A stretch of 63,595 nt of DNA, counting the filler. It is 8 parts of 8 records of this genome, joined end to end, with 100 filler letters (N's around TTAATTAATTAA, not from the genome) between each part and the next. Parts side by side here need not be neighbours in the genome. Positions count along the whole stretch, not along the records: positions 34,470 to 44,766 come from SRR20825010_6793; 7 more parts are not named here. One strand, written 5' to 3'. Below the pieces are notes generated by a model that did not search any database, was not told the DNA's origin, and was given only the letters and a program-made list of their open reading frames with translations. Both the position numbers and the translations under genes were made by a program. Position 1 is the first letter of the stretch. The number at the start of each line of letters is the position of its first letter. This document shows, piece by piece, positions 1 to 63,595 of the stretch.

Positions 1-32
1 TTCGGTTTTATAAATGCTTTTATTTCTTTCAT
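1..32 (-). CDS. P-II family protein, N-terminus only (runs off window)
   Basis: Reverse strand reads ATG AAA GAA ATA AAA GCA TTT ATA AAA CCG = MKEIKAFIKP, matching the P-II N-terminal pattern MKxIxAIIKP; co-oriented downstream of the efflux adaptor. Confidence 0.7.
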   Translation of the reverse strand, partial: MKEIKAFIKP

Positions 33-128
33 TGCTGTAATATTAATTTTAGTATTAAGGATGAACCCTCTGGAATTTTAATTAAGACAAACATTTAACA
101 GAGAGTCCATCCATCTAATTTTTTTAAT

Positions 129-1379
129 TTAATGACCATGGGAAGTCTGGCTTTTCTGCATTTCAGAAACCAGATAATAGGCATTATTATAGGCAACCAA
201 CGTACCTTCAGGCAGAGGCTCCAGCAGTTTAATTTCAACCCAACCATCTTCATTTATTCCCGTTCTAACCTGCACTGGTTTCAATTCCCATTCGGTTTCA
301 CCATCTTCCTGGTGTTTTTGGGCCGTAAAGATGTAGGGATTTCCTTCTTCTTCAATTATTGCTTCTTCCGGTAAGGCAGGAACAGCTTCTTCACCGGTCC
401 TGATTTTTCCGTTTATATACATCCCCGGAATTAGAAAATCTTCTTTATTATCGATTTCTGCATGCACATGTACCGCTTTGGGGTTTTGTTCAAATTGTTT
501 CCCCACTGAATAAATTTCCCCGGTTAAATTACTGCCTGGAACCGATTCCAGTGTAAACGCAATCTTTTGGCCTTCTTTCACCTTATAAATATCTTTTTCA
601 AAAACCATTAGATCGGCATGAACATGTTCAGTATCAACTACCATAAACATACTGGTCTGAGGGTCTACATATTGTCCTACCTGTACCAGTACTTTTTCAA
701 TATAACCTCCAATTGGGCTTACTACCGGAATATATTCATATAATTCACCGTCTCTAACCTGGGAAGCATTTAGGTTTAACTGGCGCAATTGCGATTCGTA
801 CCCCCGCACTTCACCTTGTACAGACTGGTAATCTGATTGGGTTTGTTGAAAAGATTTTCCAGATCCTACCTCTGCTTCATATAAACGTTTCTGTCTTTCA
901 AATTCCTTTTCCAAAAATTGCATCCTACTATATGCATTAATATAATCAGACTGCATTCTGGTTAAATTTGGGTGAGAAAGATAAGCCAACACCTGACCTT
1001 TATTTACCTTATCCCCCTCAATAACCTTTATAGAAGTTATATTACCGCCTAAAATTGCCGTAACGGTAGCTTCATATTGTGGCGGCACTTCTAACTGGCC
1101 ATTGGCTTCCACAATACCCGACAAAGCTTTTTTAGGCAAGGTATCTACTTTAATCCCCAGACTATTGAATTTCATTTCTGAAAGATGTACCGAACGCATC
1201 CCACCTTCTTCTTCACCGTGTTCTTCATCTCCTTCCTCACCGTGATTTTCACCTTCTTCGGTATTAGTAGTTGCAGTTTCACTGGAAGCATCTTCCCCTG
1301 CCGCAGGATTTTCTTTACATCCAAAGAATATGCTGAGCGTTAAGGCAAGCATTAGAATATTTATTGATCTTGTATTCAT
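129..1379 (-). CDS. Heavy-metal RND efflux periplasmic adaptor (CzcB/CusB-like lipoprotein)
   Basis: Lipobox FFGC, His/Glu-rich N-terminal linker, lipoyl-like GDKVNKGQVL and SPIGG motifs, LIPGMY, C-terminal HGH; adjacent to CusA/CzcA. Confidence 0.92.
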   Translation of the reverse strand: MNTRSINILMLALTLSIFFGCKENPAAGEDASSETATTNTEEGENHGEEGDEEHGEEEGGMRSVHLSEMKFNSLGIKVDTLPKKALSGIVEANGQLEVPPQYEATVTAILGGNITSIKVIEGDKVNKGQVLAYLSHPNLTRMQSDYINAYSRMQFLEKEFERQKRLYEAEVGSGKSFQQTQSDYQSVQGEVRGYESQLRQLNLNASQVRDGELYEYIPVVSPIGGYIEKVLVQVGQYVDPQTSMFMVVDTEHVHADLMVFEKDIYKVKEGQKIAFTLESVPGSNLTGEIYSVGKQFEQNPKAVHVHAEIDNKEDFLIPGMYINGKIRTGEEAVPALPEEAIIEEEGNPYIFTAQKHQEDGETEWELKPVQVRTGINEDGWVEIKLLEPLPEGTLVAYNNAYYLVSEMQKSQTSHGH

Positions 1380-1401
1380 ATCGATTTTCTTATTTTAATT
1401 T

Positions 1402-4400
1402 TTAATTTGAATTCTTAAGGTAATATTCCAGTTGGTAGCGGCTGTCGAGATAATCGTTAAAAGCACTCCAGGCATTTACCTCGATTCTAATGGCATCTCT
1501 TATATTTTGGAGAAATGTCACATAATCGATAGCGCCTTCCTTAAAGGCCAGCACTGATCCACCTTGTTGCTCTTTGGCCAGCGGAAGTGCTTCATCCCTA
1601 TAATAATTCCATGAGTTTCTCCATTTGATGTAGTCTTCACGCATATTTTTATAGGCGGTTTCCAGTTCGATTTTATCCTGATAAAAGTTTTGCTCTGCAA
1701 TCTGTCTATTTACTTGTGCTTCCTGTGTACGGCCTAATTCCGGCCCAAAAAACAGCGGAATTTGAATTCCTATTTGATATTGGAAGAAACCCGATTGCCC
1801 GGCTATTTCCTGCCTACCGTACTGACCCTGAAATTTGGGCAAAAATTCAGATTTTCGTTCTCTGGTAACCGCTTTGGCAACATCTATCCTTTGTTCCGAA
1901 ACCTGCAGCAACGGATGATTTTCAAGCGACTCTACCAGAAAGTTTAAAGGTTCGTCTAAAGTTTCAACAGGCAAATCTGGTACATCATAGATCGTATCAC
2001 TAACAAACCATAAATTTAGACGCTGTAATGATTTCAGGTAATCTCTATAAGCTTGTTCTAACTGTATTTTCACCTCATTCCCCTGATTTGAAGTAGCAAG
2101 ATACTCCAGTTTAGAGGTAGCTTCTGTTTCATACCTGATTCGTGCTGCTCTTTCAATGTCTTCAAAAATTGAATCCATTTTCTTATATACCCGATACCTC
2201 TTTTTACTTGTATAAACTGAAGCCCAGGCCCTGCTTACTTCACGTTCCACTTCTAAGGTATTTAGTTCTAAAGCATTTTCAGCAAGGGCCACCCTTTCTT
2301 TCTGTAATTTCAAACGGGGAGCTATTCCAAAAACATCTATGCCTTGTTGTTGAACACCAATTTGGGTATAGATCCCATCAGAGCCATTTCCTACCTCTTC
2401 TTTTCCTGTAAAGATTTGGGTATTCCCAAAATCATAGGCGGTTTTACGCAATACTTCCTCACTTTCAATTTCAAGTTGGGCAGCTTTTAATTGTGGAAAG
2501 TTTTGGATTGCCATTTCTTTAGCCTCTTCCAAACTAATAGTTTGTAAAGAATCCTGTATTGGATTTTCCGATGACATTTCATCAGATTGTGCATTTACGG
2601 AAAAGGTTCCGCCTAACATCAAGCCAATTATCAAAATTGTGGCTAAAGATCGTGAATTGGAAGAACCAAGCTTGTTCTGTTCCTTTTTCTCTCGTCTCTT
2701 CTCTACAAATGTATAAAGGACAGGAAGAACAACCAGCGTAAGTAAGGTAGCTGTAAGCATGCCACCAATAACAACCGTAGCAAGGGGTCGTTGTACTTCA
2801 GCTCCTGCTGACGATGAAAAAGCCATCGGCAGAAATCCAAAAATATCTGTTGTTGCTGTTAACATAATGGGACGTATTCGTTCTTTGGTTCCTGTAAAAA
2901 TTCTATCTTTTATACTGGTTACCCCTTCTTCTTTTAAGGAATTAAACCTGTTAATAAGCACCAGCCCGTTTAAAACGGCAACCCCAAACAATACAATGAA
3001 GCCTACACCAGCTGAAATACTAAACGGCATATCTCTTAACCAAAGAGCAAATATTCCTCCAATAGCCGCCAGTGGAATGGCTATATAGATCATAATTGAT
3101 TGGGAAAAAGATTGGAGTGCAAAGTACAGAAGCACGAATATCAGAAATAGAGCGATGGGCACTACTATTTGTAAACGCCCTTTTGCTCTTTGAAGGTTTT
3201 CAAACTCCCCACCATAAGTAATGTAATATCCTGGAGGTAAATCTAACTCTTCATCCAATTTTTGCTGGATGTCATTTACCACAGATTCCACATCCCTCCC
3301 GCGGGCATTAACTCCCACATAGGTTCTTCTAAAGGTGTTATCCCTGGAAATTTGCATAGGGCCCGGTACATAACTAATATCAGCTACTTCCTTAATCGGA
3401 ACCTGAGTGCCATCCGGCAGATCTATATAGAGGGTACGTAAATCATCAATGCTTTGGCGGTGCGCCTCATCAAAACGTATTACCATATCAAACCGCTTTT
3501 CCCCTTCAAAGATCACTCCGGCCGTTCCTCCAGCAAAAGCTGCACTTATATAATCGTTAATCTTTTCAATGTCCAATCCATATTGCGCAATTTTTTTACG
3601 ATTAAACCGCACCGTCATTTGTGGAAGACCAGATGTTCGTTCAGGGTTCACATCTCCTACGCCCGGTATAGTCTGTATTATTTCAGCCATTTTATCAGCT
3701 TTTTCAGCAAGAAGGTCTAAATCTTCACCATATAATTTTACCGCAACATCTTCCCTGACCCCGGTAAGCAGTTCATTAAAACGAAGCTCTACAGGCTGGC
3801 TAAAAACCAGGTTGACTCCCGTAAGTTCTTCATTAAGTTTCTCTTTGATCTTTTCTATCAATTCCTCTTTAGAACTTGCCGAAGTCCAATTATCCATATC
3901 CTTCTCTAATACAATAAACATATCGGCAATATCCATAGGCATTGGATCAGTAGGGATATCGGCAACCCCAATCCTCGCTACGGCGGTTTCTACTTCCGGG
4001 AAATTCTCAAGAAGGATATCTTCTATTTTTGTGGAAACATCAATTGCTTCACTCAAACCACTTCCAGGTCTTATTAAAGCCTGCATGGCGATATCCCCTT
4101 CATCAAGTTGAGGGACAAATTCCCCTCCCATTCTGGAAAAGATAAAACCGGCTACTATAAGTGAGACAACCGCAGACCCCAATACTATGAACTTCAATCT
4201 TAAAGCTCCTTTTAATAAAGGCATGTATCCTTTTTGAATCCCTCCAATAATTTTATCACTAACTTTTTCCAGCCAGCGTTCAAACTTTCCAAACCAGTTC
4301 TTTTTATTCTGAATTGGTTTCATAAATAAAGCAGACATCATAGGGACATAGGTAAGGCATAAGAAAATAGCACCTATCATGGCAAAACCAAAAGTAAATG

Positions 4401-5815
4401 CCATTGGCCGAAACATTTTCCCTTCTACCCCCGTAAGAAAAAGAATGGGCGCAAATACGATAAGAATGATAATTTGTCCAAAAAAGGCGGAACCCATCAT
4501 CGTACTTCCGGCATCATAGGCTACTTCATCCATTTTAGCCTTATTAAATTTTATTTTGCCGGAACGCATCCGTTTTTGTATTTCATATACCGTACCCTCA
4601 ATGATGATCACAGCACCGTCTATAATAATTCCAAAGTCAATAGCTCCCAAACTCATTAGATTGGCCCAGACATTAAATTGCTTCATTAATATAAAAGCAA
4701 AAAGAAGTGATAAAGGAATGGTAGTCGCTGTTATAAGTCCACCTCTTAAGCTACCTAATAGTATCACCAGGGCAAAAATCACGATTAAAGCACCTTCCAG
4801 AAGATTCTGGGTCACGGTACTCGTAGTTCTTTCAATTAAAACACTTCTGTCAAGAAAGGGTTCTATTGATAAACCTTCAGGCAAAGATTGTTCTACCGTC
4901 TCCATACGATCCTGAACATTTGCAATTACTTTATTAGGATTTGCACCTTTCAACATGAGCACCATACCGCCAACAGCTTCACGGCCGTCCTGGGTAAAAG
5001 CACCATAGCGTACCTGGCTACCAAACTGGACCTCTTCAGCTGCATCTCCAATTGTTACAGGTACTCCATTTTCATTCTTGATAACAATAGATTTTATATC
5101 ATCTAGTGACCTGATTAAACCCTCACCACGGATAAAATTGGCCATATTATTTTTTTCTATATATGCACCGCCTGTATTAACATTATTTTTTTGCAGGGCA
5201 TCGAAGACTTGGGAAATAGAAACGTTTAACGCATTCAGTTTTTCGGGATTAATGGCAATTTCATATTGTTTTATAGAGCCCCCAAATGAATTTACCTCTA
5301 CTACACCTTCGACGAGGGTCATTTGACGCTTTACGATCCAATCCTGGATGGTACGCAATTCCGTAGGGGAATAAACAGTGTCATACTCTTTTTGGGGCTT
5401 TATCGTATATTGATAAATCTCACCCAAACCTGTAGTAATGGGCCCCATAGCGGGACTTCCAAATTTTTCAGGTATTTGGTCCCTGACTTCGTTCAGTTTT
5501 TCCTGAACCAGTTGACGGGGTTTGTAAATGCCCATATCGTCCTCAAAAACAATTGTAACCACGGAAAGGCCAAACCGGGAAACAGATCGTATTTCAGTAA
5601 CCCCGGGCAGGTTCCCCATGGAAAGTTCTACGGGGTAGGTCACAAATTGTTCAATATCTTCTGTGGCAAGGTTAGGGGACTGGGTGATCACCTGAACCTG
5701 GTTGTTAGTAATATCTGGTACCGATCCCAGGTTGACGGTCATCATGGACCAAATACCCGTCCCTATCAGCGCTAAGGTAAGTAGTCCAATAATAAATTTA
5801 TTATTAATGGAAAAT
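1402..5815 (-). CDS. CusA/CzcA heavy-metal RND transporter fused to a C-terminal TolC-like domain (5' truncated at contig edge)
   Basis: PDITNNQVQVIT, GAIDFGIIIDG, RIRPIMLTA and AEVQRPLATVVIGG motifs; about 400 extra C-terminal residues with outer-membrane efflux character; frame stays open upstream of 5745 (FSINNKFII...). Confidence 0.93.
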
Positions 5816-5915
5816 NNNNNNNNNNNNNNNNNNNNNNNNNNNNNNNNNNNNNNNNNNNNTTAATTAATTAANNNNNNNNNNNNNNNNNNNNNNNNNNNNN
5901 NNNNNNNNNNNNNNN
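5816..5915. other. Artificial contig spacer (N run with TTAATTAATTAA); six more at 16027, 27422, 34370, 44767, 50291 and 57389
   Basis: Identical 100-nt structure seven times; genes are truncated on both sides and base composition changes across several spacers. Confidence 0.99.
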
Positions 5916-6066
5916 CTTTAGGCTTTAGGCTTTAGGCAAAAAAATTGTTATTCGTTATTCGTTAATAGTTATTTGTTAATTGTTAATTGTTATTGGTTAA
6001 TAGTTATTGGTTAATATCTCTGTCTTTTATATTGAATTTTTCAACTTTCAACTTCCGACTTCCGTC
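5916..6066. repeat. Three blocks of degenerate 7-bp tandem repeats
   Basis: CTTTAGG x3 (5916-5936), TNGTTAW x10 (5945-6014), TTTCAAC/TTCCGAC-type x4 (6039-6066). Confidence 0.9.
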
Positions 6067-6143
6067 TCCTTCAACCCCAAGTCAATTGTTAATAATTAAA
6101 TACAAAATCCATAGTAAAAATGAGATTATAAAGTTTCAATTTT

Positions 6144-6151
6144 TATCTTTG
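6144..6151 (+). promoter_or_regulatory. Bacteroidota sigma-A -7 element (TAnnTTTG) for dnaX
   Basis: TATCTTTG lies 5 nt before the dnaX ATG. Confidence 0.6.
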
Positions 6152-6156
6152 TTACA

Positions 6157-7878
6157 ATGGAACACTTTGTAGTATCTGCTCGCAAATATAGACCCAAAAC
6201 TTTTAAAGATGTGGTAGGCCAACAGGCTATTACCAATACTTTATTAAACGCTATTGATAATAATCATTTAGCGCAAGCTCTTTTATTTTGTGGTCCTCGT
6301 GGAGTTGGAAAGACGACTTGTGCCCGTATTTTGGCAAAAAAAATTAATGATGATGGCACACATGCCGAAGATGAAGATTTTGCCTTCAATGTTTTTGAGC
6401 TCGATGCCGCTTCTAACAATTCCGTAGATGATATTAGGAGCCTTATCGATCAAGTTAGGATTCCACCTCAAGTTGGCAAATACAAAGTATATATAATTGA
6501 TGAGGTGCATATGCTTTCTCAGGCAGCTTTTAATGCGTTTCTTAAAACATTGGAAGAGCCGCCAAAACATGCTATTTTTATTTTAGCTACCACAGAAAAG
6601 CATAAAATTATCCCGACTATATTATCGCGTTGTCAAATATTTGATTTTAAGCGAATTACTGTTAAAGACGCTAAAGAATATTTACATTATATTGCAGAAA
6701 ATCAAGGGATTGAAGCCGAAGACGATGCACTACACATTATTGCTCAAAAGGCAGATGGTGCCATGCGAGATGCGCTTTCCATATTTGATAGAGTGGTAAG
6801 TTTTGCTGGAAAAAATTTGAGTCGCCAAGCAGTTACAGAAAATCTAAATGTATTAGACTATCAGACTTATTTTGAAGCTACCGATTTAATTCTGGACGGT
6901 GATATCCCAAAGCTGCTAGTCGATTTTAATAAAATATTATCGCTAGGTTTTGATGGTCATCATTTTATTGCTGGCTTAGCATCCCATTTTAGAGACCTTT
7001 TAGTTTGCCAAAATGAAGCTACTATCCCACTATTAGAAGTTGGAGACGAAGCAAAACAAAAATATCTCGAGCAAAGTAAAAAAGCTCCCCGAGAATTTTT
7101 ATTAAAAGGGATTGAAATTGCCAATACATGCGACCTTAATTACCGAAGTAGTAGGAATCAGCGATTACTTGTTGAACTTAGTCTTATGAAACTCGCCTCC
7201 ATCACTCACGATGGAGAAAAAAAAAAAGGTAGCAATTACATAATTCCACCATCATTTTATCGAGTTACATCAAAAGAAACAACTAATAAAGTTCCGCAGA
7301 AGGTATCTACAACTGAAAATAAACCAGCAGAAACTTCAGTAGAAAAAAAAGCGGTAAAAGATGCTGAAGAAAAAAAACCAGAAGCCCCAAAGGTAAACAT
7401 CAATTTAAAAAATAAAAGTAGCGTTTCTGGACTTTCACTTTCAAGTATTAAGAAAAAGAAAGCACATGAACTAGCCAAAAAGAATCATGTTGTAGACGAA
7501 GCAAACCTTCCAGAAGATCCTTTTGATGAGCCAACAATGCAAAAACATTGGGATGATTATGTGAAAAAAATTGACAACGAAGGAAAAAAAATATTAGGTT
7601 CGGCATTAGGTTCTGATACGCCTAGATTAAAAGGAAAAAATACAATTTGGATTGAACTCGCTAATGACACGTTAAAAAAAGAGGTAGAAAGAGATCAATA
7701 TCCGTTAATGGAATACCTAAAAGAGCATCTTAACAATTACCATATTGAGCTTTATATTACCATTAATGAAGAAGTAGCAAAACAATATGCTTTTACTCCA
7801 CAAGAAAAATACGAAAAACTTAGAGAGAAAAATCCGCTTATAGACCGCTTACGAATGGAGTTTGATTTAGATGTTTAA
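6157..7878 (+). CDS. dnaX: DNA polymerase III subunit gamma/tau
   Basis: ARKYRP, Walker A GPRGVGKTT, ELDAASN, DEVHML and SRC motifs. Confidence 0.97.
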   Translation: MEHFVVSARKYRPKTFKDVVGQQAITNTLLNAIDNNHLAQALLFCGPRGVGKTTCARILAKKINDDGTHAEDEDFAFNVFELDAASNNSVDDIRSLIDQVRIPPQVGKYKVYIIDEVHMLSQAAFNAFLKTLEEPPKHAIFILATTEKHKIIPTILSRCQIFDFKRITVKDAKEYLHYIAENQGIEAEDDALHIIAQKADGAMRDALSIFDRVVSFAGKNLSRQAVTENLNVLDYQTYFEATDLILDGDIPKLLVDFNKILSLGFDGHHFIAGLASHFRDLLVCQNEATIPLLEVGDEAKQKYLEQSKKAPREFLLKGIEIANTCDLNYRSSRNQRLLVELSLMKLASITHDGEKKKGSNYIIPPSFYRVTSKETTNKVPQKVSTTENKPAETSVEKKAVKDAEEKKPEAPKVNINLKNKSSVSGLSLSSIKKKKAHELAKKNHVVDEANLPEDPFDEPTMQKHWDDYVKKIDNEGKKILGSALGSDTPRLKGKNTIWIELANDTLKKEVERDQYPLMEYLKEHLNNYHIELYITINEEVAKQYAFTPQEKYEKLREKNPLIDRLRMEFDLDV

Positions 7879-8044
7879 GCCCACTACAACGAAAAATTTG
7901 TCAACTCAATTTCTCTATTCTCTAATCAATCTACTTTAAACAAAACTAAATAGGCTTTCAGTAATTAAACCTTCTATAAGAGATAAACTTTCTACAACCT
8001 TATAAAGTTAGTATATTTGCAATTCATTTAAATGAAATTAGATT

Positions 8045-8626
8045 ATGCTCGGTTTGAAACTCCCAACAGATCCTAGATGGGTTAATATCGTTGAAAAAAA
8101 TTTAGAGGAAATCCTTACTGACCATGCTTTTTGTGAGCAAAAAGCTACAAGCACAGCTATTTCATTTATAGTTCTATTTCCAGAGTATACCGATATTGTA
8201 CAAGAAATGACAGCTTTGGTAAAAGAAGAAATAAGTCATTTTAAAATGGTACACGATAAAATAATCGAACGAGGTTGGGTTCTTGGTCGCGATCGAAAAG
8301 ATGAATACGTAAACCGCTTAATGACATTTTTTCCAAAAGGAGGAAGCAGAACTACTTTTTTGGTTCATAAACTCCTATATGCCGCATTAATAGAAGCCAG
8401 AAGCTGTGAACGCTTTAGACTTTTATCTGAAAATTTAGAAGACGAAGAACTACGTACTTTCTATAGAAATTTGATGGTAAGCGAAGCAAACCATTACACT
8501 ATGTTTTTACAATTTGCCAGAAAATACGGAGGCGAAACAGAAACTAACAAAAAATGGCAAGCCCTTTTAGGTTTTGAAGCTGAAATAATGAAAGACCTCG
8601 GCAAAAAGGAGACTATTCATGGTTAA
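8045..8626 (+). CDS. miaE: tRNA-(ms2io6A) hydroxylase, ferritin-like di-iron protein
   Basis: DHAFCEQKA, EEISHF, LIEARSCERF and SEANHY motifs. Confidence 0.9.
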   Translation: MLGLKLPTDPRWVNIVEKNLEEILTDHAFCEQKATSTAISFIVLFPEYTDIVQEMTALVKEEISHFKMVHDKIIERGWVLGRDRKDEYVNRLMTFFPKGGSRTTFLVHKLLYAALIEARSCERFRLLSENLEDEELRTFYRNLMVSEANHYTMFLQFARKYGGETETNKKWQALLGFEAEIMKDLGKKETIHG

Positions 8627-8720
8627 GACTTTATCATAATTACAATTTTTTCTACCTAACAGCGTAAGCGGTCTTATATCTTTATTCAGACTCTAATAGG
8701 TTTAAATAATCTTTTACTTT

Positions 8721-9635
8721 TTACTGAATTAAAGGCATATTTTTTTCTTTTTCAGTATTATAAAGCAGTTTTATAATTCCATCAGACAAGCCTATTTTAG
8801 GAACATGAATTTTCTTAGCTCCGCTCCATTTTGAAGCATTTAAATAAATTCGGGATGCAGGAATAATTACATCTGCACGATCTGGATTTAGCCCTAATTC
8901 GGAAATCCTATCTTCATAACTCATTTCTTGAAGAAATTGGTACTGTGCATTTAAATAAATATAAGATAACGGCTCTCCAGGCTTTCTACCTGACATTTTA
9001 AAGAGTTTATTGATATTTCCGCCAGAACCAATTATTTCTATGCTCTTGTACTTTTTGGAATGATTTTTTATCCATTTCTCAATATCCTTCCAAGTTTCCG
9101 CAGAAATCATTTCGTTAAGTAAGCGTACAGTTCCTATTTTATATGACTTTGAGGCTACAATCTTACTATCACTAAAAATGGTAAACTCGGTACTCCCCCC
9201 TCCTACATCAATATATAAATACGTCTTATCTTTTTCTATTAAAGTATGTAAATCTGTAGATGCAATAATAGCTGCCTCTTTTTTACCATCTATAATTTCT
9301 ATCTCAATGCCAGACTTCCTCTTAATAGTTTCTACCAACTCATTTCCATTGTTAGCCTCTCTCATAGCCGATGTAGCACAAGCCATATATTTTTCTACTC
9401 CATGAACTTTCATTAGTAATTTAAAGGACTTCATAGCATCTATCATTCTTTCACAGTTTTGCTTTGAAATCTCTCCCACTGTAAAAGAGTCCTGTCCCAA
9501 TCTTACAGGCACTCGCACTAAAGAGCTTTTTTTAAACTGAGTATCTTTAAATTCATACTCAATTACGTTATTTATCAATAATCTAATTGCATTCGATCCA
9601 ATATCTATAGCGGCAAACTTCCTTATTTTCAACAT
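8721..9635 (-). CDS. ppx: Exopolyphosphatase, Ppx/GppA family
   Basis: AAIDIGSNAIRL, ATSAMREA and DVGGGSTE; directly downstream of ppk1. Confidence 0.93.
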   Translation of the reverse strand: MLKIRKFAAIDIGSNAIRLLINNVIEYEFKDTQFKKSSLVRVPVRLGQDSFTVGEISKQNCERMIDAMKSFKLLMKVHGVEKYMACATSAMREANNGNELVETIKRKSGIEIEIIDGKKEAAIIASTDLHTLIEKDKTYLYIDVGGGSTEFTIFSDSKIVASKSYKIGTVRLLNEMISAETWKDIEKWIKNHSKKYKSIEIIGSGGNINKLFKMSGRKPGEPLSYIYLNAQYQFLQEMSYEDRISELGLNPDRADVIIPASRIYLNASKWSGAKKIHVPKIGLSDGIIKLLYNTEKEKNMPLIQ

Positions 9636-9647
9636 ACAAACTCTTTA

Positions 9648-11750
9648 TTATTTACCTATTTGCTTTCTTAAATAATATTCATAAGTTTCAAACTGCGATC
9701 TATATTTAGCTCCTTTAGTCTTTCTATAGGCATTATCATGCCTTTCTGATAAAACTCTTGCTTTTACATTGTCCTTCCAACATATTTCAAAAGTATCTAA
9801 TAATTCTTTTTTGATATCTTCATCATAAATTGGACAACCAACTTCTACTCTAAAATCTAAATTTCGGGTCATCCAATCGGCGGAGGAAATATAAAACTTT
9901 GGATCGCCATCATTTCCAAAAATAAACAACCTAGGATGCTCTAAAAATCTATCCACTACACTAATAGCTTCTATATTTTCACTCATTCCTGGCACCCCTG
10001 GAATTAAACAACAAGTCCCTCTAACAATTAATTGAACTTTAACCCCATTCCTACTAGCCTCATATAGTTTATCAACCATTTTATAACTTGTAAAGCTGTT
10101 CATTTTAATTTTAATAAACGCTTCTTTTCCAGCTTTTGCATTTTCAATTTCTTTATCTATTAGTTTAGAAAATGCTCTTTTAGTGTAATGTGGAGAAACT
10201 ATTAAATGCTTGTATTTATTGATTTTATAGTTGGTTTGAAAGAAATCAAAAACCTTATCCAGTTCCTTTAAAACCCCTTGATCTGCGGTAAAAAGTGTAT
10301 AATCGGTATAAATTTTTGCAGTAGACTCGTTAAAATTTCCTGTACTTACAAAACCATATCGCACCATCTTTTCTTCTTCTAAACGCTCAATAAGACAAAT
10401 TTTACTGTGGACTTTTAATCCTTGAACTCCAAAAATAAGCTTTACCCCTTCCGATTGAAGCATTTCTGCATATTCTATATTTGCTTCTTCATCAAAACGC
10501 GCTTGCAACTCTATTTGTACAGTAACTTCTTTCCCATTTTTTACAGCATTAATTAAGGAACTTGCTACCTGAGAATTTCGAGCCAGACGGTATACCGTAA
10601 TCTTAATAGTTTTTACTTTCGGATCGATTGCAGCCTCTCGTAAAAACTTAATCACATTTGAAAAAGTATGATAAGGTGCGTATTGTAAATAATCTTTTTT
10701 AGCAATTGCTTCAAATAAACTCCCATCGTGAGTTAATCCTTTTACTGGTAATGGCGGGAACTTTTTATACATTAAATCAGGTCTTCCCAAACTCGGAAAC
10801 CCCATATAATCTCGTCTGTTATGGTATCTCCCCCCAGGAATAACACTATCGGTATCGTCTATTCCCATTTTATCTTTAAGGAACTTTAGCGTGTCTTTTT
10901 CAATATTTTTATCATAAACAAAGCGCACAGGTTCACTCAATCTACGCCCTTTTACGCTGGAAGAAATTTTTTCGATAAAACTTTTACTTAAGTCGCTGTC
11001 AATATCTAATTCCGCATCTAAAGTAATTTTAATCATATGAGCCGAAAGAGAATCGTAATTAAAGATGTTAAAAATACTTCCCATACAATAGCGAATCAAA
11101 TCATCTAAAATGATAATAAATTGCTTATCTCCCTTACTAGGAAGTACCACAAACCGGTCAATAGTTCTTGGAATTTCTACCAAAGCATATCTTACATCCT
11201 GATGTTTAGCCTTAAATAATCCTTTTACACCTTCCACTTTCTGATCCGTCTTCATGGACATTTTAACTGCTAAATACCCAGCACTATCTTTTAGATTTGG
11301 AATTTCATCCAAATCGTTAAGCATAATCGTTACAAGAGCTGGGCTAACTTTTTCATAAAAATAATTTTTTATAAAATCGTTTTGCTCAGGAGTTACTTCG
11401 TCTTCTTTTATCATAAAGATATTTTCAGACTCTAATTCTTTTTCAATATCACTTAAAATCCTAAGGCTTTCTGTTTGATGATTAATTACTATTTGGGTAA
11501 TATCTTCCATCAAATCTTTGGCTTTAGCACCTCCTAGCACACTTTTTCCCGTTTTTCCTGAAAGCGCAATCCGTTTTACAGTAGCATAGCGCACTTTGAA
11601 AAATTCATCTAAATTATTTGAAAAAATCCCCAGAAAACGAAGCCTTTCGATAAGTGGAACTGTTGTGTCTTCTGCTTCTTGTAATACTCTGGCATTAAAT
11701 TGAAGCCAGCTAATTTCTCTATTTATATATTGATTTTTTACTTCGTTCAT
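9648..11750 (-). CDS. ppk1: Polyphosphate kinase 1
   Basis: NREISWLQFNARVL, ELQARFDEEAN, LKVHSK, RFLEH and SADWMTRN. Confidence 0.97.
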   Translation of the reverse strand: MNEVKNQYINREISWLQFNARVLQEAEDTTVPLIERLRFLGIFSNNLDEFFKVRYATVKRIALSGKTGKSVLGGAKAKDLMEDITQIVINHQTESLRILSDIEKELESENIFMIKEDEVTPEQNDFIKNYFYEKVSPALVTIMLNDLDEIPNLKDSAGYLAVKMSMKTDQKVEGVKGLFKAKHQDVRYALVEIPRTIDRFVVLPSKGDKQFIIILDDLIRYCMGSIFNIFNYDSLSAHMIKITLDAELDIDSDLSKSFIEKISSSVKGRRLSEPVRFVYDKNIEKDTLKFLKDKMGIDDTDSVIPGGRYHNRRDYMGFPSLGRPDLMYKKFPPLPVKGLTHDGSLFEAIAKKDYLQYAPYHTFSNVIKFLREAAIDPKVKTIKITVYRLARNSQVASSLINAVKNGKEVTVQIELQARFDEEANIEYAEMLQSEGVKLIFGVQGLKVHSKICLIERLEEEKMVRYGFVSTGNFNESTAKIYTDYTLFTADQGVLKELDKVFDFFQTNYKINKYKHLIVSPHYTKRAFSKLIDKEIENAKAGKEAFIKIKMNSFTSYKMVDKLYEASRNGVKVQLIVRGTCCLIPGVPGMSENIEAISVVDRFLEHPRLFIFGNDGDPKFYISSADWMTRNLDFRVEVGCPIYDEDIKKELLDTFEICWKDNVKARVLSERHDNAYRKTKGAKYRSQFETYEYYLRKQIGK

Positions 11751-12236
11751 TTATTTAAGTTGCTTTGGAAAAATAATTAATTCTGTTGTGCCATACTCAA
11801 CATCTTGCCATCTTTCAATATCAAAATTTAATTTAACCACTCCAGATGTTGGAAGATTATCTATGGATTTATTTCCAAAGATATTAGAAATTGAGGTGAA
11901 TGCATGATTATGTCCAAAAATCATAACATTTTTATAGCTATTATCTAATTGTTTTATAAAATTACTCACGGAAGTACCTCCAAAATCATAAAGTTGCTCT
12001 GTAATTATAACTTTAGATACATCCAACTCTAATTTTCTCATAAAAATTAAACAGGTATGTAAAGCTCTATTTGCAGGACTTGAGAATACAGCATCAATAG
12101 CTTTAACCTTTTTTTTAAGATGATTAGAGACCAAAATGGCGTCATTAATCCCTCGTTCCATCAACGGGCGATCTTTATCATCAACACCATAATCCCAAGA
12201 AGATTTTCCGTGCCTAACAATATAAAGTTGCTTCAT
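11751..12236 (-). CDS. sixA: SixA-like histidine phosphatase
   Basis: RHGKS, DRPL, SSPANRA and GHN motifs. Confidence 0.85.
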   Translation of the reverse strand: MKQLYIVRHGKSSWDYGVDDKDRPLMERGINDAILVSNHLKKKVKAIDAVFSSPANRALHTCLIFMRKLELDVSKVIITEQLYDFGGTSVSNFIKQLDNSYKNVMIFGHNHAFTSISNIFGNKSIDNLPTSGVVKLNFDIERWQDVEYGTTELIIFPKQLK

Positions 12237-12525
12237 TATTTTAAAATTTAAACTTACTATTAAGGCTGTTTATTAGTAGCCAAAACAAACGCAGTTTACT
12301 ATGAAATGAAAATAATAAATCTTTTTATCATTTTAGTGCATTGCGAGCGCTTTCTTTCCTAATAAATGATTAAAAAAACACTACAGAATATACTAAAATA
12401 AAGGTAAGTGAAGACTTACTAATACTTACAAATTGTATTTAATTTGAAGCAACTGAACATAAAAATAATTACAAGTAGAAAAATAGATTTGATTTATTTA
12501 CACGAAATAATAGTGTGTAATTCTA

Positions 12526-13023
12526 TTATCTTTTAACGAAGATATGAGTATAAAAATAGTCTCCTTTTTTATTCTGCATAGCAGAAATCCCAGTTGTGGT
12601 ATAGTCTCCTTCAATATTTTCCCGGTGAGAATCACTCTTTATCCAAGCATCTACCACTCCTTTGGCAGTATGGTAACCATAGCCAACGTTTTCTCCTACC
12701 ATAACAGCATTAACACTTTTTCGTAAATTATATTCCCTATCAGCAAAATAATCATGATTAACTTCATTTTCAGAAATCATATACTCTGTATGCTCCTTTG
12801 CTTCCATTGATATTAAATTAAGCTTCTCTAAAGGAGATAGATTCTTACTCATTCGATATTCATTTATTAGATGGATAACGTCATCTTCAATTTTAACATA
12901 GAAAACTGAGTTTTCAGTGTTAAGTTCTTCAATTGTTGAAACATCTTCTGAACTACAAGAGTAGAAAGATGAGAAACAACAAACTAGCAGAGCAGTAACG
13001 AATATTCTTACTAAAGCATCCAT
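12526..13023 (-). CDS. CAP/SCP-domain lipoprotein
   Basis: Lipoprotein signal (YSCS), INEYR, GENVG and WIKSDSHRENI. Confidence 0.88.
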   Translation of the reverse strand: MDALVRIFVTALLVCCFSSFYSCSSEDVSTIEELNTENSVFYVKIEDDVIHLINEYRMSKNLSPLEKLNLISMEAKEHTEYMISENEVNHDYFADREYNLRKSVNAVMVGENVGYGYHTAKGVVDAWIKSDSHRENIEGDYTTTGISAMQNKKGDYFYTHIFVKR

Positions 13024-13082
13024 AATAGTGTGTATATGTGGTTTCTATAATACAAATTTATAGAAACAAAACCATATCATCT

Positions 13083-13113
13083 ATGAAATGCACAAATAAT
13101 CGATGAAATGCAC
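13083..13113. promoter_or_regulatory. 11-bp direct repeat upstream of the CAP gene promoter
   Basis: ATGAAATGCAC at 13083 and 13103; minus-strand TAAATTTG -7 element at 13053-13060. Confidence 0.5.
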
Positions 13114-13119
13114 TTTTTA

Positions 13120-13773
13120 TTAAGGATTCAATCTTTCAATTTTCCAATCATACTCATTTTGTATGATAAATCGGATTCTATCATGAAGTCTATTCGGTCT
13201 TCCTTGCCAGAATTCTATAGATACTGGTTTAATAATATACCCACCCCAATAATCTGGTCGCTGTATTTCTTTGTTTTCATAATATTCTTCTAAATCTTTA
13301 AGCTTTAATTCTAGTTCTTCACGAGAACTTAAAACTTCACTTTGATTTGAAACTATTGCTCCTAGCTGACTTCCTCTAGGACGCGATTCAAAATAACCGT
13401 CAGAAAGATTAGGAGCTATTTTCTCTGCTTTTCCTTTAATAATGACTTGTCTTTCAATATTGGGCCAAAAAAAAGAAGCACATAAATTGGGGTTTGCAGC
13501 AATAGCTTTTCCCTTTTCACTATTGTAATTAGTGTAAAATATAAATCCTTCCTCTGTATATTTTTTTAAAAGAACCACTCTATTTTTAGGAAAACCATCC
13601 AAACCAATTGTAGAAATTGTCATTGCATTTGCCTCATCCACTCCACCGCTTTTCTCAACTTCGTAAAACCAAGTTTGGAATAATTGAATAGGGTTATCGG
13701 GAATATTAGTCTCTAATAATTCGCTTTTTTGATATACTTTTCTATAATCGCTAAGATCCTTTTCACTTTTCAT
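13120..13773 (-). CDS. pdxH: Pyridoxamine 5'-phosphate oxidase
   Basis: RVVLLK, FYTNYNSEKG, YFESRPRGSQ and EFWQGRPNRLHDR; start moved to the MKSEKDL ATG to remove the overlap with rnz. Confidence 0.95.
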   Translation of the reverse strand: MKSEKDLSDYRKVYQKSELLETNIPDNPIQLFQTWFYEVEKSGGVDEANAMTISTIGLDGFPKNRVVLLKKYTEEGFIFYTNYNSEKGKAIAANPNLCASFFWPNIERQVIIKGKAEKIAPNLSDGYFESRPRGSQLGAIVSNQSEVLSSREELELKLKDLEEYYENKEIQRPDYWGGYIIKPVSIEFWQGRPNRLHDRIRFIIQNEYDWKIERLNP

Positions 13774-13819
13774 TGCACTACATTTTTCATTACTTAAAAG
13801 ATAGCTGCTTTCAGTTTTT

Positions 13820-14734
13820 TTAGAATAAAAACTCTTTACCATCTTCTGCAAGAGCTACTTTATCAAAAACCTGTTTTGCTTCTTCTTTAAATTCATTTAA
13901 ATCGTTATACCTTGTTGAGTAATGCCCCAAAATCAATCCCCCTACAGCTGCTTTTTTTGCAATAATTCCTGCCTGTTTTGCGGTAGAATGACCTGTTTCA
14001 AGGGCTAATTTTTCATGTTGCTCCAAAAAAGTAGACTCATGGTATAACATGGTTACCTCTTTAATTATCGGGACAATATCTTCCTTGTAAGAAGTATCAC
14101 TACAAAAGGCATAGCTCTTTGGCTTCTGAGGGTCCAAAGTAAGTTTATCATTAGCAACCACAGACCCATCATCTAAGGTAACATCTTTTCCTTTTTTTAT
14201 ATTCTGATAAAAACATTTATCAATATTATAATTTAATACGGCATTGACATCTAGCTTTCTATCTCCTAATTTTTCTTTAAACAAAAAGCCATTAGTATAC
14301 ACACGATGTTTTAAAGGAATTGTGAATACCTCAACTTTATCATCTTCAAAAATTAACTCAGAAGTATTAGCCTGTAATTCATGAAAAATCAATGGATAAT
14401 TAGTCCAAGCACTCCCTACTTTCAGCATTAAAGTTACCGCTTCCTTTATCCCTTTTGGTCCATAAACATGAAGCGGTGTATCCCTTCCAAGTAATCTAAA
14501 AGTAGACAATAAACCCGGAAGTCCGAAAAAATGATCTCCATGTAAATGAGAAATAAAAATATGCTTGATGCGGGCAAATTTAATCTTCTGCCTCCTTAAT
14601 TGCACTTGGGTACCTTCTCCACAATCTATCAGAAAAATATGGTTTTTTATTTCTAGTGCCTGCGCTGTAGGATTTGTAAAAGCCCTTGGTGTTGCGCTGT
14701 AACACCCTAATATGTGGAGTTTAAGATTGTTCAT
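13820..14734 (-). CDS. rnz: Ribonuclease Z
   Basis: DCGEGTQ, HLHGDH, HESTF, GHST and HYSTRY. Confidence 0.95.
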   Translation of the reverse strand: MNNLKLHILGCYSATPRAFTNPTAQALEIKNHIFLIDCGEGTQVQLRRQKIKFARIKHIFISHLHGDHFFGLPGLLSTFRLLGRDTPLHVYGPKGIKEAVTLMLKVGSAWTNYPLIFHELQANTSELIFEDDKVEVFTIPLKHRVYTNGFLFKEKLGDRKLDVNAVLNYNIDKCFYQNIKKGKDVTLDDGSVVANDKLTLDPQKPKSYAFCSDTSYKEDIVPIIKEVTMLYHESTFLEQHEKLALETGHSTAKQAGIIAKKAAVGGLILGHYSTRYNDLNEFKEEAKQVFDKVALAEDGKEFLF

Positions 14735-14764
14735 ACTATTTATAGAAGATTTACAACTGTTATC

Positions 14765-15097
14765 TTAAAAATCAAGATCACGTTCAATATCTTCCATTTC
14801 TATTACATCGTATGCTTCCTCCAATGTTGGTGTAACCACAAGCTCTTCATTTACATCATTAAAACTTACAGTATTGGTTACTATAACAAAGGATTTTTTT
14901 GCAGAACGATGATCTCGAGACAATTCTAGAAACTCCATTAAATCACTAGCTGAAAGATTACTTAATGAAAGTAAATTTAGTATTAAATGATCTTTTTTAT
15001 ATTTTGAATACGACTCTTTAAAGCGTTCTATAAACTTTCCAAGAGAAACACTCTCTTGAGTTATTACGGTAATATTCTCTTGTCTATCAATTATCAT
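14765..15097 (-). CDS. Small hypothetical protein between pyrB and rnz
   Basis: 110-aa co-oriented ORF with tight spacing, ending PTLEEAYDVIEMEDIERDLDF. Confidence 0.8.
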   Translation of the reverse strand: MIIDRQENITVITQESVSLGKFIERFKESYSKYKKDHLILNLLSLSNLSASDLMEFLELSRDHRSAKKSFVIVTNTVSFNDVNEELVVTPTLEEAYDVIEMEDIERDLDF

Positions 15098-15101
15098 AAT
15101 C

Positions 15102-16026
15102 CTACTGTTTTATTTTAGAAGCCAATAAATAAATTGCTGCCATTCTAACTGCTACTCCATTTTCCACTTGATTAAGGATAATAGCCTGTTTAGAATCTGC
15201 CACATCGCTGGTAATTTCTACACCGCGATTAATAGGTCCTGGATGCATTATTATAATTTCTTTATCTAAAGAATCTAACAACGCTTTATTAACTCCAAAT
15301 TGCTGCGTGTATTCTCTAGTTGACGGGAAATAACTAATATCCATACGCTCATTTTGCACTCGAAGCATATTAGCAACATCACACCATGCTAAGGCCTTAC
15401 GTAAATCGGTTTCTACTGCTACGCCTAAGGAAGTTATATATTTTGGAATCAATGTTTTGGGGCCGCAAACTTTTACATTTGCCCCTTGCAATTTTAGAGC
15501 AAAGATGTTTGACAATGCTACTCTAGAATGTAAAATATCTCCAACAATAACTACATTTTTTCCAGCAACATCTCCTAGTTTTTCTCTTATTGAATAGGAA
15601 TCTAAAAGTGCTTGCGTTGGATGCTCATGAGCTCCATCTCCTGCATTTATAATACTTGCCTTTACATTTTTAGAAAGAAATACCCCAGCGCCTGGATTTG
15701 GATGTCTCATTACAACCATATCCACTTTCATGGAAAGGATATTGTTTACGGTATCAATAAGCGTTTCTCCTTTTTTTACTGAAGATTGTGCCGCAGAAAA
15801 ATTGATAACATCCGCAGAAAGTCTTTTTTCTGCTAACTCAAAAGAAAGCTTTGTACGCGTACTATTTTCAAAAAATAAATTAGCAATGGTAATATCTCGA
15901 AGAGAAGGTACCTTTTTAATTGGTCTATTAATAACTTCTTTAAAATGATCTGCAGTTTCAAAAATCAATTGAATATCTGCTTCATTTAGATATTTAATTC
16001 CCAGTAAGTGGTTTACACTTAATTCG
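15102..16026 (-). CDS. pyrB: Aspartate carbamoyltransferase catalytic subunit (5' truncated)
   Basis: FFENSTRT, HEHPTQ, GDILHSRV and HPGP; frame open to the contig edge. Confidence 0.97.
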
Positions 16027-16126
16027 NNNNNNNNNNNNNNNNNNNNNNNNNNNNNNNNNNNNNNNNNNNNTTAATTAATTAANNNNNNNNNNNNNNNNNN
16101 NNNNNNNNNNNNNNNNNNNNNNNNNN

Positions 16127-16154
16127 CTGGGTCTGTTGGAAAAATGATTTTCAT
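16127..16154 (-). CDS. Possible N-terminus of a universal-stress-like protein (truncated)
   Basis: Reads MKIIFPTDP, similar to USP starts (MKxILxPTDFS); only 9 codons visible. Confidence 0.3.
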
Positions 16155-16719
16155 GGCTGTCGTAATTATTTTGTTTATTAAAACTAACCATGATTGCCTA
16201 GAAAGACAACCTAAGTTTCCTATACCTCTTGAAGCAGTAGTTCAAGTAAGCCAAATGTGTGTTGCAGCTCGGTTTTGTATCCCTAAATTTTTCCAATTTT
16301 TTCTTACAGATCGGCATAGAATACTGTTTTATACTAGTTAATTATCGAGGCATTTGTGTAGGGTTAAATCTTAACTTTCTTCTCAATTAGTAAACTCGAG
16401 AATTTTTAATTGGATTGATGAGGAGTTGATTTCCTTGGATTATTGTGCACCCAGGGGAGGTTTTCACCAATAAGAGTGGAGCCACACTGATGGAAACATT
16501 GCTTAGTATTCTGTCTAGGGAAGGCTTAAAGGATTAATTTTTCAATCGTTTGCTCATGCTGGTATAAACAGCAGGAAATATCTATCTCAGATTGTGGTCA
16601 GTTACCACAATTTTAATTCAAAATATTTCTGTAATGCTCTAAAATAGTGTATGATTTGGCTTGGCATCCTCCTTGGTAATTAGTTTCTACCACTAATGTT
16701 GACTTAAACTACTAAACCA

Positions 16720-17439
16720 ATGACACCTAATAGATCACACCAGCAGGAAATTGTTTTCAAAGGATATCAATCAGGTAGAATGATACCAGATCTTTTCTCC
16801 CTTAGCTCTACATCAAAAATCGCTATTTCCCAAACAATGAATCAGGGGATAGAAATAACTACAATTATTGCCAAAAGGGCTTTTGATATACTATTTTCGG
16901 CAACTGCTATTCTTGCAGGTTTACCTGTATTGATCGCAATTGCTCTGATTACTAAACTTACATCCCAGGGACCAGTATTTTACAGACAGGAGAGAATCGG
17001 TAGAAATGGTCAACCATTCCAAATTCTGAAATTCAGAAGTATGATTGTTGATTCTGAAGTGAATGGGCCACAGTTGACTACGGACAATGATCCTAGAATT
17101 ACCAAATGGGGTAATTTTATGAGGAAAACCCATTTGGATGAGCTTCCACAATTCTTCAATGTACTCATGGGTGATATGTCTGTAGTAGGGCCTCGTCCTG
17201 AGCGAGCGCATTTTATAAAGCAGATTGTGGCTAGGCAACCAAGATATATCCAATTGCTTACGCTACGTCCAGGGATTACATCTATTGGTCAAGTGGATTA
17301 TGGATATGCTGAGACCGTAGAAGAAATGTGTCAGCGGGTGAGGCTTGACCTGAAATACCTTACTCAGGTGAACTTGTTTACAGATCTAAAGATCATTGGC
17401 AATACAATAATGACCATGATCAACAAAAAAGGGAAATAG
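16720..17439 (+). CDS. Sugar transferase (initiating phosphoglycosyl transferase catalytic domain)
   Basis: KRAFD, KFRSM, DPRIT, LDELPQ, GDMSVVGPRP and PGIT. Confidence 0.93.
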   Translation: MTPNRSHQQEIVFKGYQSGRMIPDLFSLSSTSKIAISQTMNQGIEITTIIAKRAFDILFSATAILAGLPVLIAIALITKLTSQGPVFYRQERIGRNGQPFQILKFRSMIVDSEVNGPQLTTDNDPRITKWGNFMRKTHLDELPQFFNVLMGDMSVVGPRPERAHFIKQIVARQPRYIQLLTLRPGITSIGQVDYGYAETVEEMCQRVRLDLKYLTQVNLFTDLKIIGNTIMTMINKKGK

Positions 17440-18075
17440 TCAATTTCTCGGATTCCATCGAATCTCAGGATTTCCATTGCCCTAGAATTCCTAAACAATT
17501 CCGGTTGACTATCAAAAGTGTAATTGTCTCCAATAGGAATCGAGATGCTTGTATTAATTGGTATCATAATTAAGAATATAGTGATCATTACTTTGTAAGA
17601 AGTTCCTAAAAAATATTATAACAACTGATCAAAAGAGGACAATATCGTCGAAGAAATCATGCGAATAAATTATGATGTGCACGTGGTAGCCATTGTCAAT
17701 TTGCGGGGTAAAATCTAAACTTTTTTCATGAGTCGATTATCGCTTCACTTGCGGTTACATGATCTTTAATTTGCTGGTGCATGAGAGCTGCGGCAATGGA
17801 ACAGACTAACGTTTACCTCAAAGAAAGGAAGAGATTAACTGAGGTTTGATTGCTATTTTAATGTTTGAATAGGGAATAATTGTATGATTTTGCTGCTAGT
17901 CATCATCTAAAAAAGAACTGTTCACATTCAATTTATATTTGTTAGTACAAAATTCCTGTTCAATCATTTAGTTGTGACAGCGTGTACTATGGACTGGAAA
18001 CTATTTTTATTCAAGTTTCCTCAGTAATTCCTTGAATTAATTTCGAAAAGTCTTGTCGGGATAGCTACTATCACT

Positions 18076-18107
18076 TAGATTTGTTTTAATTTAAAATTAA
18101 TCTAAAT
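18076..18107 (+). promoter_or_regulatory. -7 promoter element followed by a 19-bp AT-rich palindrome (candidate iron-repressor operator)
   Basis: TAGATTTG at 18076-18083; ATTTAAAATTAATCTAAAT at 18089-18107 (7 of 9 arm positions complementary). Confidence 0.55.
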
Positions 18108-18141
18108 AACAATAAGGAAGAGTTACAGTCTAAAAAAAGAA

Positions 18142-18171
18142 GAAGCCACACGGCGGCAACCGTATGGCTTC
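18142..18171 (+). promoter_or_regulatory. GC-rich 5'-UTR hairpin
   Basis: GAAGCCA-c-ACGG-(CGGCAA)-CCGT-a-TGGCTTC, ending 35 nt before the ATG, with no U tract. Confidence 0.65.
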
Positions 18172-18206
18172 GGGTACTAAACTTTCTAATTTACCATTAC
18201 AAAGCG

Positions 18207-20579
18207 ATGCAATATAATAAAATATTGTCCATTGTATTTTTGTGCAGTTTTTTTGCCTACACGGCATCTGCTCAGCAAAATACTTTCATTTCCGGCGAGG
18301 TCCTGGACCAAAACGACTCGCCGATCCCCGGAGTTTTAGTCCGGATTTCTCCCATTGAGAAAGGACTTGTGACCGATGAAAACGGTAAGTTCTCTGTTAG
18401 TCTTCCTGCTAATCAAAAGTACTCCTTGGAGTTTTCTTTTATGGGTTTCAAAGACCATAAAGAAGAGGTTTTACTTGGCTTAAGTGCTAGAAAGCTACAA
18501 ATCAATCTCGAAGAGGACGAAAATGACTTAGAAGAATTTACAGTTCTAGGCAAGTCTGAACTTCGGGAAATTGAAGAGCGTGCGTTCAACGTAGAAGTGA
18601 TGGACGCACGAAAGCTCCATCATACCAATTTGGATTTGGGGCATGCATTAGATCGGGTATCTGGTGTGCGAGTCAGGGAAAGTGGAGGAGTAGGGTCAAG
18701 GATGAATTTTTCCCTCAATGGATTCTCAGGCAAGCAGGTTAAATTCTTCATCGATGGGATTCCCATGGATGACTTTGGATCCTCCTTCCAACTGAATAAT
18801 ATCCCAATCAATCTTGCCGAGCGAATTGAGGTATATAAAGGTGTAGTTCCGATTGGGTTGGGAGCAGATGCATTGGGTGGTGCGGTCAATATTGTGACTA
18901 AAAATGTCCAGAAAAACTACCTGGATGTATCCTATTCCTACGGCTCATTCAATACACATCGCACAGTAATCAATACGGCTTTTGTAGCAAAATCTGGCTT
19001 CACATTTCAGCTGAATGCTTTTCAGAATTATTCTGAAAACAACTATTGGGTCGATGTGGATGTAGCAGATATAGAGACGGGGAAATACTTTCCAAACCAG
19101 CATGTACGCAGATTCCACGATACTTATCATAATGAGACCCTCATCGCTCAGCTTGGAGTTCAGGGAAAATCGTATGCAGATAAGCTTTTATTTGGTCTGA
19201 CGGCAGGCAAAAACTATTCTGAAGTTCAGACTGGAGCGCGGTTGGTGACTGTTTTTGGACAATGGAACCGAAGAGGAACTATCCTCATGCCTACCTTCAA
19301 ATATCAGAAGCGAGACCTTTTCACCAAAGGATTGGACCTGACAGTGAATGCCAATTACAACTTTGGCTCTGAGCAAAATATTGACACGGTCAATCGTCGC
19401 TACAATTGGTTTCAGCAGTTCAAGGAATATGATGTACCGGGCGGGGAGCGATCCTACACGCTTTACAAATTCAAGAATAACAACGCGGTATTTACTGCAA
19501 ATGCCCATTACAACTTTGGGGAGATTCACACCATTGCGATCAGCAACGTGCTCAACAGTTTCAATCGAACAGGCAGCGATGCTTTGAGTCCTGAAAATGA
19601 CCGATACGAGCAGCCTCGCAAAAGCCAAAAGAACATCACGGGGATAAGCTATCAGCTCAATTGGCAGGACAAAGCGAGTGTGTCCGCGTTCTCCAAAATC
19701 TATCATCAAACCAACTATTTCACCATGTCTTATAATCCTACCGGGAATTATGGAGACGTGGCTTATCGCAACGAGAAGGAGAATTTTACCTATCCAGGCT
19801 TTGGGATAACGGGTTCTTATTTCGTCACTGGGAATATTCAGGCGAAAGCTTCTTTCGAGAAAAGCTACCGTCTTCCTGAGCCAGAAGAGCTTTTTGGTGA
19901 CATGGTCAATCTGCAGGGGAATCTGGATCTAAAGCCAGAAACCAGTTATAACTACAATTTGGGACTGAGCATTTGGATGCAACTGAATGTAGACCATCGA
20001 ATTGATATTACTGCAAATGGTTTTTACCGTGATGCCAAAGACTTCATTCGACCAAGGCTGAATAACAACCAAACTATGCAGGTGATGGACAACCTCTACA
20101 GCGTGACCAACCTAGGCGTGGAGGGAGAAATTCGCTGGACGTATAAGGGTATTCTTTCTGCAGGCGCAAATATCACCTATCAGAATCTCCTCAACAACAC
20201 AGAATTCGAAGAAGGGCAGACGATACCTAGCATAGTCTATCGCGATCGGGTGCCAAATATGCCTTATCTCTTCGGTAATGGAGATGTGAGCCTAATGCTT
20301 CAGGATGCCTTTGGCAAAGGGAATGACCTCAATTTTGGATACAATCTCCTATACGTGCATGCTTTTTATCTCTACTGGCCAAGTCTGGGGTCTGAGAAAT
20401 TCGATGTGCCTCAGCAGCTTTCCCATGATGTCAACCTCACTTATACCACTGGGAAAAAGGGCAGACTTCAGCTGACTGCTGAATGCAGAAATATGTTGGA
20501 CAGTAAACTCTATGACAATTTCAGCTTGCAGAAACCAGGACGGAGCTTCTCAGGCAAGATCAGATACTTTATTTATTAA
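18207..20579 (+). CDS. TonB-dependent receptor, siderophore/iron type, with N-terminal CarboxypepD-like domain
   Basis: Signal peptide, plug motifs FIDGIP and ERIEVYKG..GADALGGAVNIVT, LKPETS, C-terminal PGRSF..RYFIY. Confidence 0.93.
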   Translation: MQYNKILSIVFLCSFFAYTASAQQNTFISGEVLDQNDSPIPGVLVRISPIEKGLVTDENGKFSVSLPANQKYSLEFSFMGFKDHKEEVLLGLSARKLQINLEEDENDLEEFTVLGKSELREIEERAFNVEVMDARKLHHTNLDLGHALDRVSGVRVRESGGVGSRMNFSLNGFSGKQVKFFIDGIPMDDFGSSFQLNNIPINLAERIEVYKGVVPIGLGADALGGAVNIVTKNVQKNYLDVSYSYGSFNTHRTVINTAFVAKSGFTFQLNAFQNYSENNYWVDVDVADIETGKYFPNQHVRRFHDTYHNETLIAQLGVQGKSYADKLLFGLTAGKNYSEVQTGARLVTVFGQWNRRGTILMPTFKYQKRDLFTKGLDLTVNANYNFGSEQNIDTVNRRYNWFQQFKEYDVPGGERSYTLYKFKNNNAVFTANAHYNFGEIHTIAISNVLNSFNRTGSDALSPENDRYEQPRKSQKNITGISYQLNWQDKASVSAFSKIYHQTNYFTMSYNPTGNYGDVAYRNEKENFTYPGFGITGSYFVTGNIQAKASFEKSYRLPEPEELFGDMVNLQGNLDLKPETSYNYNLGLSIWMQLNVDHRIDITANGFYRDAKDFIRPRLNNNQTMQVMDNLYSVTNLGVEGEIRWTYKGILSAGANITYQNLLNNTEFEEGQTIPSIVYRDRVPNMPYLFGNGDVSLMLQDAFGKGNDLNFGYNLLYVHAFYLYWPSLGSEKFDVPQQLSHDVNLTYTTGKKGRLQLTAECRNMLDSKLYDNFSLQKPGRSFSGKIRYFIY

Positions 20580-20641
20580 TTCTTCAACAATTCTTTTTCC
20601 TGAAAGCTATCGGGAGCGCAATTAAAACAACATATAATCTT

Positions 20642-21877
20642 ATGAAAAACAACTTTAACTACCTTTTAGCTTTTGCAGCAGCCATGACTGTCGGATTTTT
20701 TAGCTGTAATTCAGATGATCCCGAACCAGGGCCAGTAGCCCCAACTGCCGAAAGCAGATTCATCATCGCATCCACACCTCTCGCGTCTGACGGAGTTGCG
20801 GATTATCTCTTGACTGCCGAAAGCTTGTCCGAAGGAACGGTGAGTACGCTAGGAAATGGTGTGGAGCAAGACGGGACCTACCGTTATTATGTGACCCACA
20901 AAAACAAGTTTTTCAGTATGCTTTATGGCCAGGGAAATCCGGGTGCTGTGACTACATATGAATTGAATTCTGAAGGTGCTTTGGAGAAATTGTCTGATTT
21001 CCAATCAGAAACTGTTCAGGCTTTTGGCCCGATGAACGATGATATCGTGATGGTGAAAGTGGCAAGAGGAGCTACGGATCCAGTGGGTTCTTGGTACCGC
21101 TTGAATGTTGATCAGCTTCAGATAGTTGCCGATGGAAAATGGAACCAGGAAGAAATTGCTAACAATGGAGAGCGTGCATTTTTCTCTTGGGTGACTCAGG
21201 TAGGAGACAAGCTATTCGCGCCTTACTTCAGCATCAAAGCTTGCTGCAACGACAGCTTTGGTACTAACTACCCAGATAGCTCCTGGATCGCGGTCTTCGA
21301 CTATCCGAGTATGGAGCTAAACAAAGTGATCAAAGATGACAGAACCAGCTTCATCGGCAGGTATTTCCTGTCTGGTCTGGAAGTGGATGAGATGGGTGAT
21401 ACCTATGCATTCTCAGCTTCAGTAGCTTCTTCTAATGGAGCAATGACCTCTACACTTCCTTCAGCTTTCACCAAAATCAAAAAAGGAGAATTGGACTTTG
21501 ACCAGTCCTATTATTTCAATGTGGAAGCTTTGGCAGATGACTATTACGTGACGGCAAAAACTTACGCTGGGAACGGGAAATTCATTGTGGTGATGAACAA
21601 AGAGAAAGGAGCTTATACCGTTGGAAACCGATTTGGTATAGCTGATGTGTACCATAAAACTTTCACCTGGGTAACTGGTGCTCCAGCGGAAGCATCCATA
21701 GTCAATGTGACTACGAATAACTTTTCGGAGAAAGATGGACTTGCCTATATCGGTATCACCACGGATGTAGGGAGCTGGGTGTATGAGTTCAATGCCAACA
21801 CAGCTACTGCAAAAGAAGGCCTGAAAGTCGAAGGAGGTAGAATCACTGCGATCTGTAAGCTGGACGTGGTAGAATAA
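20642..21877 (+). CDS. Surface lipoprotein, DUF4374/XusB-like
   Basis: Lipobox FSC followed by an acidic export signal (NSDD), GNGVEQDG, DDRTSFIG and FDQSYYFN; follows the TonB receptor. Confidence 0.75.
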   Translation: MKNNFNYLLAFAAAMTVGFFSCNSDDPEPGPVAPTAESRFIIASTPLASDGVADYLLTAESLSEGTVSTLGNGVEQDGTYRYYVTHKNKFFSMLYGQGNPGAVTTYELNSEGALEKLSDFQSETVQAFGPMNDDIVMVKVARGATDPVGSWYRLNVDQLQIVADGKWNQEEIANNGERAFFSWVTQVGDKLFAPYFSIKACCNDSFGTNYPDSSWIAVFDYPSMELNKVIKDDRTSFIGRYFLSGLEVDEMGDTYAFSASVASSNGAMTSTLPSAFTKIKKGELDFDQSYYFNVEALADDYYVTAKTYAGNGKFIVVMNKEKGAYTVGNRFGIADVYHKTFTWVTGAPAEASIVNVTTNNFSEKDGLAYIGITTDVGSWVYEFNANTATAKEGLKVEGGRITAICKLDVVE

Positions 21878-21981
21878 CCTGAAAATACTAAGTCCTGGGA
21901 ATATAGCTGCCTTTGGAAACTAAACCGACAACCGCGCCTATCCCAGGCACCAATTCAATATCAATCCAAAACCAATCGCTT

Positions 21982-22311
21982 ATGTCTGGATGTAGAACCG
22001 AAATAATCTATCAAAACGAAGATTTTGTATTTACTAAATGCACGGATTGCGACCGAATGGGGCTTATGTACAAGCAGGCAATGATCAGTTTTGATGAGCT
22101 CAACTTTGACGCTTTTTGCAGATACATGGAGCGGATGGAGTTTGATTTTGAAAAGTATCCCTTCTTCGATGGGCTGGATAGAGTGGTCATCGAGACATAC
22201 CATCCCGACGTGCAGTTCACGCTGGTTGAAGAGGAGTTTTACCGACTTAAGGCAAACGTCATCGAAGCAAATGCTCAATTAAAGCTGATTGAGCTGATTC
22301 GAAAGATGTGA
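21982..22311 (+). CDS. Small Cys-containing protein (DUF6686-like)
   Basis: C...CTDC motif; co-oriented within the cluster; ATG at 21982 preferred over TTG at 21913. Confidence 0.6.
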   Translation: MSGCRTEIIYQNEDFVFTKCTDCDRMGLMYKQAMISFDELNFDAFCRYMERMEFDFEKYPFFDGLDRVVIETYHPDVQFTLVEEEFYRLKANVIEANAQLKLIELIRKM

Positions 22312-22319
22312 TTTAGAAA

Positions 22320-22354
22320 GAAGACGGAAGATGGAAGATGGAAGGCAGAAGAGG
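22320..22354. repeat. Degenerate 7-bp tandem repeat GAAGnnn x5
   Basis: GAAGACG GAAGATG GAAGATG GAAGGCA GAAGAGG. Confidence 0.75.
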
Positions 22355-22466
22355 GGGAACCAATCCAGCTTCTGGAGAAGCAGGACACCTTGACCGGCAA
22401 ATAATAAACATTAAATGAAAACTGTGACCTCTGTGGACTCAGTGGTTAAATAAATATATCGACACT

Positions 22467-23159
22467 ATGAATACACCAACTTTAAAATCACTCTGCCTGA
22501 CGCTACTGCTCACATTGCTTTTCGTGGGTGTTCAGGCACATGCACTTTGGATCCATACGGCTTCCAAAAGTGAACTTGGACAAGCACATCCTTACAAAAT
22601 TTACTATGCCGATTACCATGAAAATGCCATTGAGCCAGTTGCTAAATGGTACTCTGATGTAAAGGAGTTTGAGCTTTGGCTAATCAGACCTTCCGGAAAG
22701 AAAACCAAATTGGAGCCTACCGCTACAGAAGAATACTTTGAAGGAAGTTTCACTCCGGAAGAGGAAGGCGAGTACAGACTGCAGATCAGTCATACCGCCG
22801 ACCCCGGAGACAGCAAAACTGCCTATCAGTTCAATGCTTTTGCCCAAGTATGGGTGGGAAAAGGTAAAGCACCTTCGCTTCCAGAGTCTGATTTGGCTTT
22901 GGTAAGAAATGCAAAAAGCTCTGATCTGGAAGTGTTGTACAAAGGGAAAGCATTGCCAGAAGGAGACATTGCGATTCTTGGGCCAGATGCTGCTACGCAG
23001 GAATTGAAAACTGGGAAAAAGGGAAAAGCAGGTGCAAACCTAGATGCGAAAGGAGTTTACTTCGCTGAAGCCACGCATACCGAGAAGCTTCCGGAAAATG
23101 ATCCTTCTGGTTTGAAAGCCATCTGGAGATGTGCTACGCAAGCTATTGAAATTGACTAA
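22467..23159 (+). CDS. Exported protein, DUF4198-like
   Basis: Signal peptide ending VQA, then mature N-terminal HALWI; VLYKGKAL motif. Confidence 0.65.
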   Translation: MNTPTLKSLCLTLLLTLLFVGVQAHALWIHTASKSELGQAHPYKIYYADYHENAIEPVAKWYSDVKEFELWLIRPSGKKTKLEPTATEEYFEGSFTPEEEGEYRLQISHTADPGDSKTAYQFNAFAQVWVGKGKAPSLPESDLALVRNAKSSDLEVLYKGKALPEGDIAILGPDAATQELKTGKKGKAGANLDAKGVYFAEATHTEKLPENDPSGLKAIWRCATQAIEID

Positions 23160-23359
23160 CTGAAGACGATTGATTGGGTCACTTTTATAGCTGCTTTTTG
23201 AGCTATGAGCTTTTCTTTTTCAGCTAGTATTTTTATCGCATCAGGGGGATCATCCTTGCTTGATTCTCCTGATGCCCTTTCTCTAGATCCTACCAATTTT
23301 CAGAATCACACCAAGCAAAAGCGAGGTGGTATTCAAGTGACTATATAACCTATAAAATT

Positions 23360-23686
23360 ATGATTACAGTAAGCATTCTATTTGCTTTTTTGGGGTTTGA
23401 GTTTTTCTATCAATGCTCCAAAAAAGCCGAATTGACGAGGTCTGAAAAGATTGCCGATTGGTTTAACAAAAATGAAAAGGCAGCAAAAATCATCGGATCT
23501 AACCTTCTGGCTTCCGCTCTTACTATTTGCATTTTCCAACTTGGAATCGGGGCTGGGATATTTGGGTTTCTATGCATGCTGATGCTTGTAGGTAGCTCCG
23601 TGGTTTTGATTTCTCCACTTCGCAAAGTGAAGATTTCCTGGCTGATGGCTGGGATGTTAACCTTGTTTATCCTCGAAATAATCTGA
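23360..23686 (+). CDS. Small multi-pass membrane protein (DUF3325-like)
   Basis: About 4 hydrophobic segments; in the PepSY-TM operon. Confidence 0.65.
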   Translation: MITVSILFAFLGFEFFYQCSKKAELTRSEKIADWFNKNEKAAKIIGSNLLASALTICIFQLGIGAGIFGFLCMLMLVGSSVVLISPLRKVKISWLMAGMLTLFILEII

Positions 23687-23688
23687 TT

Positions 23689-23985
23689 ATGCCAGCGAAT
23701 AAAAAACATCTTACACCCAGATTCATCCATCGATTTAGCAGGATTACTGCCGGTTTTGTCGGAGGATATCTCGTTACAGTCTCTTTCTTCTTGGCGCTAT
23801 CATTTTACTTCGAGAAAGTATCAGTTCTTTTTACACTGGTTTTTGGTGGGTTTTTACTTTGGGTAAGCCTGATGATCATAGCCTTCATCGCCAAAAGCGG
23901 CTGGAAAATCTGGGGTATTTATCTACTCCTGACCCTTTGTTTTTCTGCAATTGTGTACCTCAATCAACCGACACCTACGATTTAA
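23689..23985 (+). CDS. Small 3-TM membrane protein (DUF3649-like)
   Basis: SRITAGFVGGY motif; 2-nt and 9-nt gaps to its neighbours. Confidence 0.7.
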   Translation: MPANKKHLTPRFIHRFSRITAGFVGGYLVTVSFFLALSFYFEKVSVLFTLVFGGFLLWVSLMIIAFIAKSGWKIWGIYLLLTLCFSAIVYLNQPTPTI

Positions 23986-23994
23986 TTCAGCATC

Positions 23995-25638
23995 ATGAGC
24001 AACAGAATTTACAATATTTTATTTCACACGCACACCATCTCTGGTATTATCATAAGCGTGGCTTTGTATGTGATTTTCTTTGCAGGATCATTCTCCTTTT
24101 TCAGGGATGAAATTATCAGTTGGGAGCGAAACGAATCAATTTCTGAAGGATGGTCGCTACAGGAAATGGATTTTGATCTTGTTCTGGATACGCTTCAGGC
24201 AAGAAAGGGAATTGCTAAAACCGACGTGGCATTCAATCAATATTATGATGAGCAGCGTACAGGAGTTATTATTTCTGCTCCCAAAGATGCCGAGGTAAAT
24301 GAAGTAGAGGGTAGAGGCCGACGTGGAGGTCGCGGTAATTTCTTCTATATGAATACCCAGGATTTGAAGACGTATGATTATCGGAATTCGTATTCTTTCG
24401 GGGAATTCCTCTATAGGCTTCACTTCTTTGCGCAGCTGAATTTCTATGGTAGATCAGGTTATTTGCTGGCAGGGATTATCGCTTTTTTCTTTCTTTTCGC
24501 AGTGATCACGGGAGTAGTCGTCCATTGGAAAAAGATCATCAGTAACTTTTACATTTTCAGACCTAACAACAGCATCAAAAACCTCTGGACGGATGCACAT
24601 ACTGCACTCGGTATTATAGGTTTACCCTATCAATTCATGTTCGCACTCACTGGCGTTTATATCATTGTAGGTTTGACGATCATGTCACCGGCGATTATCA
24701 GTTACGCATATGAGGGGAATCAGGAGAAAGCATACGATGATTTTGGTTTCAACACTCCCAAGTATGAGTTCGCGGGTAAGCCCCTGGAAAGTGAGTTTTC
24801 AATTAACGGATTGCTTGCTCAGACCAAAAGGAAGTGGCCTCAGTTTCATGTGCACAACGCGAGTATTTTCAACTATGGTGATGAAAATATGCATGTGCAG
24901 TTTGCAGGACAGTCTGACTATGATAAGAAATTTGCCAGTGCGGGGTCGATTACTTACCGAGTCGCTGATGGGGTAATTGTGGATGAGAAAAGTCCGTTTC
25001 AAGCCGTCTCTTATATCGATGGAGCGAGAGCGGTAATTTTGAGATTGCACTTCGGGGATTTCGGAGGAGCAGGGTTGAAGTTGATCTATTTTACATTAGG
25101 TCTACTGACTTGCTTTGTGATTATCTCAGGCGTGATGATCTGGCTAGTCGCTCGGGACAAAAAGCATGTGTCTCCAATAAAAAGGAAATTCAACGCTTGG
25201 TTGGTCTGGTTCTATTTGGCGGGCTGTCTGAGCATGTTCCCTGTCACGGCATTTACTTTTGTGATGATCAAAGTCGGTTTGCAGGATCCTGCCGCAGATC
25301 GATCTGCCTTTATTTTCCAAATCTTCTTTTCGTCATGGTTGGCATTGACATTGATCTTTACATTCCTCCGAAGAAATGCTGTCACCAATAAATTCACGTT
25401 GATACTTGGGGGAGTTATAGGGCTAGGTGTACCTCTGGCGAATGGTTCGATATCAGGAAACTGGCTCTGGATTACACTAAGAAATGGACAGACAGATATA
25501 TTTTTGATCGATGCGCTTTGGCTCATTATATCCGTTTCTGCGATACTGGTAGGGCTAAAAATGAAATTGAAGAAAGCCGACGAAGAACCTGATAAATCGA
25601 CAGATACTAGAAGGAGATCGGCAGTAGCAGTGAGTTGA
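23995..25638 (+). CDS. PepSY-associated TM helix protein (putative ferric-siderophore reductase)
   Basis: His motifs HTISG, FLYRLHF, DAHTALG and RLHFGDFGG; multiple TM helices. Confidence 0.9.
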   Translation: MSNRIYNILFHTHTISGIIISVALYVIFFAGSFSFFRDEIISWERNESISEGWSLQEMDFDLVLDTLQARKGIAKTDVAFNQYYDEQRTGVIISAPKDAEVNEVEGRGRRGGRGNFFYMNTQDLKTYDYRNSYSFGEFLYRLHFFAQLNFYGRSGYLLAGIIAFFFLFAVITGVVVHWKKIISNFYIFRPNNSIKNLWTDAHTALGIIGLPYQFMFALTGVYIIVGLTIMSPAIISYAYEGNQEKAYDDFGFNTPKYEFAGKPLESEFSINGLLAQTKRKWPQFHVHNASIFNYGDENMHVQFAGQSDYDKKFASAGSITYRVADGVIVDEKSPFQAVSYIDGARAVILRLHFGDFGGAGLKLIYFTLGLLTCFVIISGVMIWLVARDKKHVSPIKRKFNAWLVWFYLAGCLSMFPVTAFTFVMIKVGLQDPAADRSAFIFQIFFSSWLALTLIFTFLRRNAVTNKFTLILGGVIGLGVPLANGSISGNWLWITLRNGQTDIFLIDALWLIISVSAILVGLKMKLKKADEEPDKSTDTRRRSAVAVS

Positions 25639-26238
25639 TTATCAGAGGTTTTTCAGTTTCTTGAAGTCAGCCTCTTAGAAGTCAGTTCGTAGCTCATGCA
25701 CTAGTCTAGCTTTTAGATTTTCCTTAATACTTCTGATGGATGTGGGAAGGTCCATACTGCAGATTGGTAGACCGGGATTTTGGATGCGTAAAGAGAAGCA
25801 ACTGTTTGGGTCCCACTCGAATACCTACTTGTTCTGCTATAAAACAATTTTGTATCTACAATTATTATTGCTTATTTGAATTAGAGCAATGGCATGTATT
25901 GTCTTTTTGATTTTTTCATTGCAGGAAATACTTTTTTAAAGTGATGAAAATTGTTTTCTCAAATAATGAGAACTTGAAAATACTCGATACCACCAGTTGT
26001 TCCTTTCGATTCTAAAATAAACTGGAAAAATAGATTTCCTAAATGGTTGATTTTCTTGGTCTTAAACTGACCAAACAACAGGATAATATTTAAAGCATGA
26101 CCTTGGGAGGTTCAATTACTTTCTAGAGCTTATCTATTTTTAAGCTTGACAACTATACTAGCTCATTCCTACCCCTGGCCGGTGATGAGCATTTTAAACT
26201 GATACTATTTCTTTTTTCAATTTTAATACTGTTTAATT

Positions 26239-27421
26239 ATGACTACACAAACAATTCAACTTATCGACGAATCGCTGGACCCTATTAAAAAAGGGACTAA
26301 TCCACTGCTTTCAATGAAGAAGGCGGATATGGAAAACTACATTTCCATTCGAAACAAAGGAATTCCTGGGAAAAGAGCCTCCTTCAATCATATCAAAAAT
26401 GTGGCGACCAAGGAAGTCATGGTTACGGGCTTATTTCTCAATTTTTCGCAGGACCTCTCAGATTCTAAATTGAATTCCATTCTAGGGAATAAAAATATTG
26501 AGCGGCTTTTTTTGTACGCTGATACCATCATCATTAACCGCAAACTTAAGTTTCCGCAAACCAATGTAACTATTGGTTGCAGGCAGTTGATCATTGAGGA
26601 AGAAGGTCAGCTAATTACCACGCCCGAAACCAATCCACAACCTTATGCTACTGGAGGGTCTGAGGGGAATAGCGCTGCCGGTGCAAATGGTCACAGAGGA
26701 GGAGATATTACGCTGCTTTGCAGTTCAATTGAAAATAAGCGCAAATCAGGCCCCGCCTTTATATTGGATGGAGGAAAAGCTCAAGATGGACAGTTAGGTG
26801 GGCATTATACCGTAAAGCGTGATGATAAATTGCCTATTTCTTGGTCAGACATAGAAAATAAGGCCATGAGTAACGATGCAATTAAAGGTGGGCACGCGAA
26901 CTGGGATTGGCCGGACTTTAGTGGAATCGAAAAAACCAAGATCTACCATGCGAGTATTTGGTCAGTGAATCTAGGCTGGATGGATACTAAAAAGAGAGAG
27001 AAAAAGCTCAGCATTGGTAATGCCGACAAACCTAATCAGGACAATGGAGCTGATGCCTATGCTTCAGGAGATGGAGGAGATGGCGGTGATGCTGGGGATT
27101 TAATCGTATTGGACCATCTCAAAAGTGAAAATAATTTCACATCTCAGCAAAAAGGAGGAGAAAAAGGCTTTTCCAAAAAGATAGAGTCTCAACCTCCAGC
27201 TCAAAACAGTACGTTTTATCATATTGACCTTACTGTTTGGCATAAAGACATCAACTATTTATGGAATAAAAAACGCTTGAAATTTGAGCCTAAGGTGTAC
27301 ATCGCTAAAAAATTACCAGCTGAATATGGTGCATCTGCAAAAGGGAGTGATGGAGTAAGGGGAAAGGATGGATTACAATTGGCGCCATCTAAGAGCGAGC
27401 AATACTGGCTCCGTCCTGTAC
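26239..27421 (+). CDS. Hypothetical protein with dispersed Gly-rich motifs (3' truncated)
   Basis: At least 394 codons open to the contig edge; GANGHRGG, GDGGDGGDAG and GSDGVRGKDG motifs. Confidence 0.8.
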
Positions 27422-27521
27422 NNNNNNNNNNNNNNNNNNNNNNNNNNNNNNNNNNNNNNNNNNNNTTAATTAATTAANNNNNNNNNNNNNNNNNNNNNNN
27501 NNNNNNNNNNNNNNNNNNNNN

Positions 27522-27551
27522 AGGTGCTCTAACCAGCTGAGCTATGGGACC
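27522..27551 (-). tRNA. 5' half of a tRNA (anticodon beyond contig edge; possibly Met/Ile-CAU)
   Basis: Reverse complement GGTCCCATAGCTCAGCTGGTTAGAGCACCT gives the acceptor strand and D arm. Confidence 0.85.
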
Positions 27552-27643
27552 TGCAAATTGCGGATGCAATATTACTATATATTTTTAAGCTCTGCAAGAC
27601 TATTCAAAGGTTTTTATAGATTTCTACTTTTTTTAACTGTTAT

Positions 27644-28054
27644 CTATGCCTTATCGTCTATTTCTTGGCACAATTCAATTAAAACGCCATTGGTTGTTTT
27701 AGGGTGTAAAAAAGCAACCCATTTATTATCGGCACCTCGCTTGGGAGTTTCATTTAATACAGTAAAACCTTCCTCTTTTAATCGTTTTATTTCCGCCTGG
27801 ATATCGCCTACTTCAAAAGCTATATGGTGGATTCCTTCTCCTTTTTTAGCAATAAATTTAGCAATAGCACTATCATTAGTCATTGCCTCTAAAAGTTCTA
27901 TCTTACTTTCTCCAGTCTTAAAAAATGAAGTTTTTACTCCCTCTGAGGCAACTTCTTCTGTTTTATAGGGAGCTACACCTAGCAATTTATGAAAAAGTGT
28001 ATTTGAAGTTTCGATGTCATTTACTGCAATTCCAATGTGCTCAATTTTATTCAT
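27644..28054 (-). CDS. mce: Methylmalonyl-CoA epimerase
   Basis: IEHIGIAV, KIELLE, GEGIHHIAF and FLHPKTTNGVLIEL. Confidence 0.93.
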   Translation of the reverse strand: MNKIEHIGIAVNDIETSNTLFHKLLGVAPYKTEEVASEGVKTSFFKTGESKIELLEAMTNDSAIAKFIAKKGEGIHHIAFEVGDIQAEIKRLKEEGFTVLNETPKRGADNKWVAFLHPKTTNGVLIELCQEIDDKA

Positions 28055-28144
28055 ATCGTTATTTTTTCAGATAAAACACTTATTAAAGGCTTTCATCAAA
28101 AATAATACTTTAAATTGTAATTATTATTCTTGTATTTTTGCAGT

Positions 28145-28537
28145 ATGGAAACAAACAGACAGAAAAAGATTGGTGGGGTTATACAAAAGGATTTAGCTGA
28201 AATTCTACAAAGAGCAGCAAAAGAAGGAGGCATGTCTGGAACCCTTATTAGCGTAACCAAGGTAAATGTTACCACAGATTTATCAATGGCAAAAGTATAT
28301 GTAAGTATTTTCCCAGTAGATAAAGCCAAAGAACTTATAGAAGGCATACGTTCCAACCAACCGCTTATTAAGCATGAGTTGTCGCAACGCACAAAAAATC
28401 AGTTACGACGCGTACCTGAATTAGAATTTTATATTGACGATTCTCTTGAATACATAGATCGTATAGACAAGTCGCTTAAAGGAAGTGAAAATCCTATTAG
28501 CAACCCCGATTTATTAGCTAAAAGGAAGAAGTCATAA
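28145..28537 (+). CDS. rbfA: Ribosome-binding factor A
   Basis: RQKKI, VTTDLSMAKVYVS and LRRVPELEFYIDDS. Confidence 0.95.
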   Translation: METNRQKKIGGVIQKDLAEILQRAAKEGGMSGTLISVTKVNVTTDLSMAKVYVSIFPVDKAKELIEGIRSNQPLIKHELSQRTKNQLRRVPELEFYIDDSLEYIDRIDKSLKGSENPISNPDLLAKRKKS

Positions 28538-28540
28538 TTT

Positions 28541-29758
28541 TTGAATATCGCCCTGTACATAGCAAAAAGGTATCTGATTTCTAAAAGCAGTCAGAATGCA
28601 GTTAACATTATCAATTTTGTTACATTTTTGGTAATAGTAATTGGTGCAGCCTCTTTATTTGTTGTACTTTCTGCTTTTGCAGGACTTAAAACCTTAAGTC
28701 TTTCGTTTTCTAATTCTTTTGATCCCGACCTTAAAGCGGTTTCTACCGAAGGTAAATATTTCGATTTTACCGAAAACGATGCCCAAAACCTTAATAAAAT
28801 AGAAGGGATAGCCGATTATTCCAAAGAAATTGAAGAGCGGGTTTTCCTTACTTTCAAACAGAAAAATCATATAGCATATATCAAGGCTGTCGACAGTAAT
28901 TACACACATGTAACAGGCATTGATAGTATGTTGTATTACGGCAGTTGGATAGGAAAAGACCCCTACCAAGTAGTAAGTGGAATAGGAGTTGCAAATTTAT
29001 TGGGATTAGGGATTAACGATTATAGAAATCCGCTTGAAATTTTAGCGCCAAAACCAGGAGAAGGGAGTATTGCTACAGGAATTTCAGGCTCCCAAAGACC
29101 TTATAATGAACTATCGGTAACCCTTTCTGGGGTTTATGCAATAAACGACGATTTAGATAAAAAGTACGTATTTGCAAGCCTTTCCACCGTTCAGCCTTTA
29201 TTAGAGAAAAAAGAAAATCAAATCACAGGAATCAATTTTAAGATAAAACCTACAGCTCCTGTAGAATTAGTAAGCGCACAAATAGCAGCAGCATTAAGTA
29301 ATAAAGTAAGTTTAAAAACGCGTGCGCAACTCAACGATTCTCTTTATAAAATGCTCAATACCGAAAATTTGGTACTGTATCTCATCTTTACTTTGGTACT
29401 TATTATTGCACTTTTCAATGTTGTTGGCGCTATTATAATGATGATTCTCGATAAAAAAGACAACGCAACTACACTTTACAGTATGGGCGTATCTATAAAA
29501 CAACTAAAACGGATTTTCTTCTTACAGGGACTCCTAGTTACCGTTGTAGGCGGCATTGTAGGCATCGCTTTTGCATCGCTTTTAGTGTGGACACAAATTA
29601 CTTTTCAATGGATAAAACTTAGTCCAACCTTGGCATACCCTGTGGAATATAAGCTTATCAATATAGCCATTGTATTTGCCACAATTTTTGTTTTAGGATT
29701 TTTGGCATCCAAAATTGCTGCCAATCGAGTTAATAAACAACTTATTCAATATACTTAG
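28541..29758 (+). CDS. ABC transporter permease, LolC/E (FtsX-like) family
   Basis: IAKRYL start, one N-terminal TM, large periplasmic domain and three C-terminal TMs. Confidence 0.88.
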   Translation: MNIALYIAKRYLISKSSQNAVNIINFVTFLVIVIGAASLFVVLSAFAGLKTLSLSFSNSFDPDLKAVSTEGKYFDFTENDAQNLNKIEGIADYSKEIEERVFLTFKQKNHIAYIKAVDSNYTHVTGIDSMLYYGSWIGKDPYQVVSGIGVANLLGLGINDYRNPLEILAPKPGEGSIATGISGSQRPYNELSVTLSGVYAINDDLDKKYVFASLSTVQPLLEKKENQITGINFKIKPTAPVELVSAQIAAALSNKVSLKTRAQLNDSLYKMLNTENLVLYLIFTLVLIIALFNVVGAIIMMILDKKDNATTLYSMGVSIKQLKRIFFLQGLLVTVVGGIVGIAFASLLVWTQITFQWIKLSPTLAYPVEYKLINIAIVFATIFVLGFLASKIAANRVNKQLIQYT

Positions 29759-29864
29759 GAGCGCCAATTCTTGTGTAAATAGCTGTTGCTGTTTCCCGCT
29801 TTCGCCACTACACGGTAGTTGGCTCTATCGGGGCTAGCAGGTTTTGTTTGGGAGTTTAGATTTA

Positions 29865-30443
29865 TTAGCTACAGTATTTTTCAGCTTCATTAATATTTTT
29901 ATTAAGCTTTCTATTTGTTGTAATAAAATGTAAAATAATCATTCCATAAAACAATGATATTGGAACCTTCATAAAGATCCAATATGGATTATTACCTGAT
30001 ACTATTTGCCAAATTCCCATAATAAAAATTAAGATTACTAGGATTATTAGACTCCAGCTAGTTTTTATTCCATTGTTTAATTTGTCTACTATGCTTTTTA
30101 ATTCGTTATTAAGTTTATCAATTCCCTCAAATTCAACTTCAGAATTTATTTTTTTTAAATGCTTTAATAATTTAAGTTCAAAAAATTGATTAGGTAGGTT
30201 TATTACAAGGCTTAAACTTAAAATGGTCATTAGTCCCGATTTTTGCCAGATAAATATTTCATAATCAAATAGCTCAGGAATAATTGATAAAATTATTATT
30301 CCTACACTAATTATCGTAAAAGCTAAATTGAGAGTAATTGTTATTTTCAAAAACTCAATTCTTTTTTCAATTCCTTTTTTCGACTCTCCTAAATTTGATT
30401 TTAGAGAAACGATAATGTTTTTTCTTTCGTTCATTTTCTTCAA
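29865..30443 (-). CDS. Hypothetical 4-TM membrane protein
   Basis: 192-aa very AT-rich ORF with two hydrophobic hairpins. Confidence 0.7.
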   Translation of the reverse strand: MKKMNERKNIIVSLKSNLGESKKGIEKRIEFLKITITLNLAFTIISVGIIILSIIPELFDYEIFIWQKSGLMTILSLSLVINLPNQFFELKLLKHLKKINSEVEFEGIDKLNNELKSIVDKLNNGIKTSWSLIILVILIFIMGIWQIVSGNNPYWIFMKVPISLFYGMIILHFITTNRKLNKNINEAEKYCS

Positions 30444-30547
30444 AGGTATTGTCTCCTAAATATAGGAACAGATTATAATTGAATTCATGCTGCTAATTTC
30501 AATGTAATCATTTGAGGTTTAAATCCCTCATAGAAGGTCTAATTCCC

Positions 30548-30642
30548 CAACGCCTGCCCTGAGTCTATCGAAGGGTTTTGCGTTGAAATAGATTAAATTA
30601 TTTTTCTTTGAATACCTCGCGGGCTTGTTCCGAGGTAGTTAA
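30548..30642. repeat. Palindromic intergenic repeat (REP/MITE-like), homologous to 34470-34562
   Basis: CAACGC...GCGTTG outer stem, then AATACCTCGCGGGCTTGTTCCGAGGTAGTTAA; 25/32 identity by eye with the copy at 34531. Confidence 0.65.
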
Positions 30643-30663
30643 TTAAATTATTGAAGTTACTCT

Positions 30664-31824
30664 TTAATTGTCAAAATAGTTCTCAATCTCAAATTCAAAT
30701 TCAGATTTTTCTTCAGGTTTTATGGTAATATTTCCATAGGTTCCAATTACTTCCGCTTCAGATTCCCAATTTCCTTTTGTAAGCTTAAATTGTGCAGGGC
30801 TTTTAAGTTTTAATTTTATTTCCCGCTCTAAATCGGAAATTCTTTCTAATTCTATTTTTTCTGGATTCCAATCTCCTAAATTCTCTTGATTTCCTGTAAT
30901 GTATATGGTATCGTCTTTGTTTAAAACCTTTACTTTTATTGTAGTATCATATTCTTTTTTGCTTAGTTCCTTTTCCTGTAAATCATGGATGTTTTCGAAA
31001 TAAAAATCAAGTGCTTTATTTAAACTAACTGGAAAGGTATTCCAATGATTGTTTTCAGGGAATTTATCGATTTTAACTTTCAAGTTATCATTCTTTATTG
31101 ACTTGTTAAAAAAGGAATATACTTTCTCTCTAGCAGGTTTCCATTCCTGCCAGTATTTTATACCTTCATTTGCATTGCTTAAGTATAAATAAGTAGGTTT
31201 CTCTATTTTAGAATAATCAAAATTTACAAGTTTGTTTGCTAATTTGTCGTTATCATACGCAAGGTTTGGCGAAATAGCTATGTAATCGTTAAACAAGGAA
31301 TGATTTTTAATAAAAATATCTAAAACAAAGGAAGCACTTAATGAGTGTCCAATTGCTATTTTATTATTTAATGTTCTGTAATGAGAATCGATATATGGCA
31401 CGACTTCAGTGCTTACATAAGCAAAGAAATTATTAGCATTTCCAGAATATTTCCCGTACTTGTCAATAGAGTTTTTGGCTTCTAAAACAGGCAATAGGTC
31501 ATTATTTCTAGAGTAATCAAGTCCTTCATTATAAGGCGAAGTAATTCCAACAACAATAAAAGAATTGGTATTGTCGGTCAAAAAGGAAATTATAGAACTT
31601 GTATAATCAAAAAACTCTCTACTGTGGCTGTCAAATACATAGATTACGTTAAAGTATTCGTTAACTCGCCAATCGTAATCAATAGGAGTATAAATTAAGA
31701 TCTCCCTTTCTTGATTTAAAGATTTTGATTGGATTTTTACATTTTCAACTCGGGCAATATTTTGACCAAATGTTACACTTGTCCATAGGGCAATCAAAAT
31801 AATTATTATAATATTTTTCATCAT
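30664..31824 (-). CDS. Exported alpha/beta hydrolase (IroE/Fes-like esterase) with C-terminal CBM20-like domain
   Basis: Signal peptide, VIYVFD, nucleophile elbow GHSLSA, ENNHW; C-terminal IYITGNQENLGDWNP..FKLTKGNW. Confidence 0.8.
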   Translation of the reverse strand: MMKNIIIIILIALWTSVTFGQNIARVENVKIQSKSLNQEREILIYTPIDYDWRVNEYFNVIYVFDSHSREFFDYTSSIISFLTDNTNSFIVVGITSPYNEGLDYSRNNDLLPVLEAKNSIDKYGKYSGNANNFFAYVSTEVVPYIDSHYRTLNNKIAIGHSLSASFVLDIFIKNHSLFNDYIAISPNLAYDNDKLANKLVNFDYSKIEKPTYLYLSNANEGIKYWQEWKPAREKVYSFFNKSIKNDNLKVKIDKFPENNHWNTFPVSLNKALDFYFENIHDLQEKELSKKEYDTTIKVKVLNKDDTIYITGNQENLGDWNPEKIELERISDLEREIKLKLKSPAQFKLTKGNWESEAEVIGTYGNITIKPEEKSEFEFEIENYFDN

Positions 31825-31884
31825 AGTTGTATCGGTTTTGTTTAGTTATAAAAAATATTTTTGCTTGGTATAGAGAGCTGTTTT

Positions 31885-32979
31885 TTATGGCTCTTTATCG
31901 GCTATCAATTCCATAAAAAAATCTGATAATTTAGAAGCTCCATTATCTCCGCCATCGTCTATATTAGATAAAATTATAACGGTATACTTGTCTTTCATAA
32001 AATCCATTAATTCGCAATGAATTCCGTACCAACCTCCAGCATGACCAATAATGGTTTGATTGTATCTTTGGTCAACACCAATTCCATAGCCCATATTTGT
32101 ATTGTAACCTTTCACTTTTGGTTCAAACATCAATTCAGTTGTTCTTTTATTCAAAAGTTTATAATTTCTTAAGGCTTTTGAAAAGTTGAATAAGTCGCTT
32201 ATAGTAGAATAATAAAAGCCTCCTGGTGATGCTTTTGTTAAATAGTAGTCATTTTTCTTGAGAGTTTTATTTTCTCCAAACATCGACGTATATCCACTTG
32301 CTTTGTTTTTCACAATAGAATCAATTTCTAATTCGGTAGTGTTGTACATTTCCGCAGGTTTTAAAATGGCGTCCTTTACATAGTTGTAATAGTTTTTACC
32401 ACTAACTTTTTCTATAATTAGTCCAAGTATTACGAAACCTGAAGCACTATAATCATACTTAGTACCGGGTTTGGATAAAAGTGTATCGTTAACAAAAAGT
32501 GGAACAAAATCTGAAGTTTTCTGATAATCAATATTCTTTATCTTATCCCAGTCTGCAACGTAAAAGTTATTAAGACCCGAAGTGTGTGTTAGTAGCTGAT
32601 GAATGGTAACGGAATCTCTAACAATTTTGTTGGAATATTCGGGTAAATAGTCGCCAACAGGACTTTTTAATTTTATCTTTCCTTGCTCATATAGTTGTAG
32701 GGTTGCAACAGTCGTAAACAATTTGGTAATAGAAGCTATGTTGAATTTGGTATCGATATTGTTTTTTACGTTAAATTCAATATTTGCTAGTCCATAAGCT
32801 CGTTTCTCTATTATTTTGTTGTTATGTGCAATTAGTACTGTTCCCGAAAAATCGTCTTCACTTAAATTGTTAAGAAATAAATTGATTTCAGATTCTTTTT
32901 CAGTACCCGATTGTCCGAAACATAAAATTCCAGTCAATAAAAAAAGGATGATTATATAGTTTTTTGTTCTAATTGTCAT
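31885..32979 (-). CDS. Serine hydrolase, beta-lactamase class C/PBP-like
   Basis: FNIASITK (SxxK), LLTHTSG, YSAS (YxN variant) and GHAGG. Confidence 0.88.
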   Translation of the reverse strand: MTIRTKNYIIILFLLTGILCFGQSGTEKESEINLFLNNLSEDDFSGTVLIAHNNKIIEKRAYGLANIEFNVKNNIDTKFNIASITKLFTTVATLQLYEQGKIKLKSPVGDYLPEYSNKIVRDSVTIHQLLTHTSGLNNFYVADWDKIKNIDYQKTSDFVPLFVNDTLLSKPGTKYDYSASGFVILGLIIEKVSGKNYYNYVKDAILKPAEMYNTTELEIDSIVKNKASGYTSMFGENKTLKKNDYYLTKASPGGFYYSTISDLFNFSKALRNYKLLNKRTTELMFEPKVKGYNTNMGYGIGVDQRYNQTIIGHAGGWYGIHCELMDFMKDKYTVIILSNIDDGGDNGASKLSDFFMELIADKEP

Positions 32980-32991
32980 ACTCTATGCTTT

Positions 32992-34212
32992 TTATAAGTT
33001 GTTGGAAAAATTTCTAGGCACCCTAATCGGGATCAATTCTTTATATGTTAAGCATCGCCACACCCATTCTAATGGTCCGAATCTGAAATATTTTAACCAA
33101 ACCTTACTCCATATAATTTGAACGATAAAAACTATAATTGCAAGGATAAGTGCTTCTGATGGACTTAAAGTTTCATAAAGTTTAAACCCTATTGATGAAA
33201 ATAGAATTAGACCAATAAAGCTTTGCATTATGTAGTTAGTTAAAGCCATTCTACCTACATATTTTAAGGGAGACAAGACCTTTTTCCATTTAGTATTGTA
33301 GTATAACCAGCCAATAAGCCATAGGTAGAATAATCCCATTACAACGTCTGAAATCACCATTGCCTTGACGAATAATTCTCTATAATTTTCTAGTTTAAAA
33401 ATTTTAAGATCTACTAAAACAAACAGAAATGCTATTCTGTAAATATTTGTAATAGCAGTTATCAATAGTATGGGTGTTTTTATTTGCTGAATAAATGACT
33501 CTAATGAGTTATAAATTTTGTTTTTACCGAGGTAAAGCCCCAATAAAAACATTGAAAAGGCTATGGGTGCTAAAAATCCGAAAAGCATTGGAATATTAGA
33601 AATATATTCTAAAATCCTTAATTTTAAACCTTCCAAATAAGTTCCATGTTTAATTATTTTGTTTACCATTGCTCCCGTATACTCTTTTAAATAGACTTCT
33701 GGTTGGAAATTTATAAGACTGAATAAAAATTCAAAAACCTGATTATAAAACGGAAAAAAAAGAAAGACACCCGATAGAATAAGAATTAATTTGTTTGGCC
33801 ATTTTATTATAAGTGTAGTAAACAAGCCAAGAATAGCATAAAGATTTAAAACATCTCCAGACCATAATAATATAATATGTAAAACTCCAATTAAAAATAG
33901 GATTAACATACGCCTTCCAAAAAAGGAAAATAATAATCTATTTTCATCAAGCATTTTTAATGCTTGTATTGAAATACCTAATCCAAAAAGCAGTGAGAAT
34001 ATCGGGAAGAATTTAGTGTAAAAAAATAACTGAAGTATTTTCTCCGAAATTTGGTCAATGTTAGAAGTAAACTGTAAAGCAAATTCGTCCTGATTTAAAA
34101 AGGTTGAATTCATAATGGTAATATTGACAACAAATATTCCTAAGATTGCAAATCCTCGGAATATATCTAATATTTCAATTCGTTTTTTTGATTTAGTTGG
34201 TTGGGTGTTCAA
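32992..34212 (-). CDS. DUF418 (YeiB-like) membrane protein
   Basis: LDIFRGFAILGI, GRMALTNY and GPLEWVWR. Confidence 0.9.
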   Translation of the reverse strand: MNTQPTKSKKRIEILDIFRGFAILGIFVVNITIMNSTFLNQDEFALQFTSNIDQISEKILQLFFYTKFFPIFSLLFGLGISIQALKMLDENRLLFSFFGRRMLILFLIGVLHIILLWSGDVLNLYAILGLFTTLIIKWPNKLILILSGVFLFFPFYNQVFEFLFSLINFQPEVYLKEYTGAMVNKIIKHGTYLEGLKLRILEYISNIPMLFGFLAPIAFSMFLLGLYLGKNKIYNSLESFIQQIKTPILLITAITNIYRIAFLFVLVDLKIFKLENYRELFVKAMVISDVVMGLFYLWLIGWLYYNTKWKKVLSPLKYVGRMALTNYIMQSFIGLILFSSIGFKLYETLSPSEALILAIIVFIVQIIWSKVWLKYFRFGPLEWVWRCLTYKELIPIRVPRNFSNNL

Positions 34213-34469
34213 TTTTCTCTATAGTATTTAGGCATAAACCAAATATACGTTAAAATAGCTTTGTTGTAATTTAACAACGTGTATTGCAAGGGGTAAGGGT
34301 TCTATTTTGAGAACCTCATTTAAACCTTGATATAAGTGGGTTCAATAAATTCCGTTAACTTTTATCGGANNNNNNNNNNNNNNNNNNNNNNNNNNNNNNN
34401 NNNNNNNNNNNNNTTAATTAATTAANNNNNNNNNNNNNNNNNNNNNNNNNNNNNNNNNNNNNNNNNNNN

Positions 34470-34562
34470 CCGACGCTTGCCTGCCCGTTCCATTCAGGCT
34501 GGCGTCGAAATATAAAATTAGGGTTCTTTCAATGCTTCGCGGACTTGCCCCGGGGTAGTTTA
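34470..34562. repeat. Palindromic intergenic repeat (REP/MITE-like), homologous to 30548-30642
   Basis: CGACGC...GCGTCG outer stem, then AATGCTTCGCGGACTTGCCCCGGGGTAGTTTA. Confidence 0.65.
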
Positions 34563-34789
34563 CTGTTTATTAGAACCCTGTTTCCTACGCTTATCGGGAT
34601 CAGTATCCAAAAACTTTGGGAGTCCACATTTGGCAAAAGGCAGTGGGCAGTGAAATCCGTTTTTTTTTTTTTTGCTTACTGCCAATTGACCACTTATTAC
34701 CCAGTCTCTGCCAAGGAATTCCATTCCGTTCCAAAACTTCTGCCTTTAACGTCCCTAACATCTTTTGCTTTCTTGTTTCGGGATTATTT

Positions 34790-35125
34790 TTATCCAAAAT
34801 CATTATCCGTTATTATTTTAAAAACTAAATTATGTAACTCCTCATTAACTGGAATTTGGCATGCCAATCTACTTTGAGGGCAGGCCTCATCCAGATGGAA
34901 CAAGGTCTGTTTTTCTTCTTTTTGCATTTTCGAACTTAAAGAGCCTTCAAGAATATGTATATGGCAAGTTCCGCACCATGCCCTGCCCTTACAGTCTCCC
35001 CATTCCTGTAAATATTTGTCAAAAAGTAGTTCCATGAGGCTATGGTATTCGTTTGGCCTACAAGTGGCAGAATTGGTGTCCCCAAATTCGTCTAAATAGG
35101 TAAAAGTGTAAGGTTCCAGCTTCAT
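34790..35125 (-). CDS. 2Fe-2S ferredoxin, adrenodoxin type
   Basis: CKGRAWCGTCH and SRLACQ. Confidence 0.9.
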   Translation of the reverse strand: MKLEPYTFTYLDEFGDTNSATCRPNEYHSLMELLFDKYLQEWGDCKGRAWCGTCHIHILEGSLSSKMQKEEKQTLFHLDEACPQSRLACQIPVNEELHNLVFKIITDNDFG

Positions 35126-35131
35126 TTATCT

Positions 35132-35425
35132 TTAAATAAGAATCGCTACAATGGTCAAGATACTGAAAAGGACGCTCATAACTAATAGGTTAAAAGTTGC
35201 TTTAGCACTTAATCTGGCCAAAACGGCACCGTTATAGGCCATACATAAAATAGTTACCAGAAACAGCAAGGTCAATTTAATACCGGCAGGAATGTGGTTC
35301 ATAAGGACTACCATGGCGGCAACAGACCCAATACAACTTTGGCCTATAATGGCAATGGTGGAATACCCGGTTTGTTCCCTTTTAAATTCACTTAATAATT
35401 GATTGTAAAGTCTCATAATCATCAT
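35132..35425 (-). CDS. Small 3-TM membrane protein
   Basis: Hydrophobic 97-aa ORF with 6- and 9-nt gaps to its neighbours. Confidence 0.75.
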   Translation of the reverse strand: MMIMRLYNQLLSEFKREQTGYSTIAIIGQSCIGSVAAMVVLMNHIPAGIKLTLLFLVTILCMAYNGAVLARLSAKATFNLLVMSVLFSILTIVAILI

Positions 35426-35434
35426 ATTTAAGTG

Positions 35435-35896
35435 TTATTCCCAAAATCTATCTGTGGTATTTTCCAAAAATTTGGTTTGGTTATGATGTTCTAAAATGAA
35501 TTGTAATTGTTGTTCGGTAGCCACCTTCTGAATTTCATTGAACAGTACCCTTTCTTCAAATCGGATATGTTGTTCCAGTTCTTCCTCTATATGGTTTAAG
35601 GACTTTTTTAATTCGGAGGTACTCTTGAAAAGGCGATCTAGTCTACGATGTTGTGCAATGGCCTTTTTTACCAAGATGTGGTCATTTCCAAGAATTGGGA
35701 AGAGGTGTTTTTCCTCCTCTTCAAAATGGGGGGTCAAATAGGTTTTGTAAAACCAATCAGCGTAGGTCTTTATCCGATCTGTAGACACTCCTTTGGAAAG
35801 ACCGGTCCTAATTTTCCATGACAATAACAAACCTTGATGGTGTTCCCTGCTCAAAGGTTGTATGGCTTTATGTCTTTTTATAGGTTTAACTTTCAT
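35435..35896 (-). CDS. Hemerythrin-like domain protein
   Basis: LSREHH, HFEEEE, H and HIRFEE di-iron ligand pattern. Confidence 0.85.
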   Translation of the reverse strand: MKVKPIKRHKAIQPLSREHHQGLLLSWKIRTGLSKGVSTDRIKTYADWFYKTYLTPHFEEEEKHLFPILGNDHILVKKAIAQHRRLDRLFKSTSELKKSLNHIEEELEQHIRFEERVLFNEIQKVATEQQLQFILEHHNQTKFLENTTDRFWE

Positions 35897-36083
35897 ATCA
35901 AATTGTTTTTATATGGTTATGGCCAAGGCTGAGGGAGGTACTACCAATGTGCTGTGCTTGACAGTTAAGGGGCCTTGTAGGCCAATGAGGCACGGCGGGG
36001 GGGATTATCTTAGTATTATGCCGCACCTTATTGGCTACAAAATTGGCCTCCAGGGGATAGGGTTATTGGTTTTTTGGCAACGC

Positions 36084-36809
36084 TTAAGCGCTTAATTCTT
36101 TTTCCAGCGCAATAGCTTTTGGGAAGAGTATATTATTCTCCAAATGTATATGTCTATGCAGATCCTCTTCAAATTCCTGTAGTAGGGAAAATGTTACCCT
36201 ATAGGTGTTGCAGGCATCTGCAGGTGGATTATAGTTATTGCTCAACTTCTCTATAAGTCTAAATCTGTCACCTTCGTTCTCATGCTCCATCATCATCATT
36301 TGTATAGGATTTTGAATAGTGCCAAAATGTTGTTCTGCCAGTGTACTACCGTATTGTTTGCTCTGTATCATTTTGCGGACGGCAGGGAAGACGATGAGTT
36401 CCTCTTTTTTCATGTGCATGGCCAATTCTCCGGCACTTTTATTGAAATGCTCCGTAATTTCATAAAGCTCTGGATGCCGATCTCCATGTACCCGACATAG
36501 CTTGGCCAGATATTGATTTAGAATAGGTATTTGTGCCTCCACATATCTATGATGTTTTTTCTCTATATAATCTGCCAATAGGTCCAAGGGCCATGTTTTA
36601 AAATCGATATTGTCATTATTGGTCTGATGCTGCACCGTTTCAATTTCCTGTAAAAGTAGATTGGGGTCCAGTTTACTTTTTTCGGCAACCTCTACAATAC
36701 TTCGGTTGCCCTTACAACAAAAATCTATTTTATGATTTTTGAACACTTGTGCCGTACGGTAGTTTTCTGCTACTATTTCACCAATGTTTTTGGTCATTAA
36801 GTTTTCCAT
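36084..36809 (-). CDS. ric: Iron-sulfur cluster repair di-iron protein (RIC/YtfE/ScdA)
   Basis: IDFCCKG, HHRY, HMKKEE, MEHE and HIHLENNILFP. Confidence 0.96.
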   Translation of the reverse strand: MENLMTKNIGEIVAENYRTAQVFKNHKIDFCCKGNRSIVEVAEKSKLDPNLLLQEIETVQHQTNNDNIDFKTWPLDLLADYIEKKHHRYVEAQIPILNQYLAKLCRVHGDRHPELYEITEHFNKSAGELAMHMKKEELIVFPAVRKMIQSKQYGSTLAEQHFGTIQNPIQMMMMEHENEGDRFRLIEKLSNNYNPPADACNTYRVTFSLLQEFEEDLHRHIHLENNILFPKAIALEKELSA

Positions 36810-36814
36810 AGTTA

Positions 36815-37120
36815 TTAATTTTTAAAATTTATAATTGAATCTGTCGCCATAATGGCTACTGCTTTAAAATCCTTTAATACGGTAAGACTATGTTCCAATC
36901 CTGCCGGAACCAACATGGTAGAACCTTTCTTCAATATGTAATTAGTATCCTTGGTCTTAAGGATTGCCTTACCTTCTTGGACAACAATGACGGCTTCATG
37001 TGAACTGCTGTGTTCTGGCATCCCCATGTTCGCCGAGGCTTGAATTTGTAGTACTTTAAGCTTTTTACCTATCTCAAGGTGCGTCAATTGTGGCCTGTTC
37101 AATACTTCCATAATGTTCAT
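36815..37120 (-). CDS. Cupin domain protein
   Basis: MPEHSSSHEA..VQEG and PAGLEHSL; start at 37120 or 37111. Confidence 0.82.
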   Translation of the reverse strand: MNIMEVLNRPQLTHLEIGKKLKVLQIQASANMGMPEHSSSHEAVIVVQEGKAILKTKDTNYILKKGSTMLVPAGLEHSLTVLKDFKAVAIMATDSIINFKN

Positions 37121-38027
37121 TTTTATGATTAATTCCCCAATTTTGTTTTTCGATTTCCGTCCATAAACTTGGAAAGAATTTTCGTTGCTGATATTTTGGA
37201 TGGAGGTATTTTTTCCAATCCGAACCACCAGTAGCCTGTTTGTTTTCTCCTTTTTGGTCCAAATAATGTTCGGCAGTGCTTAAATGGACCATTGGCCAGT
37301 CTATATTGTATAGCCTGTCGAAGGTGCGAAGTCTATTTCTGAGTGCATCCGGGACATAGGGCAGTTGGTCCAACTTGTCTTCCAAGGTATTCCCCATTAC
37401 AGTTTTGGCTGTTTCTGTCAACTTTGGGAGATATTTTTCCTCAAATAGTTGAAGTGTCAAGGTCTTTTTGCCAGTTTTGGGATCTGTTCCGGCATCTTTC
37501 CAATAAATATGTTCAAAACATTCCCTTAAATCTGGATTGTTGGAACGTTCTTTTTTAAATCTCTGGCTAATTAAATTTACCAAGGAGGTACAGTGCAGTT
37601 CAATAAACCGGAATTGCACGGATTGAAAGCCACTGGCAGGGGTTAAGGTTTTTCGAAAGGTATTGTAATCCTCATAGTCCATTCCGACCTTCATGATATC
37701 AAAGGAATTGATAAGCATGGAGGTGTAATGTATAAGTCGGTCCACTTTATTAATGAGAAAGGCAGTAGTAGGTATTTTTTCATCTACTATCTGTTCTAAT
37801 TCATGGAGCATCATCTTCAGGTACAATTCGGTAACTTGATGGTACATGATAAAAATGGACTCATCCTTAAAATTGGTCCTCGGCCTTTGAAGGGAAAGCA
37901 GGGTCTCCACTTCTACATAATCCCAATAGGTAATAGGCTTTGCGTGTAGTAGGCCCTCCAGATAGGTGTCGGGATTTTCCCCAAGGGAGTGGTATTTTTC
38001 GACTAATTTGTTGGTAATGTTTAACAT
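37074..38027 (-). CDS. Tryptophan 2,3-dioxygenase family protein
   Basis: YWDY..LLSLQ, FIMYHQVTEL, PASGFQSVQFR and ATGGS motifs. Confidence 0.92.
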   Translation of the reverse strand: MLNITNKLVEKYHSLGENPDTYLEGLLHAKPITYWDYVEVETLLSLQRPRTNFKDESIFIMYHQVTELYLKMMLHELEQIVDEKIPTTAFLINKVDRLIHYTSMLINSFDIMKVGMDYEDYNTFRKTLTPASGFQSVQFRFIELHCTSLVNLISQRFKKERSNNPDLRECFEHIYWKDAGTDPKTGKKTLTLQLFEEKYLPKLTETAKTVMGNTLEDKLDQLPYVPDALRNRLRTFDRLYNIDWPMVHLSTAEHYLDQKGENKQATGGSDWKKYLHPKYQQRKFFPSLWTEIEKQNWGINHKNEHYGSIEQATIDAP

Positions 38028-38129
38028 GGACAGATTGTTATTGATTTAATGTTAATATTGACAACATGGTTCGTTCGTTTTTAAATTTAAAGAGTTTAAT
38101 ACCTTTTTATCTTTTATTAGTTTAAATTT

Positions 38130-38564
38130 TTATCTCTTTAGATGGGTTAGACCCATATCCAATCCTGTGGCCAATTCATAAAGGCTTGTGTTTTGCAGCA
38201 TGATCTTTAGATTGTCCCTAATCCCCACAAATTTATCATGAACAGGACAAGGTTGGCTGGCATCGCATTGTTCCAGACCCAGACCACAGCCAACAAATAT
38301 TTTGTCACCGTCTATGGCATGTACTATATCGTGTAATTTAATGGTATCTATTTTAGGTTCTTCGATCTGGAATCCTCCTGTAGGGCCTTTATGGGAATCT
38401 ATAATCCCACTCTTGGCCAAGGACTGCAATATTTTTGCGGTAAATGCCACGGGAGAATTTACCTCCTCTGCTATCTCCTTAAGGCTTACACGCTCTTGCC
38501 GCAAAGATTTTACTGCTATGTATATGGTAGCTTTAATTCCGTACTCGCAGGCCTTTGAAAACAT
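38130..38564 (-). CDS. Rrf2 family transcriptional regulator with three C-terminal Cys
   Basis: SHKGPTGGF wing, IVHAIDG and CGLGLEQCDASQPCPVH. Confidence 0.93.
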   Translation of the reverse strand: MFSKACEYGIKATIYIAVKSLRQERVSLKEIAEEVNSPVAFTAKILQSLAKSGIIDSHKGPTGGFQIEEPKIDTIKLHDIVHAIDGDKIFVGCGLGLEQCDASQPCPVHDKFVGIRDNLKIMLQNTSLYELATGLDMGLTHLKR

Positions 38565-38607
38565 ATTGATACTATATTAAATCGTTACAAATATAATGCT
38601 TATTCTT

Positions 38608-38631
38608 ATTTCGGACAAATTTATCCTAAAT
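38608..38631. promoter_or_regulatory. Candidate Rrf2 operator (imperfect palindrome) at the rrf2 promoter
   Basis: ATTTCGGACAAATTTATCCTAAAT; minus-strand TATATTTG -7 element at 38588-38595. Confidence 0.6.
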
Positions 38632-38677
38632 AATTAATTATTCCATTTTTTTAATAAGGGTCCAGGGCTTTTTAAGA

Positions 38678-39754
38678 CTAATGCTCCCCGTAGCCTATAT
38701 CGTCCATTTTTCCCTTGAATACCCTGTATTGAATAAATATATAGACAATTAGAAGGATTAGGGCAATTATAAACCAATATATACCCACAGAAAGGCCGTA
38801 TTCATCTGCTGCAACATTGTAAACGGTCAAAGCCGGATTCACCGTATTGGTCGATGGCAACAGCTTTGGAAAAATAGACGCCGCGGTGGAGGCAAAACCT
38901 CCAAGGATAAATAGGGAGGAAAATATAAATCCTGTCCCATCCTTTTTAAAGGTCTTTATTAGAAAAAGTCCAAATAGCCCGATCAGGGTCAATAATGGAA
39001 AAATCCACAGCCATGGCGTTTCAATAAAATTATGAAAGGGCCTTGGAGCTATAACATGCCACACCACAAGGGAGAGGATTACCAAAGCGAGCAGGACGAA
39101 ATTGAGTTTAAAAATAACGGTTCTTAATTTATTGTTGAGGTCCGAGTTGGTCTTATAGATTATCCAATTGGCGCCATGGATGGTCAGAATGACCACCGCC
39201 ACCAGCCCCAGTAAAATGGTAAACCAATCTATAATGCCCAAATGTGCTGCCGTTGGACTAAAAGAGGGATTCCATAAAGGGAGAAAAAAATAGTGGGCTT
39301 CGTGGGCAGATATTCCATTTTCCACCATGCCTAAATTTACGCCCCTAACAACATTGCCCATGGCAATTCCAAAGAAAAGGGCCAAGAGGAAACTAGCTAC
39401 ACCGAAGGCCTTGTCCCAGACCGCTTCCCATAATTTGTTATGGATCTGACCTCTGAGTTCCAAACCTATCGCCCTAAAGATCAGTAGCCAAAGAATCATG
39501 ATCAGCGGCAGATAAAATCCACTGAAAGAAGAGGCATATAAGGTAGGAAAAGCAAAGAAAAGAACACCTCCAGAAGCAATGAGCCAGACTTCATTGGCAT
39601 CCCAAAACGGACCAATAGCATTGGTAATGGCCTTTTTATCCTTTTCTTTCTTTGCGAAAAATAAATGTACTATTCCCGCGCCAAAATCATAGCCATCCAA
39701 AACTACATAAATGGCCAACATACACATTAAAACAACGTACCAGAATAATTCCAT
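38678..39754 (-). CDS. cydB: Cytochrome bd ubiquinol oxidase subunit II
   Basis: LDGYDFGAG, GPFWDANEVW and AFPTLY. Confidence 0.96.
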   Translation of the reverse strand: MELFWYVVLMCMLAIYVVLDGYDFGAGIVHLFFAKKEKDKKAITNAIGPFWDANEVWLIASGGVLFFAFPTLYASSFSGFYLPLIMILWLLIFRAIGLELRGQIHNKLWEAVWDKAFGVASFLLALFFGIAMGNVVRGVNLGMVENGISAHEAHYFFLPLWNPSFSPTAAHLGIIDWFTILLGLVAVVILTIHGANWIIYKTNSDLNNKLRTVIFKLNFVLLALVILSLVVWHVIAPRPFHNFIETPWLWIFPLLTLIGLFGLFLIKTFKKDGTGFIFSSLFILGGFASTAASIFPKLLPSTNTVNPALTVYNVAADEYGLSVGIYWFIIALILLIVYIFIQYRVFKGKMDDIGYGEH

Positions 39755-39756
39755 AT

Positions 39757-41088
39757 TTAAGCTTCAACGGTTACAGGTCCTTTATTTATAATTTTACCAA
39801 CGAGTATCAAAAATAGCATTCCCAAAAGTAGATACAATCCAATAAACCCTAATAAGGTGAACAAAGTATTTCCAGAGGATACTGTTGGTGATATTCCTTC
39901 AGAGGTGCGCAAAAGGTTATAGACCAACCAAGGCTGTCTCCCCAACTCTGCGGTATACCAACCAGTTGTATTGGCAATATAGGGAAAGGGGAGGAAAAAT
40001 AGCAGGCACCATAAAATCCACTTGGTGCCGTATAGTTTTTTACGCCATAACTGAAAGGCACCCAACGCCATAATTCCAATAAATAAAGTTCCTAGCCCTA
40101 CCATTATGTGGTAGGCATAATATAAGCCTGGAATATTGGTAGGATAGTTTTCCGGTTCAAATTCGTTCAACCCTTTTACTTTGGCATCCCATTTTTTGTA
40201 GGTTAAAAAACTAAGTATATTGGGTACCGCAATTTTATTGTCCAATTTTTTGTCGACCACATTGGGCTGCCCAATTAGAACAATTTCCGATCCACCATCC
40301 TGGGTTTCAAATAATCCTTCCATGGCCGCAAAAGTAACAGGCTGATGTTCCACTACATTTTTAGCGGCCCAATCGCCCGTTGGGAAGGCTACCAATACAG
40401 AGGACACAAGTCCAAATATTACCCCGGTCTTAACAAATAGTTGGCCGAAACTACTGTGTTTGTTGTTCAAAATATAAAAGGCACCTATGGATGCCATTAC
40501 AAAAGATGCGGTTACCAAACTGGCCAACTGATTGTGTAAATAGGAGGGCAAGAGCCAAGGGTTGGAGAATAGGGCACCAAAATTAGTCAATACAAATTTG
40601 CCATTGCTCAATATTTCATATCCTACCGGATGTTGCATCCAGGAATGCGTGGCTATGATTAAAAAACCACTGGCCCAAGAACCTAGAAAAACCAAGAAAC
40701 CGGTTACAAAGTGCAATTTGTGTCCCAATAATTTCTCGCCGAACAAAAACAGGCCCAAAAAGGAAGATTCCAGAAAAAAGGAGAACATTCCTTCCATGGC
40801 CAAGGTCTGCCCAATAATTCCACCGGTCAATTCGGAAAATTTGGCCCAATTGGTCCCAAATTGAAATTCCATTGGTATTCCGGTTACAACCCCCATGGCA
40901 AAATTAAGGGCAAAGATCCGCATCCAGAATTTGGCTGCATCATTATATTGATCAATTCGGGTTCTGAGGAATTTCCACTTAAAATAAACGATGATCAGGG
41001 AGAGGCCCATAGTGAGTTGTGGAAACAAATAGTGGAAGGTGATAGTAAAGGCAAATTGCATTCTATCATAAAAGAGCATATCCTCCAT
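39757..41088 (-). CDS. cydA: Cytochrome bd ubiquinol oxidase subunit I (short Q-loop)
   Basis: FHYLF, GIPMEFQFGTNW, FFLES, AAMEG and ELGRQPW. Confidence 0.97.
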   Translation of the reverse strand: MEDMLFYDRMQFAFTITFHYLFPQLTMGLSLIIVYFKWKFLRTRIDQYNDAAKFWMRIFALNFAMGVVTGIPMEFQFGTNWAKFSELTGGIIGQTLAMEGMFSFFLESSFLGLFLFGEKLLGHKLHFVTGFLVFLGSWASGFLIIATHSWMQHPVGYEILSNGKFVLTNFGALFSNPWLLPSYLHNQLASLVTASFVMASIGAFYILNNKHSSFGQLFVKTGVIFGLVSSVLVAFPTGDWAAKNVVEHQPVTFAAMEGLFETQDGGSEIVLIGQPNVVDKKLDNKIAVPNILSFLTYKKWDAKVKGLNEFEPENYPTNIPGLYYAYHIMVGLGTLFIGIMALGAFQLWRKKLYGTKWILWCLLFFLPFPYIANTTGWYTAELGRQPWLVYNLLRTSEGISPTVSSGNTLFTLLGFIGLYLLLGMLFLILVGKIINKGPVTVEA

Positions 41089-41203
41089 GAAAAAAACTTA
41101 AGGTTTATTTTGGCTTAAATTTAAATAACAAAAAATTAAATTAGGTAACAGTGGTTACATAATTGCTTATTTAAATTGAATAAAAACAAATTGATCCAAT
41201 ACC

Positions 41204-41215
41204 TGACAAATGTCA
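41204..41215. promoter_or_regulatory. Palindrome TGACA-AA-TGTCA in the divergent promoter region (Crp/Fnr-like TGA-N6-TCA)
   Basis: Perfect 5-bp arms; lies between cydA and the 124-aa ORF. Confidence 0.55.
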
Positions 41216-41309
41216 TCTTTTTATGAATTGGATATGCATTATATTTGTGCTGTATTTTAAATATTGCAGTCTTTTGTCATTCAAGTTTGCATCAATTTGA
41301 AAATTAATA

Positions 41310-41684
41310 ATGAAGCATTTAATCCTATTTGTTGCTATAATTATGCTGATAAAGCCTCTCTGGCCCTTAGCAGAATATGCAGTAAATTACGATTACATTG
41401 TGGAGAACCTTTGTGAAAACAAGGATACCCCTTCCTTGCATTGCGATGGTAAATGTTACCTGGCCAAACAATTGGCCAAAGAATCGGAGGGAAACGATAA
41501 AAATCCATTTGAAGGCAAACGGGTCAATGTGGAAATTCAGTATATTTCTTCGTTCCACCCATTACTGGTTCTTGAATCGGACAATGAATACGACAGTACC
41601 GTTCAAAATAATTATAAGGGAATCCAAACTTTGATTCCCGGTCTGTATACCACAGATATTGCACAGCCACCAGAGCTGGGATAA
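41310..41684 (+). CDS. Cys-rich small protein, candidate metal-responsive upstream ORF
   Basis: N-terminal hydrophobic helix, LCENKD.P.LHCDGKCYL and C-terminal QPP. Confidence 0.8.
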   Translation: MKHLILFVAIIMLIKPLWPLAEYAVNYDYIVENLCENKDTPSLHCDGKCYLAKQLAKESEGNDKNPFEGKRVNVEIQYISSFHPLLVLESDNEYDSTVQNNYKGIQTLIPGLYTTDIAQPPELG

Positions 41685-41775
41685 TTCAATTATCGCCATA
41701 AAAGTATTCGGTTGATTCTAAACCTTGTACAAGTCTATGGCGTCTTAACGGAATTGTATTATCTAAATAAATCAA

Positions 41776-43839
41776 ATGAACATTATTAAATGTGTCCATA
41801 AGGTATTCACAATACTTATGGAAGCAAGCAGGCCTATAAACAGGTGGATGTTTTTATGGGGAATATTTATTTTTCCAATTAACATTGGCGCGCAGGAATT
41901 GGTATTACATAAGGATTCTATCATAACGATCAATCTGGACGAAGTTATCCTTATTTCGGCCAGAAAGACTTTGGATTACCACCGCCAGCCAAAACCCCTC
42001 TCAACCCTGGACGAGTATCTGGAATCCTCCAAAAAGGTAGATATGGTGAAACGTGGAGCCTATGCCTGGGAACCCACTTTGAACAATATGTTTTCGGAAC
42101 GCCTCTCTGTGACTATTGATGGAATGAGGATTTTTGGTGCTTGCACGGACAAGATGGACCCAGTAACCTCCTATGTGGATGTGTCCAATTTATCGCAGGC
42201 TCATATAGCTTCTGGACAGCAGGGCACCGAACACGGAAACACCATTGGTGGGGCCATAAATTTGGAGCTTGACCGTGGTAATTTTAAGGAAACAGGATTA
42301 TATGGTGGCGTGGAGACGGGTTTTGAGAGCAACAACCAAATGAGTGTGGTTGGGGCCGAAATTAATTATTCGGATTCCAATTATTATTTGGACACGGATA
42401 TCATTTATCGCAAGGCAGAAAATTATTTTGCCGGGGGTGATGAAGAAGTTGAGTTCTCCCAATTTGAAAAGTATAATTTTTCGACAAATGGCGGATACAA
42501 ACTTGCAGAAGATCAGGCCTTGACGGCCAGTCTTATTTATGATGAGGCCAGGGATGTGGGCTATCCGGCATTAACTATGGATGTTTCCTTGGCTAGGGCC
42601 ATTATAGCATCGGTAGGTTTTGAGCAGGATGCTTTATGGGGCAGTTTAAACAATTGGAAATCTAAGTTGTATTTTAACAAGGTTACCCATGTCATGGATG
42701 ATACCAAACGACCTGATGTACCCATACATATGGATATGCCGGGTTGGAGCGATACCTATGGCTTTTACTCCCAAGCAGCTCTAAAGGCCAAAAAGCATCA
42801 ATTTTTATTTAAGATTGATGGGTATTACAATAAATCTTTGGCCGAAATGACGATGTATCCCAATGATCCGAACGAGTTGCCCATGTTTATGCTCACCTGG
42901 CCCGATGTGCGTACCGCCAACGGCGGGGTATATGCGGAGGATGAGCTGGATTTAAATGGTAGTTTTCTTAAGTTGGCGACCAGGCTGACCGTTCAAAACC
43001 AGAATGTTGCGGACGAATTGGGATTGAATAGCTTAAAGATTTTTTATCCGGAAATGGAGAAATCTAAAATGCGGTTCCTAAAAAGTATTTCAGGGCAATG
43101 GCATAAAATGTGGATGCCATGGCATTTTAATGCGGGACTTTCCTATGGGGATAGGGCACCTTCCGTGACCGAGGGCTATGGGTTTTATTTGTTCAACAGT
43201 TTTGACAATCACGACTACATTGGGGATCCGGGTCTTGCCAACGAAAAATCCATGGAGGCCAATACTAAAATCTCCTGGGAAAAATCCAAATTTAAGCTAA
43301 GTGCCGAGGCCAATTTTTTCCATATCGCAGATTATATTATTGGGGAAATTGATCCTTCCCTGAGTGTGATGACCATAGGGGCTGAAGGAGTCAAGATCTA
43401 TAAAAATCTGGAGTACGCCCAATTGTTCAACACTTCCTTGGATATGGAATACACCATTCTGCCAGAACTGAAATGGTCGGGTTTGATTTCATATCATCGT
43501 GGTACGGACAACAATGGTGGTAACATACCTTTTATAAGTCCATTTTCTTACCGGTCCGGTCTTCAGTTTGATAATAGGTCATTTTCAGCAGCCCTTAGGA
43601 TAACTGGTGCAGGGAAACAAGTGAACTATAACCCCGAATTCGGGGAAGATCAAACACAGGCCTATACGGTTTGTTCCTTGACCTTTGGCAAGACTTTTAA
43701 ATTTAACAACGATTCCATGTACGCAAAGTTCGGGGTAGAGAATATTTTTGATGAATACTACTCCACCTATACGGATTGGAAAAACATCCCAAGAATGGGG
43801 CGAAACTTCTTTTTAACACTTTCTTATTCCATTAATTAA
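41776..43839 (+). CDS. TonB-dependent receptor, OprC/NosA-like copper type
   Basis: Plug motif GACTDKMDP (CxxxM), HVMDD and HMDMPG, C-terminal GRNFFLTLSYSIN. Confidence 0.82.
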   Translation: MNIIKCVHKVFTILMEASRPINRWMFLWGIFIFPINIGAQELVLHKDSIITINLDEVILISARKTLDYHRQPKPLSTLDEYLESSKKVDMVKRGAYAWEPTLNNMFSERLSVTIDGMRIFGACTDKMDPVTSYVDVSNLSQAHIASGQQGTEHGNTIGGAINLELDRGNFKETGLYGGVETGFESNNQMSVVGAEINYSDSNYYLDTDIIYRKAENYFAGGDEEVEFSQFEKYNFSTNGGYKLAEDQALTASLIYDEARDVGYPALTMDVSLARAIIASVGFEQDALWGSLNNWKSKLYFNKVTHVMDDTKRPDVPIHMDMPGWSDTYGFYSQAALKAKKHQFLFKIDGYYNKSLAEMTMYPNDPNELPMFMLTWPDVRTANGGVYAEDELDLNGSFLKLATRLTVQNQNVADELGLNSLKIFYPEMEKSKMRFLKSISGQWHKMWMPWHFNAGLSYGDRAPSVTEGYGFYLFNSFDNHDYIGDPGLANEKSMEANTKISWEKSKFKLSAEANFFHIADYIIGEIDPSLSVMTIGAEGVKIYKNLEYAQLFNTSLDMEYTILPELKWSGLISYHRGTDNNGGNIPFISPFSYRSGLQFDNRSFSAALRITGAGKQVNYNPEFGEDQTQAYTVCSLTFGKTFKFNNDSMYAKFGVENIFDEYYSTYTDWKNIPRMGRNFFLTLSYSIN

Positions 43840-43853
43840 TTAAAATAAACATA

Positions 43854-44717
43854 ATGAAAACAATAAAACTAGTTCTAGTAACATTTGTAGCCACTTTAGG
43901 ATTATCATCATGTTCATCTGATGGGGACGACACACCAAAAATTGATGTAAATCCTATGGCCGAATTTAATTTGATATCAAATATTGTGGCCAATGGCCAT
44001 AGTTTGGAACTGTATTCCGAAGGGAAAACCGGTTTTACAACAGGATACAACCAACTTTTTGTCCGTATTAAAAATAATGCCGATGATACTTATTACGCCA
44101 ATCCTGAAATTACATGGAAACCTGTAATGCACATGATGAGTATGGAACATTCCTGTCCAATATCCGGACTAAGTATTTCGAATGATTACGACACGGTGGC
44201 AACAGGATATATCGTTTTCCAGATGCCTGGCAATGCCGATGAATTTTGGGACATAACCTTTACCTATGAGGTAGAGGGACAGGAATTTTCTATGACCGAA
44301 ACTATAGATGTTTCTGCTCCAATCGATGATAATCAAACGGTTTCTGTATTTATGGGAAGTGATGACGTAAGATATGTCTTGGCAATGGTGGAACCAAAAG
44401 ATCCAGAAGTTGCGGTTAACGACATGACTGCTATGTTATTTAAAATGGAAAGTATGATGAGCTTTCCCCTTGTGGAAAATTACACGGTAACTTTAGATCC
44501 GCGTATGCCGGGGATGGGCAACCACAGTTCCCCCAACAATGAGGATCTAACCTATGATACGGCTACCAAATCTTATAAGGGAAAATTGTCCTTGACAATG
44601 ACGGGGTATTGGAAACTTAATCTAAAACTATTGAACAGTACCGGAGAAGTTTTAAAAGGAGAAGACATAACCGAAGAAAACGAAGCCAGTAGCTTATACT
44701 TTGAATTGGAATTTTAG
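43854..44717 (+). CDS. Lipoprotein with two YtkA/FixH-like Met/His modules
   Basis: Lipobox LSSC; PVMHMMSMEHSCP...FQMPG..W and PRMPGMGNHSSP...LTMTGYW. Confidence 0.72.
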   Translation: MKTIKLVLVTFVATLGLSSCSSDGDDTPKIDVNPMAEFNLISNIVANGHSLELYSEGKTGFTTGYNQLFVRIKNNADDTYYANPEITWKPVMHMMSMEHSCPISGLSISNDYDTVATGYIVFQMPGNADEFWDITFTYEVEGQEFSMTETIDVSAPIDDNQTVSVFMGSDDVRYVLAMVEPKDPEVAVNDMTAMLFKMESMMSFPLVENYTVTLDPRMPGMGNHSSPNNEDLTYDTATKSYKGKLSLTMTGYWKLNLKLLNSTGEVLKGEDITEENEASSLYFELEF

Positions 44718-44866
44718 TTAGTACTCCTATGCAATAAAAAAGAGGCTGTCTAAAAAGTCAAGACAGNNNNNNNNNNNNNNNNNNNNNNNNNNNNNNNNNN
44801 NNNNNNNNNNTTAATTAATTAANNNNNNNNNNNNNNNNNNNNNNNNNNNNNNNNNNNNNNNNNNNN

Positions 44867-44895
44867 CCGGCGTAGTCGCTAAAATCATCGCTTAA
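44867..44895 (+). CDS. tuf: Elongation factor Tu, C-terminal fragment
   Basis: GVVAKIIA* in the canonical position before tRNA-Trp and secE. Confidence 0.85.
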
Positions 44896-44909
44896 TCAGC
44901 GAAACTTAA

Positions 44910-44940
44910 AGATGGGCCGGACATGCGCCGGCCCATTTTG
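44910..44940 (+). terminator. Hairpin after tuf
   Basis: ATGGGCCGG-acatgcg-CCGGCCCAT followed by TTT. Confidence 0.7.
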
Positions 44941-45064
44941 CTGTGCAGGTGAAAGATGATCTCTCTCATATACGCAAAGCCTTTTTAACGAAGGCGAAAA
45001 AAGTACTTGCATGCATGGGCTTCGGGCGTTACACCGCACCCCTCATGAATGCGATAACGGCTGT

Positions 45065-45140
45065 AGGGGCGTAGCTCAGTTGGTAGAGCACCGGTCTCCA
45101 AAACCGGGTGTCGGGAGTTCGAGTCTCTCCGCCCCTGCCA
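45065..45140 (+). tRNA. tRNA-Trp (CCA)
   Basis: 76-nt cloverleaf AGGGGCG...CGCCCCT-GCCA, anticodon loop CT-CCA-AA. Confidence 0.97.
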
Positions 45141-45246
45141 AGCCGACAAACGCTGGCGTCAAATATGGCGCAATGAGTGTAAGATTTTGTAAAGCCTGCG
45201 CTTTTAATGGTTGAAGCGCGGGCCTTAAGAGCAAAAAAAGGGATAC

Positions 45247-45447
45247 ATGATGGCAAAGACCACCCCAGGTGAATTTGTACGCCAGGTGAGGCAAGAAGGG
45301 TCCAAGGTGACCTGGCCGACACCGAAAGAGGCGGGAATCACCTCTGTTATGGTTTTTATCATGGTGGTCGTCATGGCCGTTTTTTTCCTTGGCGTTGATT
45401 TCTTTTTGAACGCTGGTGTGCAGTACATACTCGGTCTCGGAGATTAA
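45247..45447 (+). CDS. secE: Preprotein translocase subunit SecE
   Basis: VRQEGSKVTWP plus a single TM; canonical context. Confidence 0.95.
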   Translation: MMAKTTPGEFVRQVRQEGSKVTWPTPKEAGITSVMVFIMVVVMAVFFLGVDFFLNAGVQYILGLGD

Positions 45448-45448
45448 T

Positions 45449-45985
45449 GTGAGCAAGTCTCGCTGGTATATCATTCACGCCTATTCGGGCTTTGAAAAGA
45501 AGGTTGCGGAAGCAATCAAGGAACAAGCCATCCAACAGGGCCTAGAGGCACTTGTTGAAGAGGTTATCGTTCCGACCGAAGAGGTGATTGAGGTCCGCAA
45601 GGGCAAGAAAGTCACATCCGAGAAGAAATTCTTCCCGGGGTACGTGCTTATTAAAATGATCCTGACCGATGACACCTATCATCTGGCTAACAGCCACGCG
45701 AAGGTGACAGGGTTCCTTGGTCCACAAGGCAAGCCGTCAGCAATTTCGGAAGCTGAGGCAGCTCGCATCCTCAATCAGGTTGTGGAAGGTGTTGAGCGCC
45801 CACGTCCGAACGTTGTGTACGAGATTGGCGAAGAGGTCCGCGTGACCGATGGTCCGTTTACCAGCTTCAATGGTACTGTTGAAGACGTGGACGAAGACAA
45901 AGCACGCCTTAAGGTGTCTGTGTCGATCTTTGGTCGCGCAACACCGGTTGAGCTGGAATACACCCAGGTCGAAAAAGTATCGTAA
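45449..45985 (+). CDS. nusG: Transcription factor NusG
   Basis: [20 protein letters not shown] motif and [13 protein letters not shown] start. Confidence 0.97.
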
Positions 45986-46142
45986 GATTTTGGGGCAGGT
46001 GCCCCGAAATTTGGACGCAAGTCCAAACCGTGCGGAAGGCCCGCCATTAGCCGTACCGCGCACCCTTGGTAAAGCCCCAGTGGGTCCCTTTGAGGAAACA
46101 CCAGTGGCGATACCACCTTTGTAACTTTGAAAGGGAAATACG

Positions 46143-46571
46143 ATGGCAAAAAAAATTGCTGGTTACCTGAAGCTTCAGGTGCCTGCTGGTCAAGCTAACC
46201 CGTCGCCGCCAATCGGCCCGGCTCTTGGTCAGCGTGGTGTAAACATCATGGAATTCTGTAAAGCGTTCAACGCGCAGACACAGAAAATGGATGCGGGTAT
46301 GCCAATCCCGACCATCCTGACAATTTACGCGGACAAGTCCTTCACATTTGTGACGAAGACTCCTCCTGCGAGCTACTACCTGAAAAAAGCTGCCGGTCAA
46401 AAATCCGGTGGTAAAGAACCGGGCCGCGCTGTTGCAGCGACTGTGACCCGTGAACAGGTACGTGAAATCGCGGAAGCGAAAATGGTCGATCTGAGCGCAA
46501 ACGACATCGATGCAGCTATGCTGATCATCGAAGGTTCTGCGCGCTCGATGGGCTACAAGGTGGAGGGTTAA
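46143..46571 (+). CDS. rplK: 50S ribosomal protein L11
   Basis: [15 protein letters not shown] and GSARSMG. Confidence 0.98.
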
Positions 46572-46575
46572 TACC

Positions 46576-47271
46576 ATGGCAAAAGTTGCAAAACGCCTGC
46601 AGAAAGCCTGGGACGGCCTTGACCGTGAGAAGCTTTACACTGTTGAAGAAGCTGTAAAAGAGCTGAAAGCTCGTTCAGCTACGAAATTCGATGAGACGAT
46701 CGAGGTTGCTATGAACCTCGGCGTTGACCCACGTCACGCTGACCAGATGGTTCGTGGTGTTGTTGCTCTGCCGCACGGTACTGGTAAATCCGTACGTGTT
46801 GCTGTTTTTGCTCGCGGCCCTAAAGCTGAAGAAGCAGAAAAAGCAGGCGCAGACGTTGTTGGCGCAGAAGACCTGATGGAAGCCGTTCAAAAAGGCGAGA
46901 TCAACTTCGAGCGTTGCATCGCGACACCTGACATGATGGCTGTTGTTGGCCGTCTCGGTAAAGTGCTTGGCCCGAAAGGCCTGATGCCTAACCCGAAACT
47001 CGGTACTGTAACCATGGACGTTAAAGGCGCTGTTGAAGCGGCTAAAGCTGGCCAGGTTGAATACCGCGTTGAGAAGGCTGGTATCGTGCACGGCGGCGTT
47101 GGCAAAGCAAGCTTCGACGAAGCTGCGATCATCGAGAACGCAAAAGCGTTCATCGGCGCAGTTGTTAAAGCCAAGCCAACGGGTGCCAAAGGCACTTACG
47201 TGAAGAAAGTCGGTCTTTCTTCGTCGATGGGCCCAGGCCTGAAAATCGACGTAGCGACGCTCGGCGAATAA
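46576..47271 (+). CDS. rplA: 50S ribosomal protein L1
   Basis: [21 protein letters not shown] and SMGPG. Confidence 0.98.
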
Positions 47272-47340
47272 GACGCGAATTTGTGCCGGGCCTCGGCTCG
47301 GCACAGTCGTTCAGGCGGCTGTTTTGCCTGAATGTTAGTA

Positions 47341-47442
47341 CTGTCCGAGATTACAGGTGCCTTTGGGGTGTGTTTCTAGTTTGTGACCTCCAGGGTTTAA
47401 AAAAAGTGGTCGTCGCGGATCCACGGCCTGTATGAGACGGGG
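47341..47442 (+). promoter_or_regulatory. L10 leader (rplJL autoregulatory RNA)
   Basis: CTGTCCGAGATTACAGG...CCTGTATGAGACGG paired ends within the long rplA-rplJ spacer. Confidence 0.7.
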
Positions 47443-47637
47443 TAAAGGGAATTTGGTTATCAATTGATGACCGCCGCGGTTTCCTCGAAGGACTGGGTGC
47501 AACCCGTCCTGCGAAGCCTGGTTAACCCGCACCTCCGGACAGAGGAGAGTATCGGCGCAGAGTTTGTACCGATGCATAGCTCAAATGACGAAGGTTCATA
47601 GTTTGATTTACGAACCTTCAAAGTCGGAGACGAGATA

Positions 47638-48153
47638 GTGGAAAGAACCGAGAAGCAGGAATGGGTAGCATCCTTGCATGACGTGTTCTCAAACGCAGCG
47701 TCTGTGGTTGTTGTACATTACGACGGCCTCAGCGTAGCTGAGATCACGGCATTGCGTGCGCAAATGCGCGAAGTGGGTGCAACGCTTAAGGTTACTAAAA
47801 ACCGGCTGACTCGTCTTGCGCTAAAAGGCACTGAATACGAAGGCATTACGGATCTGTTTACCGGTCCGACGGCTATCGGCTTTGCTGACGACCCTGTTGC
47901 AGCACCTAAGGCTCTTGCTGAATTCGCCAAGAAGAACGAAAAACTTCGTCTTCTCGGTGGTGGCATGGGCGCTACGGTTCTGGATCAGACTGGCGTTAAA
48001 GCATTGGCTGAACTGCCGTCGCTCGACGAACTTCGCGGCAAACTTGTGGGTCTCCTGCAAGCTCCTGCTCAGAAGCTCGCGGCCGTTACGCAGGCTCCAG
48101 CGGGTCAATTGGCCCGTGTCTTCAGTGCTTATGGCAACAAAGACGCAGCTTAA
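47638..48153 (+). CDS. rplJ: 50S ribosomal protein L10
   Basis: KVTKNRL, FTGPTAI and LPSLDELRGKL. Confidence 0.97.
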   Translation: MERTEKQEWVASLHDVFSNAASVVVVHYDGLSVAEITALRAQMREVGATLKVTKNRLTRLALKGTEYEGITDLFTGPTAIGFADDPVAAPKALAEFAKKNEKLRLLGGGMGATVLDQTGVKALAELPSLDELRGKLVGLLQAPAQKLAAVTQAPAGQLARVFSAYGNKDAA

Positions 48154-48259
48154 CGACACCTTGGGTGGCTATCCCATTCAGGGGGCCGCCTGGTTTAACC
48201 AACGCAATGATACATGCGGATCCTTTTTGAGATGGACCGCTTATTTGGAGTAAATGAAA

Positions 48260-48631
48260 ATGGCTGACCTTGCGAAGCTTGTAGATGACCTGTCCGCACT
48301 GACTGTTTTGGAAGCTGCTGAGCTTTCCAAAATGCTTGAAGAAAAGTGGGGCGTATCCGCTGCTGCACCTGTAGCTGTTGCTGCAGCTGCTGGCCCAGCT
48401 GCCGCTGCTGAAGAAGAGAAAGACGAGTTTGACGTAATTCTCGCTGCTGCTGGCGACAAGAAAATCAACGTGATTAAAGAAGTTCGTGCTATCACGGGCC
48501 TCGGTCTTAAAGAAGCAAAAGACCTCGTTGAAGGCGCTCCTAAGCCTGTTAAAGAAGGCGTTAACAAAGCTGAAGCTGAAGAGATCAAGAAGAAACTCGA
48601 AGAAGCTGGCGCGAAAGTTGAGCTCAAGTAA
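48260..48631 (+). CDS. rplL: 50S ribosomal protein L7/L12
   Basis: [17 protein letters not shown] and GLGLKEAK. Confidence 0.98.
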
Positions 48632-48654
48632 TTTCTTGAGCCCAAGTATCCCGG

Positions 48655-48685
48655 GGTCGGGAGCGAAATTCGCTCCCGGCCTTTC
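48655..48685 (+). terminator. Hairpin between rplL and rpoB (terminator/attenuator)
   Basis: GGTCGGGAGCGAA-a-TTCGCTCCCGGCC followed by TTT. Confidence 0.65.
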
Positions 48686-48872
48686 GGCGTCCTGAGGGCC
48701 TTGGGACATTAAAAACTCGGCCCCATTTGGATGAGACGTCCAAATGTTTTGGATTTTCAGGAGTTTAGGGTAAGTTCACCCCCTAGGCTCTATTTTGGCA
48801 GCCGAGCTGGCCCTGATATCTGACCTGGTATCTGGCGGCTGGACGGCACAACTTAAGGAACGAGGGCGAAGC

Positions 48873-50290
48873 ATGGCGACTTCATTTACCGGTCGTAAGC
48901 GCGTGCGTAAAGACTTTGGGCACATTTCCGAAGTGACGCAAATGCCAAACCTCATCGAGGTTCAACGGCGGTCCTATGACCAGTTCTTCAAGCCCGGCGC
49001 AACTGAAGAGGAAAGGCTGAAATCCGGCCTTGAGAAAGTTCTGAAATCGGTATTCCCGATCCAGGATTTCTCCGCTACTTCATCGCTGGAATATGTAAAA
49101 TACGAGCTTGAAGAGCCCAAATATGACGTAGAAGAGTGCCAGCAGCGCGACATGACCTATGCCGCGCCTCTGCGGGTGACACTGCGTCTTATCGTGTTTG
49201 AGGTTGACCCAGATACAGAAGCGAAATCCGTACTCGATATCAAAGAGCAAGACGTCTATATGGGCGACCTGCCACTGATGACCGATAACGGTACGTTTGT
49301 GATCAATGGCACCGAGCGCGTGATCGTCTCCCAAATGCACCGTTCGCCAGGTGTGTTTTTCGACCACGACAAGGGCAAGACCCACTCATCAGGCAAGTTC
49401 CTGTTTGCTGCACGCGTGATCCCTTACCGCGGTTCCTGGCTCGACTTCGAGTTTGATGCCAAGGATATCGTGAACGTACGGATCGACCGTCGCCGCAAGC
49501 TGCCTGCGACAACGCTTCTTTACGCACTGGGCATGTCTGCTGAAGACATCCTCCAGTATTTCTACAAGGTTGCAAGCTTCCGCCGCGCTGAAGGCGGCTG
49601 GCGCATGCCGTTTGTAGCGGAAGCATGGCGCGGCCAGAAGCCTGAGTTCGACCTTGTGAATGCAGACACCGGTGAGGTTGTCTCTGAAGCAGGCAAGAAG
49701 ATTACACCACGTCTCGCGAAAAGCCTCGAGAAGGCTGGCGTTGAAGGCATTCTCGTTCCTGAAGATCTCATCATCGGTAAATATGCCGCTGAAGATATGA
49801 TCAACGAGAAAACCGGTGCCATCTATGTTGAAGCTGGTGACGAGTTCACGGAAGAGTCTGTTGAGGCGCTTTCCGCCGCTGGTTTTGACGAGATCCCTGT
49901 TCTCGATGTCGACGACGTTGTTGTTGGCCCCTACATCCGTAACACGCTGAAAGCAGACAAGGTTGAGTGCCTCGATAGTGCGCTCGCTGAAATCTACAAA
50001 GTGATGCGTCCGGGTGAGCCACCAACCAAGGAAACGGCAGAAGCACTGTTCTACGGCTTGTTCTTCGATTCTGAGCGTTACGATCTTTCCGACGTTGGTC
50101 GTGTGAAGATGAACATGCGCCTGAACCTCGAGTGTGACGATACCGTTGGTGTGTTGCGCCGCGAGGATATCCTTTCAACCGTGAAGACACTGGTTGAGCT
50201 GAAGGATGGCCGCGGTGAGGTGGATGATATTGACCACCTTGGCAACCGTCGTGTGCGTAGCGTTGGCGAGCTGATGGAAAACCAGTACCG
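48873..50290 (+). CDS. rpoB: RNA polymerase beta subunit (3' truncated)
   Basis: [23 protein letters not shown] and [16 protein letters not shown]. Confidence 0.98.
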
Positions 50291-50390
50291 NNNNNNNNNN
50301 NNNNNNNNNNNNNNNNNNNNNNNNNNNNNNNNNNTTAATTAATTAANNNNNNNNNNNNNNNNNNNNNNNNNNNNNNNNNNNNNNNNNNNN

Positions 50391-50857
50391 GCCTGCACAA
50401 ATCTGATGAGCGTTTCATCGGAGCCCGTTTCCTGCTCGGTGATCTCACAAACGACACGCTCCGCCGAGATACCGGCTTCGCTCAAGACGCCCTGAACATC
50501 CTGCAGCGCGCTCGCCGCTGAGGCGGCATCCACAAAATGCGACGGGTCGAAATTGACAAAGAGCGAGGCCGTTTCGCTGAAACTGACGCCCGCATTCAAT
50601 AAATGCAGTGTTCTTGCCAGTGTTTCGACCTGAAAACGATCGATGTCGGGAATGCTAGAGAAGAAAATGCCCGGCCCCACAGGATGCTCGTCTCGGAAAG
50701 GACGGATCAGCCCTTCATAAGCGCTCACGAGAAGACGGCCCTCACGAAAGGAAAAGATCGGCTGAAAAGCCGATTTCAGTGTATAGCCGCCCCAGATACC
50801 CACAGCGGTCCCGTCGTCCTGGCGGGCGATGTGGCCGAGGCCGATGCTGCGCGGCAT
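50391..50857 (-). CDS. EAL domain protein (3' truncated)
   Basis: SAFQPIF, YEGLIR, LFVN and VCEITE. Confidence 0.85.
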
Positions 50858-51012
50858 GCTGCGCTTCCTTAAGACTCTTTATTCATGACGGTGAAAATGC
50901 CATCCAACGCCTTTATTCGCCGTTAACGACTGGTTTAACGCCGCAAACTGGCTGGCCGCTTGCGATTTTTCCCATGATCGGACATGAAGGATCACGCTGA
51001 TGCTCAGCGTAA

Positions 51013-52242
<1,230 letters not shown>

Positions 52243-52368
52243 GCGCCCGCTCTATAGCCTCACTATTGCGCCGCAAAATATTTTCTCGCGGTGCAATAGT
52301 CTTAACGCACTCTTTAAGCTTCTCATTGTTCTCTCGTTTTCCAAGGGTTTCGGGGAGACACCAGGGGC

Positions 52369-53898
52369 ATGAGCATCCTCTCCACCGTTCGCCGCAATGG
52401 CGCGCGTGTTTACATAGGCGTACAAGCGCTTTTGATCACAGCAACGGCGCTCATCGCCGTGGCATATTTCATGGTGCCACGCGAAAGTGGCATGCCAAAC
52501 TGGCTGCTGCTCACCTGCTTCGTTCTCAGCGCGACGGGTCTTGGCCTGCTTGAATACCTCAAACGCACTGTTTCCGATCAGCTCAAGGACGCCGTGCGCA
52601 TCGAGGCCGAGCGCACGCGACTGACCGAGAATGATCTTCTTACGGGCGCCCTCACCCGAGGCCGTTTCCTGGACGAACTCAGCGCCAGCATCGGCACACT
52701 TTCAAAACCCCGCCGCATCATGCTGCTGCTTGTTGATCTTGACCATTTCAAGCAGCTCAATGACGGATTCGGACATCAATTTGGAGATCAGGCGCTCGCC
52801 CATCTGGTCGCATGCGCGAAACACTGTTTCCCCGATTGCACCATTGGCCGGCTGGGCGGTGACGAATTTGCGATACTGATGTACGGCAACGACCTCGAAC
52901 GCTGTCGTCTACGCGCCGAAAAACTGCTCACAATGCTTCAACAGGGCCGTGTTTGCGAGGGACACCAGATACCACTGGGCGCATCGATCGGCATTGCCGT
53001 CGCACCGGAACATGCAAGCAGCCCCAAAGAGCTTCCTTTGCTGGCCGATCTTGCACTTTATGAGAGCAAGGGAGCCGGCCGCGGACGCATAACCGTGTTC
53101 GATCCCGATATGCTCTCTGAAAAACGCCAGCGCCGCTTTATGGAGCGCGAATTGCGCGCAGCGGTCTATCTCAACGAGCTCGAACTTCACTACCAGCCCC
53201 TGACCGACTCGGAGCGCAACTGTACGGCTCTGGAAGGCCTGGTGCGCTGGCGTCATCCTGTGCGCGGCATGATCTCACCTGCCGAGTTCATACCTGTTGC
53301 CGAGAGATCCAACCTGATCGACATGGTCGGCGAGTGGGTTTTCCGCCGCGCATGTCTCGATCTCGATCATCTGTCATGTGGGCGCATCAGCATCAATGTC
53401 TCCGGAGAGCAGCTCAAGCGCGATGGCCTCGTGCACATGCTGGACCGCGTGCTGCATGAAACGGGCACGGCCGCCAACCGTTTTGTTCTCGAGATCACCG
53501 AGACCGTCGCCACGGCGGCTACGCCCGAAATCATCGCCCGTATCGAACGGCTGCGTGGGATGGGATTCCACATCGCGCTGGATGACTTTGGAACCGGCCA
53601 TTGTGGCTTCAACTACATCAAGACGCTGCCGATCGACTCAATCAAGATCGACCGCAGTTACATCCGCAATCTCGGACATGATCGTATCGCTCAGGTCTTT
53701 GTCTCTGCGCTAACGCAGATCGCTCGCATTCAGGGCCTTACGATCGTGGCTGAGGGGATCGAAACCGAAGCCGAGTTCGATCTTGCACGCGCTGCCGGTT
53801 GCAACCGCTTCCAGGGCTATTTCCTCGGGCGACCGCAGGCCGCTCCAATGCTCCTGCGCAAAACCGCCCATATCGAACCGCTCGCCTTGAGCGCTTGA
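52369..53898 (+). CDS. Membrane-anchored GGDEF-EAL protein
   Basis: Two N-terminal TMs, RLGGDEF, YQP..EGLVRW, DDFGTG and QGY. Confidence 0.92.
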   Translation: MSILSTVRRNGARVYIGVQALLITATALIAVAYFMVPRESGMPNWLLLTCFVLSATGLGLLEYLKRTVSDQLKDAVRIEAERTRLTENDLLTGALTRGRFLDELSASIGTLSKPRRIMLLLVDLDHFKQLNDGFGHQFGDQALAHLVACAKHCFPDCTIGRLGGDEFAILMYGNDLERCRLRAEKLLTMLQQGRVCEGHQIPLGASIGIAVAPEHASSPKELPLLADLALYESKGAGRGRITVFDPDMLSEKRQRRFMERELRAAVYLNELELHYQPLTDSERNCTALEGLVRWRHPVRGMISPAEFIPVAERSNLIDMVGEWVFRRACLDLDHLSCGRISINVSGEQLKRDGLVHMLDRVLHETGTAANRFVLEITETVATAATPEIIARIERLRGMGFHIALDDFGTGHCGFNYIKTLPIDSIKIDRSYIRNLGHDRIAQVFVSALTQIARIQGLTIVAEGIETEAEFDLARAAGCNRFQGYFLGRPQAAPMLLRKTAHIEPLALSA

Positions 53899-54106
53899 GA
53901 ACCTCTTGCCCAAAACTCAAAGCCATGTGACGATATTCGTCGGAAAACGTTGGCGCATCGGCTTGTGAGTGCCGAAAGCGGGTTCTTCAAGGGCGGAGAA
54001 TGCTCCTGATCATCCGTCTACGCGTCACGACCGCGCGACGGCCGCTCTGGCCGGCCGCCGCTCATGAAACGTGTACGGGTAAACGCGTGTGAGGAGGCCG
54101 CCGACC

Positions 54107-56152
54107 ATGGGAAAACGTTCGGGAGAGAGAAGCCGCGGACCGAAGTGCATTGCCATTGTCGGTCCGTTTGCAAGTGGCAAGACAACTTTGCTCGAAGCCA
54201 TTTTGGAGCGCACCGGCGCCATAACCAAACAGGCAGGTACCGGGTCCGGAACGGTCGGCGATCATTCCGCCGAAGCCAAGGCGCATCAGATGAGTGTCGA
54301 GGCATGCGTCGCCACCACTCGCTTTCTCGATGAAAGTATTACTTTCGTGGATTGTCCCGGCTCAATCGAATTTGCCTATGAGGCAGATCCGATTCTTACC
54401 GCAGTCGACATGGCCATCGTCGTCACCGAACCCGACGAGAAGAAAATTCCGGCCCTTCAGCTCACCCTCCATCGGCTCGACGAGCTCGGCATCCCGCGCA
54501 TGATCTTCCTGAACAAGATCGAGCACGCCACCTTGGGCGTGCGCGACATGTTGAAGATGCTGCAACCGACCAGCGACACCCCACTGCTTTTGCGCCAGAT
54601 TCCTCTGCGCAAGGACGGCATCGTCATCGGGTCCATCGATCTCGCGCTTGAACGCGCCTACATCTACCGTGAGCACGCAAGCAGTGAGATCGCACCCATT
54701 TCCGACGATGACAGGGCACGCGAGGTCGAGGCACGCTTCTCCATGCTTGAAACTCTGGCAGACCACGATGACAGGCTTATGGAGCAACTGCTTGAGGAGA
54801 TAGAGCCGCCCCGCGATGCGATTTTCGACGACCTGGCCGCTGATCTGCGTTCCGGTTCGGTGACGCCGGTGCTGATCGGGTCAGCAGAAAAAGGCAACGG
54901 CATATTGCGGCTTCTGAAGGCAATCCGGCACGATGCTCCGGATGTTGAAGCGACATGGGAGCGGCTTGGTCTCGACATTACTGGTGAAGCCGTGCTCCAG
55001 GTGATGAAAACAATCCATACACCGCATGGTGGCAAGCTGTCCGTCTCACGTGTTCTTTCCGGCTCAGTCGGCGATGGTGTGGAACTGCGCAGCGACCAGA
55101 CTGTCGACAAGGTTTCCGGTCTCTACACGCTGCTCGGGCGCGAACAAACCAAGGTCACGAAAGCGGAAGCTGGCGAGACGATTGCTCTCGGCAAACTTGA
55201 GGGGGTAAAGACAGGGGACACGCTGACCACAGCCAGGACACCGCATCCACCTCTCCTCAAACTCGAGAGCCCTCACCCCGTCTATTCGGTTGCGGTACAT
55301 CCGACCGAACGCAAAGACGAGGCAAAGCTCTCCCTCGCCCTGCAGAAGCTCACCGAGGAAGACCCGTCACTCGGCCTCGAACAAAGGCAGGAGACGGGGG
55401 AAACCGTGCTGTGCGGACAGGGCGAAATGCATCTGCGCGTCACTCGCGAGCGCCTGGAAGGCAAATACCAGATCCCCGTGGATACGGCAGTGCCGAGCGT
55501 TGCCTATCGCGAAACGATCCGCAAGGGCACCACAAAGCGTGGCCGGCACAAGAAGCAATCGGGCGGTCACGGCCAGTTCGGCGATGTTGTGCTCGAGATA
55601 CGCCCCCTGCCCCGCGGCTCCGGTTTCGAGTTCACCGACACGATCACCGGTGGCGTCGTTCCGAAGCAATACATACCCTCGGTCGAAACGGGCGTTCGCG
55701 ACTATCTCAAATCCGGTCCGCTCGGGTTTCCCGTCATAGATCTCGCCGTCAACCTCTCGGACGGTTCCTACCATTCGGTGGATTCCTCAGACATGGCGTT
55801 CCAGCTTGCCGGGCGACTTGCCATGAAGGAAGGGCTTGGCGAGTGCTCACCTGTTCTCCTGGAGCCCGTCCTCAGGGTCGAGGTCTACACGCCGTCAGAC
55901 GCCACTGCCCGCATCACCGCTATCCTGTCGCAACGGCGCGGACAGATTCTCGGCTTCGATGCGCGTCCCGGCTGGACAGGTTGGGACATCGTAGAGGCGA
56001 CGATCCCCGCATCCGAAACCGGCGATCTGATCATCGAACTACGATCCGCCACGGCAGGCGTCGCCAGCTATCGCGCCACGTTTGATCACATGGCCGAATT
56101 GACCGGGCGCCTGGCGGATGCGGCGATGAGCGCGCAGGGCAAGGCTGCTTGA
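54107..56152 (+). CDS. Elongation factor G paralogue (EF-G II type)
   Basis: GKTT, DCPG, NKIE, GQGEMHL, KKQSGGHGQFG and HSVDSS; lacks RGIT; RBS GAGGAG upstream. Confidence 0.9.
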   Translation: MGKRSGERSRGPKCIAIVGPFASGKTTLLEAILERTGAITKQAGTGSGTVGDHSAEAKAHQMSVEACVATTRFLDESITFVDCPGSIEFAYEADPILTAVDMAIVVTEPDEKKIPALQLTLHRLDELGIPRMIFLNKIEHATLGVRDMLKMLQPTSDTPLLLRQIPLRKDGIVIGSIDLALERAYIYREHASSEIAPISDDDRAREVEARFSMLETLADHDDRLMEQLLEEIEPPRDAIFDDLAADLRSGSVTPVLIGSAEKGNGILRLLKAIRHDAPDVEATWERLGLDITGEAVLQVMKTIHTPHGGKLSVSRVLSGSVGDGVELRSDQTVDKVSGLYTLLGREQTKVTKAEAGETIALGKLEGVKTGDTLTTARTPHPPLLKLESPHPVYSVAVHPTERKDEAKLSLALQKLTEEDPSLGLEQRQETGETVLCGQGEMHLRVTRERLEGKYQIPVDTAVPSVAYRETIRKGTTKRGRHKKQSGGHGQFGDVVLEIRPLPRGSGFEFTDTITGGVVPKQYIPSVETGVRDYLKSGPLGFPVIDLAVNLSDGSYHSVDSSDMAFQLAGRLAMKEGLGECSPVLLEPVLRVEVYTPSDATARITAILSQRRGQILGFDARPGWTGWDIVEATIPASETGDLIIELRSATAGVASYRATFDHMAELTGRLADAAMSAQGKAA

Positions 56153-56264
56153 TGAGAGCATCAACCGGAAAGATCGCCACGCAATCGTGAAGCGCCGTGA
56201 TTTTGAACCGCCGGGCGGCGGTTCTACCAATGGTGATGCTATCAGAAATCCGCTGGAGAAAGCC

Positions 56265-57242
56265 ATGCCCACAATCCACCGTCGCCCGCGCTGGGCAATA
56301 GCCGAAAGCGTGGCGACGCCTGAATGCGTTTTCGCCAATCGCCGCACAGTGCTTGCGGGGCTTGGTCTTGGGGCGATCGCCGGCGCAGGCTTGCTGCCCG
56401 GGACAGCCAGGGCGCAGGCAGCGGAAGACGCCGCGTCACGCACCGCATCCCTTTACCCTGTAAAGCGGAACGATGCCTACAGAATCGAACGCCCCCTGAC
56501 ACCTGAAGACGTGAACAGCACTTACAACAATTTCTACGAATTCGGATCGCACAAACAGATCGCGCGTGCCGCTCAGGCACTCTCAACTCATCCCTGGGAT
56601 ATCGAGATCGATGGCCTCGTGGAAAAGCCCGGCACCATTGCTTTCGAGGATCTGTTAAAACGCATGCCGCTCGAAGAGCGCCTGTACCGGCATCGCTGTG
56701 TCGAAGCCTGGTCAATGACAGTGCCATGGAGCGGCTTTCCGCTTTCAGCTCTCCTGGCGATTGCGAAGCCCCTTTCGTCCGCCCGCTACCTCCGCTTTGA
56801 AACCTTCAACGATCCCTCCGTCGCCGGGGGGCAGAAGCAGGTCTGGTATCCTTGGCCATATGTAGAGGGCGTCACCATGGAAGAGGCTTCCAACGACCTC
56901 GCCTTCATGGTCACTGGCGCCTATGGCAAACCCCTGGCAAAGCAGTTCGGCGCTCCCCTGCGGCTGGCCCTGCCATGGAAATACGGCTTCAAATCCATCA
57001 AATCCATCCGACGCATCTCTTTCACCGAAAAGAGACCTGTGAGTTTCTGGGAGGAGATTGCAGCCAGCGAATACGGCTTCTGGGCGAATGTGAACCCGGA
57101 TGTGCCGCACCCGCGCTGGAGCCAGGCGGAGGAGCGGGTACTTCATACTGGCGAGCGCATACCGACGCAGCTTTTTAACGGTTATGCCGAGGAAGTCGCA
57201 GGTCTTTACAGCGGGCTCGAAAGCGAACAGCTTTATCGCTGA
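56265..57242 (+). CDS. msrP: Protein-methionine-sulfoxide reductase catalytic subunit
   Basis: Tat motif NRRTVL, YNNFYEFG, RHRCVEAWSM and PWKYGFKSIK. Confidence 0.95.
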   Translation: MPTIHRRPRWAIAESVATPECVFANRRTVLAGLGLGAIAGAGLLPGTARAQAAEDAASRTASLYPVKRNDAYRIERPLTPEDVNSTYNNFYEFGSHKQIARAAQALSTHPWDIEIDGLVEKPGTIAFEDLLKRMPLEERLYRHRCVEAWSMTVPWSGFPLSALLAIAKPLSSARYLRFETFNDPSVAGGQKQVWYPWPYVEGVTMEEASNDLAFMVTGAYGKPLAKQFGAPLRLALPWKYGFKSIKSIRRISFTEKRPVSFWEEIAASEYGFWANVNPDVPHPRWSQAEERVLHTGERIPTQLFNGYAEEVAGLYSGLESEQLYR

Positions 57243-57303
57243 CCTGCACACGTGCCACTTTGGAAACACGGGCGCCCGCGATGCACGGGAACCTCCGGCA
57301 GAT

Positions 57304-57388
57304 AAAAAAAGAGCCGGATCACGGAGATCCGGCTTTAGTCATTGGAAGTGCCATATAGGCGAAACCTCCAGAGGGGAACACTCGCGGG
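57304..57388 (-). ncRNA. 3' part of an AbcR/alpha-r15-like small RNA with its intrinsic terminator
   Basis: Minus strand reads GTGTTCCCCTCTGGAGGTTT (AbcR-type anti-SD motif), then an AGCCGGATC/GATCCGGCT hairpin and T7. Confidence 0.65.
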
Positions 57389-57488
57389 NNNNNNNNNNNN
57401 NNNNNNNNNNNNNNNNNNNNNNNNNNNNNNNNTTAATTAATTAANNNNNNNNNNNNNNNNNNNNNNNNNNNNNNNNNNNNNNNNNNNN

Positions 57489-58453
57489 GCTTTGTCGCGT
57501 TGATGTCGCCCAATATCGAGACGCTTATCGCAGCGCGCTTCCTGCAGGGGTTTGGAGCCGCCGTAGGGGTTGCGGTGTCGCGGGCGGTCGTACGGGATCT
57601 CTTCACGCATGAGAGCTCTGCCCGGATCATGAACCTGATTGGCATCATCCTCGCGATCGGGCCGGCATTTGCTCCGACGCTCGGCGGGCTGACCATGCAG
57701 CTGGCGGGTTGGCATGCGATCTTCGGACTGATGCTTGCAGCAGGCGTTGTGATTTCCCTCGTCATTCATTTCTGCATGCGCGAAACGGTCGAACGCGACC
57801 TGTCGCGGATCAGTCCGAAAGCCCTGATCCATTCCTACGGTCTGTTGCTCCGCAGCGCCTATTTCATGCTTTCAAGCCTGGTCATCGCAGGTGCGGTTGG
57901 GGCCCTCTACACCCAGGCGTCCGTACTGCCCTTCATCCTGATGAGCCGGGTTGGTCTTACCCCGGCTGAATTCGGTATCGGCATGCTCGCGCAGTCGGGC
58001 ATGTATTTCGTGGGTGCGCTCGCGGCGCGTTATCTGATGAGGTCGCTAGGAGCCTACAGGCTCGTGCCTATTGGCCTCGCCGCCATCGGGCTAGGCAGTC
58101 TTCTTCTGATCGTTTCGCTGACCCAGTTCGAGCCCAGCTTTATCGGAGTTATGGGCCCTGTCGGAATCTATGCGTTCGGTATCGCCTTTGTGATGCCGGC
58201 GATGATGACAGCCGGCCTGGCGCCGTTTCCGCGCATTGCGGGTTCAGCATCGTCGCTCACCGGGTTTTTGCAAATGGGCACCGGGCTTGCCGGAGGCACC
58301 ATCGCGGCATTGATCGGCGACCCCGTGCTCGCAATGGTGATTATCATCCCGACGCTTGGAACCGCCGCGATCCTCGCGTGGCTTATCTGGAACAGGCTGC
58401 CGGAACCGGCATTGGCGACGGCGCTAAGGCCAAGTCCGCCGGGGCCGGTTTAA
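57489..58453 (+). CDS. Bcr/CflA family MFS efflux transporter (5' truncated)
   Basis: ARFLQGFG, RAVVRD, PAFAPTLGG and GWHAIF. Confidence 0.9.
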
Positions 58454-58462
58454 CAAGGCTCG

Positions 58463-59107
58463 TTAATCAAGCTGCGGCCGCTCGAAATCGCCGGTCTGAG
58501 GATTCATCACCCACAGCTCGCCGCTTGAAATATCGAACCAGGCACCATGCAGGGAGAGCTTGCCTTTGTCTTCCAGAATTTTAACGCATGGAAAACTACG
58601 CAGGTTCTGCACCTGATAGCGGATGGAAATGCGCTCAAGCGCTGTCTGACGCTCAGACGGAGTCATCAGCTTGTTGCCTGCCACAGCTTCGGCTGCCGGC
58701 GCTACAAGGCCCATCCATTTGCCGATGAAATCGCCGGGCGAAAGCGGCTCAGCCGACGGGTTGAGCGCGGCACCTATACCGCCACAGCGCCCATGACCCA
58801 TCACAACGATGTGTTTCACTTTGAGGCTTTGCACCGCGAATTCGAGCGCTGCCGAAGTGCCGTGATGGTGATCGTCTGGCTCATAGGGCGGTACAAGATT
58901 GGCCACATTGCGCACAACGAAAAGTTCACCGGGGCCGCAGTCGAAAATCGTTTCCGGTGCCGCGCGTGAATCGCAGCATGCGATGACCATGGTTTGCGGT
59001 GACTGGCCTTCTTTGGCCAGTTTGCGGTAGCGCTCACTCTCGGAGCTGTATCGGCCCGCCATGAAATTGCGGTAGCCGGAGATAAGGCGTTCTGGAAGGT
59101 GCGTCAT
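58463..59107 (-). CDS. Beta-class carbonic anhydrase
   Basis: CCDSR, GELFVVRN and HGRCGG. Confidence 0.95.
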   Translation of the reverse strand: MTHLPERLISGYRNFMAGRYSSESERYRKLAKEGQSPQTMVIACCDSRAAPETIFDCGPGELFVVRNVANLVPPYEPDDHHHGTSAALEFAVQSLKVKHIVVMGHGRCGGIGAALNPSAEPLSPGDFIGKWMGLVAPAAEAVAGNKLMTPSERQTALERISIRYQVQNLRSFPCVKILEDKGKLSLHGAWFDISSGELWVMNPQTGDFERPQLD

Positions 59108-59268
59108 GGGTTTTCGAATAGCGAGAAAATGCGTGGCGCGCAATCCGGTTTGATCCGTCTGCAACAGTGCTGTGCACCGTTCTCGAACGCTTAATCGACG
59201 CCCGGACTTCAAACTTGCAGTAATGACATGGTCCCGTGTTTTCAACTATCCGCGGAACGCTGAAAGCT

Positions 59269-60153
59269 TCAATGTGAAGCGGAAGCGGGTTCTGCGACAC
59301 GCTCGATGTCGATCCTCATTTGTGGTCGTGTCAAAATCTGCCGGTCGGTTTCCAGCATCAGCTCATCCGACCCGCGTTCGATCGCCCTGTTGAGGATTGC
59401 GACTACCGAGCCTGTGGTTTTGGCGAGAGCTTCTTCCTGGTTCTCGCCGGCGAGCAATCGGGCAAGGTAAAGTGCCGCGGTGAGATCGCCGGTACCGTTT
59501 GGAGCTTTGGGAATGCTGTCATGGGCCGCGCGCAGGACTTCCGTCTTCCCAACCAGCAGATTTGCCAGGCGGTCGGGGCTGCTCGCGGGAGCGGATGTCA
59601 CCATCACTTCGGCAGGGGGTGCCTTTCGGGCGGCATGTATCGCAGAATCGGTACCGTCAATATGGACGCCTGTGAGCCAGGCCAGCTCATAACGGTTTGG
59701 CGTGGCGATATCGGCAAGTGGCAACAGTCTGTCGCGGATGGCTGTAGCCGTTGCCTCAGGCACATACAGGCCGCCCCGGTCTCCAAGCACCGGATCGCAG
59801 ACGTAGCGCGCTTCTGGATTGCGGCTTTTCAGGGTTTCCACCAGGCCAGCTATCGCATCCGCCTGTTCGGGACCGCCCAGATAGCCGGATAGAACTGCAG
59901 AGACTTCGCCGAGCCATGGCGCGTTTTCGAGATCGTTCATGAAACGCGCGAACTGGTCGGGTTCAGGGACGATGCGCGTCGCGGGACCGTGGCCCGGGTG
60001 CCAGGGCAGGATGACTGTGGGCACCGCCCAGACGGGAAACCCGAGGGCCTCCAATGTAAAGACGGCGGCACGATTTCCCACGCTGCCGCGCGCTACATGG
60101 CTGGATATGACAATAACGGCACGGGTTTCGCGCCGGTGTTCTTCTCTGGTCAT
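59269..60153 (-). CDS. pdxY: Pyridoxal kinase
   Basis: SHVARGSVGN, SGYLG, DPVLGD, TPNRYEL and NGTGD. Confidence 0.92.
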   Translation of the reverse strand: MTREEHRRETRAVIVISSHVARGSVGNRAAVFTLEALGFPVWAVPTVILPWHPGHGPATRIVPEPDQFARFMNDLENAPWLGEVSAVLSGYLGGPEQADAIAGLVETLKSRNPEARYVCDPVLGDRGGLYVPEATATAIRDRLLPLADIATPNRYELAWLTGVHIDGTDSAIHAARKAPPAEVMVTSAPASSPDRLANLLVGKTEVLRAAHDSIPKAPNGTGDLTAALYLARLLAGENQEEALAKTTGSVVAILNRAIERGSDELMLETDRQILTRPQMRIDIERVAEPASASH

Positions 60154-60161
60154 GCTGTCAT

Positions 60162-60410
60162 TTACCCGCCGATGATTCCGAAAACGTAAAGGAGGATCCA
60201 AAGGATGAGGGCGGTCAGGGTGATTACCGCGATGGCTCTGCCGATCCGCGTTCCCCATAGTTCGATTGGATCGTCCTGTACCGCATCCCTTGCCGAAATG
60301 TGATCGCGCGCGCGGGTCATCATGGAGCTGCCTTCGCTTTCACGGCTGACCCGGTCAAGGATCCGCCGCGATTCTGCTTCTGCCTGCTCCACCCGCTTCC
60401 GTGCTGTCAC
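60162..60410 (-). CDS. Small membrane protein with one C-terminal TM
   Basis: ESRRILDRV...DPIELWGTRIGR then a TM; GTG start chosen to avoid overlap with lemA. Confidence 0.65.
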   Translation of the reverse strand: MTARKRVEQAEAESRRILDRVSRESEGSSMMTRARDHISARDAVQDDPIELWGTRIGRAIAVITLTALILWILLYVFGIIGG

Positions 60411-60537
60411 TTTGCAAAAACCTGATGCCGTTGTTGAGGCACGACCGTACATCAAGGATCCATCGTTCGGAATTGGTTTCCTATCAGTGGACCATGTTCT
60501 AATGTCGAGAGAACCAATTTCCCGGAGGTGCTCCTTC

Positions 60538-61176
60538 ATGTCGATTGCCAAACCGCTCGCCGCCACACCCGTACGCGGCCTTCTTACCCTACTGGGGCTC
60601 TGCCTGATGCTGCCGTTGCTGTCGGCTTGCGGTTTCAACACCATCCCAACACGCGAGGAGCAGGCAAAAGCGGCCTGGAGTGAAGTGCTGAACCAGTATC
60701 AGCGCCGTGCCGACCTGATCCCCAATCTGGTCGAGACCGTAAAGGGCTATGCCGCTCAGGAACGCGAGGTGCTCGAAGGTGTTGTCGAAGCGCGCGCGAA
60801 AGCAACCCAGGTTCAGATTTCTGCTGATATGCTGACCGACCCGGAGGCCTTCAAGGCGTTTCAGGAAAGCCAGGCCGGCCTCTCCGGCGCGCTGTCGCGT
60901 CTTCTTGCGGTCGTCGAGAACTATCCGGATCTGAAATCGAGTCAGAACTTTCTCGCCCTACAGGCTCAACTCGAGGGTACGGAAAATCGCATTGCCGTTG
61001 CCCGGCGTGACTATATCGAGGCGGTGCGGCTCTACAACACGTCCTTGAAAACGCTGCCCTCCATGCTTTGGGCCATGTTCTGGTTCACAGGCAATGAACC
61101 CTATGAGACTTTCACCATCTCGGAAGAGAACATGGATGTGCCGTCTGTGAATTTCGGCACCAGCAGCGGCGGCTGA
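60538..61176 (+). CDS. lemA: LemA family lipoprotein
   Basis: LSACGFN, YQRRADLIPNLV, ENYPDLK and EGTENRI. Confidence 0.93.
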   Translation: MSIAKPLAATPVRGLLTLLGLCLMLPLLSACGFNTIPTREEQAKAAWSEVLNQYQRRADLIPNLVETVKGYAAQEREVLEGVVEARAKATQVQISADMLTDPEAFKAFQESQAGLSGALSRLLAVVENYPDLKSSQNFLALQAQLEGTENRIAVARRDYIEAVRLYNTSLKTLPSMLWAMFWFTGNEPYETFTISEENMDVPSVNFGTSSGG

Positions 61177-61189
61177 CGGAGACTGATCC

Positions 61190-62029
61190 ATGGGGGAGGC
61201 TGCCTCGCGGGCGCTGATCGCGTTTGGTCATCGCAACATCTGGCTCGCAATTGTGGCGGGATTGATCTGGGTCGTGGCGACGTCCCCAATCGCCGCTGCC
61301 GAATTGCCACGGCTCACCGGACGGGTGGTCGACAATGCAGGGATCATTGATGCAGCCACCGAAGCGGCGCTCGGTACGCGGCTAGAAGCTTTCGAGGAGA
61401 GATCGTCGGATCAGATCGTGGTTGCCACGATTCGAAGTCTGGATGGAGAGGCGCTGGAACCGTTTGCCAACCAACTGTTTCGCGCCTGGGGACTCGGGCA
61501 GGCGGGCGAGGACAATGGCGTCCTGCTTCTCGTAGCGCTTGATGACCGCAAGATGCGCATTGAAGTGGGGTACGGTCTTGAGGGAACGCTGACGGACCTC
61601 CATTCAAAACTCATAATCGAAAACACCATGGTGCCTGCATTTCGCGCCGGCGATTTTTCGGCTGGCATCAGTGGTGCGGTCGATGACATCATCATGGTTC
61701 TGGAAGGCAATGCAGCCGAACTCGAAGCGCGTGCCAGGCGCAGCCAACAGAGTGACGAGGGGCCTGCGTGGCCGGTCATACTGTTCTTTCTCGTCTGGGG
61801 TACGTTCTTTTTCGGTGGTTTCGCGATGGCGTTTCTACCGCCGATTTTTGGCCGCAAGATCGGGCCTGGACGTTACAAATGGCTCGGCATGACAGTGGAT
61901 TACACAAAGTCGCGTGGCGGTTCGTCCGGTGGAAGGTCATCGGGTGGCTGGTCTTCCGGTAGTGGTGGCGGCGGCTTTTCAGGCGGTGGCGGCTCGTCGG
62001 GCGGCGGCGGTGCTTCGGGGAGCTGGTAG
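61190..62029 (+). CDS. TPM domain protein (YgcG-like)
   Basis: GRVVDNA, DNGVLLLVA and RIEVGYGLEG; Gly/Ser tail ending GGASGSW. Confidence 0.92.
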   Translation: MGEAASRALIAFGHRNIWLAIVAGLIWVVATSPIAAAELPRLTGRVVDNAGIIDAATEAALGTRLEAFEERSSDQIVVATIRSLDGEALEPFANQLFRAWGLGQAGEDNGVLLLVALDDRKMRIEVGYGLEGTLTDLHSKLIIENTMVPAFRAGDFSAGISGAVDDIIMVLEGNAAELEARARRSQQSDEGPAWPVILFFLVWGTFFFGGFAMAFLPPIFGRKIGPGRYKWLGMTVDYTKSRGGSSGGRSSGGWSSGSGGGGFSGGGGSSGGGGASGSW

Positions 62030-62031
62030 AT

Positions 62032-62676
62032 ATGACACGACGCATCAGAAAGCTTTCAGACGCGGAACATGCGCGCATCGCCCGGGCAATCGGCGAAGCC
62101 GAGAAAGAGACATCGGGGGAGATATATTGTGTGCTTGCGCGTTCCAGTGATGCCTATCTCTATCCTGCCTGCCTGATGGTGGCGCTTGCCATCCTCGTTC
62201 TGGGGCCGTTCGTTGGCCTTGCTCTCAGGTATTGGTGGATATCAATCGATCCGGTGATTTTCGCTGTGGCTCAACTTGCCGCTTTCTGCGCTGCTGCAGG
62301 TCTGGTGACAGCGTTCGAGGGGCTGCGTGTCGCGCTGGTTCCCAAAGCGTTGAAATACCGGCGCGCACACGCCAACGCACAGAACCAGTTCCTGGCTCAT
62401 AACATTCATGTAACGCAAGGTCGGACCGGCGTTCTCATTTTCGTTTCATTGGCGGAGCGCTATGTGGAAATCGTGGCCGATTCCGAGATCGATGCTCGCG
62501 TTGAGCAGACAGTCTGGAACGAGGGTGTTGCGCTGATGCTGGAGCATGCACGGCGCGGAACGCTGGCAGACGGGTTCGTGGAAACGGTAGCATATGCAGG
62601 CGAGGTGCTTTCTATGCATTTTCCCGCCGGACGACGTAATTCCAATGAAATCATGGACCGTTTGACCGAAATCTGA
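62032..62676 (+). CDS. TPM domain membrane protein
   Basis: AEKETSGEI, TGVLIFVS and NEIMD. Confidence 0.88.
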   Translation: MTRRIRKLSDAEHARIARAIGEAEKETSGEIYCVLARSSDAYLYPACLMVALAILVLGPFVGLALRYWWISIDPVIFAVAQLAAFCAAAGLVTAFEGLRVALVPKALKYRRAHANAQNQFLAHNIHVTQGRTGVLIFVSLAERYVEIVADSEIDARVEQTVWNEGVALMLEHARRGTLADGFVETVAYAGEVLSMHFPAGRRNSNEIMDRLTEI

Positions 62677-62764
62677 GCACTTTTCGGCGATTTGTGTGTG
62701 ACTGCAAAGATGAGCGCTCTAATGCTTGCGCATGTCGACCCGACGCAGCTATGGTTAAGAGATC

Positions 62765-63271
62765 ATGAACACGCTGACGATCGACATCAGACGAGCAGAG
62801 CCGTACGACGCCGAGGCTATCGCCGAGGTCCATGACAGCGCGTGGCGCGGCGCCTATACCGGCATTATTCCCTATCAGGCACTTGGGCGCATGATCGGCC
62901 GTCGCGGGCCGCGCTGGTGGGCCAACGCGATACGCCGCTCCGCTACCGTTCTGGTGATCGAGATAGGCGGCGAGATTGCAGGCTATGCAACACTCGGGCG
63001 AAACCGTGCACGCGAACTCAGCCAGGAAGGCGAGATCTACGAGCTCTACCTACGGCCTGAATACCAGGGTGTCGGGCTTGGCCGCCGTCTCTTCCAGGCC
63101 GCGCGCGATATGCTCGAAGCCCATGGTCTCAAAGGGTTGGTTGTCTGGGCGCTGGAGGACAACGAACCGGCTCTAGCATTTTATTCGGGCGCAGGCGGTC
63201 GAGACATCGCCGAAGGCGTCGAGGTGTTTGAGCACCGGGCGTTGCGCAAGCTGGCTTTCGTCTGGGATTAA
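62765..63271 (+). CDS. GNAT family N-acetyltransferase
   Basis: LYLRPEYQGVGLG and N..ALAFY. Confidence 0.9.
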   Translation: MNTLTIDIRRAEPYDAEAIAEVHDSAWRGAYTGIIPYQALGRMIGRRGPRWWANAIRRSATVLVIEIGGEIAGYATLGRNRARELSQEGEIYELYLRPEYQGVGLGRRLFQAARDMLEAHGLKGLVVWALEDNEPALAFYSGAGGRDIAEGVEVFEHRALRKLAFVWD

Positions 63272-63297
63272 GGCCCGGCCTTCCGTTTCGGCGCATT

Positions 63298-63333
63298 TGT
63301 GTGTGCAACCAAATGTGTGTGTGTGCAACCAAA
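63298..63333. repeat. 16-bp direct repeat with 20-bp period
   Basis: TGTGTGTGCAACCAAA at 63298 and 63318. Confidence 0.85.
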
Positions 63334-63495
63334 GCGCCAAAACTTTCGCACTGCACCATTCGCTGCATTGCCATGCGGCTTTTGACGCGATAAAGCGGCA
63401 GCCATCCGTTTCCGGGCTGCTCCGGCTGGCTGACTCCACCGTCGCCATGCCGGTATCCGGCAGCCATAACTGTCAGAACAGAGGTTGCTTATCCC

Positions 63496-63595
63496 ATGCG
63501 CATAGACGCCATCTCCACCGGTGACAATCCGCCAGAAGACGTGAACGTCATCATCGAAGTGCCGGTCGGCGGCCAGCCGATCAAATACGAGATGG
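63496..63595 (+). CDS. ppa: Inorganic pyrophosphatase, N-terminus (runs off window)
   Basis: [33 protein letters not shown]. Confidence 0.9.

Follow-up and report, generated by a model that had tools for sequence, protein, structure and literature searches.

Why should a tryptophan 2,3-dioxygenase (TDO) be encoded in an operon led by an Rrf2-family regulator, together with a gene for Fe-S repair? This question is raised by a locus in a window of 63.6 kb (63,595 nucleotides, the whole stretch of DNA analysed). The window had been taken as one genome in an earlier note; it is in fact made up of eight contigs that come from different organisms, with N44-TTAATTAATTAA-N44 linkers between them. The linker at 34370..34469 marks where the Arenibacter-like contig with the operon begins (34470-44766, 10.3 kb), and an unrelated genome (G001) matches the DNA on the left side of this linker with 100% identity. 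On this contig, the seven co-oriented genes reported earlier were all found, on the minus strand and in the order rrf2, TDO, cupin, ric, hemerythrin-like, 3-TM and 2Fe-2S ferredoxin. The tight packing was also recovered: the cupin-ric, hemerythrin-3-TM and 3-TM-ferredoxin gaps are 5, 9 and 6 nt, and TDO overlaps the cupin gene by 38-47 nt, depending on the cupin ATG chosen. The rrf2-TDO gap is 102 nt and the ric-hemerythrin gap is 187 nt. In addition, the contig carries no kynurenine-pathway genes, as had been claimed. Because the contig stops 320 nt past the ferredoxin stop codon, the 3′ part of the operon may be missing; the ferredoxin gene of Arenibacter relatives is followed by one for a truncated globin.

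The rrf2 gene (38130..38564) encodes a regulator of 144 aa (PF02082, 90.5 bits; TIGR00738, 88.8 vs a cut-off of 73.3), and the TDO gene (37074..38027) encodes a clade A protein of 317 aa (PF03301, 90.3 bits vs 34.9). The small, single-domain cupin (36815..37120, start at about 37111 or 37120; about 98-101 aa; Cupin_2, 29.7 vs 27.2) has the metal motif HxxxHE...G-x5-PxG-x2-H and matches ureidoglycine aminohydrolase-type cupins of NCBIfam weakly. The product of ric (36084..36809, 241 aa) is a RIC/YtfE-type di-iron Fe-S repair protein with ScdA_N and hemerythrin domains (TIGR03652, 245.6 bits vs 204.7). It is followed by a hemerythrin-domain protein of 153 aa (35435..35896; PF01814, 42.5 bits), a hydrophobic membrane protein of 97 aa with about three TM segments and no family match (35132..35425), and a 2Fe-2S ferredoxin of 111 aa (34790..35125; PF00111, 28.4 bits; weak fdx_isc match) with the motif C-x5-C-x2-C...C. 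Directly upstream and co-oriented are cydA and cydB for cytochrome bd oxidase (38678..41088, minus strand), 113 nt from rrf2; the rrf2-type operator described below was not found at these two genes. Of 11 close Arenibacter loci, 8 have them and 3 do not. Further on, a divergent gene on the plus strand (41776..43839) encodes a TonB-dependent copper-receptor-like protein (TIGR01778, 130.9 bits vs a cut-off of 472). It is flanked by genes for proteins of 124 aa and 287 aa of no known family, and this trio was found again beside nos clusters at other loci.

Profile search placed the Rrf2 protein in the Rrf2 superfamily, yet below every equivalog cut-off: it scored 29.9 bits against the NsrR equivalog NF008240 (cut-off 182), 55.4 bits against IscR (cut-off 207.6) and 59.8 bits, also below the cut-off, against the SUF regulator. 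The protein has four Cys, namely C6 and a cluster C93-x6-C100-x5-C106-x2-H109, rather than the three counted previously; C93, C100, C106 and H109 are putative Fe-S ligands. The nearest solved structures are CymR, RsrR and IscR. Since these are the closest solved relatives and the NsrR score is far below the cut-off, the regulator could sense iron, Fe-S or redox status and not NO. The protein is not an NsrR orthologue.

This predicted operator is a 22-bp palindrome, TTTAGGATAAATTTGTCCGAAA, at 38609..38630 on the minus strand, with the core GGATAAATTTGTCC at 38613-38626. Its distance to the rrf2 ATG is 45-66 nt, and it overlaps a -33-like TTTG element, which is 20 nt upstream of the candidate -7 box TATATTTG (38588..38595, minus strand). 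The consensus of the Bacteroidetes -7 promoter box is TAnnTTTG, and we take TATATTTG to be such a box on that ground. An exact match of GGAYAWWWWWRTCC occurs only once in the window. At other loci, 22 regions upstream of rrf2 were compared, and at least 13 have an equivalent palindrome 43-70 nt before the gene; the pattern can be written as GGAYA-N5-RTCC. In Arenibacter echinorum (G002), there were 42 matches to it vs 12 for the reversed control. For instance, one intergenic copy, conserved in A. palladensis, lies 164 nt upstream of the cytochrome c gene heading the nosZ operon, and another, conserved with one mismatch, directly precedes nirK. Sites of one operator type thus stand before rrf2, nirK and the nos operon in Arenibacter relatives.

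The TDO itself looks functional: its modelled structure shows a full TDO fold, and its heme- and tryptophan-binding positions are kept. The AF2 model has a pLDDT of 89.9, and its top Foldseek matches are all TDOs (probability 1.00, over 280-360 columns), with about 20-22% identity to known TDOs in the structural alignments. The conserved residues are Y34, Y37, F59, H63, R125, SGFQS, H248 and TGG, and H63, R125, SGFQS, H248 and TGG are kept across 42 diverse relatives. Alignment to the Xanthomonas campestris (2nw7) and Cupriavidus metallidurans (2nox) enzymes matched the positions of the distal His, substrate Arg and proximal His, and every residue that holds the L-tryptophan carboxylate or ammonium group is retained. 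The TIGR03036 score is 98 vs a cut-off of 391, and both this profile and Pfam match only the N-terminal half (residues 30-176). Furthermore, V247 and L249, which flank the proximal His, and L70 in the distal helix are specific to clade A. The separate clade that had been suspected was recovered in the FastTree phylogeny, in which clade A, containing the operon TDO, had a support of 0.94 (B1, 0.99; B2, 1.00).

A housekeeping TDO besides the operon copy had also been supposed, and two PF03301 matches were indeed found in all five Arenibacter genomes searched. The second copy belongs to clade B2, is 47% identical to the window TDO and lies in the order HPPD, DUF3108, TDO, M23 peptidase and PGI, which the unrelated G001 also has; it is likewise not linked to kynurenine-pathway genes. 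For all nine genomes represented on the tree by both copies, the linked clade A gene is the extra one and the B2 gene is the syntenic one. A panel of 42 genomes comprised 24 with clade A (all Flavobacteriaceae) and 18 others. RIC was present in 22 of the 24 vs 8 of the 18, and nosZ in 19 vs 7; the others were hand-picked, so these ratios are indicative only. Kynureninase was present in all 24 clade A genomes, and 3-HAO in five of five Arenibacter genomes with one match each. NadA was not found in 18 of the 24, nor in G046, an Arenibacter representative that is 100% complete. De novo NAD in Arenibacter appears to be made by the tryptophan route only, and a version in which TDO backs up NadA does not fit this genus. 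In 11 of the 24 genomes, no TDO other than clade A was found. NadA was not found in 7 of these 11, and in three genomes (G103, G050 and G036) lacking a NadA match the sole TDO lies inside an Rrf2-led cluster.

The linkage was judged from 41 dereplicated clade A loci of Flavobacteriales, Chitinophagales and Saprospirales, with neighbours counted within 6 kb. An N-oxide or low-O2 neighbour occurs in 33 of the 41, across the three orders: globin in 24, rrf2 in 23, ric in 16, hemerythrin in 15, cbb3-like oxidase in 11 and nos in 9. The 3-TM protein is present in 10 of the loci and ferredoxin in 8. A cupin orthologue lies between TDO and ric in 4 loci (7 of 42 clusters by a looser count). A truncated globin (PF01152) adjoins TDO directly in 10 loci, the run nosZ-L-D-F-Y ends with TDO and globin in L031, L024 and L042, and some loci have cbb3-type oxidase genes together with the assembly genes ccoGH. 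By contrast, the linkage is absent in 8 of the 41 loci and in about 10 of 20 panel loci, and no kynurenine-pathway gene adjoins TDO in 100 loci. Contigs from a marine metatranscriptome (X2, at least 90% alike) cover the stretch from ferredoxin to rrf2, and one bridges TDO and cupin; this RNA library may contain DNA, and the contigs are no proof of a single transcript.

We therefore propose an NsrR-like regulon for NO and low oxygen that includes a TDO isozyme dedicated to stress, a reading that, taken whole, has just under an even chance of being right. It is very probable that the N-oxide/low-O2 operon is real, conserved and under Rrf2 control, and that its TDO is a genuine paralogue. Computation shows which genes are present, the fold and key residues of the TDO, its placement in a clade of its own, the second copy carried by relatives, the conservation of the linkage and the sharing of the operator. 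The operon would be autoregulated by an Fe-S-type Rrf2 repressor, NsrR-like in behaviour and not an NsrR orthologue, which would bind the 22-bp palindrome overlapping its own promoter; the similar sites at the nirK and nos promoters of Arenibacter relatives suggest that the regulon belongs to nitrogen-oxide and low-oxygen physiology. NO, or a kindred insult to the Fe-S cluster, would release the repressor, so that RIC, the hemerythrin protein (di-iron repair or sensing), the ferredoxin and a second, apparently intact TDO are produced. This TDO would most likely be a stress isozyme, keeping the heme- and O2-dependent first step from tryptophan to quinolinate and NAD going when O2 is scarce and the housekeeping TDO is poisoned or oxidised by NO. 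Electrons from the ferredoxin would restore the active ferrous form of heme or di-iron centres that have become ferric. NAD supply as the purpose of clade A TDO is a tentative and somewhat doubtful proposal. Kynurenine 3-monooxygenase and 3-HAO are also O2-dependent, and no stress copies of either were seen (one 3-HAO match in each of five Arenibacter genomes). Furthermore, a strictly stress-induced sole TDO without NadA would leave no de novo NAD in normal growth, and the 11 sole-TDO genomes speak against a purely stress-only role. The idea of a copy recruited to stress defence is thus favoured by the linkage, the clade, the second copy and the operator at nirK and nos, whereas the sole-TDO genomes and the roughly half of 20 panel loci that are unlinked tell against it.

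The signal may be different. A somewhat unlikely alternative is that the operon answers Fe-S, iron, redox status or oxygen through an IscR- or RsrR-like sensor, as a general metallo-cofactor maintenance and microoxic module with the heme enzyme TDO as one more client. The SUF and IscR scores exceed that of NsrR, the nearest solved relatives agree, and cydAB, cbb3-type oxidase genes and ccoGH are among the neighbours; the C-x5-C-x2-H spacing is also closer to what we take to be the IscR-type pattern than to NsrR. However, all three scores are far below their equivalog cut-offs, operator-like sites precede the N-oxide respiration genes nirK and nos, and RIC, truncated globin and cbb3/NOR-like oxidase are typical members of the NsrR and NssR regulons. 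The linkage could also have no functional meaning, clade A being one Bacteroidota kynA lineage in an old, slowly decaying neighbourhood by respiratory genes. One ancestral arrangement could explain the association, clade A is often the sole TDO, and every linked gene has been lost in the unlinked loci; nevertheless, this is very unlikely, as the association occurs in three orders under different gene orders (after nosY, after ccoGH, between globin and ric), the gaps are short or the genes overlap, TDO is enclosed in the unit from the operator-bearing rrf2 promoter to ferredoxin, and the nine two-copy genomes divide uniformly into linked A and syntenic B2.

The role of the enzyme may also be different. 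Clade A TDO might be used chiefly for heme chemistry: the tryptophan-bound oxy-ferrous complex would turn NO into nitrate, or buffer or sense O2, working with a group-III-type truncated globin to protect NosZ and high-affinity oxidases, with ferric heme re-reduced by ferredoxin at each turnover. The frequent globin neighbours, the TDO-globin ends of nos runs, the ferredoxin in the operon, the clade-specific residues beside the proximal His and the lack of adjoining pathway genes are consistent with it, although this lack says little, since the B2 copy is unlinked too. We consider it unlikely, because the full set of tryptophan carboxylate and ammonium contacts would be unexpected if turnover were unimportant, and where clade A is the sole TDO beside kynureninase it must feed the pathway. 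Finally, TDO might supply kynurenine-derived compounds (kynurenine, 3-hydroxykynurenine or 3-hydroxyanthranilate) that scavenge radicals or NO, chelate metals or act as signals in nitrosative stress, its product being processed by the cupin. The overlap of the cupin start with the TDO 3′ end suggests translational coupling, the cupin carries a complete metal-binding motif and is weakly similar to cupin amidohydrolases, and kynureninase and 3-HAO occur in Arenibacter; but the cupin so rarely accompanies TDO, and pathway genes are so consistently missing from the locus, that this is highly improbable.

The stress-isozyme reading would mean that a marine flavobacterium carries an intact second TDO within an NO/low-oxygen damage-repair operon, a pairing that recurs across Bacteroidota. 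As the earlier note had supposed, no such composition was found described in the literature searched, nor any bacterial TDO tied to NsrR, Rrf2 or nos genes. NsrR is an NO-sensing Rrf2 repressor, and its regulons in Escherichia coli, Bacillus, Neisseria, Nitrosomonas and Streptomyces likewise have a Cys-rich Fe-S motif, a palindrome overlapping the promoter, and ytfE/ric, globin, nirK and respiratory oxidase or NOR-type genes as common targets. However, the present regulator is not orthologous to NsrR (29.9 vs 182 for NF008240) and has its own operator, GGAYA-N5-RTCC, and its operon adds TDO, a small cupin, a hemerythrin protein and a ferredoxin. The Campylobacter NssR regulon (cgb and the truncated globin ctb) is also NO-responsive and places a truncated globin alongside other heme proteins, but its regulator is of the Crp/Fnr family and it has no TDO. 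KynA of X. campestris (2NW7) and C. metallidurans (2NOX) shares with the operon TDO the fold, distal His, substrate Arg/Tyr, SGFQS loop, proximal His and TGG; the operon TDO differs in its identity of about 20-22%, its TIGR03036 score (98 vs 391), its location away from kynB/kynU, and its place under an Rrf2 operator with NO-repair genes. The tryptophan-to-quinolinate NAD pathway was reportedly described in Cytophaga and Flavobacteria by Kurnasov and colleagues in 2003. The housekeeping B2 enzyme of Bacteroidota, which belongs to this pathway, is of the same family and length class, in genomes that also have kynureninase and 3-HAO, whereas the operon TDO is 47% identical to it, forms a separate clade and lies outside the HPPD-DUF3108-TDO-M23 peptidase-PGI neighbourhood.

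The operon on the contig at 34470-44766 includes seven genes, all in the same orientation (minus strand), as identified by ORF listing and family scans. The first gene is rrf2 (38130-38564), followed by a gene of the tryptophan 2,3-dioxygenase (TDO) family (37074-38027), a small cupin gene (36815 to about 37111), ric (36084-36809), a hemerythrin-domain gene (35435-35896), the 3-TM gene coding for a 97-aa hydrophobic protein (35132-35425), and a 2Fe-2S ferredoxin gene (34790-35125). From rrf2 to the ferredoxin gene, the spacing was 102 nt, an overlap of 38-47 nt between TDO and cupin, and then 5, 187, 9, and 6 nt. Thus, the seven co-oriented genes, the several gaps under 10 nt and the overlap described in an earlier note on this DNA were all recovered. 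The ric product belongs to RIC/YtfE, since it exceeded the equivalog cut-off of TIGR03652 (245.6 bits vs 204.7) and has both the PF04405 (ScdA_N) and PF01814 (hemerythrin) domains. The contig was 84-92% identical to eight close Arenibacter loci with the same gene order, and the A. aquaticus locus (L013; about 72-75% identity) also kept this order. It stops 320 nt past the ferredoxin gene; in Arenibacter relatives, the ferredoxin gene is followed by a truncated-globin gene and then a convergent nos cluster. In addition, cydAB lie 113 nt upstream of the operon in the same orientation.

From rrf2 to the ferredoxin gene, no terminator-like sites were found on the minus strand, and the sigma-70 promoter and terminator scans were no better than shuffled sequence (24 vs 21.5 and 4 vs 7.1, respectively). 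Four sequencing runs were compared as contigs, and only X2 and X4 were recorded as RNA. Contigs of X2, a marine metatranscriptome, were at least 90% alike and covered the operon from the ferredoxin gene to rrf2, and one of them bridged TDO and cupin; such contigs cannot demonstrate a single transcript, and DNA carry-over is possible. None of the contigs reached cydAB, and this missing cover carries no evidential weight.

Some side observations were made around the operon. No ORF lies in the 187 nt that separate ric from the hemerythrin gene (35897-36083), and a DUF488 gene is found there in some relatives (loci L017, L018, and L054). The cydAB genes (38634-41300) are an indel among close Arenibacter relatives: eight of the 11 loci have them, and three (L009, L011, and L014) lack them cleanly, with otherwise collinear flanks. 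On the plus strand, a trio of genes (41310-44717) codes for proteins of 124 and 287 aa, neither of which matched a family in Pfam or NCBIfam, and for a divergent TonB-dependent protein that resembles copper receptors (TIGR01778, 131 bits, under the cut-off). The trio recurs next to nos clusters elsewhere in Bacteroidota and may therefore serve NosZ as a copper-uptake module.

The window is split into eight contigs from at least three organisms by seven artificial linkers (N44-TTAATTAATTAA-N44) at 5816-5915, 16027-16126, 27422-27521, 34370-34469, 44767-44866, 50291-50390, and 57389-57488. The contigs at 10001-16026 and 27522-34369 were 99-100% identical to G001, a genome unrelated to the operon contig, and those beyond 44867 (53-60% G+C) matched neither G001 nor Arenibacter. 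The source assembly is a mixed bin or culture. Furthermore, a repeat of about 130 nt (30519-30656) had more than 40 copies with 78-85% identity across G001, and a second, short repeat that is also multicopy lies at the contig end (34295-34369), with several copies. The two resemble dispersed intergenic repeats or MITE-like elements belonging to the G001-type organism.

The window TDO exceeded the Pfam gathering threshold (PF03301, 90.3 bits vs 34.9), with only residues 32-176 aligned, and scored below the KynA equivalog cut-off (TIGR03036, 98.3 bits vs 390.7). Both profiles cover only the N-terminal half of the protein, and the housekeeping TDO of Arenibacter gave a similar Pfam score (82.8 bits) and similar PDB E-values. 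In the alignment to solved bacterial TDOs, H63 corresponds to the distal His (H55 of 2nw7, the X. campestris enzyme), Y121 and R125 to the carboxylate-binding pair, and S132-S136 to the SGFQS loop; in a weak second stretch, H248 falls on the proximal His and T266-G268 on the TGG motif. Among 42 aligned relatives, down to 29% identity, H248 was invariant, and H63, R125, SGFQS, and TGG were at least 90% conserved. Moreover, the AlphaFold (AF2) model built from this 42-relative alignment (pLDDT 89.9, pTM 0.86) has the TDO fold over the whole chain, and its best Foldseek matches in PDB were all TDO chains (probability 1.00, 280-360 columns, TM about 0.5). Based on the conserved heme and substrate residues, the model, and these matches, the window protein is predicted to be a catalytically intact TDO.

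The FastTree analysis (146 sequences and 306 columns, from 60 loci of clade A and 24 of clade B plus 62 representatives of a 50%-identity library) resolved three Bacteroidota TDO clades. Clade A includes the window TDO and all linked loci (support 0.94), clade B1 the 307-aa type (0.99), and clade B2 the syntenic housekeeping copy (1.00), and A was grouped with B1 (0.97). Two PF03301 matches were found in all five Arenibacter genomes searched, which were reached through matching loci, and the second TDO was 47% identical to the window TDO. The second copy is surrounded by uvrC, patatin/Omp85, HPPD, and DUF3108 genes on one side and M23 peptidase and PGI genes on the other, and this gene order also surrounds the single TDO of G001. 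All nine genomes with both copies placed on the tree had the pair A and B2, so the separate clade alongside a housekeeping TDO, as anticipated in the earlier note, was recovered. We surveyed 201 Flavobacteriaceae genomes (one per genus except two of the G001 genus), of which 175 had a TDO match and about 24 had clade A, for which an identity of at least 54% with the window protein was required. A second TDO thus accompanies the operon type in the five Arenibacter relatives, and in 11 of the 24 clade-A Flavobacteriaceae genomes clade A was the only TDO found. G001 was rejected as the nearest genome to the operon contig: it matches other window contigs only, comes from another organism, and has one TDO, of clade B2.

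Residues specific to clade A were V247 and L249 beside the proximal His and L70 in the distal helix, positions at which the affinity for O2 or NO could be adjusted. It was also seen that in clade B2 (L085:8804-9763 and others) Phe takes the place of the substrate-carboxylate Tyr (Y121 in the window protein), with a Tyr three positions further on; clades A and B1 keep Tyr at the Y121 position, as do the solved TDOs. Here the putative stress copy is more canonical than the housekeeping B2 copy.

The linkage of TDO with rrf2 and ric was conserved beyond Arenibacter. The best 80 genomic relatives of the window TDO, all of clade A, formed 42 clusters after dereplication at 85% identity, and a co-oriented rrf2 was found within 7 kb in 23 of these 42 clusters, together with ric in 16, hemerythrin in 16, ferredoxin in 12, 3-TM in 11, and cupin in 7. 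When the neighbour proteins of 41 representative clade-A loci were clustered and scanned against Pfam, a larger recurrent unit appeared: rrf2, a cbb3-like heme-copper oxidase pair, two small proteins, a truncated globin, a 147-aa protein, TDO, cupin, ric, DUF488, hemerythrin, 3-TM, and ferredoxin. There were also alternative arrangements, such as nosZ-L-D-F-Y followed by TDO and globin, or ccoNOP-G-H followed by globin and TDO adjoining nos genes. At least one globin, rrf2, ric, hemerythrin, oxidase, or nos neighbour was found in 33 of the 41 loci and none in eight (globin 24, rrf2 23, ric 16, hemerythrin 15, oxidase 11, nos 9). The linked loci span Flavobacteriales, Chitinophagales, and Saprospirales, as expected if the association is conserved elsewhere. 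In a second sample of 20 clade-A loci from the Flavobacteriaceae panel, rrf2 was nearby in nine and nothing was linked in about 10. Furthermore, family scans found no kynurenine-pathway genes on the operon contig, and no kynureninase or 3-HAO homologues were present within 7 kb of TDO across 100 clade-A loci, in agreement with the earlier remark that such genes are not nearby.

The 147-aa protein (L017:6561-7001 and orthologues in 11 of 41 loci) was always directly upstream of the clade-A TDO and usually after the truncated globin. It had no Pfam or NCBIfam match, and it is missing from the operon contig.

The regulator belongs to the Rrf2 superfamily (TIGR00738, 88.8 vs 73.3; PF02082, 90.5). 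It scored below the equivalogs of NsrR (NF008240, 29.9 vs 182) and IscR (55.4 vs 207.6), no named equivalog fits, and its nearest solved relatives were CymR, RsrR, and IscR. Its translation contains the motif C93-x6-C100-x5-C106-x2-H109; thus, three C-terminal Cys (C93, C100, and C106), putative Fe-S ligands as in NsrR, are followed by H109. A 22-bp palindrome, TTTAGGATAAATTTGTCCGAAA (38609-38630), starts 66 nt ahead of the rrf2 ATG and overlaps a TTTG element 20 nt upstream of a TATATTTG box, a putative promoter box of the Bacteroidetes type. The core of the palindrome, GGAYAWWWWWRTCC, was found exactly once in the window, and of the regions upstream of rrf2 at 22 other loci, at least 13 have an equivalent palindrome at similar distance.

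The operator pattern had 42 matches in A. echinorum vs 12 for the reversed control, and 33 vs 20 in A. palladensis. Most matches were inside genes, and those in the genomes G002 (A. echinorum) and G003 were mostly set aside as chance. The conserved intergenic matches were the rrf2, nos-operon, and nirK sites. One lies 164 nt before a cytochrome c gene heading an operon of cytochrome c, fasciclin, nosZ, nosL, nosD, nosF, and nosY. Another, TAAAGGACAAAAAAGTCCTTTA, is right after a TAttTTTG box before nirK and is conserved with one mismatch in a second species. As for NsrR-type regulators, the palindrome therefore occurs at the regulator's own promoter and, in Arenibacter relatives, at NO-metabolism promoters. 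Since the conserved intergenic sites are at nirK, nos, and rrf2, the predicted regulon is nitrite reduction, N2O reduction, and the TDO operon. Because of this predicted span, we read the Rrf2 protein as NsrR-like in function but outside NsrR proper. An operator before cydA was rejected, as TGACATTTGTCA there has other spacing and no pattern match was found even at one mismatch. Separately, a perfect core copy, GGATAAATTTGTCC, was seen in A. echinorum 107 nt ahead of a gene for a P-type ATPase (L147 G002:C3:723900-728900, site 2514). It falls within or beside a Fur-family ORF, and an exact counterpart was not seen in A. palladensis.

To consider the role of the TDO, we compared 42 genomes, including 24 with clade A, 10 with clade B only, and 8 without TDO; the non-A genomes were hand-picked, and the following ratios are indicative only. 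Kynureninase was found in 24/24, 10/10, and 2/8 of these groups, NadA in 6/24, 6/10, and 7/8, RIC in 22/24, 4/10, and 4/8, and nosZ in 19/24, 4/10, and 3/8, respectively. In addition, 3-HAO was present in 5/5 Arenibacter genomes. The search for NadA in G046, which represents Arenibacter, found none; with kynureninase and 3-HAO present, the O2-dependent tryptophan route therefore appears to be the sole de novo NAD source in Arenibacter. The negative NadA result is also why the backup NAD supply proposed in the earlier note, taken as a backup for an NO-sensitive NadA, was rejected for this genus. In the reading that we prefer, clade A would provide an isozyme, for stress or low oxygen, of the first, heme-dependent step of the tryptophan-to-NAD pathway, and the ferredoxin would be available to re-reduce the ferric heme.

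However, in three genomes the only TDO is inside an Rrf2-led cluster and NadA was not found, and stress copies of the other O2-dependent steps were not seen in the Arenibacter genomes; both points stand against an isozyme. The rivals would be heme-based NO or O2 chemistry with the globin, a non-NO sensor, protective kynurenines, or neutral hitch-hiking. The boldest form of the heme chemistry is that the clade-A TDO is a new functional class, a tryptophan-gated heme protein handling NO or O2 (as an NO dioxygenase, or by buffering or sensing O2), which would protect N2O reductase and high-affinity oxidases together with the truncated globin, the 147-aa protein, and the ferredoxin. We think this is improbable. 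If it were true, tryptophan oxidation would be wired directly into bacterial nitrogen-oxide respiration, and heme chemistry of this kind would be a new activity in a medically important enzyme family. If instead the preferred isozyme is true, it shows how aerobes with tryptophan-only NAD synthesis shield an O2- and heme-dependent pathway during denitrification or NO attack.

TDO is usually regarded as a catabolic or NAD-biosynthetic enzyme. Our results point to a distinct TDO lineage that many Bacteroidota have built into their response to NO, N2O, and low oxygen, with a dedicated, putative Fe-S regulator in control. They offer a natural pair of TDO paralogues (A and B2) whose affinity for O2 and tolerance of NO can be compared, several conserved partners without an assigned function, and a predicted operator and regulator for the nirK and nos genes of marine Flavobacteriaceae, which matter for N2O consumption. 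A full-text search, with subscription journals outside its scope, found no published account of a bacterial TDO in the context of NO, NsrR, Rrf2, nos, or denitrification, and a term search of PMC9697520 gave only 'tryptophan deaminase'; the earlier note likewise knew of no described system with this composition. Compared with kynA-kynB/kynU operons, in which the pathway genes are co-located, the clade-A loci are of a different kind. The system is best read as a predicted Rrf2 regulon of the NO type, in which TDO is an unexpected and conserved member.
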